IMG/VR virus record: IMGVR_UViG_3300025137_000052 | Location: 1-54,051 of that record | Source of the DNA: a virus | Taxonomy: Duplodnaviria > Caudoviricetes | Reading direction: 5' to 3' (one strand) | Length of the DNA: 54,051 nt | In this document: positions 1 through 54,051 of the stretch, in pieces | How positions within the stretch are numbered: the stretch's first letter is position 1 | How the letters are laid out: every line of letters starts with the position of its first letter | Position numbers and translations under genes: made by a program | The notes under the pieces: model-generated | Database searches by the model: none | What the model was told of the DNA's origin: nothing | The model's input: the letters and a program-made list of their open reading frames with translations, nothing else

Positions 1-309
1 AGCTGTAATTGTCTGAATCATATCCGTTTCACTAGATAAATTATTCCAATGCCATATGTCTGCACCCAATGTAGATGACCACCCATATTGAATTTGGTCC
101 TCTGTTAAATACTCAGATAAACTTACATCTCTTTGTATGCTGTCGCCATGATGTGCTGCAACAATACTGTTGCCATGATTATGTGATGGATCATTACATG
201 TCCATGCATTGTGATTAGAGTTATTGTTAAAAAATTGTTGTGGTAATAAGTTATTAGTAGTTTCTGCAAACAAAGTAATAGGGAACAACAAAGGTATTAT
301 GTATTTCAT
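1..309 (-). CDS. Secreted protein, N-terminal part (runs off the left edge)
   Basis: Not in ORF track. Translated by hand from ATG at 309: MKYIIPLLFPITLFA-ETTNNLLPQQFF..., open to position 1. Signal-peptide-like N-terminus; ATGA overlap with the upstream stop. Confidence 0.7.
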   Translation of the reverse strand, partial: MKYIIPLLFPITLFAETTNNLLPQQFFNNNSNHNAWTCNDPSHNHGNSIVAAHHGDSIQRDVSLSEYLTEDQIQYGWSSTLGADIWHWNNLSSETDMIQTITA

Positions 310-524
310 AACTTCAATACTCCTACAGTTGTTTTAGTTTTGTTTTCGTACCTATCCTTATACCATTGCTCAAACTCAGGTTGTAATCTTATATATTCTA
401 CTATTTGTTTGTCTTCTACCTGACCACTTCTTATGCAGATTGCAACTTCTATAAATTTATTTTCTAATTCTTTACTCATATATCTATCTTGTTCCATAAA
501 TTTATTTTCTAATTCTTTGTTCAT
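306..524 (-). CDS. Hypothetical protein with duplicated N-terminal segment
   Basis: ORF track; MxKELENKF occurs twice; coupled to both neighbours by ATGA overlaps. Confidence 0.6.
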   Translation of the reverse strand: MNKELENKFMEQDRYMSKELENKFIEVAICIRSGQVEDKQIVEYIRLQPEFEQWYKDRYENKTKTTVGVLKL

Positions 525-525
525 A
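451..525. repeat. Direct repeat, 45-nt period (30-nt unit, 23 nt exact)
   Basis: ataaatttattttctaattcttt at 451-473 and 496-518, each followed two bases later by tcata. Confidence 0.85.
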
Positions 526-598
526 ATACATACTCCATGACTGTGTGTAATATCAAAGCCGACAATAAAAATATGTTAAATATATCTAAGTCCATCAT
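521..598 (-). CDS. Small hydrophobic (single-TM) peptide, 25 aa
   Basis: Hand translation MMDLDIFNIFLLSALILHTVMEYVL; fills the gap exactly, with ATGA overlaps on both sides. Confidence 0.5.
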   Translation of the reverse strand: MMDLDIFNIFLLSALILHTVMEYVL

Positions 599-723
599 TC
601 ATATACTGGGGTTGGTACGCTTTGTTCATTACTGCCATATATTTGTATAGGTCTTAACTCTATACTTTTACTTGCACATGAAACAATAAAGCTAGTCATG
701 ATTATGATTACTATGGTCTTCAT
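595..723 (-). CDS. Small lipoprotein (o-spanin-like), 42 aa
   Basis: Hand translation MKTIVIIIMTSFIVS-CASKSIELRPIQIYGSNEQSVPTPVYE: basic start, hydrophobic core, lipobox-like Cys, Pro-containing tail; overlaps the 3' end of the upstream gene. Confidence 0.6.
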   Translation of the reverse strand: MKTIVIIIMTSFIVSCASKSIELRPIQIYGSNEQSVPTPVYE

Positions 724-1384
724 TCATACTCTCTTTGTATTTTCTGTATTGTTCCACTTTGTCATCAGTTTCTTTGCTTGGATTTCTTTTAACATAACTT
801 GTTCTTTTGGTTTGCTCATAGCCACCAAGTTCTTCCCATCTTGCTTTGGCTTTTTCACCAATCAATCCATCTATTGGGCATGGTGTACCCGCATCCATCA
901 TAGCTTGCCACACGTCAACGTCTTGACACATAAGTGATATTGCTGCTACTTTCATGCCTAGTTTAGCTAGAACTGATGTAGATTTTCTTCTTTCGCATTC
1001 TTTATCTACCATATAGCTACCAAATGAGCCTGAGAAGCCGATTACGGTTACTCCTGCTGCGAGTGGTATAACACAGCTATCTTGTCCATAAACGCTCATA
1101 CCAGGGGCTGAGGCCATGTTTACAGGTGTTCGACTTGCCGCATTTGAAGTTGAATTGTTAGTTGTAGCATTCGTAGTAGAACTACTACCAGATTGATAGG
1201 TAGTAGTCGTGTCAGAATTATAACCACCAGTTATCGCAGTCTGACTTCCTGAAGTAGAGGTTTGTGTATTTGTAGTTGCACCAGAACTCGTAACATCAGC
1301 AAGGGCATCAGTAAAGCCATAAGCTAATATCATTCCAAGTAAAAACCAACCAGCTAATTTTATTTTTTTCCACGACATTTCCAT
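692..1384 (-). CDS. Secreted/periplasmic protein with Ser/Thr-rich linker and Cys-containing C-terminal domain
   Basis: Signal peptide (…GFTDALA-DVT), S/T-rich segment, four Cys in the C-terminal half; start may be 1378. Confidence 0.75.
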   Translation of the reverse strand: MEMSWKKIKLAGWFLLGMILAYGFTDALADVTSSGATTNTQTSTSGSQTAITGGYNSDTTTTYQSGSSSTTNATTNNSTSNAASRTPVNMASAPGMSVYGQDSCVIPLAAGVTVIGFSGSFGSYMVDKECERRKSTSVLAKLGMKVAAISLMCQDVDVWQAMMDAGTPCPIDGLIGEKAKARWEELGGYEQTKRTSYVKRNPSKETDDKVEQYRKYKESMNEDHSNHNHD

Positions 1385-1614
1385 TTCCTCAACGCTAACG
1401 CTTTTCTTGTTGGTCTACCTTTTGAATCTTTCATTGGTCCTTTAACACCAGACATTCTTGCACAAAAACTTGCTCGTCTTCCTGCCGCTTTAGAACCTTT
1501 AGGTGCTTTACCAGTTACAGGTGGTTTAAGATTAGATCCATCTTTTCGTTTAAAGTGAGCTCTACCTGCTGCGTTAAGACCTCCAGTTTTACTTTGGTAT
1601 TTCTTAAGGACCAT
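1360..1614 (-). CDS. Small basic phage protein (DUF6321-like)
   Basis: GGLNAAGR…RRASFCARM…ALRKWKC motifs recalled from a widespread phage family. Confidence 0.75.
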   Translation of the reverse strand: MVLKKYQSKTGGLNAAGRAHFKRKDGSNLKPPVTGKAPKGSKAAGRRASFCARMSGVKGPMKDSKGRPTRKALALRKWKCRGKK

Positions 1615-1784
1615 TAGCCTCTAGCCACCTTCTTTGCCTTTGCTGACAAATCTTTAAAATGTACTACGGGTTTAGAACTTGCAGTATGTGTTTTACCTGT
1701 GTGTATTTTACCACCTGGCATTTTATGAACAGCACCTTTAAATTCCTTACCTGTTTTAAAATAATGTTTGGTTCCTGCAGCCAT
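1614..1784 (-). CDS. Small basic Lys/His-rich protein, 56 aa
   Basis: Not in ORF track; MAAGTKHYFKTGKEFKGAVHKMPGGKIHTGKTHTASSKPVVHFKDLSAKAKKVARG; TAATG coupling on both sides. Confidence 0.75.
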   Translation of the reverse strand: MAAGTKHYFKTGKEFKGAVHKMPGGKIHTGKTHTASSKPVVHFKDLSAKAKKVARG

Positions 1785-1957
1785 TATTTTTTCATGCCTT
1801 TGCAGCCGCCTTTAACCATGCCGCCTTTACCATATTTTGTAGAGCTAATTACTTTACCGCCCATGCCGTACATGAACTTCCCGTCTTTATTCTTTTTGCC
1901 GACCATTCCGCCGCTCATAAACATTTTTTTCTTATCCTTCTTCATTCCATATGTCAT
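1784..1957 (-). CDS. Small K/G/M-rich protein with repeated GG motifs, 57 aa
   Basis: Not in ORF track; MTYGMKKDKKKMFMSGGMVGKKNKDGKFMYGMGGKVISSTKYGKGGMVKGGCKGMKK; SD aggag upstream. Confidence 0.75.
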   Translation of the reverse strand: MTYGMKKDKKKMFMSGGMVGKKNKDGKFMYGMGGKVISSTKYGKGGMVKGGCKGMKK

Positions 1958-1967
1958 TATATTTCTC

Positions 1968-2183
1968 CTATAATAATTTTAATATGTCTGTAAACTTATC
2001 TGTAGTTAAAACAAAAATAACAATAACTGTCCAAACTATATATTTAAATTTAAAGACTTCTCGCTTTACATCTCTCAAATCTGCTTCAATATGAGTTAGA
2101 TGATTATGCTTAATATCGTGCACATCTTTTTTGATAAGCTCAACCTCAAGCGTTAATTCATTATTGTCTTTCATATCTTTCAT
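1968..2183 (-). CDS. Small coiled-coil protein with C-terminal TM (XhlA/holin-like)
   Basis: Heptad-like N-terminal half followed by hydrophobic YIVWTVIVIFVL. Confidence 0.6.
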   Translation of the reverse strand: MKDMKDNNELTLEVELIKKDVHDIKHNHLTHIEADLRDVKREVFKFKYIVWTVIVIFVLTTDKFTDILKLL

Positions 2184-2338
2184 TTGCCTTCTGCTTTTCT
2201 AACAGCCTCAGTTTGGTCTATCACTTTAGCTGTTTCTTCTTCTAGCTCAGGCTCTTCTACTACTACACACCCTTCAACCATAGTATTGCTTCTAGCAAAG
2301 GTTCCGTTGGGGTACATAAGTAGTGGTGTTCTTTTCAT
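2180..2338 (-). CDS. Hypothetical acidic protein, 52 aa
   Basis: Not in ORF track; MKRTPLLMYPNGTFARSNTMVEGCVVVEEPELEEETAKVIDQTEAVRKAEGK; SD-like gaggg upstream and ATGA overlap downstream. Confidence 0.6.
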   Translation of the reverse strand: MKRTPLLMYPNGTFARSNTMVEGCVVVEEPELEEETAKVIDQTEAVRKAEGK

Positions 2339-2348
2339 GATTATCCCT

Positions 2349-2636
2349 CTAATATTTTTGTGTTAGTGCTTCGATTTCTGCATCAGTCAATCCCAATGCT
2401 TTTAATTTATTTGTACCATTTGTTTTATCAGTTGCTTTTTGTGTTTCTGCATCTTTAATTTCTTGTATCTTAGCGTTTACATCTGCTTCACTAGGCATTG
2501 TTGCTGAATCATTTGCAAGTTCTAAGTTGGCATATGCCATTCTTTCACTACCTGTATAATCTGTTTTCCATTTATACCACTGACCTTTATCTGTATTAAA
2601 ATAAGCTAATGATAGTTGTAGATAATCTTTTGCCAT
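2349..2636 (-). CDS. Tail-fibre-associated/assembly protein
   Basis: Directly downstream of a tail fibre; PSEADVNAKI…KLKALGLTDAEIEAL pattern typical of fibre-adjacent small proteins. Confidence 0.6.
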   Translation of the reverse strand: MAKDYLQLSLAYFNTDKGQWYKWKTDYTGSERMAYANLELANDSATMPSEADVNAKIQEIKDAETQKATDKTNGTNKLKALGLTDAEIEALTQKY

Positions 2637-3601
2637 TATGTATCCCCTAATCTAATAAAACTGACACAAGTATTATTTGCATTAGTATTGCCTGTTACAT
2701 TACCACCTGACGCTAATGATATGACTTGAAAGTAAACCTTATCATTGCTTGTGTTTGTTACATCAAGAATACATTGTGAAAAATTTGATGTGTTTCCGTC
2801 TGAACCTTGACACTCGGCTAATGTATCACTTGCTGATGATGAGCTGTTAAAATAATTAGTAATCCATATTGCGTTATCACTATCATTTGTAGGTGCAAAT
2901 AAAACCATAGATTGAATTAAATATATACCAGTTTCATTAAATGAAAAATAAGGAGTTGAAAAGTTTACACCATCACCTACTTTAGTTGTTGCAGCATCAT
3001 CTGCTCTTTCAAAAGCACTTACTCCACCTGTATCTGATGTTACATTTGTAGTCAATCTCCATATATCTGCTTGTGTTATTCCACCACCAAAACCATTAGC
3101 TGTACCACTATTTGTAATAGTTGCACCCGAATCTACTGTTAAAGTCGAGCCTGATAAAACATTGAAAGCATTAGCAGCAAATTTAAAGTCATCTGCACCT
3201 GCAATCTTAATATCTATTTGGTCATCTGTGTCAGCAGTAATACTAGTATCACCATCAGCATCTAATACTAACTCAGCACCATTGAGGTCTCGAGCCTCTG
3301 CTTGTATATCTTCAAAAAGTTTAGCTACAGGTCTAAGCTCAAACCTATCACCTGTACTAAATGCTCTAGCTGAAGTATTGTCTTGTGCTCTGACTACAGT
3401 TAAAGAATCAGTAGACCTAGCCGTAACCTTAACAATCTCAAGATTGTTTGAAGTATCTATAAGAGTTGCATAAAATACATCTGGACTTGATGGGTTAGGA
3501 AATCTAGCTCCTTCACCAGAAGCTAATGCAACAGTTGTAGCTGAGTTATTTATACCTGATGCTAATGTACTGAATCCGTTATTTGTAATTTTAACTGTCA
3601 T
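2636..3601 (-). CDS. Tail fibre protein 2
   Basis: N-terminal ~95 aa paralogous to 6092..7189; LDADGDTSITADTDDQID motif; beta-rich C-terminal domain ending FIRLGDT. Confidence 0.8.
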   Translation of the reverse strand: MTVKITNNGFSTLASGINNSATTVALASGEGARFPNPSSPDVFYATLIDTSNNLEIVKVTARSTDSLTVVRAQDNTSARAFSTGDRFELRPVAKLFEDIQAEARDLNGAELVLDADGDTSITADTDDQIDIKIAGADDFKFAANAFNVLSGSTLTVDSGATITNSGTANGFGGGITQADIWRLTTNVTSDTGGVSAFERADDAATTKVGDGVNFSTPYFSFNETGIYLIQSMVLFAPTNDSDNAIWITNYFNSSSSASDTLAECQGSDGNTSNFSQCILDVTNTSNDKVYFQVISLASGGNVTGNTNANNTCVSFIRLGDT

Positions 3602-3610
3602 ATTGTTATT

Positions 3611-4363
3611 CTACCCCTTTAAAAATAATTTTTCTATAAACCATGCAGGTGGGTCTAACTCCCACCATTTATGCCCATGTCTGTAATCTTTTGATTTTGT
3701 GTGATGATAGTTATGCCAACCCTCACCCCAGCTAATCAATGATGTCAGTGGGCTGTTTACTGCTGTGCAGTGTGGCTTAGATTCTACTACTTTATATCCA
3801 AAATGTTTGCTATGTGGTATAACACCAAATGCTCCAGCAGTTATATAAATGCAAGCACATGGAAACGAAAATAAAAATAATCCTAGCATAGGGTTTATTG
3901 TGTACAAAATTAATACATATGTAAACAGTAAAGCCCAATAATTCCTAGTGATGAACATGTAATCTTTGTCTTTGAGTATATCTTTGACCATTACTTTAGG
4001 TACAGTTATATGATCATATAGCGTAAGCCATGCTCTCAGATAACCTATTCTTGCAGGTGATTGGTTGTCATCTGTCGGGTGTCCAGAGTATCTATGATGA
4101 TATCGGTGCTGTGCTGTCCATGATAGTGGACTACCGAATGCTGATATAATTGTAAGGTATTTAAGTATCTTAGCTTTAATAGGCGTAGTTTCAAACGCTC
4201 TATGGCTCATAAATCTATGTATAGCTATATTAGTTGAAAATATATTTACAAATCCCCAGCCTATTATCCCATAGACTATGTACTCAGGATATGTAACACA
4301 CGCCCAGATAGATATTAGTATATTAGTTAACGCTAATAATTGTATCTTGATAGCGTGATTCAT
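3611..4363 (-). CDS. Membrane fatty-acid desaturase (Delta9/SCD-like di-iron family)
   Basis: His boxes HRFMSH, HRYHH and GEGWHNYHH, WWELDP tail, TM segments. ATG at 4363 overlaps the upstream stop; the track start is 4369. Confidence 0.9.
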   Translation of the reverse strand: MNHAIKIQLLALTNILISIWACVTYPEYIVYGIIGWGFVNIFSTNIAIHRFMSHRAFETTPIKAKILKYLTIISAFGSPLSWTAQHRYHHRYSGHPTDDNQSPARIGYLRAWLTLYDHITVPKVMVKDILKDKDYMFITRNYWALLFTYVLILYTINPMLGLFLFSFPCACIYITAGAFGVIPHSKHFGYKVVESKPHCTAVNSPLTSLISWGEGWHNYHHTKSKDYRHGHKWWELDPPAWFIEKLFLKG

Positions 4364-5043
4364 GTCCACCCCAATCTTTTAACTAACCATACACATGGGT
4401 CAAACCAGCAGTGTGTAAGGTTTGGTTTAATGTGGTGTTGTCTATGAAATGATTCAGAAAATGCAAATGGGTACATGTAAGGTACGTCTCTTACTTCATC
4501 TGTATGGCACATAATACCCGTAACTAACATTACCCAGAACGTAGTCATGGCTACCGCAGTAGCCCATGTAAGAAACCATACAGTTGGAAGGACTAAGAAA
4601 AGAATAGCATTCAACATGTAAACCAACATTGTCTCATATTTAGTTAAAAATAATTGCCACCTATTTCTTAGCCTGTCTGTTGCCAGACTTAAATCATAAT
4701 CTTGTTCATGTGTCCTAAATATTATATACAGCCACGAGCTGTGCTTTGGACTATGAGGATCTCTGTCTGTGTCTGAATGCTTATGATGGTTTCTGTGCCA
4801 TGCACTATAAGATATTGGTGTACCTATCATAGCTGTTAGTGATACTACACTCATTATGTTTTGAAACCATACTGGTGGATTCCAGAGATTGTGTGTAGCC
4901 CATCTATGAATAAACAAACTCATAGTAAATTCTAATAAAAAATAAAAGAGTATGTATGTGTATAAGAGTTGTAGCCAAGATAGTGCTACAAAAGAATATA
5001 AAGCTAATCCAAAGTAAATGACATATAAAATAGTAAGTGCCAC
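4360..5043 (-). CDS. Second membrane fatty-acid desaturase-family protein
   Basis: His boxes HRWATH, HRNHHKHSDTDRDPHSP and ESFHRQHH; TM segments; GTG start. Confidence 0.85.
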   Translation of the reverse strand: MALTILYVIYFGLALYSFVALSWLQLLYTYILFYFLLEFTMSLFIHRWATHNLWNPPVWFQNIMSVVSLTAMIGTPISYSAWHRNHHKHSDTDRDPHSPKHSSWLYIIFRTHEQDYDLSLATDRLRNRWQLFLTKYETMLVYMLNAILFLVLPTVWFLTWATAVAMTTFWVMLVTGIMCHTDEVRDVPYMYPFAFSESFHRQHHIKPNLTHCWFDPCVWLVKRLGWT

Positions 5044-5044
5044 A

Positions 5045-5539
5045 TTAGTATTCCCATGTCATTCTTTTCATAACAGTACCAAAATCTTCAGCAGTTAGAG
5101 AGCCTAAACAAATACCATCTGTTGTTGCTTGTGTAAAATAAGTATCTATCTCACTATTTTTTATACATTCTAATGCAAACTTACTGCCACCTATTGATTG
5201 AATCCATGTTTTATTAGCTTGATGAAACTCGCTGGTATATGTCCATGCTTTACTGTTGTTTATTTTACCTACTAATACATTTTGCCATACATAAGTATTA
5301 TCTTTAAACCAACCTTGCACCCACATACACACTTCACCATCTTTAGCTACTTCAACATTTTTCATACCACCATAATTATTGTTGCACATTAGTTCTATAA
5401 GAAAATTTTTCTTATCGTCATCTGTAGTTCGATTAGTAAAATCTACTGTTCCACTTTTTAAAGAATCGAGACTGTCTGCATACAATGAATCAAATGTAGA
5501 GCCTGTTGTGAATGTTTTTTCTGTAAATGTGTATGCCAT
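5045..5539 (-). CDS. Hypothetical protein, possible GNAT-like fold
   Basis: ORF coupled in the operon; strand/helix pattern resembles GNAT (fold call weak). Confidence 0.55.
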   Translation of the reverse strand: MAYTFTEKTFTTGSTFDSLYADSLDSLKSGTVDFTNRTTDDDKKNFLIELMCNNNYGGMKNVEVAKDGEVCMWVQGWFKDNTYVWQNVLVGKINNSKAWTYTSEFHQANKTWIQSIGGSKFALECIKNSEIDTYFTQATTDGICLGSLTAEDFGTVMKRMTWEY

Positions 5540-5547
5540 CGTTTATC

Positions 5548-6108
5548 CTATGCGTTAATTCTAAAAGTTATTGAGCCTGAAGCAGGTATAATTGAGTGAC
5601 CATTTCCGCCTAAAGTTATGGTATATAGTTTATTATTATCTGCTGCTGCCATACTTAATCTAGTAATAGTAGTATTATGAACAGTAAGAGAAGTCCAATT
5701 ATTTGCACCAGTTGACATCTCAAATTTAAATCTACATGCATGTAAAGGTGAATTTGTTTCATACACTGAATAAACAACTCCACCACCACTAATATTATTA
5801 TTAGCTATACTTCCGATTGTACTTGTTGTTCCATTAGCATTATCTTGTGTTGTACCTACAGTACGACCATTGCTACTTATAAATCCACGATTATGTATAT
5901 TAACTTTTAATGTTTGTTCACCACAAGTAATTGTAGTGTTAAGAGAAATATTATTTGATGTTCCATAAAAATCTGCTGCTAGTTGTATCTCACCACTAGC
6001 TGGTGCATTACCTTTGTCGTGATATTCAGATAAACTATGAGGTGCAGAGCCACCAAACTCAGCAGCTATCTCGCTTAGTTTTATTTGACCACTACTTTGT
6101 AAAGCCAT
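5548..6108 (-). CDS. Tail-fibre tip/adhesin-like protein
   Basis: MALQSSGQIKLSEIAAEFGG…SLSEY…PASGEI…DFYG N-terminus, typical of adhesins following S74-chaperoned fibres. Confidence 0.7.
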   Translation of the reverse strand: MALQSSGQIKLSEIAAEFGGSAPHSLSEYHDKGNAPASGEIQLAADFYGTSNNISLNTTITCGEQTLKVNIHNRGFISSNGRTVGTTQDNANGTTSTIGSIANNNISGGGVVYSVYETNSPLHACRFKFEMSTGANNWTSLTVHNTTITRLSMAAADNNKLYTITLGGNGHSIIPASGSITFRINA

Positions 6109-7189
6109 CTTTCAATTCCTTAATTTGTTCTTTTAACTCTTTTATACAGTTAATTAAAAGTCCATGAATTGCGTCATACTCTACTGTTTTATAGGTTTTG
6201 CCGTCTACAAGTGCAAGGGTTTTTTCCCTGACTGCTTCTGGTAAAACCTTTTCTAATTCCTGTGCAATAATACCAGCAGACTTCTGTCCATTGTGTCTTG
6301 TAAATGTAACGCCTCTGACTTCATCAATCTTATCTAGTGCGTTAGGTATCATTTGTATATCAGACTTTAATGCAACATCTGATACTGTAGTTGAGAAAGC
6401 AATAACATCTCCATCTACATGGAGGTCGCCATCATTTTCTAATCTCATTTCTTCAGCGGCACCTGTTGAAAATCTCATAGTGTTATCTGAATGAACATAA
6501 GATATTTGTCCTACATCGCCATCATCGGCGTCTCCTAAATTAATAAAAGCTGTTCCTGAATTTGCAGCTATAAGATTTACCCCACAGTTTCCACTCGTTT
6601 TAGTAACAGTTAAATCTCCTGATACTGTGCCACCATTGGCTGTAGTTTCTATTTTTTTAGCGTTATTGTGATAAAGTTCTACTGCTGCATCTGGAATAGC
6701 TACTATACTTGCCTCACCAGATTTTGCTCTAAGGTTTAAGTTTCCTGTACCGTTTTCTAAAAATGCTCCTGAACCATCATGTTTAATTACAAAATCGGTA
6801 TCGCTTCCAAAGTTTGCTTTATTTCCATCAGCAAAATTTATATCATTACCATTAGTACCTAGGTCTGACCCTAGTGCAGTTATTTGAGTTGAAACATCTA
6901 ATAAAGATTGTGCAGTAATTCTAAGTTCTATTCTGTCGCCAGTAGCAAATGCTCTAGCTGAAGTGCTTTCTTGTGCACGAGTAACAGTTAATACATCAGA
7001 TGATCTTGCAGTACATTTAGCAATCTCTAAATTATTTGATGCGTCTATGAGAGTTACAAAAAAATACTCACTGCCTGTTAAAGATGGGAATAAAGCTCCG
7101 TTCCCAGATGCTACAGTTATACTAGTAGCAGAGTTATTTATACCTGAAGCTAGTGTAGATACTGCGTTATTCGCAAATTTTACTGGCAT
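6092..7189 (-). CDS. Tail fibre protein 1 with C-terminal intramolecular chaperone (peptidase S74)
   Basis: SDVALKSDI cleavage motif, GIIAQELEKVLPEAV and a terminal coiled coil. Confidence 0.9.
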   Translation of the reverse strand: MPVKFANNAVSTLASGINNSATSITVASGNGALFPSLTGSEYFFVTLIDASNNLEIAKCTARSSDVLTVTRAQESTSARAFATGDRIELRITAQSLLDVSTQITALGSDLGTNGNDINFADGNKANFGSDTDFVIKHDGSGAFLENGTGNLNLRAKSGEASIVAIPDAAVELYHNNAKKIETTANGGTVSGDLTVTKTSGNCGVNLIAANSGTAFINLGDADDGDVGQISYVHSDNTMRFSTGAAEEMRLENDGDLHVDGDVIAFSTTVSDVALKSDIQMIPNALDKIDEVRGVTFTRHNGQKSAGIIAQELEKVLPEAVREKTLALVDGKTYKTVEYDAIHGLLINCIKELKEQIKELKDGFTK

Positions 7190-7201
7190 TTATATCTCCT
7201 C

Positions 7202-7639
7202 TTAACTTATAGTTACAGTCCATGTAATACCTAATGTATCGTTTGCACCTTTGTTTATAACAGAGAATACAGTTCTACATAAGAGGGTACCATTTGAACT
7301 AGCATTTAAAAGCCCAGCTTCTGTAATTGCACCTGTGCCTGTGCCAGCACCAAATGAGCCGACATATGCCACAGCATTGTCAGTTACAGTACTAGATGTT
7401 AGAGCTACACGTCCAGCTTCACTGCCTAATGCAGTATTGCCAGCTGCAGCCGCAGTGCTTCCAGTTCCTATTGCCATGTGAGACATAACAGTAGTGTTGT
7501 TTTTTAGTCGGTCAGCAATAAAATTTTTACCTGCTGTTACAACTAAATTAGGTACGATAACCTCGTGTTTTACATTTCCTTGTGGACTAGTAAGGGTAAG
7601 TTTTAACTCACCTTTTACTTCAATTAAATCATTAATCAT
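7202..7639 (-). CDS. Virion structural protein (tail/collar-associated)
   Basis: NLVVTAGKN…MAIGTG…ITEAGL…W motif pattern; located in the structural operon. Confidence 0.7.
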   Translation of the reverse strand: MINDLIEVKGELKLTLTSPQGNVKHEVIVPNLVVTAGKNFIADRLKNNTTVMSHMAIGTGSTAAAAGNTALGSEAGRVALTSSTVTDNAVAYVGSFGAGTGTGAITEAGLLNASSNGTLLCRTVFSVINKGANDTLGITWTVTIS

Positions 7640-7652
7640 TTATCCATCTCCT

Positions 7653-8717
7653 TTAAGTCTTAGCTCCAGCTGATAGTGGAGTAGCGTTACACATGTGTCC
7701 ACCCAACGAACTGTCATCAACTTCAGTATATATGTAATTAATAACAAGTCCAGCGTTCGATGAATCACCCTCAGTTATTCTATCATCATTCATTATAACC
7801 TGACCAATGTTACCTGGCCCACCAATTACACCTGTAGCGGTCTCATTTCTAGTAAATATAAAGCCGACTGTACCATCAGAAACATTTACAGTATCTGGGT
7901 ATAGAGGTGTAAGAGTTCCTAGTGTAAGTAGTGTGCTTATACTTTCAGAAGCACTGGCACTATCACTAGGTGCTGTGCTTACAGTTATTGAATTTACAGC
8001 ATCTGATGGTGTAGAACTATCAGCCTTAACTATACTTGGCTGTAATACTGGTGCATCAGAGACTGATATAGAATCTGTTTTCCCTTGCGGGGTAATTGTT
8101 TTAGCGTCAGACTCGGAAGCAGACGCAGAATCCGTTTTAACTATACTAGCACTTTTAACATCTACCTCAGATACAGACGCTGAATCACTAGGATTAGTAC
8201 CTATAGCTTTTGTGTTAACCGATTCAGATGGCGTTACACTATCACTTTGAGGTATATTAGGCTGTAATGATGGTGAATCAGAAGCTGATGCAGAATCTGT
8301 CCTACTTGTAGTAAATGTTTTAGCATCAGATTCAGACACATTTATAGGATCTGGGTCTATATCATCATCACTTATATCAAAATCAACAGAAGAATTTATT
8401 ATCTTATTAGGAGTATCTGACACAGATACTGAGTCAGACTTGACAATACTAATACTAAATACCTGAGTCCCGTCAGCTGGTGTAACATTATCAAACTTAC
8501 CTAACTCTGGCACGACATTAGGTGAATCACTTACACCTATTGAATCTACATGCTTGCGAGTAGGTATTAATTCAAATGCTTTTATACCTAATTGAGACGT
8601 ATTTACTGTAGCCGATATCTTATTGCTATCACTAACTACAGAACTAACACTATTAACACTAACGCTAAAAGATATAGCCGTTGCGGCAATAGCAGATACA
8701 AGTCTGATGTTAGCCAT
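7653..8717 (-). CDS. Ser/Asp-rich repeat fibre-like structural protein
   Basis: Many ~18-19-aa repeats with a [ST]DS[AV]SxS[DE] core. Confidence 0.7.
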   Translation of the reverse strand: MANIRLVSAIAATAISFSVSVNSVSSVVSDSNKISATVNTSQLGIKAFELIPTRKHVDSIGVSDSPNVVPELGKFDNVTPADGTQVFSISIVKSDSVSVSDTPNKIINSSVDFDISDDDIDPDPINVSESDAKTFTTSRTDSASASDSPSLQPNIPQSDSVTPSESVNTKAIGTNPSDSASVSEVDVKSASIVKTDSASASESDAKTITPQGKTDSISVSDAPVLQPSIVKADSSTPSDAVNSITVSTAPSDSASASESISTLLTLGTLTPLYPDTVNVSDGTVGFIFTRNETATGVIGGPGNIGQVIMNDDRITEGDSSNAGLVINYIYTEVDDSSLGGHMCNATPLSAGAKT

Positions 8718-9049
8718 TAGAAATTACTTCTTACTCTAAATTTTAATAAATCATAGACAGTATGAATACTGCCATCAAAACTAACTACTATCTCACCTTC
8801 ATATGAGCCTTCATCAACATCTAAGACACTACTAGCAAAGTTAAATTGAATTTTACCATCAGAACCATCTGTTGTTTTACCACAAGTTATTGTAGATAAA
8901 ACTGTTGTAGTGCCTGTAGCTCTAAACTTTACAGATACCGAAGTAGTACTTGCTGATAAATCTAATGCAGTATTAGCTACATCATCATTTAACGTTAGTT
9001 GAATAAGCGGTAGCTCATCTCCTTTTACTAATCTAATTACATCTGCCAT
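8717..9049 (-). CDS. Virion protein, BppU N-terminal-like Ig fold
   Basis: LVKGDELP…DLS…GKIQF…GSYEGEI…FRVR pattern. Confidence 0.6.
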   Translation of the reverse strand: MADVIRLVKGDELPLIQLTLNDDVANTALDLSASTTSVSVKFRATGTTTVLSTITCGKTTDGSDGKIQFNFASSVLDVDEGSYEGEIVVSFDGSIHTVYDLLKFRVRSNF

Positions 9050-9054
9050 ATCTA

Positions 9055-9708
9055 TTACCCAAATGGTTGCCCTTGAACTCTCATAGATGCTCTTCCCGCA
9101 CCTAAGTTAGCTCTAGCTCTACGCTCCGATAATTTAAAAGCAAACTGCTTTGCATGATACGAAGCTAATTCTCTATCACTCCAACTATTATCAGGTAATA
9201 CTAATAAATGTTGTAGTGCTCCATGCATAATAACATTTTCTAATTCATCTAAAACTGTTTTATCCATACTCGTTGCCGTTCTTAGCGGCTTTAAACACAC
9301 AATCATACGTACATCATACGCTGTACTACTATCAGGTACGGGTGCTACAGAAAAATGATCTGGATCTAACTGTGTTATATACCTAGGTTTAGCTCTATTT
9401 TCAGTAGGTTGGTTAGGCCATTTAGGATATAAATCATATATTTTATCTAATGTAACAGGCACTAATGTCTCATCATTAACCGTAGCTGTAATAAATGCGT
9501 GTACTTCAGATTGAGTTGGGCATTCATATTCATAATCATGACTCCCTACAACTAAACGTATTCGTGGTTGTTCGTACCGCCACGCAAGAGTACGTTCACA
9601 CGCCTCTATTGCTGCATCACGTACATAGTTTTCTACTACAGGAGTAGGACAACCTGGTACGCTAGGTAATAATCTATTAACAATATCTGAAAAATTCCTT
9701 GTAGCCAT
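9055..9708 (-). CDS. Head-tail adaptor-like protein
   Basis: LPSVPGCP…AAIEACERT…W motif; located downstream of the capsid genes. Confidence 0.65.
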   Translation of the reverse strand: MATRNFSDIVNRLLPSVPGCPTPVVENYVRDAAIEACERTLAWRYEQPRIRLVVGSHDYEYECPTQSEVHAFITATVNDETLVPVTLDKIYDLYPKWPNQPTENRAKPRYITQLDPDHFSVAPVPDSSTAYDVRMIVCLKPLRTATSMDKTVLDELENVIMHGALQHLLVLPDNSWSDRELASYHAKQFAFKLSERRARANLGAGRASMRVQGQPFG

Positions 9709-10373
9709 TATGTGAGGTCCTCCTCAATCTTTTGTTTATTTACTGGCTGTAAACCTCCAGCTTCTGTATCTGTAAATATTCTATTAGAAGCTGAAACACC
9801 TAGTGCTTGAGTAAATGATTTTAAAAACAATTCAGCTCTACCTGAATTAACATGTTCATTATCAACAGATTCTGCTAAATATACCGTACCATCTACAATA
9901 GCTGGTAAAAAAGCATCAGGTAGTAAAGCTACTGCTGTTGTTCCATCATACACTGGTGGGGACTGTGAATACTCTACAACTAATGTTTGATTAGCTGGAG
10001 CTTTTGGGTATATAAAAAATTTGTTGGGGTTTCTAGTATGCCTCATAAAATTTCTACAGGCACCTGCTGTATCATTAATCCATTGTGGATATGATTGATC
10101 TAGTATCTCTCTATTAGTTTCTGTAATTCCATCTCCACCTTGTACAGAAAATACTTCTATTAATCTTATAGAATCAGTAGGTGTAGATTGTAGTACTGCA
10201 TTTTCGGTACACGCAACTGTACCCATAAAAGCAAATAAATCTGGTCTTAATACCGAAGTTCGTTTAAGAGCTTGGTTTGCAAACCCTAGTAGTACTGTAT
10301 CAGAATATCGCTGAGGAGCATTCTCATCCTGCAGCAATCTTCTAACTTCAGTAATGACATCATTTAAAATCAT
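9708..10373 (-). CDS. Head-tail adaptor-like protein (DUF6682-like)
   Basis: VITEVRRLLQD…RYSD…LRPD…FFIYP pattern. Confidence 0.65.
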   Translation of the reverse strand: MILNDVITEVRRLLQDENAPQRYSDTVLLGFANQALKRTSVLRPDLFAFMGTVACTENAVLQSTPTDSIRLIEVFSVQGGDGITETNREILDQSYPQWINDTAGACRNFMRHTRNPNKFFIYPKAPANQTLVVEYSQSPPVYDGTTAVALLPDAFLPAIVDGTVYLAESVDNEHVNSGRAELFLKSFTQALGVSASNRIFTDTEAGGLQPVNKQKIEEDLT

Positions 10374-10630
10374 TTCGGTGTGTCTATCCCTTTAGTTGCT
10401 TCTTCAGCTAACTCTATGTTAACAGCTTTTTCATCTTCAGGAATCACTTCTGTCTTTAAATTAACTTTAGTTTTTCTCCCTTTTTGTTTCTTAGGTAAAA
10501 ATTTTTCTGGAAAAGCCTGTTCTTCAGTCACTTCTTCAGTTAGTGGATTCTCAGCTAGTATCTCGTTCCAGCCATATATCTCACCATCTTTTATATTTCT
10601 TAACCATTTTCCCGCCATTTTTCTCTCCAT
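10370..10630 (-). CDS. Hypothetical protein
   Basis: Coupled ORF; likely start at MAGKWLR after the ggag SD. Confidence 0.65.
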   Translation of the reverse strand: MERKMAGKWLRNIKDGEIYGWNEILAENPLTEEVTEEQAFPEKFLPKKQKGRKTKVNLKTEVIPEDEKAVNIELAEEATKGIDTPK

Positions 10631-10638
10631 TTAGACAA

Positions 10639-10663
10639 TCGGGGGGTTAAAGTTACCCCCCGA
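10639..10663 (-). terminator. GC-rich hairpin after the capsid genes (probably a leaky terminator)
   Basis: tcggggggt…accccccga 9-bp stem; weak U-tract. Confidence 0.6.
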
Positions 10664-10678
10664 CCTTACTATTTTATA

Positions 10679-11146
10679 TTATGAACAATCAGCGATAACT
10701 GCCCAAACTTTGATTTTAGCCAAATCAGTTACAGCACCTGATACGCCGATAAGCATATCAATAGTATCTGCAGCCGCAAAATAATGGCTGTTATTATCTC
10801 CGTTTAAAAGTGCACCGTTTGATGATGTAGTTCCTGCTGCATTAGCATTCCCTCCATCAATAAACCCATCAACATCACCACCAGTTAAACCGATGTCAAA
10901 TGTAGATGCTGCACCTTCAGCAGTCATAGTTGTTGCCCCAACAGCCATCACTACTGTGTTAGCTGGTATAGAAAGTACTTGGAGAGAATCACCAGTTGCA
11001 AGTGCTGTTGCACCCGCTGTGACTCTAGCTGCCGTAATTTCAGCGAAGTCTAAAGTAACTTCAATATAGCCGACTCTGTTAATTCCTTTAGCAGGGTGTG
11101 CTGCAGAACCTTTATCAAAGCCATGCGTATCTGTATATGCCGCCAT
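10679..11146 (-). CDS. Capsid decoration/minor capsid protein
   Basis: Ala/Gly/Thr-rich, immediately after the MCP, strong SD (aggagg). Confidence 0.7.
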   Translation of the reverse strand: MAAYTDTHGFDKGSAAHPAKGINRVGYIEVTLDFAEITAARVTAGATALATGDSLQVLSIPANTVVMAVGATTMTAEGAASTFDIGLTGGDVDGFIDGGNANAAGTTSSNGALLNGDNNSHYFAAADTIDMLIGVSGAVTDLAKIKVWAVIADCS

Positions 11147-11158
11147 GTTAGCCTCCTA

Positions 11159-12064
11159 TTAAACAGTAACAATCATTGTAGCAAGAGCTTCAGGTTTAAC
11201 GACTTTATAACCGTAAACTTGAAGACCACGAATGATGTTCCCGAAAGTTGTTTCTGAACGGATTGTTTCCATATTTGTCATTTGTGACGCAAATGTAAAC
11301 CCCATTGTGTGTCCACCGATTACGCTGAACTCACTTCCGCTCTTAAGTAGGTTATGACTTACATATACTGTAAATCTATCAATCATACCTAGACGACCAT
11401 TTCTTAATGGTGAGTTTCCATCACCAGTAATAGATGCATCTTTAAGATCTGATTGCTTGATTAAGCCCGCCATCTTAGCAGGTATTACAAGAAAACGCCC
11501 TGACTCAGGACAGTTAGCTTCATCAAGAACTGTACCGATATCTACAATCTTACCAATTACGTTTGAAGTAGTAAGTGCTTCTGGGGTACCTGCTACACCA
11601 AGGTCGATATCACCAGAGATTGCTCCAGCTGATGTTCCTTTGTTACTAGCATGTACATCAGGTAACAAATCAGTCAATACTCTTTGATCAATTTTAATCT
11701 TCATACGCTCTGAAGCGTCTTTAGACCACTGATCCATCATACCGATATCTGATTGTACTTCATCTACATCGTCTTCAACACAAGCGAAGTATTCGCCTTT
11801 GTCGATTAGCAATTGTAATTTTGCTTTGTTTGGATTTTCAACTGCTAAAGTTTGACCTTTAACATATGTTTTAATTGTTATTTCAGGTGTTGTGCGGATG
11901 TTAACCGTATCACCCATGTTACGAATTTCACCTTCGTAGTCAGTGTTTGAGATTGCTGATAATACTGTCGCATCATAGAAATTCTCAATCAACTTGCCAG
12001 ACCATATTTCAGGTATAAAGTTACCTGTATACGTAGGATGACCTGGTGATGTTGCAAAAGCCAT
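11159..12064 (-). CDS. Major capsid protein (HK97 fold, P22-coat-like)
   Basis: FIPEIWSGKL…NTDYEGEI…GDTVNI…RGLQVYGYKVVKPEAL motifs; follows the scaffold gene. Confidence 0.9.
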   Translation of the reverse strand: MAFATSPGHPTYTGNFIPEIWSGKLIENFYDATVLSAISNTDYEGEIRNMGDTVNIRTTPEITIKTYVKGQTLAVENPNKAKLQLLIDKGEYFACVEDDVDEVQSDIGMMDQWSKDASERMKIKIDQRVLTDLLPDVHASNKGTSAGAISGDIDLGVAGTPEALTTSNVIGKIVDIGTVLDEANCPESGRFLVIPAKMAGLIKQSDLKDASITGDGNSPLRNGRLGMIDRFTVYVSHNLLKSGSEFSVIGGHTMGFTFASQMTNMETIRSETTFGNIIRGLQVYGYKVVKPEALATMIVTV

Positions 12065-12084
12065 AATAGTCTCCTTTTTTGCTA

Positions 12085-13113
12085 TTAATTAACTATGCGA
12101 TTTTCTCGCTGTGCAGCGAAAATATCACGTTCTTTTCTACTACGTTCATCTTCCCTACCTTTATATTTACCCGTTCTAACATCTTTGAAAAATTTCTCAA
12201 TGTCTTGCGGCGTATATGTTTTGGCATCATTAGACACAGGTTGTCCAGAACGTCCTCGCCCTGGGGAAACTTGTTTTTCTAATTCAGATTTAGTAGCCCT
12301 TTTATCACGAGCACTATCATCGTTACCACTATTTCCTACAAAAGCTTTAAAGAATTGTATTACCCTACCTGATTCTAGTTTACGCTGTGCGTCTTCTAGA
12401 TAAGTTTGGCGTGCTATACCTGTTAGAGGATCTATCTCTAGGAGCCATGATTGAAAATCTGGATCACTATTTACTTCGTTCCAATTAGGTACTTCATGGT
12501 TTAAAGCGTCCCAGAACTGTTTTTCAGAGTTAGACTTTTGTTGTTGTTGGACTTGTTGTACTTGTGGTACAACTCCTCTCAACTTAGCTATCTCTTGTTC
12601 CAGTTGAGCTACACGACCCATTTGTCCTGATAACTCTTCCTTTGCTGCTTTACGCATGATTTCAATAGAATCACCATACTCTTCAATGTCGCTGTCAGTT
12701 ATTAACTTATCAGCTACTACTGGTTCTGCAGGTTTTTCTTGTTTATTCATGGTGCCTAGCAAAGATTCTAACTGAGATACACGGCTGTTTAACTCTCTGT
12801 TCTGTGCATTTAAACTTGGAACTTCCTTGTTATACATACCCTGTAGTGTTCTATACTTTTGTTGCCACGATTCTTTTTTAACTTCTGTGCCTGGTTCACT
12901 GTGCTCTTCAGTTTCAGACTTGGTTACCTGCTCATCTACACTGTCGGTCTGCGACTCAGCAGCTACTTCAGGGGAAGCCTCAACTTGTTTTTCTTCAGGT
13001 GTATTCTCTCCTGAATCTAAACCAGCGTTAGATTCTACTGTTTCGTTATTGAGTTCTTTATACAATGCTTGTACATCCTCAGACTGTTTTTGAACTTGTT
13101 TTGGTAATGACAT
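12085..13113 (-). CDS. Capsid scaffolding protein
   Basis: Acidic, coiled-coil protein between portal and MCP; WQQKYRTLQGMY motif. Confidence 0.75.
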   Translation of the reverse strand: MSLPKQVQKQSEDVQALYKELNNETVESNAGLDSGENTPEEKQVEASPEVAAESQTDSVDEQVTKSETEEHSEPGTEVKKESWQQKYRTLQGMYNKEVPSLNAQNRELNSRVSQLESLLGTMNKQEKPAEPVVADKLITDSDIEEYGDSIEIMRKAAKEELSGQMGRVAQLEQEIAKLRGVVPQVQQVQQQQKSNSEKQFWDALNHEVPNWNEVNSDPDFQSWLLEIDPLTGIARQTYLEDAQRKLESGRVIQFFKAFVGNSGNDDSARDKRATKSELEKQVSPGRGRSGQPVSNDAKTYTPQDIEKFFKDVRTGKYKGREDERSRKERDIFAAQRENRIVN

Positions 13114-13155
13114 AATGTTTCGCTCCTATCGGTGTGCGTTAATCAACAGCTGTCC

Positions 13156-13371
13156 TCATGACTTTGCTGCAGTTTCAGGGGACTCTTTTATTAAGGTGTA
13201 AATTTCTTTCAGAACCTGACACCGCCCCTGTGCAAGTGAAACGTTCTGAGTAACATTAGGTAGCTGCTTTAACTCATGGTCTAACCATCCCTCTAACCAA
13301 TCCAATGCTTGAGGGTGTTGGCGTGCCAATACGGCTAAAGCCTTAATAACTTCTGGCTCTGGTCTAATCAA
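13156..13371 (-). CDS. Hypothetical protein between portal and scaffold
   Basis: AQGRCQVL motif; ATGA overlap with the portal stop. Confidence 0.7.
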   Translation of the reverse strand: MIRPEPEVIKALAVLARQHPQALDWLEGWLDHELKQLPNVTQNVSLAQGRCQVLKEIYTLIKESPETAAKS

Positions 13372-15401
13372 GACTTACCTCCAGTGTTACGGTTACTAAC
13401 TGTGTTTGCTTCCATTCCTCCTTTAGGGGAACCATCTGGCTGGGTTGGTGTTGGAGATTGCTGTGCTTGTTCAGCCGCAAACTCTTTAGCCATCCTAGTC
13501 TGGTAACTTCCTTTCTCCCTTGATGGAATGATATCATCCACAGGCATCTGCAAACTTTTAGCCACTTCTCGAAGTATCGAGGCACGACCTTCCTTACCAA
13601 CAATGCTCATATCAACTTCGTTGGCGGTTGCGTTAAGAAATTCTATACGGCGAAGGTTAACAGTTTCTTTAACTGCGAGATTAACTGCACCTTTCGGTAG
13701 TATCTCAACATCGCCTTTAATTGATTCATCTTCATCATATCGCATATTGTATACAAATTGTCTATGTACAATAGGCTTTATGACATCAGAATCTATATGC
13801 ATAACTACTTGACGTATACCTTTCCCTGCTGAACCCATCAACATAGAAAGTCCTGATGCTGTACGACCAGCACCTTTTACATTCAAATCGCCATATACAT
13901 ACGACGGTATACCTGAATGATCGTCAGCTAGTTTACTAAATCTTTCGTACACACCCATTAGTGTGTTTGCATTATCATTTGGTTGGTTAAACCTAACAGC
14001 AGGAGCACTTGATCCTAGTGGGTCATTAGTTACTTGCCATATTTTCCATGGGTGCATTTGTGTAATGTCTTCGTTAGGTGGAATCCTTTCTAGGTTAACT
14101 TCAACTTGCGGCCCACTTGATATAGCCATGTTATTAACTAAAGCACGAGCTGCTGCATTACATATGTTTTGTAAATCTTCTATAATTTCTGGTATGCCTT
14201 TACCCCAGAATGCTCCTGGGCATTTAATAAATGAAGTTTTAGCATACGGTTTTTCACCTAGTGGGTCGTAGTTTAGTACAGCTTTGATAACATAATTACC
14301 TACCATCCATACATTTGTATCATACTCACGAGCTTCATCAGGTACGTCTTCTTCAGTTAAACCCCATTCGATTAGCATTTTACCACTAACCTTACCCCAA
14401 AATTCTATTGCGTCGTAAACTTCTGTAGGTCTGTCAAATGAATGAAACTTTCTTTCTTCATCATCTTTAGCTAGCTCTACATCTTCTGATATCCACGAAC
14501 TACCATTACCATACTCTAATACTTTTCTAATTGCATCGTCGTCATATCCTGGTACACCTATTAAATCTGCTAATTCTGTACGACTAAGTGGGTGATGCTC
14601 AAACAAATACCCATCATTGATATGAGTAATTCCAGGTTCTGGGTATATTCTAAATGGATCAACACGCTCAAACTCTGGTGCAATTATCTCATCAGCTTCT
14701 ACTGTTGTATTACCCATCTCATCTTTTATATAACTTAGTTTTCTTTGTCTGCGAACTATAGGTCCTTTGACAAAAGCACATGGGTAAGTTACTAAATCTG
14801 TAATAAAATCATTAAACGACTCTGCCCAACCTCCTTGTGCAAACTGATCAGATATCTTTGTCTTCATAGAATTAGCTCTATTTTCAGCTGCCTGTAATAA
14901 TTTAAATCTAAATTGTTGAGCTACCATTTCTCTAAGCTCTTCCATCTTAGATGGATCTGGTGCTTGACCTTCAAGCTCTACTATCTTTACAACTTCAGCT
15001 GCAAAACTATTTTCTATTTCTTGTAAGTGACTAGGTTCTAAATCAGGTATAGGAGTTGACTGTAAATCCCATGGTGGTGTACCAGTCTCTAATAGAATAT
15101 CACGAAGCCAGCTTTCTGCTGCTCTACACTTGACTTCAGTAATCATCATGTAAACATCAGAGCCGCCTTGCTGTTTAATTTGATTAAGCTTATCTGCTTC
15201 ATACTCTCCGTTTCTTTGACGAAGTCCTCGAAGCATAATATTTTCTATGGGTTTTTTAGCACGTTTAGCTGCATCCCAGCACTCACGCAAGTGAGAAGCC
15301 AAGCCCAAGATCAAAGGTTCATTCTGTCGTTCTTCTAAATCTTTGTCTGTCTGAGCTTTCTCTTGTTTACGAAGAGCCTCATTATCCATTATCTGTAGCA
15401 T
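13368..15401 (-). CDS. Portal protein
   Basis: 677 aa, downstream of terL; FWGKGIPE…Q…N…R…NN and RTASGLSMLM portal-type motifs. Confidence 0.85.
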   Translation of the reverse strand: MLQIMDNEALRKQEKAQTDKDLEERQNEPLILGLASHLRECWDAAKRAKKPIENIMLRGLRQRNGEYEADKLNQIKQQGGSDVYMMITEVKCRAAESWLRDILLETGTPPWDLQSTPIPDLEPSHLQEIENSFAAEVVKIVELEGQAPDPSKMEELREMVAQQFRFKLLQAAENRANSMKTKISDQFAQGGWAESFNDFITDLVTYPCAFVKGPIVRRQRKLSYIKDEMGNTTVEADEIIAPEFERVDPFRIYPEPGITHINDGYLFEHHPLSRTELADLIGVPGYDDDAIRKVLEYGNGSSWISEDVELAKDDEERKFHSFDRPTEVYDAIEFWGKVSGKMLIEWGLTEEDVPDEAREYDTNVWMVGNYVIKAVLNYDPLGEKPYAKTSFIKCPGAFWGKGIPEIIEDLQNICNAAARALVNNMAISSGPQVEVNLERIPPNEDITQMHPWKIWQVTNDPLGSSAPAVRFNQPNDNANTLMGVYERFSKLADDHSGIPSYVYGDLNVKGAGRTASGLSMLMGSAGKGIRQVVMHIDSDVIKPIVHRQFVYNMRYDEDESIKGDVEILPKGAVNLAVKETVNLRRIEFLNATANEVDMSIVGKEGRASILREVAKSLQMPVDDIIPSREKGSYQTRMAKEFAAEQAQQSPTPTQPDGSPKGGMEANTVSNRNTGGKS

Positions 15402-15404
15402 AAT

Positions 15405-15701
15405 TTATTTTGGTTTTGCTTTATCTTTTGTAGGGTTCAAACCTAAGTGTGGTTCTGTATCACTTAATTTTTTATAGTCCATACCTAAAACCCTTTTAAG
15501 AACATTCCTAGTACCACCAAGTGTTACGGGAGCAATTGGGTTATCAACTGTAGTCCTATTACCAGCCATAAAAGTTTCACCATAAGACTCTTCTTTTTTA
15601 GTAACAGTCTTACCGTCTTTATATTCTTTTGTTTCTACAAGACCACCTTTCTCGTATTTTTTAATGGTATAATTTTTATGTCCTTTCATAACCACCTCCA
15701 A
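15405..15701 (-). CDS. Hypothetical basic protein with GG motif
   Basis: SD ggagg precedes MKGHKNY (likely true start); contains KYEKGGLV. Confidence 0.65.
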   Translation of the reverse strand: MEVVMKGHKNYTIKKYEKGGLVETKEYKDGKTVTKKEESYGETFMAGNRTTVDNPIAPVTLGGTRNVLKRVLGMDYKKLSDTEPHLGLNPTKDKAKPK

Positions 15702-15750
15702 TTATCTTCGAGTATATACTTAATTGTCATGTTTATACAACTAAAATAGG

Positions 15751-15781
15751 ACTCCTGCTCGGGAGTAAATCAAGCAGGAGT
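15751..15781 (-). terminator. Hairpin downstream of terL (terminator or processing site)
   Basis: Minus-strand actcctgcttg/cgagcaggagt 11-bp stem with one G-U pair. Confidence 0.5.
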
Positions 15782-15853
15782 TGAGTGAAAGATAATTATG
15801 AGAGGAAAAATTCATAATTATAGCCGCAAATATGAAAGCTTGTTTCTAGCATA

Positions 15854-17230
15854 TCAAGTCCAACCGCCTGCTGCAATAGGTTTTATATCTCTTTTCTTAG
15901 TTATTATTCCATCGGACACACTATTTACATGTAGCATTAAGTACTGTAAGCCTTCAGCTACGTGTGAATGTTTATTCTTTTCTATGTTTCCGTTCTTCTT
16001 ATGAAACCTGTATCCACCCATCATTGCAGCTTTTAGTCTTGTACATCTCGGATCTAATAGAAATGCTGAGTCACCATCTACTTGACGCATAAGGAAATCA
16101 TCTACCGCTGATAGTCTAGCCGATACATTATTAGTTCTAGCTGGCATAACTCTAAGTCCTTCAGCTTTAATTATATCTACAGCCGAACGCTCATCAGTCT
16201 GAGCTCGTTGTATACCTGCAGGATCTGATATAACAAGTATTGGTGCTCCTGAAAATCTTTCTGTAAGCAATGGCTTTAGTACAGTTCTTATAAATCGTTG
16301 TATACCCATATCAAAGCTTACAGCTTCGTCTAGTATAAGAACTCTACCTCGTGGGTCTTGCTGTCCTATAACAGCTGCAGGTGTTAGCCCTAAATCCATT
16401 CCGATAATAATTGGTCTAACGCCATTCATTATAGGTTGTAAAGTTTCGTTCGCCATATGATAGTCAGGTCTGAAATACTTATACACTGGTTGCCCAGCTG
16501 TGCTTAACCCATATTCCCCATCAATGTAAACTCTTACATATTCATCTGATCTACCTTGTGTATCGTAGTAACCTTCAGGTAGGTTCTCTGTATTTTCTGC
16601 ATCAACGCTTCTACCTGATGGTTGCTTGAATACGTCCCACCCATTATCGTTCGGACTGACTCCATCTGTGGAGTCAAGATGTTCCATTTGATAATACCAC
16701 CACGTATCCATAGTGGGAGGGTTAGTATCCCCCCACATCCCGAACCAAGAAGGACCACCATCTTTAGCAGATGGGAAACGACCAATACGTTTTGACATAG
16801 CATCTACAATGTCTGGGTTTATATCCCGACACTCATTAAACCATGCAAATGTTAATTCTAGCGAGTTCAGGTTTGCTACATCATCTGAATCATCGAGTGC
16901 CCTGAACATAATCTCACACTCAACATCTCCTACTCTTAAGAAGTAAGTTTTAGTTGTTCTCATGTATTCGCCACATACACCAGGTGGGAACCAATCATGA
17001 AATGTTTTTATTGTTGTATCTTGTAGTTGCCTAGCTGTCTCACGAACTATGGCTACCCTTGATTTTCTTATACCTTGCTTGTTGGGTTTTTGCATAGACG
17101 CTCGTCTGACCACTTCAAAACAACTGGCTACTGATTTACCAGAACCTACAGGCCCCATCAGTACACGCATCTTACTGTCAGATACCATAAAGTTTTTACA
17201 AACTCTAGTGGGTGTATAGTCTATTTCCAT
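15854..17230 (-). CDS. terL: Terminase large subunit
   Basis: Walker A GPVGSGKS, Walker B variant AWFNE, motif III DTNPP, nuclease IIIGMDLG. Confidence 0.92.
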   Translation of the reverse strand: MEIDYTPTRVCKNFMVSDSKMRVLMGPVGSGKSVASCFEVVRRASMQKPNKQGIRKSRVAIVRETARQLQDTTIKTFHDWFPPGVCGEYMRTTKTYFLRVGDVECEIMFRALDDSDDVANLNSLELTFAWFNECRDINPDIVDAMSKRIGRFPSAKDGGPSWFGMWGDTNPPTMDTWWYYQMEHLDSTDGVSPNDNGWDVFKQPSGRSVDAENTENLPEGYYDTQGRSDEYVRVYIDGEYGLSTAGQPVYKYFRPDYHMANETLQPIMNGVRPIIIGMDLGLTPAAVIGQQDPRGRVLILDEAVSFDMGIQRFIRTVLKPLLTERFSGAPILVISDPAGIQRAQTDERSAVDIIKAEGLRVMPARTNNVSARLSAVDDFLMRQVDGDSAFLLDPRCTRLKAAMMGGYRFHKKNGNIEKNKHSHVAEGLQYLMLHVNSVSDGIITKKRDIKPIAAGGWT

Positions 17231-17437
17231 TTAGCCCTCGTAGTTTTCTAACAAAATAACAAAATACTCTGTCGGTTTTTTCTTATGCCTAACTATCTTT
17301 GTATCGTATGAGATCGACAGCTGCATTAGTTCTGCTGTAAATTTATTATACTCATGTAACGTATATATTCTTCTTGCCAATTTACCTTTATGTATAGTAT
17401 CAAAGGGCTCGCTCAGCCTCGATAAGTTCATGTTCAT
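17231..17437 (-). CDS. Hypothetical protein between terS and terL
   Basis: Part of track ORF 17231..17515; likely start at MNMNLSRL. Confidence 0.55.
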   Translation of the reverse strand: MNMNLSRLSEPFDTIHKGKLARRIYTLHEYNKFTAELMQLSISYDTKIVRHKKKPTEYFVILLENYEG

Positions 17438-17885
17438 CTGGGCTTTCTTCAGTGTTGACAACTCTTGTTGTGTGTTCTTGCCCCCCGAGATTAATTGTAA
17501 TTTTAACTCCTCCACTACTTTCCTCCATGGTTGTATTCTTTGCTTCTAGCCCACCCCATTTTACTGTGGACTTTATAAGATCTGCTTTAACAGCTGATGA
17601 TGTTTCTGGACTGTGGATTAGTGTCCATGATGTTGTTAGTAATTCTTCTGCTTGTGCTCTAGCTTTAAGCTTAAAGGTCATACCTTTTTCTTGAATCTCA
17701 CTGCGGTACGACGATACTTTTTTTAAAAAGACTTTATCTTTATTGAATCCGATTAGATCATCTGCAGTTATGTTATGGCGTGTACGTACTTCATCTAAAG
17801 TCTCACCACTACCTTCTAACATCAAAGCTATATCAAATGCTAAACGATCAGACCACTTGGTATGTTTTAACGGGAGCGTATCCAT
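17400..17885 (-). CDS. terS: Terminase small subunit (putative)
   Basis: First gene of the packaging operon, helical, ending in a GGVKITINLG strand. Likely start MDTLPL at 17885; the track start is 17909. Confidence 0.6.
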   Translation of the reverse strand: MDTLPLKHTKWSDRLAFDIALMLEGSGETLDEVRTRHNITADDLIGFNKDKVFLKKVSSYRSEIQEKGMTFKLKARAQAEELLTTSWTLIHSPETSSAVKADLIKSTVKWGGLEAKNTTMEESSGGVKITINLGGQEHTTRVVNTEESPDEHELIEAERAL

Positions 17886-17891
17886 AATGGA

Positions 17892-17920
17892 ATGATTAAG
17901 TAAAATCAACAGGTTGTCAA
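17892..17920 (-). promoter_or_regulatory. Putative sigma70-like promoter for the late operon
   Basis: TTGACA (17920-17915), 17-nt spacer, AATCAT. Confidence 0.4.
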
Positions 17921-18091
17921 CTAAAAGTCTGAAACTTTACACGTTGGTTTTTTGGGTCTTGTTATGAGAGGTTTACTTATATGGGGGGGTGGCTATGTTT
18001 CGCAGTCCGACTACCCCCCTTGCCTAATCTTCTTATATTTAATCTATGGCTACGCTACAGCCTATATAATACGTAGTTATTTTGTCAAAAC

Positions 18092-18120
18092 TTGACAGCT
18101 TTGTATAGTTATGACATAGT
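18092..18120 (+). promoter_or_regulatory. Putative sigma70-like early promoter P1
   Basis: TTGACA-17 nt-CATAGT with TG extended -10. Confidence 0.6.
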
Positions 18121-18150
18121 GTAATCAACCTCAAATGAGGTTATTAACTA

Positions 18151-18474
18151 ATGGAGGACATACATATGTCATACAAAAAAACGTTCGAGGGTAAGTGTTC
18201 AATATACATGAACACTGTAGGAAAGGTAGTACTAAAGGCTGACCCTGAGGGTAAGTGGGAGGCAAAGGATGCTGATAAGTTAGCTAAGAAGATGGTTGAC
18301 CTAGCAAAAACGAATAAAGCTAAGGTAGGCTTTTTCGAACCAGAGCAACCATACGGCACTAAGGGATATAGTGCGGCAATACTACACAAGGGAGGCAGTC
18401 CATATATGGCAATATTGGCTGACACTAACAAACCTAGTCCACAATCTAGAAGTAGAATTGTAAAACTAGGATAA
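18151..18474 (+). CDS. Early hypothetical protein A
   Basis: SD ggagg precedes MSYKKTF (likely start 18166). Confidence 0.75.
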   Translation: MEDIHMSYKKTFEGKCSIYMNTVGKVVLKADPEGKWEAKDADKLAKKMVDLAKTNKAKVGFFEPEQPYGTKGYSAAILHKGGSPYMAILADTNKPSPQSRSRIVKLG

Positions 18475-18485
18475 CTAACACAAAG

Positions 18486-18503
18486 CTCCCCCGAAAGGGG
18501 GAG
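18486..18503 (+). other. GNRA-tetraloop hairpin
   Basis: ctccccc-gaaa-gggggag; no U-tract. Confidence 0.7.
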
Positions 18504-18516
18504 TGGGAGAAAACAA

Positions 18517-18657
18517 ATGACAAAGATATATAAGAAGAGAAATGTATTAGAGTATGTAAAGAGTGGTCAGATAATACTAAAAGCATTTGATAACTACTAT
18601 GATAGGAAGAAGTGGATAAAAGATAATAAACATAGATACATGATCATCAACCCTTAA
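18517..18657 (+). CDS. Small basic early protein, 46 aa
   Basis: Not in ORF track; MTKIYKKRNVLEYVKSGQIILKAFDNYYDRKKWIKDNKHRYMIINP; SD gggag. Confidence 0.55.
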   Translation: MTKIYKKRNVLEYVKSGQIILKAFDNYYDRKKWIKDNKHRYMIINP

Positions 18658-18662
18658 CCAAC

Positions 18663-18709
18663 AGACCTGAACAAGTCTTTAAACTGTTCATTCTTTTTAT
18701 TTATTTTTT
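18663..18709 (+). terminator. H-type pseudoknot followed by a U-tract
   Basis: agac/gtct and tgaaca/tgttca crossing stems, then ttctttttatttattttt. Confidence 0.55.
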
Positions 18710-18789
18710 AAAAAACTATATATATCTACCATGGCTCGGGGGGTTACGGCTCCCTTATACAATCCTATATCGCTATCTCATAAGGAATT

Positions 18790-19140
18790 GTGTAAGGTTT
18801 TACCTAAAGTTGACACTATCTACACTATCTAGTGGTTACCTTACGCAGTCTTTAGGGTTTTATATACACAAACCTTACACCCATATGGTACCAACACGTT
18901 GTAACGTAAGGCTTACAGCCATGCATGTATAGTTATACTATCTAAACTATCTAGATTATCTATGTAAAGTAATGTCTTTGATACTATTTGCATTAGCTAT
19001 AGGGATATATAGGTTTTCGGGTAGCCCTACATAACCTTAAGGAAACTAGATAGTACAGATAGTTAAGGCTATCTTATTGATATATATAAGTTCTTACTAT
19101 CTAAATCTAGATACACATAGGTGCCCCATATCTAGATATG
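18790..19140. repeat. Non-coding region with iteron-like ACTATCT and CCTTAC repeats
   Basis: ACTATCT at 18815, 18824, 18937, 18946 and 19096; inverted at 19048 and 19057; palindrome catatctagatatg at 19127-19140. Confidence 0.7.
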
Positions 19141-19149
19141 CCCTGAAAC

Positions 19150-19178
19150 TTGACAAAAATTTTTTGAAATGACAGGGT
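19150..19178 (+). promoter_or_regulatory. Putative early promoter P2
   Basis: TTGACA-17 nt-CAGGGT with TG; same aaacttgaca…atgaca layout as P1. Confidence 0.5.
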
Positions 19179-19253
19179 TTGACCATGCCCAGAGCCACTC
19201 GCTCTAGGGCATAATATATAACTATACATACCCTGAGAGGGTAGGAGTAACAA

Positions 19254-19601
19254 ATGAGTGAAATAAAAGTAGATAAAGATAACTTCTATGTGTGCATTAA
19301 ACCAACTAACCATAAGGGTGAAGATGCCTTAAAGATAGATGTATGTGGCGAAGATGAAGAGAATAAATACCATGTCTCTGAGTCTAAGAAGTGTCATGAT
19401 GACATGGTAGCCATGAGTAACCACCTTAAATGTGGTATGGTTACATGGTCACCTAAGAATGCTATGGGATTCATACCTAGCATATCTCTCAACAAGTTTG
19501 GGAAAGCATACATGAAACTATCTGACGGTAAGAAGTCTACTGGTGGTAAAGCACCAGCTAGAGCGTTAAGTATCAAAGATGTATTGGCTATAAAAATATA
19601 G
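19254..19601 (+). CDS. Early hypothetical protein B (possible distant paralog of A)
   Basis: SD aggag; similar size and motif layout to 18151..18474. Confidence 0.75.
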   Translation: MSEIKVDKDNFYVCIKPTNHKGEDALKIDVCGEDEENKYHVSESKKCHDDMVAMSNHLKCGMVTWSPKNAMGFIPSISLNKFGKAYMKLSDGKKSTGGKAPARALSIKDVLAIKI

Positions 19602-19620
19602 ACAATGTGTCCTCCAAGAG

Positions 19621-19645
19621 TAGGCAACTAGACTGTAGTTGCCTA
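19621..19645 (+). terminator. 10-bp perfect hairpin
   Basis: taggcaacta-gactg-tagttgccta after the gene B stop; poor U-tract. Confidence 0.5.
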
Positions 19646-19681
19646 TTCGCTTAATAAAAACAACATAAGAGGTGATATACC

Positions 19682-19822
19682 ATGAATAAATATGGCAAGA
19701 AGTATTGGAAAGTAGAAATTGCATACACTCTCTCAAGAGATATACCTAGGAAAGTAGTTGGTGTAGAGATGAGTTGTGGTAACAGTAGCCTACGTGTAAA
19801 CAAAGTATTGAGGGTTAGATGA
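19682..19822 (+). CDS. Small basic early protein, 46 aa
   Basis: Not in ORF track; MNKYGKKYWKVEIAYTLSRDIPRKVVGVEMSCGNSSLRVNKVLRVR; SD gaggtg; ATGA overlap with the next gene. Confidence 0.6.
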   Translation: MNKYGKKYWKVEIAYTLSRDIPRKVVGVEMSCGNSSLRVNKVLRVR

Positions 19823-20022
19823 TGAGTAAATGTGCTTTATGTAATGATGATATAAACCCTAAGAGAGTAGCCTTAGGTTACGATACATGCCTTAGGTGTG
19901 GTGAGGTAGAGGCTCGTAAGGTTAAGCATACAGTCGTACCATTACATAAATCTAATTACATAGTAGTGAGTAATAAAGAAGACTTGAAAGGAATTAATAA
20001 CAAAGGTGGTAAGCATGGATAA
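19819..20022 (+). CDS. C4 zinc-finger protein (DksA/TraR-like spacing)
   Basis: CALCNDDINPKRVALGYDTCLRC. Confidence 0.7.
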   Translation: MMSKCALCNDDINPKRVALGYDTCLRCGEVEARKVKHTVVPLHKSNYIVVSNKEDLKGINNKGGKHG

Positions 20023-20223
20023 ACATGATCGTAAGGTTAGTGTTACCATGTTTTATTGTGTAGGTTTATATGGCTATGTTCCTACACGTGGGATAGGTGG
20101 ATATGATGACATTAAACTGAGCTTGGAAACAGCCACCTATCCTTAATGAATTACTAGCATGGGGCTAGTACAAGAGCCTATGTACGAGATGACATAGGCT
20201 CACCAACACATAGGAGTAAAACT

Positions 20224-21237
20224 ATGAGAGCAAGTGAACTGATAACTACTATCAAGGCATTGTTTCCGATAAAGAGAACATTGTGTATTGAGGGTAGTCC
20301 AGGTGGTGGTAAGACCACCATAGTGAGAGATGTTGCTAAAGAGTTGGGTGTTGGATACACAGAGCTACATCTACCGACCATGTTGGTAGAAGACTTTGGT
20401 GTACCATATCCTAAGGCTGACGGTAGCACACTAGAGTACAAGCTACCTGACTGGTTTCCAGCTAAGGGCAGAACAGATATACCTGATGAGGGTATCTTAT
20501 GCTTTGATGATAGAAACCAAGCTAATGCTGAGATTCAAAAGGTCTTAGCTAACGTATGTCAAGCAAGGACATTGCATGGTGTTGACCTTAAAGATGGTTG
20601 GCATGTGATATCTACAGGCAACAGGCAGAAAGATAGAGCTGGTGCTAACAGGGTGCTATCACATCTTCGTAACCGTGAGACTGTAGTTGACCTTGAGACA
20701 ACGCTTGATGACTGGATTAAGTGGGCTACTAGGAATGATGTATCACACATGGTGATGTCCTTTCTAAACTTTAGACCTGACCTGTTGCATGACTTTGACC
20801 CACAAAGGGAACAGAATCCTACACCACGGTCATGGGTTGATGGGGTGTCTGATATTCTAGGGGTTATACCCAATGAGATAGCAGAGCAACAAGCAATCAT
20901 GGGTGCTATTGGTGAGGGTGCAGGTGCAGAGTTTGTTGCATACTTGAAGATATGCAAGTCTATACCTGATCCTGATAAGGTCATTGATAGTCCTAACACA
21001 GCACCAATACCTGAAGAGGCAAGTACATTGTATGCCTTATGTGGTGCTATCGCTGATAGGGCTGATAGGAATATAGACAATGTTATCAAGTATTGTCGCA
21101 GACTATCTAGTGATACCGTTGGTAAGGCAGAGTTTTCCATACTGACAATGAAGATTGCTGTGAACAAGTTCGGTACCAAGCTACAAGGTAAAGAGTTTGT
21201 CCAATGGTGCCAAGATAACAAAGAGTATCTGTACTAA
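20224..21237 (+). CDS. MoxR-like AAA+ ATPase
   Basis: Walker A GSPGGGKT, Walker B ILCFDD, sensor TGN, arginine finger LRNR, PTPRSW. Confidence 0.88.
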   Translation: MRASELITTIKALFPIKRTLCIEGSPGGGKTTIVRDVAKELGVGYTELHLPTMLVEDFGVPYPKADGSTLEYKLPDWFPAKGRTDIPDEGILCFDDRNQANAEIQKVLANVCQARTLHGVDLKDGWHVISTGNRQKDRAGANRVLSHLRNRETVVDLETTLDDWIKWATRNDVSHMVMSFLNFRPDLLHDFDPQREQNPTPRSWVDGVSDILGVIPNEIAEQQAIMGAIGEGAGAEFVAYLKICKSIPDPDKVIDSPNTAPIPEEASTLYALCGAIADRADRNIDNVIKYCRRLSSDTVGKAEFSILTMKIAVNKFGTKLQGKEFVQWCQDNKEYLY

Positions 21238-21698
21238 TGGGATATCGTAGCTCAGTCTTGTGTGCTGTAGGGTTTAGTTCTTTAGATAAACTTACTGAGT
21301 ACATGACATTGCATAAGCTCAAAGACTATCCGTCTGATACTAGGTGGATTATTGATGAGTTTCTTTCTAAGGCTAAAATATATACTACATCTGGAGAGGC
21401 AACTGATGTTCACATAGCATTTCATATGTTTGATGATATCAAGTGGTATGAAAACTTTGAAGACATACAGTTTATGTCACGCTTTGTTTCAGGTGCGTGT
21501 GAGTTTGATGAGTCAGCAGTAGGTAGGATAGTAAGATGTGGTGAAGAAACAGATGATATTGAGCATACTGATTATAATAATGATGATGGTGAAGACAATA
21601 TTGATACGTTGCAGAGTTTGTTTTACCCAGTATCGCTAATAGAAATTGATATACCACATGATAAATTTAAAAAACTTAAAACAATAGGAGAGAAGTAA
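21237..21698 (+). CDS. Hypothetical protein
   Basis: MGYRS…KWY…RCGEETDD pattern; coupled ORF. Confidence 0.7.
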   Translation: MGYRSSVLCAVGFSSLDKLTEYMTLHKLKDYPSDTRWIIDEFLSKAKIYTTSGEATDVHIAFHMFDDIKWYENFEDIQFMSRFVSGACEFDESAVGRIVRCGEETDDIEHTDYNNDDGEDNIDTLQSLFYPVSLIEIDIPHDKFKKLKTIGEK

Positions 21699-22552
21699 TG
21701 GCAAAGTTAAATGAAAGTGCATTGCTAGTACAACTTAATGTATCACAGTGGACAGCTCGTAAGCTAGACAGGAAAGCTACTGACCAAGTAGCCCTTGCTA
21801 ACAACACAGGCAACCATGCTGGTAGATACAACAAGTCGCTACTACCAATGAATGAATACCTAGACAATGTGAAGAAGAAAACCACATTGATTAGGCAAGA
21901 GTATTATGACAACACACTACCATGGGGTATTGATGGGACAATGATACTACCATCAGCTAACTATCTAAACTTCATGAGTAAGTTTAGGCAGTACAAGTCT
22001 GAATGGGTTGAGCTAGTGGACAAGTTTATACTAGCGTATCCACAGTTGCAGTTGAATGCACAAAGGTATCTAGGGGATTTGTATAACCCCAATGACTACC
22101 CAAGTGTGAATGACATAAGCAGTAAATTCAGTATGGAAATGACTGTGCTACCAGTACCATCTGATGACTTCAGAGTTGGTATTGATGAACAAGAACTTGC
22201 AGAGATACAGCAACAAGTTGAGGTAAGAGTACAACAGTCTACTCAAGTTGCTATGCAAGAGGCATGGAAGAGATTGTACGACAAGGTAAAGCACATGGCT
22301 GAGAAATTGTCGGACACTAAGGGTGTGTTTAGGGACACTATGATTGATAACATCAAAGACATATGTGATGTATTGAAAAGACTTAATGTAACTAATGACC
22401 AAAACTTAGAGGGCATACGTCAACAAGTTGAGGACACACTAGCAAACAACAACCCTGAAAGTTTGCGATTAGACTTAGACTTAAGGCAACGTAAGTCAAG
22501 TGAGGCTAAGGATATCATGAACAAGATGGGTGCATTTATGGGAAACAAATGA
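21698..22552 (+). CDS. Coiled-coil phage protein (DUF3150-like)
   Basis: LVQLNVSQWTARKLD…TLPW…DYPS motifs; lies between the AAA and vWA genes. Confidence 0.7.
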   Translation: MAKLNESALLVQLNVSQWTARKLDRKATDQVALANNTGNHAGRYNKSLLPMNEYLDNVKKKTTLIRQEYYDNTLPWGIDGTMILPSANYLNFMSKFRQYKSEWVELVDKFILAYPQLQLNAQRYLGDLYNPNDYPSVNDISSKFSMEMTVLPVPSDDFRVGIDEQELAEIQQQVEVRVQQSTQVAMQEAWKRLYDKVKHMAEKLSDTKGVFRDTMIDNIKDICDVLKRLNVTNDQNLEGIRQQVEDTLANNNPESLRLDLDLRQRKSSEAKDIMNKMGAFMGNK

Positions 22553-23685
22553 TGAATAAAGATAAACGGCTAAGTAAAGCTAAGTCACAACTGATACTCA
22601 CCTACCCATTTATAGGTAGTATTGCTTTCGGTTTACCAGTTATATGGGATGAGAATGTACCGACAGCATGTACCAATGGTGAAGACATTAGATTCAACCC
22701 CAAGTGGGTAGATGAAATGGATGATGATGAGCTTAAGTTTGTACTAGCACATGAGTGTCTACACCCTATGTTTGAGCATTGCTTTCGCAGAGGTAAGAGA
22801 GACCCATACAAGTGGAACATGGCTGGTGATTATGTAATCAATCAGCTATTGATCGAGGATGGTGTAGGTAAAATGCCTAAGTGTGGTGGTCTGCATGACA
22901 GACAGCTACATGAGAAAGGTGGTGGTACTACTGAGGGTATCTACAATATCCTACCTGATGTGCCTAAAGAAGAACAAGGGCAAGGTGGTGAAGGTATGCC
23001 ACTAGATGAGTGTGGTGATGGTGGTGTTAGCGAATCAGACAAAGCAAGGAAACAAGCTGAGTGGAAAGTTAAAGTATCACAATCAGCTCAGGCTACTAAG
23101 ATGATGGGTAAGATGACAGCTGGTTTGGAAAGAATAGTTGGTGCTATGCTTAAACCTATTGTGGATTGGCGAGAAGTCTTACATAGATTTGTTGTCAAGG
23201 CTAGAACTGATGAGAGAACATATGCTAGACCGAACAGAAGATTTCTACCACAAGGATTGTACTTGCCTAGTGTATCAGGTGAGGCAATGGGTGAGCTAGT
23301 GTTTGCTGTAGATTGCTCAGGCTCTATTGGTCAAGATGAACTAGACCAGTTTGCTAGTGAGATAACTACTGTATGGCAAGACCAATCACCAACAAGTGTA
23401 CATGTAATCTACTTCGACAGTAGCGTGTGCCACTATGACAGATTCGACAAAGGAAGTGATGAGCCTATCATCAAGCCACATGGTGGTGGTGGTACAGCAT
23501 TCAGTCCTGTGTTTGAGTACATGGATAAGAATGACATATGCCCTGTGGCGTGTGTGTTTCTTACAGACCTCTACTGTGATGACTTCGGTACAGAGCCAGC
23601 GTGTCCTGTATTGTGGGTGTCAACAGCTAGAGAGAAACAAGATGTGCCTTTTGGCGAGGTAGTCAAAATGCATGATGAAAGATAA
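22549..23685 (+). CDS. Metallopeptidase-vWA protein (DUF2201-like)
   Basis: HECLH (HExxH), WNMAGDYVIN, MIDAS DCSGS, GGGGT, FLTD. Confidence 0.88.
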   Translation: MMNKDKRLSKAKSQLILTYPFIGSIAFGLPVIWDENVPTACTNGEDIRFNPKWVDEMDDDELKFVLAHECLHPMFEHCFRRGKRDPYKWNMAGDYVINQLLIEDGVGKMPKCGGLHDRQLHEKGGGTTEGIYNILPDVPKEEQGQGGEGMPLDECGDGGVSESDKARKQAEWKVKVSQSAQATKMMGKMTAGLERIVGAMLKPIVDWREVLHRFVVKARTDERTYARPNRRFLPQGLYLPSVSGEAMGELVFAVDCSGSIGQDELDQFASEITTVWQDQSPTSVHVIYFDSSVCHYDRFDKGSDEPIIKPHGGGGTAFSPVFEYMDKNDICPVACVFLTDLYCDDFGTEPACPVLWVSTAREKQDVPFGEVVKMHDER

Positions 23686-23705
23686 CTATAACCAAGGAGT
23701 AAATT

Positions 23706-24443
23706 ATGGCAACAGTTAGACTAAGTGAGAGTCTTAAATCAGAAATTCTTAGAAACGCTAGAGATGTGCATGCTAAGAGGATAAGAAAACTAAAAGAAGA
23801 TAACCCTAGACCTGAGAGTTGGGGACAGAGAATCTATGACACTCTTGTACCACAAGAGCTGAAGAATAAACTAAATCAAGTACCATCAGACTGGTTTCAA
23901 AATACAGTAGGTGTATCTATGGAGGGTTGGCAATCAAGAGATAGTTCAGAAGTAAATCAGGCTATAGTAGATAGTCTAACAATAACACGAGATGAGCAAC
24001 TTGGTGATTACCCATATGATGTAGAAGACAATGATTATTTCTACAATCATTTGAAGTGGGATATAGCCAGTCAAGTCAGACCTGTTAAAGGAGAGAACTC
24101 AGGGCTCATAGGTGGTGGGTATGATTACAAGATAGACATAGATGACAGTAGGTTTGCTTGGCTACGCAAAGAGTATGCTGAGTGGGTAAAGCCTTTCAAA
24201 GAACTACTCAATGAGAGAAAAGTGTACATGGATAATGTCAGAGCATTGCTAGAATCACACAAGACACTAGCACCAATGCTTAAGAAGTGGGATGGCTTAT
24301 GGGAACTTGTACCTGAAACTACTAAGACAAGACACAAAGAAGTGTATGAAAGACCTACACCTGAACAGCTAGATGATAAGACTAAAGACATAGACTTTGA
24401 TTCTCTGACAGCAACAACAACAATTAACAAACTAATGGAGTAA
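23706..24443 (+). CDS. Hypothetical protein
   Basis: 245-aa ORF with SD aggag. Confidence 0.75.
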   Translation: MATVRLSESLKSEILRNARDVHAKRIRKLKEDNPRPESWGQRIYDTLVPQELKNKLNQVPSDWFQNTVGVSMEGWQSRDSSEVNQAIVDSLTITRDEQLGDYPYDVEDNDYFYNHLKWDIASQVRPVKGENSGLIGGGYDYKIDIDDSRFAWLRKEYAEWVKPFKELLNERKVYMDNVRALLESHKTLAPMLKKWDGLWELVPETTKTRHKEVYERPTPEQLDDKTKDIDFDSLTATTTINKLME

Positions 24444-24446
24444 GTA

Positions 24447-25526
24447 ATGAGTATATTTGGAAGTACATATTTTGATGATGATAAGAAAATAATGAGCACT
24501 AACTTTAAGAATGCTAATGATTATTACATTAACAATGAATGTAAGTATCCCAGTATGGACTGGAACAGTCTAAATGGGATCTTAAATACATGTAGAAACA
24601 GACAAAAAGGTAAGCCTATTAGCTCATGGGGTAGACTCAAAGAAGATGACAATGGAGATATATATCTAGCACTATCGTATTATGGTGAAAGTGAGTATCG
24701 AGCATGGAGTGTATCTAAAAATAACATAGTTACATTTCACCAAGAGTCTAGTAGAACAGGTGGTCAAACACTTGTAAGCTCTATGCCTAGATTCTTTCCT
24801 GTATCTTTTCACAGGCAAGCAACGAATGACTATAGAGTTTACTTTGGTTGGGATTTATATATACATAAGAAAAGACTAGCAATACACAAGATAAATACTG
24901 AGCGTGTAGCTACAGATAACTGGGACTTAGAGTCTCATATGAGTAAATCTTTCTATGGAAAAGCCCCTTATGTGTACAAAGGATTGCAGTACGACTTAAA
25001 CACAAACGAGTTTATCAATGCTAAACCTATGAGCAAGTCCGAAGAGTACCCTGAGAAACGAAAAGAATGGAGAGCCATGCTGACTAATCACAAACGAGTA
25101 CTCAAATCTATGATAAGTATTGGTATGCTAGATAAACTTATGAGTGAAATAGATGATGAGAAAATGTCAGAACTTACTAAGGTTTTCAACTGGTATGGAA
25201 TACCTTGGAACAGGAAAGATATAGTCAAGTACGTGACAACATGTATGGCTAAAGATGATATACCTCAGGAGTTACTAGGCATGTATGCATTTCACTTCGC
25301 TGTTTCACACAACTGGCGTAGGCGAGCAGTGAATCCCAATACCGTAGATGGTTTCTTTCAAGACTATGGATTTGCATTTAAACAATACCTAGGAGTATTT
25401 AAAACCCTTGGGTATAAGCACAGTAGCCCAACAAGAGTTCATCTAAATTCGGATATAAGAGAGAAAGACCATACACTAGATGAAATATTAAACCTATTTA
25501 AAACAAAGGAGAAAGACAATGAGTAG
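24447..25526 (+). CDS. Hypothetical protein
   Basis: 359-aa ORF with SD ggag. Confidence 0.75.
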   Translation: MSIFGSTYFDDDKKIMSTNFKNANDYYINNECKYPSMDWNSLNGILNTCRNRQKGKPISSWGRLKEDDNGDIYLALSYYGESEYRAWSVSKNNIVTFHQESSRTGGQTLVSSMPRFFPVSFHRQATNDYRVYFGWDLYIHKKRLAIHKINTERVATDNWDLESHMSKSFYGKAPYVYKGLQYDLNTNEFINAKPMSKSEEYPEKRKEWRAMLTNHKRVLKSMISIGMLDKLMSEIDDEKMSELTKVFNWYGIPWNRKDIVKYVTTCMAKDDIPQELLGMYAFHFAVSHNWRRRAVNPNTVDGFFQDYGFAFKQYLGVFKTLGYKHSSPTRVHLNSDIREKDHTLDEILNLFKTKEKDNE

Positions 25527-25704
25527 TGAAAAAGATGTGGACAAAGTAAACATAGCAGTGTGTGATTGTACTAATGGAGAGGTAACTCTCTATTGGAAAA
25601 TACAATTAATACTAGGTAAAGAAGAGGAGTGGGTAAGTGAAAGGCACAACATAAGTAATTGTTCGTGGGCTACATTTACATCAGTTAGAGAGGTAATACT
25701 ATGA
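25519..25704 (+). CDS. Hypothetical protein
   Basis: Coupled small ORF with SD aggag. Confidence 0.55.
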   Translation: MSSEKDVDKVNIAVCDCTNGEVTLYWKIQLILGKEEEWVSERHNISNCSWATFTSVREVIL

Positions 25705-25886
25705 CAGCGTATAACATGATAGCAGAAGAGGATATGTGCAAATCAAACATACTTCAAATCGCTATCAGAAGAAGAGTACTGATAGACACAGTTAAAGTAA
25801 TCTTAACAGACAGCATATCAAAAGGTGAAAGCATAGAGCCTAACCGTTTGTATGAAACAATAATAAAAATGGAGAAGAAAGTATGA
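25701..25886 (+). CDS. Hypothetical protein
   Basis: Coupled small ORF with SD gaggt. Confidence 0.55.
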   Translation: MTAYNMIAEEDMCKSNILQIAIRRRVLIDTVKVILTDSISKGESIEPNRLYETIIKMEKKV

Positions 25887-26110
25887 GTAGTATGACAGGC
25901 GAGTGGTGTTGCACTGAGTGTGGCTCGTACAATGCGTACCAAGAAACATTTAGTGATGATGAGGTAGGACACATTATGGGCTGTAATGATTGTGGTTACT
26001 ATGATGTATACAGAGAGAACGCAGATACAGGGGATATAATAGAAGAGTATCAAGGGCATGGACATTACTATGCCCAAGAGGATAAAGATAATAAGGAGAA
26101 AGACAAATGA
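25883..26110 (+). CDS. Zinc-ribbon protein
   Basis: CTECG…CNDCGY. Confidence 0.65.
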   Translation: MSSMTGEWCCTECGSYNAYQETFSDDEVGHIMGCNDCGYYDVYRENADTGDIIEEYQGHGHYYAQEDKDNKEKDK

Positions 26111-26574
26111 CAATAGTAGTATGGGACGGGCAGATATTAGCTACTGATAGACAAGCTAACGATGGCTCACAGAAATGGGAAACAGATAAAGCATGGTATG
26201 TGGTTAAAGATAACAAACCATATATAGTATCAGGCGTTGGTGTACTTCAAGATATAATTCTTTTACGAGAATGGTTTACTAATGGGGCTAAGAAAGATGA
26301 GTTCCCTATATCGTCTCGATCTAATCGAATGTCATACACAGCACAACTTGTTGTTGTGAGTAAGAACGAGGGGCTGATACTGTATGAGGGTACACCACAC
26401 CCAGTAGTCCATGGGTTTACACCATGTGCATTCGGAGATGGTAAAGACTTTTCATTAGGTGCATTATCAATGGGTGCTACATCTACTGAGGCAGTAGGAG
26501 TAGCTAATGAACATTCTTTACATTGTGGTAAAGGTATTACAGAATTAACTTTGAATGAAAGCAAAGCACATTAA
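26107..26574 (+). CDS. Ntn-hydrolase / HslV-proteasome-subunit-like protein
   Basis: N-terminal M-T-I-V-V-W-D-G…ATDRQ…K and AFGDG…LGAL…AV…A…CG pattern. Confidence 0.65.
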   Translation: MTIVVWDGQILATDRQANDGSQKWETDKAWYVVKDNKPYIVSGVGVLQDIILLREWFTNGAKKDEFPISSRSNRMSYTAQLVVVSKNEGLILYEGTPHPVVHGFTPCAFGDGKDFSLGALSMGATSTEAVGVANEHSLHCGKGITELTLNESKAH

Positions 26575-26584
26575 GGGGTAATCA

Positions 26585-26767
26585 ATGACTAAGTACAAAA
26601 AAACAGGTTGGGTTAAGGTTAAAGATAAACTTTCTTGTTCGGCAGATGAACTACTAGAAAGTATTATGGAGGCTACAGCTGATATGGGTGTAGTAATATA
26701 TAACGATGAAGATACAGCAGAAAAAGATGGTGTAGATTTACATATAGTAATAGAAAGAGAGGAGTAA
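26585..26767 (+). CDS. Hypothetical protein
   Basis: Small ORF in the operon. Confidence 0.55.
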   Translation: MTKYKKTGWVKVKDKLSCSADELLESIMEATADMGVVIYNDEDTAEKDGVDLHIVIEREE

Positions 26768-26998
26768 ATGATAGTTAAAAGCAATGACAAGGTAGAGAAA
26801 CCTGAACACTATGCAAGGTATAAGATAGAGCCAATAACATTTATTGTTGAGAACGATATACCATATTGCGAATCAAACGTAATCAAGTATGTCTGTAGGT
26901 GGCAACACAAACACCCAACTAAACAAGGACAGATAGAGGACTTGAAGAAAGCTAAGCAATACTTAGATATATTAATTAACAAAGCAGAGAGAGGGTAG
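26768..26998 (+). CDS. DUF3310 / T7 gp1.7-like nucleotide kinase-family protein
   Basis: VEKPEHY…IEPI…NVIKYVCR…EDLKKAKQYL. Confidence 0.85.
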   Translation: MIVKSNDKVEKPEHYARYKIEPITFIVENDIPYCESNVIKYVCRWQHKHPTKQGQIEDLKKAKQYLDILINKAERG

Positions 26999-28860
26999 TG
27001 GATATAGTAACCATAGATTTTGAAACCTATTATGATAGGGACTACTCTCTATCTAAAATGACAACTGAATCTTATATAAGAGACAAGAGGTTTCAGGTCA
27101 TAGGCGTAGCAGTCAAAGTAAACAACAACAAAACTGAATGGTATAGTGGAGATGATGTCGGTAGTTTTCTCGACTCACTCATGCTATCAGACAAGTATCT
27201 ACTAGCACACCATTCGGCTTTCGATGGTGCCATACTATCGTGGCACTATAATATAAAGCCTAAGTTTTGGTTTGACACTATGTCTATGGCTAGACCCAAG
27301 CACAGTATGACAATAGGTTGTTCATTGAATGCACTGTCATCTTGTTACAAGATAGGACAGAAAGGAACTGAAGTACTTAATGCACTAGGTAAAAGGTTGG
27401 AAGACTTTACTTCGGAGGAACTGAAGTCTTATGCTGGCTACTGTATTAACGATGTTGAGCTTACATATAAACTGTTTAAGGTTTTAGCTAAAGGGTTTCC
27501 ACAATCAGAGCTCAAGGTTATAGACCAAACAATTAGAATGTATACTGAGCCTGAGCTTGAGATAGATGAGGCACTACTCACGGATCACCTATCGACGATA
27601 ACAACAAACAAACAGAAACTTGTTGACACGTTAACGACTAAGACTTCTGGATCGCAGGTCAAAAAGGTTTTGATGTCTAATAATATGTTCGCCGAAATTT
27701 TGAAAAAAGTTGGGGTCGCACCACCGACGAAAGTATCTATAAGAACAGGCGAGAAAACTTTTGCCTTCGCCAAGACCGACAAACAATTTACATCTTTGAT
27801 GGAACACCCCAAGCCAATCGTACAACAACTCGTATCAGCAAGGCTAGGTGTTAAGTCAACTATAGAAGAGACAAGAACAGAGAACTTAATTAATGTAAAG
27901 CAAAGAGGTAAGTTACCTATCATGCTTAATTATTATGGAGCACACACAGGTAGGTTTAGTGGTGGAGATAAACTTAACTTACAGAACTTGCCTAGGAATG
28001 GAGTCATACGCAAAGCATTGACAGTACCACAGGATAAAATGTTAATAGCATGCGACTCATCACAGATTGAGGCACGCATGGTTGCATATATAAGTGGGCA
28101 AAAAGATTTGGTCGAGGCTTTCAGACAAGGTAGAGATGTATATAGTGAGTTTGCCAGTGAAGTATATGGTAGAAAAGTAACTAAGAAAGACAAGCTTGAG
28201 AGGTTTGTAGGTAAGACATGCATACTAGGACTAGGTTATGGTATGGGTGCAGAGAAGTTTAGAAATACCTTAGCTTTAGGGCAAGGTGGTATGTCAGTAG
28301 ACATTGACATCAATGAGGCACAAAGAATTGTTAACTTATATAGACAGAAAAACCACAGGATAGTTTCCTTTTGGGGTGTATGTGACTATGCACTGAGAGG
28401 AATACTTCATGGTAGAGAAGACTCTATATGTGATGACATGTTGGAGTATGATTCCAAAGGGATTGTATTACCAAACAATCTTCGTATCAGATACCCTATG
28501 TTACGAAGAAGTAGAGATGGATTTGAGTACATATCCAACGCAAGGACTTACAGGAAGTTAAAGACTACAGGTAAGATCGAGGACAAGGAGTGGACTAAAA
28601 TCTATGGGGGAAAAGTAACAGAGAATATCGTACAGGCTTTAGCTAGGATAGTTATATCAGAGCAAATGGTTGAGTTAGGTAAACAGTACAGAGTTTTATT
28701 TCAGGTACATGATGAGCTAATTTTACTGGTTGATGCTAAAAAGGTATCGCAAGTACGAGAACATGTTGAGACAACAATGTCGACACCACCTATATGGGCA
28801 GGGGACTTACCCGTCGCATGTGAAAGTGGTATTGGCTACAACTACGGAGACGCAAAATGA
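26998..28860 (+). CDS. polA: DNA polymerase family A with 3'-5' exonuclease
   Basis: Exo DFET, HHSAFD, YCINDV; TGRFS; motif A DSSQIEAR; motif B RFVGKTCILGLGYG; motif C VHDE. Confidence 0.95.
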   Translation: MDIVTIDFETYYDRDYSLSKMTTESYIRDKRFQVIGVAVKVNNNKTEWYSGDDVGSFLDSLMLSDKYLLAHHSAFDGAILSWHYNIKPKFWFDTMSMARPKHSMTIGCSLNALSSCYKIGQKGTEVLNALGKRLEDFTSEELKSYAGYCINDVELTYKLFKVLAKGFPQSELKVIDQTIRMYTEPELEIDEALLTDHLSTITTNKQKLVDTLTTKTSGSQVKKVLMSNNMFAEILKKVGVAPPTKVSIRTGEKTFAFAKTDKQFTSLMEHPKPIVQQLVSARLGVKSTIEETRTENLINVKQRGKLPIMLNYYGAHTGRFSGGDKLNLQNLPRNGVIRKALTVPQDKMLIACDSSQIEARMVAYISGQKDLVEAFRQGRDVYSEFASEVYGRKVTKKDKLERFVGKTCILGLGYGMGAEKFRNTLALGQGGMSVDIDINEAQRIVNLYRQKNHRIVSFWGVCDYALRGILHGREDSICDDMLEYDSKGIVLPNNLRIRYPMLRRSRDGFEYISNARTYRKLKTTGKIEDKEWTKIYGGKVTENIVQALARIVISEQMVELGKQYRVLFQVHDELILLVDAKKVSQVREHVETTMSTPPIWAGDLPVACESGIGYNYGDAK

Positions 28861-29111
28861 CAGACATAATAGGAACAGATGGTAAAGAAATAAAATCAGA
28901 GAGTGAACTTAGGAAAGAACAGGTACTCAAAGTACTTAAAGAAACAATGGACGTAGCAAAAACTAGTGATGATGTCACTCAAGTATTTGTACTTGTCAAG
29001 GTAGGCAAGACATACATAAGACATTCCACTCATGTAGATGATACAGTTAGTGAGCTAGGTAGGATAGACTTACTGAAACATGATATACTTATGAGAGCAA
29101 ACTCAAAATGA
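28857..29111 (+). CDS. Hypothetical protein
   Basis: Coupled ORF. Confidence 0.65.
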   Translation: MTDIIGTDGKEIKSESELRKEQVLKVLKETMDVAKTSDDVTQVFVLVKVGKTYIRHSTHVDDTVSELGRIDLLKHDILMRANSK

Positions 29112-29773
29112 CCGAACAACTATCACATAGTTATTCATCTATTAAGATGTACGAACAATGCCCAAAGAGGTACCTACATCAGCGTATAAACAAAGAGGTT
29201 GAAGATAAAGGTAGTGACGCTACTATCTATGGCGAGAGAGTACACAAACAATTAGAAGACAGACTAAAGATTGGTACGCAGCTACCTGAAGAGTCGGTCA
29301 AACACGAACAAGTTTGCACAACAATCGAATCACTTACTAAAAATTCAGAGTTATACCTCGAGCAGAAGCTGTGCTTAAATGCAAACCTTACACCAACAGG
29401 TTGGTACGACAACGACGCATGGCTCAGATCCATCCTTGATGTGTTAGTTATAAAAGATAAGGTAGCTATAGTTATGGATTGGAAGACAGGTAAAAGGAGA
29501 CCTGACTTTACACAACTAGAACTGTTTGCCCTTCAGGTTTTTGTACACTACCCACAGATAGAAGAAGTGAAGACCAGTTTCATATGGTTAAAGGAGGGCA
29601 AGACAGACTCAGAAACATTTAGATTAATAGACACCAAGCTTATGTGGGGGGAGTTACTATCAAGGATAGAGAGAATCAACCAGTCATATAAGTCCAACAA
29701 CTTTCCAGCAAGACCTAGTGGTTTATGTAGGTATTGCCCAGCAAATAAAATGTGCGAGTATGCTAGAACTTAA
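29108..29773 (+). CDS. PD-(D/E)XK exonuclease (Cas4/RecB-like)
   Basis: SYSS…CP, GERVH, ILDVL…DWKTG, QL, C-terminal CRYC…C. Confidence 0.88.
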   Translation: MTEQLSHSYSSIKMYEQCPKRYLHQRINKEVEDKGSDATIYGERVHKQLEDRLKIGTQLPEESVKHEQVCTTIESLTKNSELYLEQKLCLNANLTPTGWYDNDAWLRSILDVLVIKDKVAIVMDWKTGKRRPDFTQLELFALQVFVHYPQIEEVKTSFIWLKEGKTDSETFRLIDTKLMWGELLSRIERINQSYKSNNFPARPSGLCRYCPANKMCEYART

Positions 29774-29802
29774 TACTTGACATATATGTAAATCTATATA
29801 AT

Positions 29803-30144
29803 ATGGCTAATACACCTGAGGGTAAAATTAAAAAGAAACTTGACACCATGTTAAAGTCTTTAGATGTGTGGTTTTATAGTCCACAATCAGGCATATATGG
29901 TAAGTCAGGGATACCTGATCGAATCGCTGTAGCAAATGGTAGATTCATAGGTATTGAATGTAAAGCAGATAGAACTAGGAAACCTACAGCTTTACAGATT
30001 AGGTGTATGGAAGATATTGAAAGAGCTAATGGTAAATGTTTTGTAGTTTATGATGACGATACCATTAATGAAGTGAAAGATTATATAGAGAGTATTGAAT
30101 ATGATAGTAGTAAAACAAGCGAAGGCACTAGCACTAAACCCTGA
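29803..30144 (+). CDS. VRR-NUC nuclease (Holliday-junction resolvase-like)
   Basis: PEG…GIPD…FIGIECK…PTALQ. Confidence 0.88.
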   Translation: MANTPEGKIKKKLDTMLKSLDVWFYSPQSGIYGKSGIPDRIAVANGRFIGIECKADRTRKPTALQIRCMEDIERANGKCFVVYDDDTINEVKDYIESIEYDSSKTSEGTSTKP

Positions 30145-31651
30145 GCACCCAAACCAAATACTACACACAGTACCAGAGTCCAGGCGACTAAAGCATAACA
30201 ACCGAGAACTTGTTGTCACACCTCATACCGTTAAGTCGGTTCAAATTTTGAAGAAGGTAGGTATCAGGGCACCAAGTCCTATCTTATATTACTACGATTG
30301 GGTTGGAGACTTTACACCATACCACCATCAGAAAATGACATCAGCATTTTTAACTATACATGACAAGGCGTTGGTGCTTAATGAAATTGGAACAGGTAAA
30401 ACTCAATCAGCTTTATGGGCATGTGACTACCTGATGGACATAGGTGAGATTCGTAAGGTTTTAGTTATATCACCACTGTCTACTCTTGAAAGGGTATGGG
30501 GTGATAGTATATTTAAAAGCTTTCCACATAGACAAGCAGTTACTTTACATGGTACTAGTGCTAGAAGAAAGCAGTTACTTAAAACAGACGCAGATTTTTA
30601 TATCATAAATCATGATGGCTTTCCTATTATAACGGAAGAGTCTATGGGTATGTTTGATTTAATCATAGTTGATGAGGCGGCTGTCTTACGTAACCCATCT
30701 ACCAACAGGTTTAAGATACTTCGTAAATATATAGCTAAGCATGACAAGATTAAACTTTGGTTAATGACTGGTACACCTACACCTAATGACCCAACAGACG
30801 CATGGGCTTTAGCTAGACTTGTTGATAGTCCGTATAATTCTAAAACTTATACAGCTTTTAAAGAGTCAGTGATGATGAAGATAAGTCAATGGAAGTGGAT
30901 ACCACGACCTGAATCAATAGATACAGTTAAACATGTACTACATCCTGCTGTCAGGTACACAAGAGATGAGTGCTTTGACCTACCTGAAACTGTATTCCAA
31001 ACACGTAAGGTTGAACTTACAACAGAGCAGAAGAAACATCACAATAAAATGCTCAAACATTTTGTTACAGAACTAGAAGAAGAAGGAACTATAACTGCTG
31101 TTAATGAGGCAGTTAAACTACAGAAACTTGTACAGATAAGTTGCGGTGTTGTATACGGTGATGATGGTGATCATATAGAAGTAGATTGCACACCACGAGT
31201 CAATGTTGTTAAAGAAGTATTAGAACAAGTTGACGGTAAGGTAATAGTATTTGTACCACTAACAGGTACGTTAAGAATGTTGGAGAGGATTCTCTCTAAA
31301 CAATGGAGCGTTGCGGTAGTTAATGGAGAAGTATCAGCTACAAAAAGAAACAAGATATTCTATGACTTTCAAAATGCTAAAGACCCTCGTGTCCTTATTG
31401 CCCACCCTGCCACTATGGCACATGGGCTTACGTTGACAGCGGCTAGCACAATCATATGGTATGGACCAGTGACTAGTAATGAGCAATACATTCAGGCGAA
31501 TGGAAGGATAGAGAGGATAGGGAAGAAACACGTATCAAACATTATACATATAGAGGCGACCGAACTTGAATATAAAATGTATGAACGTCTTAAATGTAAA
31601 CAAAAACTACAAGGTTTATTACTAGACCTTATTAAAAATGAGAGGAAATAA
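30095..31651 (+). CDS. SNF2-like superfamily 2 helicase
   Basis: GTGKT, DEAA, MTGTP, HGLTL, QANGRIERIG. Confidence 0.9.
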   Translation: MNMIVVKQAKALALNPEHPNQILHTVPESRRLKHNNRELVVTPHTVKSVQILKKVGIRAPSPILYYYDWVGDFTPYHHQKMTSAFLTIHDKALVLNEIGTGKTQSALWACDYLMDIGEIRKVLVISPLSTLERVWGDSIFKSFPHRQAVTLHGTSARRKQLLKTDADFYIINHDGFPIITEESMGMFDLIIVDEAAVLRNPSTNRFKILRKYIAKHDKIKLWLMTGTPTPNDPTDAWALARLVDSPYNSKTYTAFKESVMMKISQWKWIPRPESIDTVKHVLHPAVRYTRDECFDLPETVFQTRKVELTTEQKKHHNKMLKHFVTELEEEGTITAVNEAVKLQKLVQISCGVVYGDDGDHIEVDCTPRVNVVKEVLEQVDGKVIVFVPLTGTLRMLERILSKQWSVAVVNGEVSATKRNKIFYDFQNAKDPRVLIAHPATMAHGLTLTAASTIIWYGPVTSNEQYIQANGRIERIGKKHVSNIIHIEATELEYKMYERLKCKQKLQGLLLDLIKNERK

Positions 31652-32054
31652 TATGTTGACTGTAAATAAAGTTATAGAGGCATACCTTAAACTAAGAAGT
31701 CAGAAAGAATCTATTGAGTCTGAGGCTAAGGAAAAAGTTATGGGTATCAAAGAGCAAATGATTAAGCTTGAGGCTTGGATTAAAAACAGAGCTGACGAAG
31801 AGGGAGTTGATTCGTTTAAGACAGCTAAAGGTACAGCATTCTTAACCACTAGTGACTACGCACAGGTAGCTGATTGGGACGCAGTACTTGAGTTTATAAA
31901 AGATAATGAGGCTTATGATTTACTAGAGAAACGAGTTAGTAAGCGAGCAGTAAAAGGATATATTGAAGAAGAGAAAGTTGTGCCATCAGGAGTAAATTAT
32001 GGTACACGAATAGATATTAATGTAAGGAAACCAGCTAATAAAGTGGAAGACTAA
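31638..32054 (+). CDS. Hypothetical replication-module protein
   Basis: Coiled coil, then FKTAKGTA…DWD…LLEKRVS…VPSGV. Confidence 0.7.
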   Translation: MRGNNMLTVNKVIEAYLKLRSQKESIESEAKEKVMGIKEQMIKLEAWIKNRADEEGVDSFKTAKGTAFLTTSDYAQVADWDAVLEFIKDNEAYDLLEKRVSKRAVKGYIEEEKVVPSGVNYGTRIDINVRKPANKVED

Positions 32055-32731
32055 TGAACAGGTCTAAGCTTTCTATAAAAAATTCTACTTTCAGCGTGAT
32101 CACGGACGGTGAATGCGACACTCTATCTGATACAAGTTTAGAGGTGGTGTTCGTGGGTGCAAACCCTGACGTGTCTAAGATGTGGTATGAAAGTGAATGG
32201 TCAGATGATAGAGATTCGACATCACCTGATTGTTTTTCTCTTGATGGTAAGACACCTAATAAGAATAGTGTGTCACCTCAGAACGATATCTGTGTATTAT
32301 GTCCACGTAATGCATGGGGTTCTAGGATAACACCATCAGGATTCAAGGTTAAAGATTGCTCTGATATAAAAAGAGTAGCCGTTATCCTTGTGGACAAACC
32401 AAGGCGAGGTGTGTGTCTGTTACATATAACACCTTCGTCATTAAAGAACTTGAATGCGTATCATAAAACATTATCTATGAGAGGTATTGTTCCTGAAATA
32501 TGTAGGACGATACTATCTTTTGATGAGAACGTTAACTACCCAAGACTTACTTTTAAGTTTGGTGGGTTCTTACCTGAGGATACTCAGAAATATGTTGATA
32601 CATATACAGGTACTGACGAAGTAAAGTATGTTACAGGAGAACTTGCAACGCTTAGTGGACAATCAGCTACCGCAGAGGACTTCGGTTTCTCTGTTGAGGT
32701 AGGTTATATAACTAATATTGAGGAAAAATAA
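32054..32731 (+). CDS. Putative ssDNA-binding/annealing protein with Cys cluster
   Basis: PDCFSLDG…CVLCPRNAWGS…C motif; located in the replication module. Confidence 0.55.
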   Translation: MNRSKLSIKNSTFSVITDGECDTLSDTSLEVVFVGANPDVSKMWYESEWSDDRDSTSPDCFSLDGKTPNKNSVSPQNDICVLCPRNAWGSRITPSGFKVKDCSDIKRVAVILVDKPRRGVCLLHITPSSLKNLNAYHKTLSMRGIVPEICRTILSFDENVNYPRLTFKFGGFLPEDTQKYVDTYTGTDEVKYVTGELATLSGQSATAEDFGFSVEVGYITNIEEK

Positions 32732-33466
32732 ATGGCTAATAAAACATTTACAACCCCAGTGGGTGTCGCAAATTACCCTTACATAAGTAAACCCGACACT
32801 CAATTTGACGCAGAAGGAGTATATAAAGTTACTCTTGCTGTACCTGAAGAGGAGGCTAAGCCTATAGTTGATCTTATCAATGCTGAATTACTAGCAGGGA
32901 TAAAAGCTTTGAAAGAGGCTAAGCCTAAAACTAAATTTAAGAGTGCACCGTTACCTTATTCTAAAGAAGAAGATGATGATGGTAATGAAACAGGTAACAT
33001 TCTAATTAAGTTTAAATCTAAAGCGGCGTACAAACCATCTGTCTTTGACGCAAAGAACAACCCTATGGTTAACCATAACATATGGGGTGGTTCAGAACTT
33101 AAAGTCAATGGTGCTATAGCTTTCTATAGCTCACCATCTATTGGTCAAGGTGTTACTCTAAGACTTAGAGCAGTACAAGTTATCCAATATGTTGAGGGGT
33201 CTGATGGAGCAGGCAAGTTTAACTTTGAGGAAGAAGATGGATACGTATCGGCAGCCAGTGATTCAGTAGAGTCTGACACAGAAGAACAAGTTGACATAAG
33301 TGTGAACGTTCCTGCAGCTGCTGCGGAGGAAGACAAACCAGTAAAGCCTGTAGCTAAAGCTAAACCTAAAGCTAAACCAGTACCAGTTGAAGAGCCTGAA
33401 GATGTACCAGTTGTGTCATCTGACGACGACTTAGCTGCTGAGATAGCTAAGCTTGTTGGGGAGTAA
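32732..33466 (+). CDS. ssDNA-binding protein, T7 gp2.5-like
   Basis: TPVGVANYPYISKPD…FKSKA…IWGGSELKV…LRLRAVQVI and an acidic tail. Confidence 0.85.
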   Translation: MANKTFTTPVGVANYPYISKPDTQFDAEGVYKVTLAVPEEEAKPIVDLINAELLAGIKALKEAKPKTKFKSAPLPYSKEEDDDGNETGNILIKFKSKAAYKPSVFDAKNNPMVNHNIWGGSELKVNGAIAFYSSPSIGQGVTLRLRAVQVIQYVEGSDGAGKFNFEEEDGYVSAASDSVESDTEEQVDISVNVPAAAAEEDKPVKPVAKAKPKAKPVPVEEPEDVPVVSSDDDLAAEIAKLVGE

Positions 33467-33469
33467 CCA

Positions 33470-33751
33470 ATGGCTAAGTTACCTCTAGACTTTAAGAAAG
33501 TAGAAGCTCTTAGGAAACATATGTTACTTACTACTAGTAACATGGCTGAGCTTTTAGAGGTATCTCGCATGACTTATTACGGATGGGTTAAAGGTAAGCC
33601 TGTCCGTAAAAAGAATGATGAGAGAGTTAGAGATATGCTTAGGCAACTACTAGCTATTATGGGTGATGGGTGGCCAATGCCTAGGATTATAGCTATAGAG
33701 CAGAAGGATAGGTTCAAGAGCCTTCTTGAGGTTTTAGAGAAAAAGGAATAA
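33470..33751 (+). CDS. HTH (Cro/XRE-like) DNA-binding protein
   Basis: MAELLEVSRMTYYGW. Confidence 0.8.
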   Translation: MAKLPLDFKKVEALRKHMLLTTSNMAELLEVSRMTYYGWVKGKPVRKKNDERVRDMLRQLLAIMGDGWPMPRIIAIEQKDRFKSLLEVLEKKE

Positions 33752-33761
33752 TATAACAAAT

Positions 33762-33787
33762 GGTGGTTAGATAAAGGTCTAGCCACC
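33762..33787 (+). promoter_or_regulatory. Hairpin in the primase leader
   Basis: ggtggttaga-taaagg-tctagccacc 10-bp stem with one G-U pair. Confidence 0.55.
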
Positions 33788-33807
33788 GTAATAAAGGTAA
33801 AGCAAAT

Positions 33808-36657
33808 ATGAATATGTTGGAATTTCTCCAGCAAGTTTTACCAGCTGAGGGGTTTTATGTAACTACTGTCATCAATCCTGACGGTAGACGGCAGGGATTC
33901 TTTAAGTCTGTGGACGAACTTGCACAAGTATGTGAAAGACTTGACAAAACTAATAACAATACTTACTTCGCAATATCTGCGTTTAAGCAAAAGGGTAACA
34001 GGAAACAAGATAACGTAAGAGCTACTAAGGTAGTAGCTATAGATATAGATTGCGGTGGTAATAAACCGTACCCTTCATGGAAAGAAGGACTAGTAGCACT
34101 AGGTAAATTTGTATCTGACCTGAAGTTACCCAAGCCTATGATAGTACATTCAGGTAATGGACTGCATGTATACTGGGTACTAGATGAAGAGCTACCACCT
34201 GAGCAGTGGAAACCATTAGCTGAGGCTATGAAACAAGCCGCTATACAAAAAGAATTTAAGATAGACGCAGGACTTACAGCAAATAGTGCACTAGTACTAC
34301 GACCTGTGGGCACTCACAATCCAAAGAATGGTAATAAAGTTAAGGTATTAGTAGAGTCTGAGGCAACTAGCCCTGAGATTTTAAAGCAACGCTTATCATA
34401 CTACTACGTAGCGGGTGATCACCAAAAGAGCAGCACACATGACAACTCGTTGCTGGATAACCTAGCTACTAAGAATGAATACCAACCAGCTGTAGGCTCA
34501 GTGGTCGCTAAGAAATGTAAACAGATAGAGTGGGCTATAGACAATCAAGATAAGGTAGATGAGCCGTTATGGTACAGTTTAATAGGGGTAGCCGCTTTCT
34601 GCCAAGACCCTGAAACAACAGCAATAGAGTGGTCTAAGGGGCATACTGGATATAGTGAAAGGTCAACTAAGCAGAAGTTAAATCAATGGAAAGAGTCTGC
34701 GTCAGGCCCCACTACCTGTGCTAAGTTTGAATCTAGTAGACCTACAGGCTGTAGGGGTTGTAAATACAAGGGAAAGATAGGCTCACCAGCTAGACTAGGT
34801 GTGCAATATCAAGAAGCTCCCATAATAAAGCAGGCTCCTGACAAAGTAGCTAACGCTGTACCCATGCCTAAACCATTTAAAAGAACTAAAGATGGTATCA
34901 AAGTAACCATTGATGACACAGATATTGATGTATGTAAGTTTGATATATACCCCGTAGGCTATGGTCTTGATGAATCACTAGGCTATGAAACAGTTAGATT
35001 TCATTGGGATAGACCACACATGGGGTGGCAAGAACTGAATTTAAGACAAGCGTACCTTACTGATGGGGCTAGAGAGTTTCCTAGTGCTATAGCAGATCAA
35101 GGTATTGTACTTTACAATAAGAAACAAACGGAGTATTTTCAACTTATGTTAAGGACTTACATGGATGAGCTGAGACAGATTCGCACAATGACGAATCTAT
35201 ACTCAACTATGGGGTGGAAAGAAAAGAATAAATCTTTCTTACTAGGTAACACATTAATCAAGCGTAAGCCTGACGGCTCTGTAGTAGAAGAGACTATAAG
35301 CTTAGCGTCTATAATACAAAGACAAGGTGCGGACTTATATAATACTAAAGGTTCATTAGAACAATGGGTAAACCTCACGTCTATAATGGAGAAAGCCCAT
35401 TTAAAATCACACATGTTTGCATTAGGTGTAGGATTCTCAGCACCACTATATAATTTTACAGGGCTCAAAGGACTAACGATATCTTTGTATGGTCCAACAG
35501 GTGGTGGTAAAACATTAGCTCAGTACTGGGCTCAGTCTATATACGGAGATCCTGAGAAGCTACACTTTGCAGCTAAGTATACTCAGATGGCTTTGTTCTC
35601 ACGTCTTGGTACGTATGGTAATCTACCTCTTACAATAGATGAAGTAACCATGATGAGTGATAAAGAGGTCGGAGACTTCTGCTACTGGGTATCACAAGGG
35701 CGTGACAAGGCAAGGCTTAATAGAAATGCTGAAGAAAGGGACGCTAAGACTTGGGCTACACCTGTACTGGTATCTACCAACAAGTCTTTACAAAGTAAAC
35801 TTATAGCTTCTGGTCTTGATACTGACGCACAGATGGCTAGATTATTAGAATTAACAGTACCTCAGACTGATGTATTTACAAGGAACAGTGATGTAGGTAA
35901 GAAGATATACCAAGCTATCCATACAAACTATGGACATGCAGGCAAAATATTTATAAAGAACTTAGTAGAGATGGGTGAAGAAGGTATTCAATCTATCATA
36001 GCTGAAGCTTCAGATAACTTTGCTAAGAAATATAGATGTAACTTTGGTGGTCAAGAAAGATACTGGGAGCAATCTATTATACTTGCTGACCTATCTATGA
36101 GCCTAGCTAAAGAGTGGGGTCTTATTGATTATGACTATGAGCAGTCTACTGAATGGGTACTAGCACAAATAGGTGCGATACGCAGGTCAGTACAAGAGAA
36201 TCAAGTAGACGCATTCGATCTTGTTGCAGAGTACATGGCTGATTCAGCTGATACATCCGTTACTATCATGCATACAACAGGGCAGAAAGCACAACCTGAT
36301 TTCTCTAGAATACCAAGAGGTGATATAAGAATAAGACTTGATGTGTTTAGGAAATCTGCAGCTGAGCCATTTGATAAAGGAACTATGATGATTGATAGAA
36401 CACATTTTAGGAAGTGGTTATCCATACGTGGTGCTGACTATAAAACATTTAAGCAAGAACTTATGGATGAGAATGTAGTTGCAACTCCTAAATCTGAGAA
36501 GGCTTCACTAGGTAAAGATACTCCTGTTAAATTAGCACAGACATACGTTGTAGGATTTAACTTAACACATCCTAGATTCCAGAGCTTGCTTGATAATGCA
36601 GATGTAGAAGCTGATGATTTATCATACGGTCAGCTACAAGTATTAGATAAGGATTAG
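33808..36657 (+). CDS. Primase (AEP/RepB-like) fused to DUF927-type helicase
   Basis: DIDCG, SGNGLHVYW, LRPVGTHN; Cys cluster; Walker A GPTGGGKT, Walker B TIDE; NYGHAG. Confidence 0.88.
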   Translation: MNMLEFLQQVLPAEGFYVTTVINPDGRRQGFFKSVDELAQVCERLDKTNNNTYFAISAFKQKGNRKQDNVRATKVVAIDIDCGGNKPYPSWKEGLVALGKFVSDLKLPKPMIVHSGNGLHVYWVLDEELPPEQWKPLAEAMKQAAIQKEFKIDAGLTANSALVLRPVGTHNPKNGNKVKVLVESEATSPEILKQRLSYYYVAGDHQKSSTHDNSLLDNLATKNEYQPAVGSVVAKKCKQIEWAIDNQDKVDEPLWYSLIGVAAFCQDPETTAIEWSKGHTGYSERSTKQKLNQWKESASGPTTCAKFESSRPTGCRGCKYKGKIGSPARLGVQYQEAPIIKQAPDKVANAVPMPKPFKRTKDGIKVTIDDTDIDVCKFDIYPVGYGLDESLGYETVRFHWDRPHMGWQELNLRQAYLTDGAREFPSAIADQGIVLYNKKQTEYFQLMLRTYMDELRQIRTMTNLYSTMGWKEKNKSFLLGNTLIKRKPDGSVVEETISLASIIQRQGADLYNTKGSLEQWVNLTSIMEKAHLKSHMFALGVGFSAPLYNFTGLKGLTISLYGPTGGGKTLAQYWAQSIYGDPEKLHFAAKYTQMALFSRLGTYGNLPLTIDEVTMMSDKEVGDFCYWVSQGRDKARLNRNAEERDAKTWATPVLVSTNKSLQSKLIASGLDTDAQMARLLELTVPQTDVFTRNSDVGKKIYQAIHTNYGHAGKIFIKNLVEMGEEGIQSIIAEASDNFAKKYRCNFGGQERYWEQSIILADLSMSLAKEWGLIDYDYEQSTEWVLAQIGAIRRSVQENQVDAFDLVAEYMADSADTSVTIMHTTGQKAQPDFSRIPRGDIRIRLDVFRKSAAEPFDKGTMMIDRTHFRKWLSIRGADYKTFKQELMDENVVATPKSEKASLGKDTPVKLAQTYVVGFNLTHPRFQSLLDNADVEADDLSYGQLQVLDKD

Positions 36658-39600
36658 TGGTCGTTGATAGCTTGTTCGTAAGCGTCCATTAAAAATTGTG
36701 TTTCAGGTCTAATGTTTTTAGGTGCAAACTTCTTATACCTTTCAGCAGCTGGCATTGACCAAGCTCTAAATGCTCTTTGTGCTGAAGGTAACCAGCGTTT
36801 TAACTCAAACTCAGTTCCTCTGTGGTCTTGGTTATGTTCTTTAACTTCTCTTTCTATTTGTCTCATAGTCTTTCTATCTTTATTTATCTTAGCTTTTACC
36901 CAAGCGTCAGTGTATGATTTTTTAATTGCTTTAGCAAAGCCGTCAGTTTGTTTACTCATTCTTATTATATCGTTTTGATAAGTAGCCCCAGCTGGATAGA
37001 AGTTTAAGAATCTAAATACAGTCTGCAATGTAGACACATCATCCATTATTACTTTGCCTTCTTTATTTGTAACCTGTCCGCTAGTTGCATAATCTATTCC
37101 ATCTGTTACGCCTCTTAGTGCACCGAATGGTTGGTTCTTTAGAACATCAGTCCAAGTGGTTGTATCAGATTTTAAACCAATAGCCTCTGCACCTTGTGCT
37201 GCAACTAGACTCAACGTGCCTGCTGTCTGCTCACCAGCTGACCATACAGGCCCTAAAAAGTTTTTTGCTTCTTGCCAAGGATCTGCACCTGCTTTACCTA
37301 CACCTGTCAGAGGTATTAAATCACCGAAGCCTAGTCTTGTAGACACGGTAGCTCCAAGAAAATAATCTAAGAAACCTCTCATGGCTACTGGAGATGCACC
37401 AGGAGCTATCTCTTCTATAAAATCAACAACATTTTTTTCTACGGTTGCAGTTTTGAAACCAAACTTCTGCGTTAAAGTATCAATTAAATCTGTAATGTCA
37501 TCAGCAAATGGTAGTCCTTTTAGACCTGACATTAAAACAAGTAGTGTTAGCATAGCTAATTGTTCTTTCCGACCTAAGTTTTTCATAAGCTCCACAGTAA
37601 TAATTACAAATTGTTTATACATAAAGATGTATTGAAGAACATTACCACGAGCCATAGCAGGTCTATTAAACATTCCATACTCACCCTGAGATGTATTGAC
37701 AGCTCTTATCGCAAACTCTTCTGCAGATTTCTGTATCTCATCTTGTTTTAAATCTCCAGCTTTTTGTAGCTTATCTCTTTGTAATCTATAAGCTGCTAAG
37801 AAAGTTGTTCTTCTATTTAATTGCTCTGTATAAGAGAACACTTTCATCCACCCTCTAACTACACCAGCCAAATTTTTATTAGCCATTAAGCCACCTCTAG
37901 CTGTACCAACAAGAGCATTAAACTGTGCGGCTTGAAGTACACCTTGTTCAGTAGCTTCAAGTAATACTTGAGCTTCGTCTTGAGTTATACCGTACTTATC
38001 TTGTAATGATGTATCTTTAACTAGTTCTTGCATGTGAGTTAGTGTCTCTAACTTAAAATTCTTCATATGTCTTAGTGCTCTAGTCATAGCACCAGCAGAT
38101 TTAGTTAAGCCAAACCCACCACCGTAACCAGTCTTAGCATTATATGTAGATAGGTATGGAATACTATGGCTTACCATTGATATAGTATTAACAAAACCTG
38201 TAGCAACAGATCCACCAAGTTGAGAAGTTACTGTTAGTAGTTTTATAAATGAGCCTGCCTCACCTGATAACAGGTCTTCTGTAGATACATCTATATTTCC
38301 TGCTTTACCATAAAAATCTAATAACCCGCCAGCAACAGACCTATATCTTTTACCTTGACCTTCAGTTTTTACTTGTACTGCTTCTCTATTTTTACCACTA
38401 CCTTTATAAACTGTTATTGTTCTGTCTGTTAATCCAGCTGAGTATCTATACTGGTTAGCATAACTATCGTATTGCTGTTGTGCTATTTTAATTTGCTCAT
38501 CGCTACCTGTAGCTTCAACTTTCTCCATTCTTTCTTTAAGTCTATTAAGTTTATCTCTATTTCCAGCCCAAAGCTTTTCGTCTGTAGTGTATTTGTTAAG
38601 CTTATGTGAGTAAAAAGTTTTACCAGCTGCATGTGACATAGTCTCTAAATGTTCTGATACACTTCTTACTACGTCTGCATTCCAACCAGCAGTACCTGAA
38701 CGTTGTAAACTTTTTCTTGCTCTTTCTGATTGTTTAGTTAAAGCAGTAGTTACTTTTTTCATTTGCTCTGGTTTAAGATTTACATTTAACCTTACAAGAA
38801 TACTTGTAAACTCATTTAAATTCATAGCAGAGGATAGTGGTGCACTAGAACTAACTTCACTGGTTTCTGGTTTTAAATTAACTTCTACATCCTGTAGGTT
38901 TTTATCTTTAAATTTATATTTGGTATCTTTAAAATCATCTTTAAGACTATCAAAAAGCTCTCTTGCATCTTGTTTAGAATCAACTTGGTAATACGGTAGT
39001 ACATTTTTGGTGTGGGAATCTAATTCTATTTCGTTATCATTATCATCAAATGCTCTTAATGTAACTTGATAGTTACCACGTCTAGTAAATGGTACATACC
39101 CACCGAGTATTGTACGCTTAGCATTGAACTCATTGTTTACATTTTTTAAATCTAACAGTAATAAATTTTCTATTGTTTTAGTAACTTGGTCAGCACCTGA
39201 TCTTTCACCACTATATACTTCATGAAGTTGTTGCAAACTATTTACTACATCAGTAAAGTCTTCAGTACCTTTTACTTTAAATATGTCAACTTCTGTAGCG
39301 TCACCAGCAATCCAATCATTAAGTTTGTTTTCATCACCTTTTTTCCATAAAGCACGGTTGACATCTCTTAGAAATAACTCAGCATTTTTCTGAGACTCAG
39401 GGTCATAAGTTATACCTACACCTTCTAGTTTCGCATTTTCAGAATATAGCTCTTGGTATTTTTTTACTATTACTGTAGCCGCAGCTTGATCTTGAGCACT
39501 AGCACCTATACCCCTTTTATTTTCTGCAAAGTCTTTTACGATACTTAGTATGTCTTGTCTTTCTGATATAGTTGCTTCTAAGTTTGACTCTAGTAAATCT

Positions 39601-42600
39601 TTTGCTGCTTCGTTTACAGCATTTCTATTCTCTTCAAATATTTTATAGATTCTATCAGTCACTACAAAGTTAGGTTTGTAGTTTAGCTTATCACCATTAA
39701 CATTTTCTGTGCCGTCTTGTAATATATCTAAAGTAACTTCAAAACCTGCTGCTAATTCTTCTTTAGTCATCATACCTTCAGCTTTCATTCTTTCAAATGC
39801 TGCTTCATTTATAACATTTTCACCTATAGAGTTAGTTGTAATTAAAGACTCAGCATTGTTAATTGCATTTTCATTTCTTGTTGCAGGAACGTTGCTTCTA
39901 TATAAAGCAAAGTAAGCTAATAGTTCCCCAGCCTGAATCAGTTCTTGTTGAGTTGGTCCATCAGTGATGCCTAGTTTATTTAGCACAGAGTTATCTAGAC
40001 TGTGAGTAAACTTAGTCATGTTCGCATATATCTGTTGAAACTTTCTTGTTCTAGCTGTTTGCCCTTGGAACAAACTAAATATTTTGGACAGGCCCTCACT
40101 ACGCAATGCTATGTTATCTAATGTTTGAAATTCTTCTAGTACTTTACCAAACCAACTTGATGCATCACCTTCAGTTAATTGTTTACCTGTTCTTTTAGCT
40201 GAGTTCCACCAAGACTTATATCCAAGAAGACCGCCAGGCTCTCCTCGAAGTGTTATTATTTGATTAGTTAAACTTTTATAAGCCGCAGCCGAACTAGACT
40301 CTGCATTGTAACGACCATATGTACTTTCATTTTTTAATCTTTCTAAATTCTTAACCATCTGATATACCGATACAACACCACTACCACCCGTGCGTAGATT
40401 ATTACGAGATTGAAATACTAAGTACCTTGTCATGTCATCTTGATACTCTCTACCAAAAACATCACGCATAAAGTTTTTAACTGCATTCCAAAATCTTGCG
40501 AGTATGTGAGAGTCTACATGCGAAGCATAGTCAGCTAGTACTTCTTCTATAGCTTCATATCTTTCCTCACCGTTACCTATACGCTGGTCAGACAAAGCTC
40601 TTATCGCTGGATCACTTTGATATATATCATCAAGTATTAATTTTAATTTTGCTCTTGGTACAAACGCACTAAAACCAAAATGTCCTAATGCTTCATGACC
40701 TACAATACTTCGTAGCGTTTGCTCATCTTTAACAAAGTCTGTAAATATTATTATCTGATCGCCAACAGAATAGCCTGAAGCTTTTACAGTTTCAAAGTCG
40801 TCTCTAGCTGCAGCTGCTCTTTCATATAGTTTAGGATTAGTTTCTCGCAGCTCTTGTTTGTTTCTAACTACAGTTACTGTTGGTTTTGTTTTGAATTTTT
40901 TTAATATCTGTTTAACTATTAGTTCTGCTTTACCTTTAGGTACTGGGTTTTTTATTTCTTGTCCACTATCATACCTATAGTTTCTACCTGTATTAGAATC
41001 AGCCTCATCTATTATCTCTTGAGTAGTAGGGCCTGCATCTTTGTCTATCGGTTTAGGTACAAATCTTTCACGACCATCTATATTTGATTTACCTAAATTT
41101 AAGTTACCATCTTTGTCAAAGAAATCTCCTAGTGTTAATCCTTTGGATACAATAAAGCCTGGGTCTGAACCAGCAAATAAATTTTCTAGCTCAACAATTT
41201 TAGAATTTTTAGCTCCTTTATTCTGACCACTAGTAACAGTTAAGTTTGTAATTGAAGTAGTCTTACCATTAATATGTTCAGTTATTAAATCAACTAATCT
41301 ATTAGAAGCCACTTCTTCATTTAGATTTGTAGCACTTTGGTCGTCTTGACCAACTTTATCTGTAGCTGGTCCTTGGTCTGCTTGGTATTTAGCAGGTTTG
41401 TTTCTAACTCTACTACCCATTTGATTTAAAATTGCATCCATAGCATCTAGTCTCTCAGCTATGCCAACCCATTGAGACGGTACTCCTTTTGTTTGCATAC
41501 TTAGATTATCTTTTAGCATAGCCGCAGCTATAAACTCTTCTCTTATAATGTCTAGCTGCTGGTCGGTAAACTGTGTATTTAATAAGAAGTCGGTAACAAA
41601 CTGACGCTCTGATTTATTATTTAATAAAACTCTATTCGCATTTGGATTAGCATTATCACCAAAGTATCCAATCGTAACTAACTCTGCTATAGCATCTCTA
41701 AGTTTATCTACGTCTGACGTAGTCTCACCTTGTAAGCCTTCTATTTCAGCTTGTGCATCTATTATAATCTCAGCATTTGATAATCCTTCTTTCTGCTCAT
41801 CAAACTCTTTTAATGCGAGCTGGCTGTATTTACTTTGTAGTCTAGCCTTATTTATTTCAGGCTTTGTAAATGATGGGTCACTTTCAAACTGTTGTTTAAG
41901 TTCTGGTGATACAGCATCGTAACTTAAAACTGTACCTAAAGATGCCCACACAGTAGCTGGATCTTTAGTAGGCTTAGGCGTTGCTACACGATTTTCCCTC
42001 GACCTATTGGTTGATTCAGCAACTTGTTCTTTGCGATCTTGCCTACCCCTTTTAAGCTGTTCTGCTTTCGATTCTTGTCTCGTAGTCGTGCTTCCATCTT
42101 CAGCTTGTCCTTGGTCTTCTTGACTTTCTGCGGTAACTTGAGCCTCTGGTTCTTGCTGGTTTCTCTCAGCAACTCCTCCGCTATCTGTGGTCGATTCTTC
42201 TGCAGCCACTTCAGCTGGGCTTTGCTCTTGATTGGCATCTTGTGCACCTCCTTTTTCTGGCATTGTTCTTATAGTGAAATCACTCATGGCTTCTACGGCA
42301 TCATCACCAAACGATACTATTAAACCACCAGCATCTTGTACAAATCTTTCGTGTTGTTCTTTTGTACCTTGAAGTTGTACAAAGTTAACTCCGCCAGAAG
42401 GCATAGGTGTAAATGATTCTGTAAGTTCTGCGTTATCTATTTCAGCTTGAACATCTACACTGTTAAAACTTTCACTTAATTCATAGAGAACTCTTCCGCC
42501 TACAATTCCACGGGAAGCTGTTTCAACTGTTCCTGTACTTGTTGCAGTAGGTCTTTCTGCAGCAGCTGTTGCTTCAGCTTCACGTCTTTTAGTCTCTGCT

Positions 42601-44960
42601 TGAGCTTGTTTTACTTGCTCTTTTCTTAATAAGGCTTGTTGTTTTTCTTCTGCTTTCTTACGTTTAGCTTCATTTCTTTCAGCTTGTTTTAAAATTTTTG
42701 CATTTTGTTTATCTAATTTATCTTTTTGTTTTTGCTCATTAACAATTTGTTGCAGTCTATTATCTTGTTCTGCTGTTGTAGTCATATTAGCTTCACGCCT
42801 ACTGATAGCAGCTGTAACAGCTTGAAGGTCTTTGTCTTCTCTAGGAGTTAATTTTTTCTTACCTATTAGTCTATCTCTTTGAGCTATTAACTCTTGTTGG
42901 TCAAGAGTACTTAAAGTTCTACCTGTGTTTAATTTATATAAATCATTGTTTATATCTGTCTCTGGTTTAACTTCAGGCTGAGCAGGAGTTGTTTGAGTAT
43001 TGTCGAGTGTAGGGGTCCCCTGCCCAGCTTGAACTGTTTGTAAAATCGGATTAGGTGCAGGTATAGGTGCATTCACAGTATCAGCAATATTTAAATTAGA
43101 TACAGGCACAGGTGCTGCAGCTGCTACAGGAGTAGGCTGTTGCCTTCTTGTATTTCTAGCACGACCTGTTGGTGTAAGTAAACTTTCTTGTCCTGTTGGT
43201 ATAGGTTGTTGTCCAGCTAAATCTAATTCTAATTGGTCTGGAGATACCTCTGGTTGTGTGGGAACAGGTTGTGGTGCAACTGGATTATCATCAAATAAAT
43301 CTAATTGTTGAGGAGGAACTGGAGGTACAGGTGGAGTAGGTTCTGGAACTCCTGTTGGATTTCTCCTAATGTCTCTAGTTCTTGAAGTTACTTCAGGACC
43401 AAATAATTCACCTTGTGTGCCTACAGGTGGCTCTGGTTCTGTTTTAGGTTTAGTTGGCTCTGGTTTTTTATTACCTTCTGGATTTAATATATCAGCAGTC
43501 TTATCTGTTTTAAGATTTGCAATACCACCGATAGGACCACCAATTGCAAAGCCTGCTGCAAACGCATTGAGTAATCTTCTGTAAGTACCAGCATCTCCTA
43601 GCTGGTCTGTGCCACCTAGTAGTATACTTTCTTGTGCTAATTCAGTAGCACCTTCTAGTGCACCACCAACTGCAATACCTTCACCAGCTCTTCTAAAAAT
43701 ATTTTTAGGACCACGTTTTAATACATCAGCACCTGTCTTCATCTTAGCTGGATTTAAACCTAGTACTTTACCTGCTAAGAAAAACTCAGGTATAACTTCA
43801 GCTGCAGCATAAGGAAACGAACCTAGAAAAGCTGTACCTCTATCACCAACACCAGTCTCTAATACTTCACCATATATATCAGCTTGACCTAATTGTTGAG
43901 CTCCAAGTATAGATGCACCCGCTGCACCACCTATACGACCTTGTGCTCTACCAGCTTTTTCTGCAAATTTAAACCCAGCATATTCTAAAGCATCATCTCT
44001 ATCAGCTCTATTCTTTTTACCTGTAAATGGATTGTTATACTTAACATCGTTTTTAACTTTTGTTGCACCAGCCATACCTGATACTTCACGAAGAAGTTTT
44101 TTCTCGCCATCAGTCATTGATTGATTTAAAGAATATTTTTTAGCAGCAGCTAATACACCTTGCTTAAATGATTCTTTACCCATCAATGCTGATACAGTCC
44201 CACCAAATGCTGTAAATGGGTTTGCACCCCCACCAGCTAGTCCACCTGCTACACCACCAGCTAAAGCTACAGCTATAGACTCTAAGATCATAGGGCCTTG
44301 TTGTGCTAAGTTTGCTACAAACCAGTCGACTAAACCGTTAGATACAAACTCACCTGTTTCGTTTTGAAATTCTCTTTGGAATGGTTGGTTTTTATATAAA
44401 TCTGCTAGTGCTTCGTCAACCCACTCTTTACCTGTCTCTTCTTTACCGTAGAATTGTAAGCCTCTACCAGCAAGTAGCTTTAAATTATCAACACCAATCC
44501 CAAAGTTTCTAGCCATTAGATTACTTGTAGTAGGATTCTTTATACTTTGTATATAAGTAGTAAAACTTTCAGGACTTACTTTAATCCAGTCTTGTGCTAC
44601 ATCCATCGGAGCTGAAGCTGCAGGTCTATTTAAATATTCTTTTGAATCAAGTGCTGACTGATAGTCATCAACGTCCATAGTAGCACCGTTGATAAATAAT
44701 TTTTTAGTTGATGGACTAAATAATACTTGAGGGCCTAAGTCTACTTGCTCAGGTTCTTCAAATTGTGACGGGTCTGTGACTACGTCTTGAAGTCTATTTA
44801 AGTTACTTATTTCTTGGTCTATAAGACCAGCTGAATCTCTAACAACAAAAGGATTCCCTGGTACATCTATCTGTTGTGCTTCACCAATGCTACCACTATT
44901 AAGTGGCTCTAAATCTCCTAGGCCTAATCTTGTACTTGTTGTTCTAGTAGAATCAACCAT
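36654..44960 (-). CDS. Giant internal virion (ejection) protein, PLxRFG/polyvalent-like, with a zincin-like motif
   Basis: 2768 aa; Gly/Ala-rich hydrophobic N-terminal region, HEALGH motif, YVPFTRRG, and a C-terminal EQLNR…AYRL…TSQGEY…NRP helical region. Confidence 0.8.
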   Translation of the reverse strand: MVDSTRTTSTRLGLGDLEPLNSGSIGEAQQIDVPGNPFVVRDSAGLIDQEISNLNRLQDVVTDPSQFEEPEQVDLGPQVLFSPSTKKLFINGATMDVDDYQSALDSKEYLNRPAASAPMDVAQDWIKVSPESFTTYIQSIKNPTTSNLMARNFGIGVDNLKLLAGRGLQFYGKEETGKEWVDEALADLYKNQPFQREFQNETGEFVSNGLVDWFVANLAQQGPMILESIAVALAGGVAGGLAGGGANPFTAFGGTVSALMGKESFKQGVLAAAKKYSLNQSMTDGEKKLLREVSGMAGATKVKNDVKYNNPFTGKKNRADRDDALEYAGFKFAEKAGRAQGRIGGAAGASILGAQQLGQADIYGEVLETGVGDRGTAFLGSFPYAAAEVIPEFFLAGKVLGLNPAKMKTGADVLKRGPKNIFRRAGEGIAVGGALEGATELAQESILLGGTDQLGDAGTYRRLLNAFAAGFAIGGPIGGIANLKTDKTADILNPEGNKKPEPTKPKTEPEPPVGTQGELFGPEVTSRTRDIRRNPTGVPEPTPPVPPVPPQQLDLFDDNPVAPQPVPTQPEVSPDQLELDLAGQQPIPTGQESLLTPTGRARNTRRQQPTPVAAAAPVPVSNLNIADTVNAPIPAPNPILQTVQAGQGTPTLDNTQTTPAQPEVKPETDINNDLYKLNTGRTLSTLDQQELIAQRDRLIGKKKLTPREDKDLQAVTAAISRREANMTTTAEQDNRLQQIVNEQKQKDKLDKQNAKILKQAERNEAKRKKAEEKQQALLRKEQVKQAQAETKRREAEATAAAERPTATSTGTVETASRGIVGGRVLYELSESFNSVDVQAEIDNAELTESFTPMPSGGVNFVQLQGTKEQHERFVQDAGGLIVSFGDDAVEAMSDFTIRTMPEKGGAQDANQEQSPAEVAAEESTTDSGGVAERNQQEPEAQVTAESQEDQGQAEDGSTTTRQESKAEQLKRGRQDRKEQVAESTNRSRENRVATPKPTKDPATVWASLGTVLSYDAVSPELKQQFESDPSFTKPEINKARLQSKYSQLALKEFDEQKEGLSNAEIIIDAQAEIEGLQGETTSDVDKLRDAIAELVTIGYFGDNANPNANRVLLNNKSERQFVTDFLLNTQFTDQQLDIIREEFIAAAMLKDNLSMQTKGVPSQWVGIAERLDAMDAILNQMGSRVRNKPAKYQADQGPATDKVGQDDQSATNLNEEVASNRLVDLITEHINGKTTSITNLTVTSGQNKGAKNSKIVELENLFAGSDPGFIVSKGLTLGDFFDKDGNLNLGKSNIDGRERFVPKPIDKDAGPTTQEIIDEADSNTGRNYRYDSGQEIKNPVPKGKAELIVKQILKKFKTKPTVTVVRNKQELRETNPKLYERAAAARDDFETVKASGYSVGDQIIIFTDFVKDEQTLRSIVGHEALGHFGFSAFVPRAKLKLILDDIYQSDPAIRALSDQRIGNGEERYEAIEEVLADYASHVDSHILARFWNAVKNFMRDVFGREYQDDMTRYLVFQSRNNLRTGGSGVVSVYQMVKNLERLKNESTYGRYNAESSSAAAYKSLTNQIITLRGEPGGLLGYKSWWNSAKRTGKQLTEGDASSWFGKVLEEFQTLDNIALRSEGLSKIFSLFQGQTARTRKFQQIYANMTKFTHSLDNSVLNKLGITDGPTQQELIQAGELLAYFALYRSNVPATRNENAINNAESLITTNSIGENVINEAAFERMKAEGMMTKEELAAGFEVTLDILQDGTENVNGDKLNYKPNFVVTDRIYKIFEENRNAVNEAAKDLLESNLEATISERQDILSIVKDFAENKRGIGASAQDQAAATVIVKKYQELYSENAKLEGVGITYDPESQKNAELFLRDVNRALWKKGDENKLNDWIAGDATEVDIFKVKGTEDFTDVVNSLQQLHEVYSGERSGADQVTKTIENLLLLDLKNVNNEFNAKRTILGGYVPFTRRGNYQVTLRAFDDNDNEIELDSHTKNVLPYYQVDSKQDARELFDSLKDDFKDTKYKFKDKNLQDVEVNLKPETSEVSSSAPLSSAMNLNEFTSILVRLNVNLKPEQMKKVTTALTKQSERARKSLQRSGTAGWNADVVRSVSEHLETMSHAAGKTFYSHKLNKYTTDEKLWAGNRDKLNRLKERMEKVEATGSDEQIKIAQQQYDSYANQYRYSAGLTDRTITVYKGSGKNREAVQVKTEGQGKRYRSVAGGLLDFYGKAGNIDVSTEDLLSGEAGSFIKLLTVTSQLGGSVATGFVNTISMVSHSIPYLSTYNAKTGYGGGFGLTKSAGAMTRALRHMKNFKLETLTHMQELVKDTSLQDKYGITQDEAQVLLEATEQGVLQAAQFNALVGTARGGLMANKNLAGVVRGWMKVFSYTEQLNRRTTFLAAYRLQRDKLQKAGDLKQDEIQKSAEEFAIRAVNTSQGEYGMFNRPAMARGNVLQYIFMYKQFVIITVELMKNLGRKEQLAMLTLLVLMSGLKGLPFADDITDLIDTLTQKFGFKTATVEKNVVDFIEEIAPGASPVAMRGFLDYFLGATVSTRLGFGDLIPLTGVGKAGADPWQEAKNFLGPVWSAGEQTAGTLSLVAAQGAEAIGLKSDTTTWTDVLKNQPFGALRGVTDGIDYATSGQVTNKEGKVIMDDVSTLQTVFRFLNFYPAGATYQNDIIRMSKQTDGFAKAIKKSYTDAWVKAKINKDRKTMRQIEREVKEHNQDHRGTEFELKRWLPSAQRAFRAWSMPAAERYKKFAPKNIRPETQFLMDAYEQAINDH
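41984..42238 (-). CDS. Nested (overprinted) small basic protein, MPxKSKAQ type, 84 aa
   Basis: Alternate frame inside the giant gene; SD aaggagg 8 nt before the ATG; MPIKSKAQLKWLQKNRPQIAEELLRET…LPQKVKK. Confidence 0.6.
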   Translation of the reverse strand: MPIKSKAQLKWLQKNRPQIAEELLRETSKNQRLKLPQKVKKTKDKLKMEARLRDKNRKQNSLKGVGKIAKNKLLNQPIGRGKIV

Positions 44961-44968
44961 GACTCTCC

Positions 44969-46729
44969 CTACTGAGTAGTACTATATGCTCGTTCATATC
45001 CTGTAGACCCTGGTGTTAATGATTCTTCTACAAGTCGTGTTTCTGGTTTTCCATTTAAATTTAGGTACTCTACTTCTTTTATTATTGATAACGCTTCACC
45101 TCTTTTAACAAATACTTTACCGTCAAATGTACTAAATTCAAGCTTTGGATCAGCCCTCTTCATATCGTCTAATAGTGCGTCATATCTTTTTAACATAGCT
45201 TCTTTCTTAGTTTCAGCTAAAATCTTGCTTAATTCTTCTTTTGTTTTTAATTGGCTCTTAAATGCTAATTTAGCATTTTCAATATTTGCTTGAGTTAATG
45301 CACTTCTGTGCTTGCTATCAAATAAAAGTCTTAATGTTTTAGATACATTATCAAGACTTAAAGCAGCTTCTATAGTTGTAGGTAATCCATCATCACCCAT
45401 CTGAACTATATCAAACTTATCGTCATCTCTTTTAATTATTTGTGTATCTACGCCGTTATAAAGACTAGCAACTTTAGAAGCACGCCCCGTTCTCCCTTGT
45501 TTTAATTCGTTTAATGATTGCATACCTTCAAGATAAACTATCTGGTCATCTGTTTTCTTTAAAACACTTTTATATGCCTCTGCAATCTCCATATTTTTTC
45601 TGTAATCTTCTACACCGCCAGTGTTTAAAGCTACTTGTGCTAAAGCATAGTACTGCTGAGCACTAAAGGCTAAGTCTCTTCTGTCTTCTAAAACATCTTT
45701 TACTTCTTTTCCAACGTCAGCTGCTTTTTTAAAGTAATTATCATTAAGTATTTTTTCATTAGTTGCTTTTCTTATTGCTTGCTCTAATTCAATACCAGAT
45801 GCTAGCGACTCTCTTTCAAACAAAAGTAGACTATCAGCTCTTCTCCTACCAATTTCTACACCAGTAGACTCACCTTCGGAATCAGCTTTCGTAACTCTAC
45901 CTGTATTATCTATTGTTACTTGAGTTTTTTCTTGAAAATCTTTTAGCTTTCGTTCGTATTCTCTTTTTGCTCTGTTCTCATTTTCATACAAAATACCTGC
46001 TCTATCAGCAATACCTTGTTCTATAGCTCCCGTTCTAAGTTCAGGAGATATTAAGTTATCCATTCTTTTGTAATTTCTACCATCTAGTGTATTTCTATTA
46101 ATAGTTGAATCTGCTCCAGAAGGCACAGACTTTGGGTTAACAGGATTAAAACCAACTTCAGGTGCATAATCTGTTGAAAATTGTTGACTAGCAGCTCCCG
46201 CACCTGGAGTAAAATACCCTCCTCGTGTTTGATCAAAAGGTTGCTGACCTCCACCTAAAAAACTAGGTGCATAGTAATCATACATAGAGATAGCATCGCC
46301 ATCTTTAGTCCTTAAAAATTTAGATGGGTCTTGTCCTGGAAAAGCAAAGTCACCAAATACTCCAGAAAATTTTAAACCTGCTCTTTCTTTTTCCGCTTGA
46401 ATTGGGTTATCTGCTGTTTTAATAGCAGCTACAGAAGCTGTAGGTGCTTTTGGTTCAAATTCAGGAGCTTTAATTTCACTAGCGTCTGTACCATAACTAC
46501 CGTCAACATTTCTATCCATCATCCTTCGCAAGCCTGCTGAGTCAGGAGCAGATAAATCTGGAGCTTGGTTTACAAAATCACCTCGTTTGGCTTCAGTTCT
46601 TTCAAGAACTTCTGTAGCATCTATACGTCTTTGATTAGCGTCTTGTAATGCTCTTAAATCAGTTGCAGACTTAGCACCTCTTAGATAAGCATCTGGGCTT
46701 AATGTTAAGCCTGTTTTAAATATACTCAT
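44969..46729 (-). CDS. Internal virion protein (putative)
   Basis: 586 aa, helical, adjacent to the giant protein. Confidence 0.65.
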   Translation of the reverse strand: MSIFKTGLTLSPDAYLRGAKSATDLRALQDANQRRIDATEVLERTEAKRGDFVNQAPDLSAPDSAGLRRMMDRNVDGSYGTDASEIKAPEFEPKAPTASVAAIKTADNPIQAEKERAGLKFSGVFGDFAFPGQDPSKFLRTKDGDAISMYDYYAPSFLGGGQQPFDQTRGGYFTPGAGAASQQFSTDYAPEVGFNPVNPKSVPSGADSTINRNTLDGRNYKRMDNLISPELRTGAIEQGIADRAGILYENENRAKREYERKLKDFQEKTQVTIDNTGRVTKADSEGESTGVEIGRRRADSLLLFERESLASGIELEQAIRKATNEKILNDNYFKKAADVGKEVKDVLEDRRDLAFSAQQYYALAQVALNTGGVEDYRKNMEIAEAYKSVLKKTDDQIVYLEGMQSLNELKQGRTGRASKVASLYNGVDTQIIKRDDDKFDIVQMGDDGLPTTIEAALSLDNVSKTLRLLFDSKHRSALTQANIENAKLAFKSQLKTKEELSKILAETKKEAMLKRYDALLDDMKRADPKLEFSTFDGKVFVKRGEALSIIKEVEYLNLNGKPETRLVEESLTPGSTGYERAYSTTQ

Positions 46730-48087
46730 GTGTTTCTAATAAGTCCTGCGTTATATTGATTAGTACCTAGCAACGGTCTTATGTTTTCGTCTGCATCATT
46801 TATCATAGTTTGTGACTGACGACCTACCATTGCAATCTCATCATCTATTTTTTTCTGTTCTTCTTCATCTCTACCTGTTGTAGTATTTAAACCAGCTAGG
46901 TTTTCATAAATAAGAGTCCTGTCTTTATCTCCTTCTTGTCTAGCTGTCTCAAAAGTATTCTGTAATCCTACTAAACCAGCTGCGTAATTAGGATTGCTAG
47001 TTGGTAGTGCAGTGCTTGACGCATTTAGGTATTGGTTTTGTAAACCTACACCTTGTAAAAACCCTGTATCAAAAGCTTCTTGTCTTGCTTTTTGTCTAGC
47101 TATATCTAATCTAGATTGATCACCAGCGGTTCTGCCGTCTCCTAGAGGGTCAAAAGCATCTCTTGCCCTTTGCTCTCTATCCTGACGAGCACCTAAAACT
47201 AGTGACCTATTAGCACTTTGTAATGCGTAGTAGTTAGGATCTACAAAACCAGCTTGAGTTAGATATCGTTTAGATAATTCTATCTGCTGGTTGTATTTCT
47301 CAATATCTCTAGTTTTTAATTCTTCTAGTTCTTGTCTTCTAGCTTCTACTAATTCTTGTTCTTCAGGTGAAAACCCTGGAAGCCCTGCTTCAGGCACCAT
47401 AGCTGATGCAGCAAGTTGACCTACAGCTTGCAGTGTTGCTGATGCTAAAACTTCTGGAGTAGTTACTTTATCATAAATTTTTTCACCCGTACTTTTTATT
47501 ACCTCTGTTAAAGTTTTACCAGTTGCTTCTGCTGCTGCACTTCTTTGAACTGCGGTTTGTACTCCTGGTGTACCTAAACTTGATGGAACTCCAAGATCTG
47601 CTGTTGTTAACCCACCTGGACCAGTGCTTGTTGGGAATATCTGTTCTGCTGGTGTAGCAGCAGTTGGATTTACATTTGGTCCTGCTGATACTACCTGCTC
47701 TCCTGTAGTAGTTGTAGTAAGCGACCCTGGATTCATATATTCTTGTATACCACCAGCTAAACCAGCTGTTAAACCACCTGTTAAAGCACCTCTGGATATT
47801 GATTGACCTGTAACAGCCGCCGATATAGCACCCATAGCCGCACCTGTAATTGCACTACCAATTCCTGTAGTAATAGCCCCAGCCGCAATTCCTGTTGCAG
47901 TGGACACAGCCGCAGACACACCTAGTGACGCAGCAATTGTAGGAGCAAAGACGGGTATTGCTATTGCTGCTACTACCCCAATGACTCTACCTACGCTTCC
48001 ACCATGCATTGTCGGATGCAATGGATGTATAGTGTGTTGACTGTAATTTTTAATTGAAACTGCTAATGGATTTAATTCTGTAGACAT
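46726..48087 (-). CDS. Internal virion/ejection protein with hydrophobic N-terminus
   Basis: Long Gly/Ala hydrophobic stretch followed by a Gln-rich helical region. Confidence 0.7.
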   Translation of the reverse strand: MSTELNPLAVSIKNYSQHTIHPLHPTMHGGSVGRVIGVVAAIAIPVFAPTIAASLGVSAAVSTATGIAAGAITTGIGSAITGAAMGAISAAVTGQSISRGALTGGLTAGLAGGIQEYMNPGSLTTTTTGEQVVSAGPNVNPTAATPAEQIFPTSTGPGGLTTADLGVPSSLGTPGVQTAVQRSAAAEATGKTLTEVIKSTGEKIYDKVTTPEVLASATLQAVGQLAASAMVPEAGLPGFSPEEQELVEARRQELEELKTRDIEKYNQQIELSKRYLTQAGFVDPNYYALQSANRSLVLGARQDREQRARDAFDPLGDGRTAGDQSRLDIARQKARQEAFDTGFLQGVGLQNQYLNASSTALPTSNPNYAAGLVGLQNTFETARQEGDKDRTLIYENLAGLNTTTGRDEEEQKKIDDEIAMVGRQSQTMINDADENIRPLLGTNQYNAGLIRNT

Positions 48088-48573
48088 TTAACCCTCCGAT
48101 AAATCTTGCTTTAGTTTAATGTATTGTTGCTTAAACCCAACATTTTCTAGAACTCTTTGCATTGCTGGATGTACAGAACACTCCATCTTTTTTATTCCGC
48201 AAATCTTTGCCCAACCACAAACATGTTTCCAGAACATGCTAATCATATTTTTTAAATCTTTACCGCCTAAGGCTGCTACATTCATAGCTGTATACTTTGG
48301 ATAATATACTAATTCTAATGCCAAAGCTAACTTTACGTCAGGTATTTCAGTGCTATCATTCTTAACTGCTATAATAAACATTTCACCTTTTAAAGCTTTA
48401 GAGTATATATCTTCTATGCCTAGCTCTCCGTCCATTTGTTTATCAATACATTTTTGAAATAGTGGTGTGCATTGACCCCAGTATTTATCCAATAGCTCTT
48501 TTGATGATAGTAATTGAGGTTCGTATTTAAGTTCTTCTTTTTTTACCTCATGTAACATCTGGCTTATCCTCAT
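48088..48573 (-). CDS. GNAT-like protein in the ejection module (T7 gp13-like position)
   Basis: NVAALGG…WAK..G…MEC…MQRVL..GF pattern; start may be 48555. Confidence 0.6.
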   Translation of the reverse strand: MRISQMLHEVKKEELKYEPQLLSSKELLDKYWGQCTPLFQKCIDKQMDGELGIEDIYSKALKGEMFIIAVKNDSTEIPDVKLALALELVYYPKYTAMNVAALGGKDLKNMISMFWKHVCGWAKICGIKKMECSVHPAMQRVLENVGFKQQYIKLKQDLSEG

Positions 48574-49351
48574 AGTTAGCTAGCATCTTATCAAAAAATT
48601 CTGTGCCTTTAGCCATAACAACTTTCTTAGGTATAATATATTCATCGCCTTCAAGTTCAACTTTTTGTCTACCATCTACAACAGCTGGTATACCACCTTG
48701 GTTGTGCGATGGCCCTTTAAGCATACCGCCATCTTGCATGTAGCCCATTTTATTTCTTACGCTCTCAGGTAATTTAGATAGACCCATATTACCTTGAGGT
48801 ATCTCTTCTAGTTGTCCGCCATCTTTCATTTGTTGAGTTGGCTGAAACTGTACATCAGCGTCCATTGCTTTTCCTGCTGTAATTAATGCAATAACTAAAC
48901 CTTCATCATACTCAACAGGTAAGTCTTGTTCTGTAGCTAAACCTTTTTGTATAGCAAACTGTCTAATCTGTGGATACATAGCAGGGTTTTGTAGTACAAC
49001 TTTTGCTAACTCAACTGCCATGTTCAGTTCTTCCATGTTTAGTTCACCTGTTTGTAAACCTGCTTCTATACCTGCTCTAATTCTAGCTATAACTTCTGGA
49101 TTCTGTGATGCCATTTGATTAATTTCTGCATCAATAACTCTATTATCCCTTGGGCCTTGTTGTTGCATTTGTATACCAGCTGGTTGTACCATACCACCTT
49201 CTTGATATGTAGCTGTTTGATTTTGTGGTAGATCAAAGTTTCCTTGTTCAGGCATGTCTACTAAAGCTTGTATCTGAGGGGGTAAGTCTAAAGAAGGAGA
49301 AGCTGAAGTATCAATACTTTCCATAGGAGTTTTAAATTCGTTGTTGTCCAT
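48548..49351 (-). CDS. Hypothetical virion protein with GG motifs
   Basis: YQEGGMV, MKDGG, MQDGGMLKGPSHNQGGIP, EGDEYIIPK. Confidence 0.75.
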   Translation of the reverse strand: MDNNEFKTPMESIDTSASPSLDLPPQIQALVDMPEQGNFDLPQNQTATYQEGGMVQPAGIQMQQQGPRDNRVIDAEINQMASQNPEVIARIRAGIEAGLQTGELNMEELNMAVELAKVVLQNPAMYPQIRQFAIQKGLATEQDLPVEYDEGLVIALITAGKAMDADVQFQPTQQMKDGGQLEEIPQGNMGLSKLPESVRNKMGYMQDGGMLKGPSHNQGGIPAVVDGRQKVELEGDEYIIPKKVVMAKGTEFFDKMLANYEDKPDVT

Positions 49352-49354
49352 ATA

Positions 49355-49702
49355 TTATCCCTTTATCTGTTCTATTAAAGCATTTAATACAGCTCTTGTA
49401 AAAGCTAAATCATTTGCTAATGTTTGTACATCTGTCAATAGTTTACCATAATCTTCTAAGCTAACAACATCTTGACCACTTATTGTAAAGCCTTCTCCCT
49501 TAGCTGAAGTCTGTCGTAAATTCTGTAAAGGTTGACTGTTTACAGTAATGTCACCTTTTGTAACAGCTTTACTTTGCAAATCTGCTTCGTCTCTTAGACC
49601 AGCTAAAAGCTCTACATTCTGTTTAATAGCAGTAATTAATATACTTTGAGCATCACTAAGTCCTTCTTCTGGTAATCCAGGTACTGCTACAAATCTAGCC
49701 AT
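49355..49702 (-). CDS. Hypothetical virion protein
   Basis: Coupled to the tail protein gene; C-terminal coiled coil. Confidence 0.7.
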   Translation of the reverse strand: MARFVAVPGLPEEGLSDAQSILITAIKQNVELLAGLRDEADLQSKAVTKGDITVNSQPLQNLRQTSAKGEGFTISGQDVVSLEDYGKLLTDVQTLANDLAFTRAVLNALIEQIKG

Positions 49703-52095
49703 TATATTGTATTTAATCCCTTAGGTGTTTCACCTAGATGTATTGACCTAATTCTAGCTGATCCTGATACTGCGACTTCAAACGTGTCTGAGCGATAACC
49801 AGAAGGTAATCTAAATATATCACTTGACTGTATAGTTCCTTGAAATACTATTTCTTTATCTATAAATAGCTTAAACGTAACAGGTAATGCTCCTGATAAA
49901 ACTTTTAAGGTTTGTGTTTGACCATCTCCATTTACTGGAAAAGCGTTTAGAGTTCCTATATTTACTTCTCTATTACCGCTGACAGTATAGTCTGTAGGCC
50001 CATTCAAACAACCTAATTGTTGGCTCTTTGCCCACACTGCCGCATTGAACGTAGGCACAGCATTATTATATGATGTTTCGTTTATGTTCTCATCAGTTAT
50101 ATCTGTATAATCTGCAACAACTCTAGCAGCACCCATGTTCATATAGTTTTTTGTAACTATAGTTTTAGACTTCCACTCTAGAGGAGAAAAAATTTCCCCT
50201 TCATTGTCCCATTCTTTTATACTAGTTAAAATATCACTAGACGTATTATCTGTAAAATACATAGTACCTGCTATGCTGTCTGTAAACGCAGATGTAAACG
50301 TATATTGAGAAGTAGTTAAGTAAGGTACTTTATCTCCTCGTTCAAATATAAATGATCCTGTAGAGTGTGACCCAAAATATTTTCCATTATAGTAGTGACC
50401 TACTATTGTTGTAGGGTCTAAATTTTCTGACCATGTATCCCAATCATGAACACTTCCTGTTAATAAAGCTATACCAGCTCCTGGTTTATATGCTGCTAAA
50501 CCACCATGTGTAGCCCAGACAACACCATAACCCATATTGACTACAGATTTTTTGTTAATACACGGATATTCAGTATCAATCCTTTGTGAAGTCATAACTT
50601 CTGGAGTACTACCTGTAACTATATATGGATATTTTTCTGTTAAAACTAATATGTAAGAATCTGTAGACGCTACAGCAACAATGTTTTCATCAAATGTTAG
50701 CCTAAATTTTATAGGCCAAGCATGTGGTTTATCAGGAAATGAGAAGCATAGTTGGTTATCAAAGAAACCTGCCAACATATTGTTGTTTACGTTTGTTAAA
50801 CCTTTCATAGTAGATTTTGGTTTATCATAATCTTCGGACTCTATTATTGTGGATAATCCTGATACTAAAAAATCGTCTGTAAAATTATAAGACCCGTCAC
50901 CCCAGTACCTAGCTGTAAGAGATAACAACTCTGCAACATCGTGAAACAAAGTTCCATTAGCATCTGCTGTAGATGATATATCTCCACCTGTATTACTATA
51001 AGTAAATGTTAATCTATCAACAACACTAAGTACTATCCCACCAGTTACATTAAAATTTCCGCTATCAGTTGTAGTTCCTGATAATTTAAATCTGTCACCA
51101 GCTATCATATTATGAGGAAAAGCTAATTTAACTGTAGCTATATTAGTAGACCCGACACGTGACAACGTAGCTGTCGCTGTTGGAAACCATAAAGTATCAA
51201 GTAGAAAAAAATCTGATGCAGCAGCAGATGTAACACTGCGATATAAATTTATACCCCTTACAAAATTAGCACCACTCGGTTTAGTTTGTGGTATGTTAGA
51301 TACAGTCACTGTTTGACCTTCTTTTATAAACAATTCATTAGATACAGAAGACGGTATAGATTCCTCACCCCAAGGTGTAATGTGTGTATATATGTAAGTT
51401 CTTATCTGTGTATTGCCAGCCATATCAGCTCTACCAGTAGTGTTAGATGTTTTTGATACTGTATCTCCTGGGCTAAAGTATTGAAAATCTGTAGCATTAA
51501 CAACTGTTACTTCAACATTTGTACCGTTAAAAGACTTTGCTTCGTCCGAAGTACCGAAATCTCTTATAGTTACTACATTCCCTGATCTTAAATTATGGTT
51601 GCCAGACCCATAAAAAGTAGCTGTGTTACCAGAATCTCTTTCGTAATGCGTAGCACTTACTACAGAAAAAGATGTTGCTGTGCCTGTTACTGTGGTTGTT
51701 GGTACATCTAAACCTAAATCATAATAACCGCTTGATACAGGATATGGTTCTGAACCTGTTGTAGCTAAATCATAATTACTAACTTTAGGTACTCCATCAC
51801 CTGTAAAATAAAATCTTTGCTCGTTATCTGACGAGTCCGAAGCTTGTAACACATCAACGTCAATAGGCCAACTAAGCCATACTAATGCATTAGTACTTGG
51901 ATCCTTTAGAGCATATATAGTTTCTACTGTACCTAACCTTTCAGTGCTATCTATAATTTTAGGTATCCTATATGGTATAAGGTCTCCAGAATACAGCTTC
52001 ACATTATAAGCTAGTTGTGCTGCAGTAGTGGGTAACAACTCCGAAGAAAATTTTGGAGACTCACCTAAAAAATTTGTTACTTTAATTGATGCCAT
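49702..52095 (-). CDS. Tail/DNA-stabilisation (nozzle-like, beta-propeller) protein
   Basis: F.GE.P…AQLAYN N-terminus, WGEES, FS…PHAWP, FRLPSGY C-terminus. Confidence 0.75.
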   Translation of the reverse strand: MASIKVTNFLGESPKFSSELLPTTAAQLAYNVKLYSGDLIPYRIPKIIDSTERLGTVETIYALKDPSTNALVWLSWPIDVDVLQASDSSDNEQRFYFTGDGVPKVSNYDLATTGSEPYPVSSGYYDLGLDVPTTTVTGTATSFSVVSATHYERDSGNTATFYGSGNHNLRSGNVVTIRDFGTSDEAKSFNGTNVEVTVVNATDFQYFSPGDTVSKTSNTTGRADMAGNTQIRTYIYTHITPWGEESIPSSVSNELFIKEGQTVTVSNIPQTKPSGANFVRGINLYRSVTSAAASDFFLLDTLWFPTATATLSRVGSTNIATVKLAFPHNMIAGDRFKLSGTTTDSGNFNVTGGIVLSVVDRLTFTYSNTGGDISSTADANGTLFHDVAELLSLTARYWGDGSYNFTDDFLVSGLSTIIESEDYDKPKSTMKGLTNVNNNMLAGFFDNQLCFSFPDKPHAWPIKFRLTFDENIVAVASTDSYILVLTEKYPYIVTGSTPEVMTSQRIDTEYPCINKKSVVNMGYGVVWATHGGLAAYKPGAGIALLTGSVHDWDTWSENLDPTTIVGHYYNGKYFGSHSTGSFIFERGDKVPYLTTSQYTFTSAFTDSIAGTMYFTDNTSSDILTSIKEWDNEGEIFSPLEWKSKTIVTKNYMNMGAARVVADYTDITDENINETSYNNAVPTFNAAVWAKSQQLGCLNGPTDYTVSGNREVNIGTLNAFPVNGDGQTQTLKVLSGALPVTFKLFIDKEIVFQGTIQSSDIFRLPSGYRSDTFEVAVSGSARIRSIHLGETPKGLNTI

Positions 52096-52337
52096 TATGT
52101 TCTTGCGTACCCAGGTTTACCCTTAGATGAATTGTCTTTTGATTGTTTACGTTTAACTGCTGCACGTTTCTTACCCGCAGACATACTTCTTGCTTTAGCA
52201 GAAGGCACACACTTGGGGTACTTACCTCTTTTCTCTCCTTTACTTCTACCGCATGGAGGAAATGAGCCATCAGATCTTGGGTTAGCTATGTCTACCCACT
52301 TCTCACCTACCCACTTTTTTAGCCCTTTTTGTGCCAC
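52095..52337 (-). CDS. Small basic protein (DUF5872-like)
   Basis: GLKKWVGEKWVDI…CGR…YPKCVP; GTG start with SD ggaggt. Confidence 0.75.
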   Translation of the reverse strand: MAQKGLKKWVGEKWVDIANPRSDGSFPPCGRSKGEKRGKYPKCVPSAKARSMSAGKKRAAVKRKQSKDNSSKGKPGYART

Positions 52338-52464
52338 TTTTTTTACCTCCAGGTTTTATTCTGCCTGAGCATACGCCTGATGCGTACATGTTTGCATAAG
52401 CTGATGGATACTTTTTAAATTTTCTTTTAGCTGCTGCTTTACCTTTTGCACATAACTTTGCCAT
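52303..52464 (-). CDS. Small basic protein (YPSAYAN type), 53 aa
   Basis: Not in ORF track; MAKLCAKGKAAAKRKFKKYPSAYANMYASGVCSGRIKPGGKKSGTKRAKKVGR; SD gagg. Confidence 0.75.
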   Translation of the reverse strand: MAKLCAKGKAAAKRKFKKYPSAYANMYASGVCSGRIKPGGKKSGTKRAKKVGR

Positions 52465-52465
52465 A

Positions 52466-52903
52466 TTATTTCCTCGTTAATGAACCACCAAAATATAATC
52501 CAATGATAGAAAATATAGTGTGTGATTGTAGGTTAGTTATATAAACTGTGTTGCCTGCTTCAAAGTATGATGTCTCATATACCTCACCAAATATCCACCA
52601 ACCACTATCTGCTTCAGTCATTATCTGATAAGCAACATTAACATCAGTAAAGATTGGTGCAACGATTGGCACTACAATAATGCTAAATACGCACATCAAT
52701 GCTATCCAACGTCTAGTGTGCTTGGTGTGTGGGTCAGATACTTCTCTTGCTTTGTCTGTTTGTTGAGCTGCAAATTCTGCACGTTGCATTAACATTTTCT
52801 CACGCTCTGCTTGAGCTTGACCTTTCTGTGCTTGAATAGACATAATTCCCCCAAGTACCGTACTTGCGAGCATACTCAATAATTCCATTGGCATTCCAAA
52901 CAT
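52466..52903 (-). CDS. Holin-like membrane protein (about 3 TM)
   Basis: N-terminal hydrophobic helix, TRRWIAL-TM, C-terminal IIGLYFGG. Confidence 0.65.
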   Translation of the reverse strand: MFGMPMELLSMLASTVLGGIMSIQAQKGQAQAEREKMLMQRAEFAAQQTDKAREVSDPHTKHTRRWIALMCVFSIIVVPIVAPIFTDVNVAYQIMTEADSGWWIFGEVYETSYFEAGNTVYITNLQSHTIFSIIGLYFGGSLTRK

Positions 52904-52907
52904 ATCG

Positions 52908-53132
52908 TTACCTCAACGGGTTGTCTGATCTAGCTTTTATCTCATCTACTTTTGCTTTGAGTACAGCTATTTCAGCTTTGTTAATTGCTATGTCTTGTTC
53001 TAGTGGTTTTATGTTTACTGCCTTTTGAGCTTCAAGAACATCAACCCTTGTAATTAATTGCCCTTGGTAAACAAAAAGTCCTGCTATGGTTATGACTAGT
53101 CCTATGCCAGTCGCTATGGTTTTAATATCCAC
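52908..53132 (-). CDS. TM-anchored coiled-coil protein (i-spanin-like)
   Basis: N-terminal TM followed by heptads, ending NPL. Confidence 0.55.
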   Translation of the reverse strand: MDIKTIATGIGLVITIAGLFVYQGQLITRVDVLEAQKAVNIKPLEQDIAINKAEIAVLKAKVDEIKARSDNPLR

Positions 53133-54051
53133 GAATCCTCCTTAAGTGTTCTTCTGCTCTAATTCTTTCGTCTACTTTATCCTGAACATTCTTTTGGTAC
53201 TGTGCAACAGGGTCACCATAAACATTCTGATTCTCAGCATATAAATTTCTAACATCAATATATTGTCTTGTTTCAAAGTAATCACCTCCATCTATATTCG
53301 GTTGATTAAGTATATCTTTGTTTACTTTACCATAATTGTCTACAGAAAAAGAACTTTGCATAGCTTTTGCTACTATAACAGACGTAGCTACTAATCTTTG
53401 GTCTATTCTTTTTACAAGCTCGTTTACTTTTTTCTCAACATTTTCTACTGTAATAGTTTGATTATCTCTTGGAGAAACTCTTTCATTCCTGCTTTCTTCC
53501 ACCTCTTGATTTCCGCTTTCGATATCTTCTTCTGCTCTAGCATTAGTTTCATCTCCAGCATCTCCATTTCCACCTGCTCTTGTTTCTCCTTCTCTGTCAA
53601 TTTCATCTTCTCCAGCAACCCCCGTAGATTCATTAGTTATTTCTTCACTAGCAACAACTGTATCTTCTGTTTGAGGTTCGTTAGAAATAGTTTCACTTTC
53701 GTTATCAATCTGTTCAGGTTGCTCTTGAGCGATTGTTTCTTCATTTGCACTGACTTCTTGCTCATCTGGTCCTCCCATTGTTGGTCGTTCTGCTCCTTCA
53801 TTTGTTGCGACAATCTCTTCATCAACTGGTCTTGGTTCATCGACGCTTTCAAAGTCTGCGGGACTTTCGTTTTGAGCGATTGGCTCTTCTGCAAAGAAAC
53901 TTTCGATTTCTTGAATTCCTTCAACTGGTCCCTGGTTGTCATAACTTTCTCCTGCTTCAAAGAAGCTTTCTTCGATTTGGATTTCTGTTGCGACTTCCGA
54001 GAAGTTCTCTTGACTGTCATATCTTATCTCCTCACCTATAGTAGGCAATTC
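53122..54051 (-). CDS. Highly acidic protein, C-terminal part (open at the right edge)
   Basis: Glu-rich disordered region; the frame remains open to 54051. Confidence 0.7.
   Translation of the reverse strand, partial: ELPTIGEEIRYDSQENFSEVATEIQIEESFFEAGESYDNQGPVEGIQEIESFFAEEPIAQNESPADFESVDEPRPVDEEIVATNEGAERPTMGGPDEQEVSANEETIAQEQPEQIDNESETISNEPQTEDTVVASEEITNESTGVAGEDEIDREGETRAGGNGDAGDETNARAEEDIESGNQEVEESRNERVSPRDNQTITVENVEKKVNELVKRIDQRLVATSVIVAKAMQSSFSVDNYGKVNKDILNQPNIDGGDYFETRQYIDVRNLYAENQNVYGDPVAQYQKNVQDKVDERIRAEEHLRRIRGY

What the first reader, a model, noticed from the sequence alone, without database searches (positions are those of the whole stretch)
41984..42251. Overprinted small basic gene with its own ribosome-binding site inside the 2768-aa virion protein gene
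Seen: in an alternate frame on the same strand, an 84-aa ORF starts at ATG 42238. A strong SD (aaaggagg; GGAGG at 42251-42247) lies 8 nt upstream. The ORF reads MPIKSKAQLKWLQKNRPQIAEELLRETSKNQRLKLPQKVKK. The host frame here is an acidic, apparently disordered linker (EKGGAQDANQEQSPAEVAAEE), the kind of region that tolerates overprinting. From recall, not a search: the first ~40 aa match a pattern of free-standing small phage proteins (MPFKSKAQ..W…P..A…ET…LP.K). Inference: this is a real nested gene, in the same class as the other small Lys-rich late proteins here, and standard annotation would miss it. A 'DAxQEQS' signature in giant phage proteins could be the footprint of the same overprint elsewhere.
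Basis: partly seen in the sequence, partly recalled or inferred. Interest (0 to 1): 0.78.

Follow-up and report, generated by a model that had tools for sequence, protein, structure and literature searches.

The report
Hidden small gene inside giant virion gene
A small, strongly basic protein gene of a widespread but unnamed phage family lies hidden in a second reading frame inside a giant virion-protein gene, and evolution has protected the small gene more than the giant gene's own frame there, so routine annotation misses a real gene.

Summary
On the minus strand, ATG 42238 to stop 41984 encodes 84 aa in the +1 frame of the 2768-aa gene (36654..44960). AAGGAGG lies 8 nt upstream.

On its own this is not beyond chance. 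GGAGG-N4-9-ATG occurs 8 times in the window against 4.9 expected. The comparative evidence decides it:
- 23 of 27 related viral contigs covering the site keep the ORF.
- All 25 distinct start contexts have ATG or GTG plus an SD-like 4-mer, against 6.1% of control ATGs.
- Host third codon positions are nearly invariant across the start.
- Host position 3 is the most variable in 45 of 47 gene segments. The two exceptions cover the nested ORF.
- Differences silent in the small frame but not the host frame outnumber the reverse, 229 to 53, with equal opportunity.

A profile search finds 1326 clusters, mostly free-standing 50–120 aa proteins. The same ORF is nested, always +1, in three other host genes. 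It leaves the predicted 'DAxQEQS' footprint in each.

The small gene is probably the older frame, and the giant's disordered acidic linker reads through it. Function is unknown; I infer a basic late or virion-associated protein. Translation has not been shown directly.

The parts
36654..44960 (-). Host gene: 2768-aa giant virion protein. Its C-terminal ~520 aa resemble the PLxRFG-type giant proteins of F116-like phages.
   Evidence: ORF. phrog_11358 E 3e-54 on residues 2236-2753. tblastn gives 26% identity, E 1e-24, to F116-like phage proteins, one of them annotated 'PLxRFG domain-containing protein'. It sits in a block of same-strand genes that includes an internal virion protein gene (phrog_511).
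42247..42253 (-). Ribosome-binding site AAGGAGG of the nested gene, with an 8-nt spacer from GGAGG to the ATG
   Evidence: Read directly. An SD-like 4-mer is present at -17..-5 in 25 of 25 distinct nested starts in giant hosts, against 187 of 3050 (6.1%) of all ATGs inside the same giant ORFs. The local RNA is no more structured than shuffles (z +0.84).
42236..42238 (-). Start codon ATG of the nested gene
   Evidence: Of 35 distinct nested starts, 33 are ATG and 2 are GTG. The T of ATG is the host's third codon position and is T in 35 of 35. Free-standing homologues start at this same Met-Pro.
42119..42238 (-). Nested protein residues 1-40: the conserved N-terminal helical mini-domain (M-P-[IF]-K-S-x-A-Q-x-K-W ... 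E-T ... L-P)
   Evidence: Invariant columns M1, S5, Q8, K10, W11, N15, P17, A20, E26, T27, L35, P36 among 18 nested copies. AlphaFold2 pLDDT is 91-96 with helices 6-15, 17-26 and 29-33. This is the part shared with the free-standing family.
41987..42118 (-). Nested protein residues 41-84: Lys/Arg-rich tail (long helix 43-64) ending in the N-K-L-x-N-Q motif, which is kept in the copies nested in giant genes
   Evidence: 15 K+R in 44 residues, pI 11.2. Helix 43-64 has pLDDT 88-96, falling to 50-64 after residue 60. N71, N75 and Q76 are nearly invariant.
41984..41986 (-). Stop codon of the nested gene
41982..42335 (-). Host-frame acidic, low-complexity linker (giant protein residues 876-993) that reads through the nested gene
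   Evidence: pLDDT below 50 over these residues; confident structure resumes near residue 1000. pI 4.45 and 7% hydrophobic residues for residues 908-992. One relative (L017) lacks the segment and has no nested ORF.

Best explanation
This is a real, separately translated gene nested in the +1 frame of the giant virion-protein gene.

How it is made: ribosomes start inside the late mRNA at the gene's own AAGGAGG/ATG. They make an 84-aa protein of pI 11. It has a conserved ~40-aa three-helix N-terminal domain (MPxKSxAQxKW...ET...LP) followed by a Lys/Arg-rich helical tail.

What it belongs to: a large, unnamed family of small phage proteins that usually stand alone.

Which frame is constrained: the small frame is. 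The giant gene reads through it as an acidic, disordered linker. The host frame is kept open by the choice of synonymous codons in the small gene.

How it moves: the unit behaves as a cassette. It is exchanged between divergent giant genes, is replaced at the same site by an unrelated small basic-protein gene in some relatives, and sits in the same relative frame in other virion-module genes of other phages.

Shown: conservation, selection, start signals, free-standing relatives and mosaicism.

Inferred: internal initiation; that the small gene is the older frame; and that the product is a late protein acting with the particle or packaged DNA, with its basic tail binding nucleic acid or an acidic partner. 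I put that last point at about 30%.
For: Presence in relatives: of 27 related viral contigs whose giant ORF covers the site, 23 carry the ORF, 3 carry a different nested ORF and 1 carries none.

Start signals: an SD-like 4-mer in 25 of 25 distinct starts against 6.1% of control ATGs. Starts are ATG in 33 and GTG in 2 of 35 distinct nested starts.

Host-synonymous sites frozen: host third positions are T 35/35, C 34/35, T 33/35, A 34/35, A 34/35, G 33/35, T 34/35 and A 33/35, while the host amino acids vary.

Frame switch in variability: in an alignment built on the host protein, host position 3 is the most variable in 45 of 47 60-residue segments. The only two exceptions are 901-960 and 961-1020, which cover the nested ORF. 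There the most variable position is host position 1, which is nested position 3.

Substitution classes: in 17 sequence pairs, 229 differences are silent in the nested frame and replacing in the host frame, against 53 the reverse. Opportunity in the window ORF is equal, 157 against 155. Mean pairwise amino-acid identity is 0.51 in the nested frame and 0.35 in the host frame over the same columns.

Free-standing family: 1326 representatives at E<=1e-3. These include annotated genes in cultured phages: FlowerPower gp48, Barnyard gp9 and Papyrus gp8.

Structure: the nested frame folds confidently (pLDDT 83), whereas the host frame over the same DNA does not (pLDDT below 50).

Copy number: the profile finds only this one copy in the 99%-complete genome.

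Mosaicism: against L005 the giant genes are 55% identical in nucleotides overall. The only nucleotide match near the site spans gene positions 2723-2970, almost exactly the nested ORF (2723-2977), at 84%, and reaches 97% over the first 90 nt.
Against: No direct evidence of translation or of the protein exists; there is no Ribo-seq or mass spectrometry.

Contigs from four metatranscriptome libraries cover the ORF, but they cannot show a transcript start, strand or translation, and DNA carry-over is possible.

The single-sequence signal (ORF length, SD+ATG) is within chance.

The window's own peptide matches no Pfam or PHROG family. phrog_1375 is matched only weakly, by 9 of 18 relatives, best E 1.2e-4.

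No solved structure resembles the model, so the functional part of the explanation is inference.

The 17 pairs reuse four sequences and are not fully independent.

The copies nested in scaffold-position genes have no SD. However, no gene on those AT-rich contigs has one either.
Confidence: 0.86

Rival explanations
1. Programmed ribosomal frameshift. Ribosomes translating the giant gene slip into the +1 frame near the SD-like sequence. They produce a truncated ~907-aa protein with an 84-aa basic C-terminal tail, and there is no separate small protein.
For: SD-like sequences inside genes can stimulate frameshifting (established for prfB and dnaX; recalled, not from a call). The alternate frame is open for 10 codons upstream of the ATG in the window.
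Against: The alternate frame is closed by a stop only 2-5 codons upstream of the start in several relatives: L006/L007, L014, L020, L044, L013, L058 and L070. The upstream alternate-frame residues are not conserved, and no common slippery sequence is visible. The start codon is kept in 35 of 35 distinct sequences. More than a thousand free-standing homologues begin at this same Met-Pro.
Confidence: 0.03
2. The conservation reflects a function of the host frame or of the nucleic acid, such as a capsid-targeting or cleavage motif DAxQEQSxxEV shared by head-internal proteins, or an RNA or DNA signal. On this view the alternate-frame ORF is a by-product.
For: The host-frame motif recurs in several proteins that are likely head-internal: giant virion proteins and a protein encoded in the scaffold position.
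Against: Host third codon positions are frozen while host amino acids vary (D/N/S; N/I/V/D/F; Q/K/T; E/I/K/V) in ways that preserve the nested peptide. The variability pattern is that of the nested frame. Free-standing copies have stop codons in the host-like frame (L081, L098, L104). No significant RNA structure was found.
Confidence: 0.04
3. A swallowed relic. A once free-standing small gene was absorbed when neighbouring genes fused into the giant gene. It is no longer expressed, and the signal is residual.
For: Free-standing homologues and a relative lacking the segment (L017) fit a history of absorption.
Against: Start codon, SD and open frame are kept across giant genes that are only 35-44% identical in protein. 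Selection on the nested frame is seen even between close pairs, for example 5:1, 14:2 and 28:3. It is the only copy of the family in a near-complete genome.
Confidence: 0.05

Closest known systems
Free-standing small phage proteins of the same unnamed family, all annotated 'hypothetical protein' (e.g. Streptomyces phage FlowerPower gp48, Mycobacterium phage Barnyard gp9, Papyrus gp8; weakly phrog_1375)
   Same: They share the N-terminal ~40-aa domain, starting at residue 1 with M-P-F-K-S-x-A-Q-x-[KR]-W and containing the E-T-P...L-P motif, followed by a basic tail. BFVD structure hits are 44-aa uncharacterised phage proteins with TM 0.88 on the target length.
   Different: Those genes stand alone. 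Papyrus gp8 lies directly after the portal gene, and FlowerPower gp48 lies next to the holin gene. Here the gene lies wholly inside another gene. The copies nested in giant genes also carry an extra ~40-aa C-terminal part with the N-K-L-x-N-Q motif.
Embedded spanin genes Rz/Rz1 of phage lambda (recalled, not from a call)
   Same: A small gene lies wholly inside a larger same-strand gene in the +1 frame, with its own start.
   Different: Rz1 is a lipoprotein with a signal sequence and a lipobox Cys. The nested protein here has no Cys and no hydrophobic leader. Its host is a virion protein gene, not a lysis gene.
[quoted passage not shown]
   Same: An inserted segment is read in frame by the host gene without stops while encoding its own protein in another frame. 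The element is patchily present among host genes, and the host-frame reading is predicted to be a tolerated loop.
   Different: That element encodes a homing endonuclease, which explains its mobility. The 84-aa helical protein here has no nuclease family match. Its spread may be by ordinary recombination or gene fusion.
PLxRFG-domain giant proteins of F116-like Pseudomonas phages (this concerns the host gene)
   Same: The C-terminal ~520 residues align at 26% identity, E 1e-24. phrog_11358 matches at E 3e-54.
   Different: Only the C-terminal fifth is similar. tblastn of the window's nested peptide against the phage collection hit no F116-like record; those genes were not inspected for a nested ORF.
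Small basic virion proteins encoded beside portal genes, such as T7 gp6.7 (recalled; a functional analogy only)
   Same: A small, basic protein encoded within the morphogenesis module.
   Different: No sequence or structural similarity was tested or found. Presence in the virion is unproven here.

Membership tests
Unnamed MPFKSxAQxKW small phage protein family | The N-terminal motif M-P-[FI]-[KR]-S-x-[AK]-Q-x-[KR]-W at the very start of the protein, then P..A, then E-T...L-P | tested here: met
   The window peptide has M1, P2, S5, Q8, K10, W11, P17, A20, E26, T27, L35 and P36. These columns are invariant or nearly so in alignments A1 (18 sequences) and A2 (113 sequences).
Unnamed MPFKSxAQxKW small phage protein family | Significant profile similarity to free-standing members | tested here: met
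   The profile of 18 nested copies finds 1326 representatives at E<=1e-3 and 35 at E<=1e-10 among 1.84 billion. 243 proteins of 43-158 aa are found in a second collection.
phrog_1375 (function unknown) | HMM match to the PHROG profile | tested here: inconclusive
   The window peptide has no match. 9 of 18 relatives match weakly, best E 1.2e-4.
Same-strand nested (overlapping) protein-coding gene | The alternate frame is open and its start signals are conserved in relatives | tested here: met
   23 of 27 contigs covering the site carry the ORF. 25 of 25 distinct start contexts have an SD-like 4-mer plus ATG or GTG.
Same-strand nested (overlapping) protein-coding gene | Purifying selection on the alternate frame beyond what the host frame imposes | tested here: met
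   229 against 53 differences with equal opportunity. The codon-position switch is confined to the overlap, with 45 of 47 segments normal. Host third positions are frozen.
Same-strand nested (overlapping) protein-coding gene | The product is detected (translation or protein) | not testable with these tools
   Only metatranscriptome contigs cover the region. These show neither translation nor transcript ends.
Embedded o-spanin (Rz1-like) | A lipoprotein signal with a lipobox cysteine | tested here: not met
   The 84-aa sequence contains no cysteine and no hydrophobic N-terminal segment. Its GRAVY is -1.15.
Programmed +1 frameshift site | A conserved shift site with the alternate frame open from that site, and no need for a start codon | tested here: not met
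   Stops lie 2-5 codons upstream of the conserved start in several relatives, the upstream sequence is not conserved, and the start codon is always kept.
Out-of-frame homing-endonuclease insertion (ShiLan-like) | The alternate frame encodes an HNH or other homing endonuclease | tested here: not met
   There are no Pfam matches for 18 members beyond noise. The model is all-helical, 84 aa, with no PDB match.
Out-of-frame homing-endonuclease insertion (ShiLan-like) | The insertion is read through in frame by the host and is patchily present among homologous host genes | tested here: met
   The host frame is open in all carriers. L017 lacks the segment, and L016, L030 and L040 carry another small gene at the same site.
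DUF6496 (PF20106), for the alternative cassette in L016/L030/L040 | A Pfam match above the gathering score | tested here: not met
   L016's peptide scores 15.2 bits against a cut-off of 24 (E 0.029), and L030's peptide has no match. phrog_2423 matches the first 22 residues of both at E 1e-7.
PLxRFG-type giant virion protein (host gene) | Similarity of the C-terminal region to annotated members | tested here: met
   phrog_11358 E 3e-54. tblastn E 1e-24 to F116-like phage proteins, one of them annotated as PLxRFG domain-containing. Presence in the virion was not tested.

The most novel reading that the evidence does not exclude
Small basic-protein genes of this family, and at least one unrelated family, may be portable 'read-through cassettes'. 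Their Lys/Glu/Gln-rich codons leave the -1 register free of stops if T is avoided at third positions. A neighbouring virion gene can therefore extend or fuse across them, or they can recombine into such a gene, without breaking either product. Giant polyvalent virion genes and scaffold-position genes would then routinely hide functional small genes. The acidic 'DAxQEQS...' linkers seen in many giant phage proteins would be the shadow of those genes rather than evolved linkers. The giant gene in this lineage would hold a dedicated slot in which alternative small genes are swapped.
Probability: 0.4. Interest if true: 0.8.

Novelty: new variant of a known kind. Interest (0 to 1): 0.68.

Why it matters
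Nested genes are known in phages, but few are documented in large double-stranded DNA phages, and gene callers forbid them by design.

Here one small-protein family is embedded in the same relative frame in at least four host genes. Three of these were compared by BLASTP and share nothing outside the overlap. None of the 10 copies looked up is in a 15-billion-protein collection.

This has three consequences:
- It gives a concrete, searchable footprint for finding hidden genes in phage giant proteins.
- It shows that some 'disordered acidic linkers' in such proteins are dictated by another gene.
- It offers a clean genetic handle. The nested start can be destroyed by a change that is silent in the host frame, which could finally assign a function to a very common family of unnamed small phage proteins.

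Tried and rejected
- Pfam and PHROGs on the window peptide gave only noise: DUF3103 at E 0.057 and phrog_35967 at E 0.22.
- blastn of the region against 50,697 phage records found no match.
- tblastn of the window peptide against the same records gave only an E=5 hit.
- ESM Atlas gave three viral 'hypothetical protein' clusters at score 0.86. That is below the 0.9 level and is only a lead.
- Foldseek against PDB found nothing at E<=0.001; the best hit was E 8.4.
- The complex prediction of the nested protein with the window's putative portal gave 'no answer' (score 0.00). This is not evidence either way.
- The promoter and terminator scan of 41500-42800 was not above shuffles: 3 against 2.7 promoter-like sites.
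- A search for flanking repeats found only short imperfect two-copy families and no inverted repeats, so nothing suggests insertion scars.
- RNA folding around the start gave z +0.84, meaning no special structure.
- Metatranscriptome contigs cover the ORF in 4 of 4 runs laid, but they cannot show strand, ends or translation. One contig (X22) departs from the window at 42252, which I read as a variant with a different upstream flank.
- Of 6 variant positions inside the ORF in those contigs, 4 are silent in the nested frame and 2 are silent in the host frame. That is too few to weigh. I dropped a seventh, at 41982, because it lies after the stop.
- One search used coordinates one base off, so its result is void. 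It was redone.
- Literature searches listed no paper on this family or on a gene nested in such virion genes. I saw only the listings, except for the abstract of PMC11855218. Supplements were not consulted.
Full report
**What is at the site**

On the minus strand, an ATG at 42238 opens an 84-codon frame ending at the stop at 41986-41984. AAGGAGG lies upstream, with GGAGG at 42251-42247, 8 nt before the ATG. The frame is +1 relative to a 2768-aa ORF, 36654..44960.

The window is a whole IMG/VR virus record of 54,051 bp, estimated 99% complete. It looks like a podovirus, encoding a terminase, a portal or adaptor, an internal virion protein, DNA polymerase, helicase and primase.

The giant protein's last ~520 residues match phrog_11358 (E 3e-54). 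They also match the giant proteins of F116-like Pseudomonas phages at 26% identity and E 1e-24. One of those is annotated 'PLxRFG domain-containing protein'.

The nested peptide has pI 11.2, with 26 Lys+Arg in 84 residues. The host-frame segment over it has pI 4.45 and only 7% hydrophobic residues.

**Is the single-sequence signal more than chance?**

No. GGAGG-N4-9-ATG occurs 8 times in the window against 4.9 expected, and 13 of 100 shuffles reach 8. Another 89-aa same-strand alternate-frame ORF lies inside the terminase gene. The window peptide matches no Pfam or PHROG family and nothing in 50,697 phage records. The case therefore rests on comparison with relatives.

**Relatives of the giant gene**

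A search of viral contigs with the giant protein returned 50 loci. For 28 of them the giant ORF is at least 1900 aa long. One of these (L031) starts downstream of the site, which leaves 27 covering it.
- 23 carry the same nested ORF in the same +1 frame.
- 3 (L016, L030, L040) carry a different nested ORF at the same place.
- 1 (L017) has neither and lacks the segment.

The nested peptide is better conserved than its host. L005 and L008 are 81% identical in the peptide, although their giant proteins are about 41% identical to the window's.

**Start signals**

All 25 distinct start contexts in giant hosts have ATG or GTG preceded by an SD-like 4-mer at -17..-5. Only 187 of 3050 (6.1%) of all ATGs inside the same giant ORFs have one.

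**Which frame is selected?**

Four tests agree.

1. Codon positions in an alignment built on the nested peptides. Mean pairwise nucleotide difference is 0.386, 0.316 and 0.496 at nested codon positions 1, 2 and 3, which is a coding signature for the nested frame. Amino-acid identity is 0.51 in the nested frame against 0.35 in the host frame.

2. The same test on an alignment built on the giant proteins, to remove alignment bias. Host position 3 is the most variable in 45 of 47 segments of 60 residues. The only two exceptions are 901-960 and 961-1020, which cover the nested ORF (residues 908-992). There host position 1, which is nested position 3, is the most variable. In 901-960, host position 3 is the least variable.

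3. Frozen host-synonymous sites. Across 35 distinct nested starts, host third positions are almost fixed: T 35/35, C 34/35, T 33/35, A 34/35, A 34/35, G 33/35, T 34/35 and A 33/35. Meanwhile the host residues change (D/N/S, N/I/V/D/F, Q/K/T...) in ways that keep M-P-[FI]-K-S-K-A-Q.

4. Substitution classes. In 17 pairs, 229 differences are silent in the nested frame and replacing in the host frame, 53 are the reverse, and 165 replace in both. All possible single changes in the window ORF split 157, 155 and 434. Four sequences are used twice in these pairs, so the pairs are not fully independent.

**The family**

A profile of 18 nested copies, searched against 1.84 billion cluster representatives, found 1326 at E<=1e-3 and 35 at E<=1e-10.
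- Most are 50-120 aa, and the match starts at residue 1.
- Some are N-terminal domains of longer proteins of up to 575 aa, including ones with cupin or ParB-like nuclease domains.
- A second collection gave 243 hits. Every name given is 'hypothetical protein', and none of the 120 listed has a Pfam domain.
- The closest full-length hits come from contigs of 564-762 bp. On such fragments the giant gene is cut, which may be why the small ORF was called there.
- None of 10 nested peptides is itself in the 15-billion-protein collection.

Free-standing members occur in cultured phages. They are annotated in FlowerPower (gp48, beside the holin), Barnyard (gp9) and Papyrus (gp8, directly after the portal gene). 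They are unannotated in P-RSP2 and C75C1.

The genome holds only this one copy.

**Structure**

With a 113-sequence alignment, AlphaFold2 gives mean pLDDT 83. The predicted helices are 6-15, 17-26, 29-33 and 43-64. No PDB fold matches. BFVD returns only uncharacterised small phage proteins. The host frame over the same DNA is predicted unstructured, with pLDDT below 50 for residues 876-993 from a 24-row alignment.

**Beyond this gene**

A search of viral contigs with the family alignment gave 53 loci. In 48 of them the small ORF lies wholly inside a longer same-strand ORF, always with the small ORF at host +1. In 5 it stands alone. The search pattern came from nested copies, so this ratio is biased toward nested cases.

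The hosts are:
- the PLxRFG-type giant gene (28 loci);
- a ~400-aa acidic ORF lying between the portal gene (phrog_6547) and a virion structural protein gene (phrog_13704), which is the scaffold position (18 loci);
- a 2109-aa giant gene of another family, phrog_32588 (L095);
- one ambiguous 78-aa ORF (L105).

A fourth host is the 3,860-aa CDS of GenBank MW202828.1, where the nested ORF is not annotated.

BLASTP finds no similarity between the three host types compared, apart from the overlapped stretch.

The scaffold-position copies lack an SD. No gene on those 31-34% GC contigs has one either.

**Mobility and direction**

- Against L005, the giant genes are 55% identical in nucleotides overall and 27-52% in the flanks. 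Identity is 97% over the first 90 nt of the nested ORF. The only blastn match near the site spans gene positions 2723-2970, and the nested ORF is 2723-2977.
- At the same slot, L016, L030 and L040 carry an unrelated 59-60-aa basic ORF with its own SD and ATG or GTG. It matches phrog_2423 at E 1e-7 and DUF6496 below threshold. It shows the same bias, 15 against 4 in one pair.
- Free-standing copies use T at third positions, which creates TAA or TGA in the host-like frame. Nested copies never do at the position shown: C 31, A 4, T 0.
- The third frame never spans the ORF, in 0 of 53 loci.

From these points I infer three things. The small gene is the older frame. The host linker is laid over it. 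The -1 register is the only one that synonymous choices can keep open, which would explain the constant frame relation.

**Mechanism and function**

I take internal initiation on the late mRNA as the mechanism; this is inferred. Function is not established. The protein is basic. Its domain sits at the extreme N-terminus whenever it is fused to other domains. Its gene lies in or beside head-morphogenesis genes in several phage groups, although in the cyanophage P-RSP2 it lies about 7 kb from one end of the record, in a run of small hypothetical-protein genes. My best guess, at about 30%, is a late protein that acts with the particle or packaged DNA. A predicted complex with the putative portal gave no answer.

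**Known comparisons**

- Lambda Rz/Rz1 (recalled) shares the +1 embedded layout, but Rz1 is a lipoprotein and this protein has no Cys.
- The ShiLan out-of-frame HNH insertion in actinophage methylase genes (abstract of PMC11855218) is likewise read through in frame by its host gene, but it encodes a nuclease.
- Five literature searches listed nothing on this family or arrangement.

**Verdict**

This is a real nested gene and a new variant of a known kind. Translation remains to be shown.

Noticed in passing
L016:12354-12536, L030:12228-12407, L040 (same site as the window's nested ORF): A different 59-60-aa basic ORF occupies the same slot of the giant gene in the +1 frame, with its own SD and ATG or GTG. 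It matches phrog_2423 at E 1e-7 and DUF6496 below the cut-off. Five close relatives and three 47-aa relatives are present in the protein collection.
   Followed up: partly
window 1360-1957 (-) and 52095-52464 (-): There are clusters of other small, very basic ORFs of 53-84 aa with pI 10.2-11.8. Some have Gly/Lys-rich repeats, and one has a YPSAYANMYASG-type motif. The nested-gene profile does not match them.
   Followed up: no
window giant gene, protein residues ~1420-1430 (about 40670-40700, - strand): An H-E-x-x-G-H motif (VGHEALGHFGF) is conserved in distant relatives (LAHETLGHFGF in L030 and L043, LAHETIGHFGF in L016). It looks like a zinc-peptidase-type site inside the giant virion protein. 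That reading is from recall and was not tested.
   Followed up: no
L107 = GenBank MW202828.1 7108-12224 (nested ORF at locus 2501-2632): A complete uncultured podovirus genome annotates a 3,860-aa CDS as 'reticulocyte binding/rhoptry protein'. It contains an unannotated 43-aa member of the family in the +1 frame, with no SD.
   Followed up: partly
L106 (Prochlorococcus phage P-RSP2, locus ~2501-2620) and L108 (phage C75C1, locus ~2501-2600): Free-standing members of the family lie in unannotated gaps between annotated genes of deposited phage genomes.
   Followed up: partly
window 42252 (RNA-library contig of run X22): A metatranscriptome contig matches the window from 41954 to 42252, which covers the nested ORF plus its SD. 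It then continues for 76 letters unlike the window. This suggests a natural variant with the same cassette in a different upstream context.
   Followed up: no
L043:~12250-12440 (giant protein just upstream of its nested ORF): This relative's giant protein carries Gly/Tyr-rich repeats (YTGQLKNG...GQGTYTYADGSVYTGSF...) that resemble MORN-type repeats. That resemblance is from recall. The repeats are absent from the window's protein, so the region around the slot is a hot spot of domain gain and loss.
   Followed up: no
window 16534-16803 (-): An 89-aa same-strand alternate-frame ORF with an ATG lies inside the terminase gene. It was not examined for conservation and serves here only as a chance control.
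   Followed up: no
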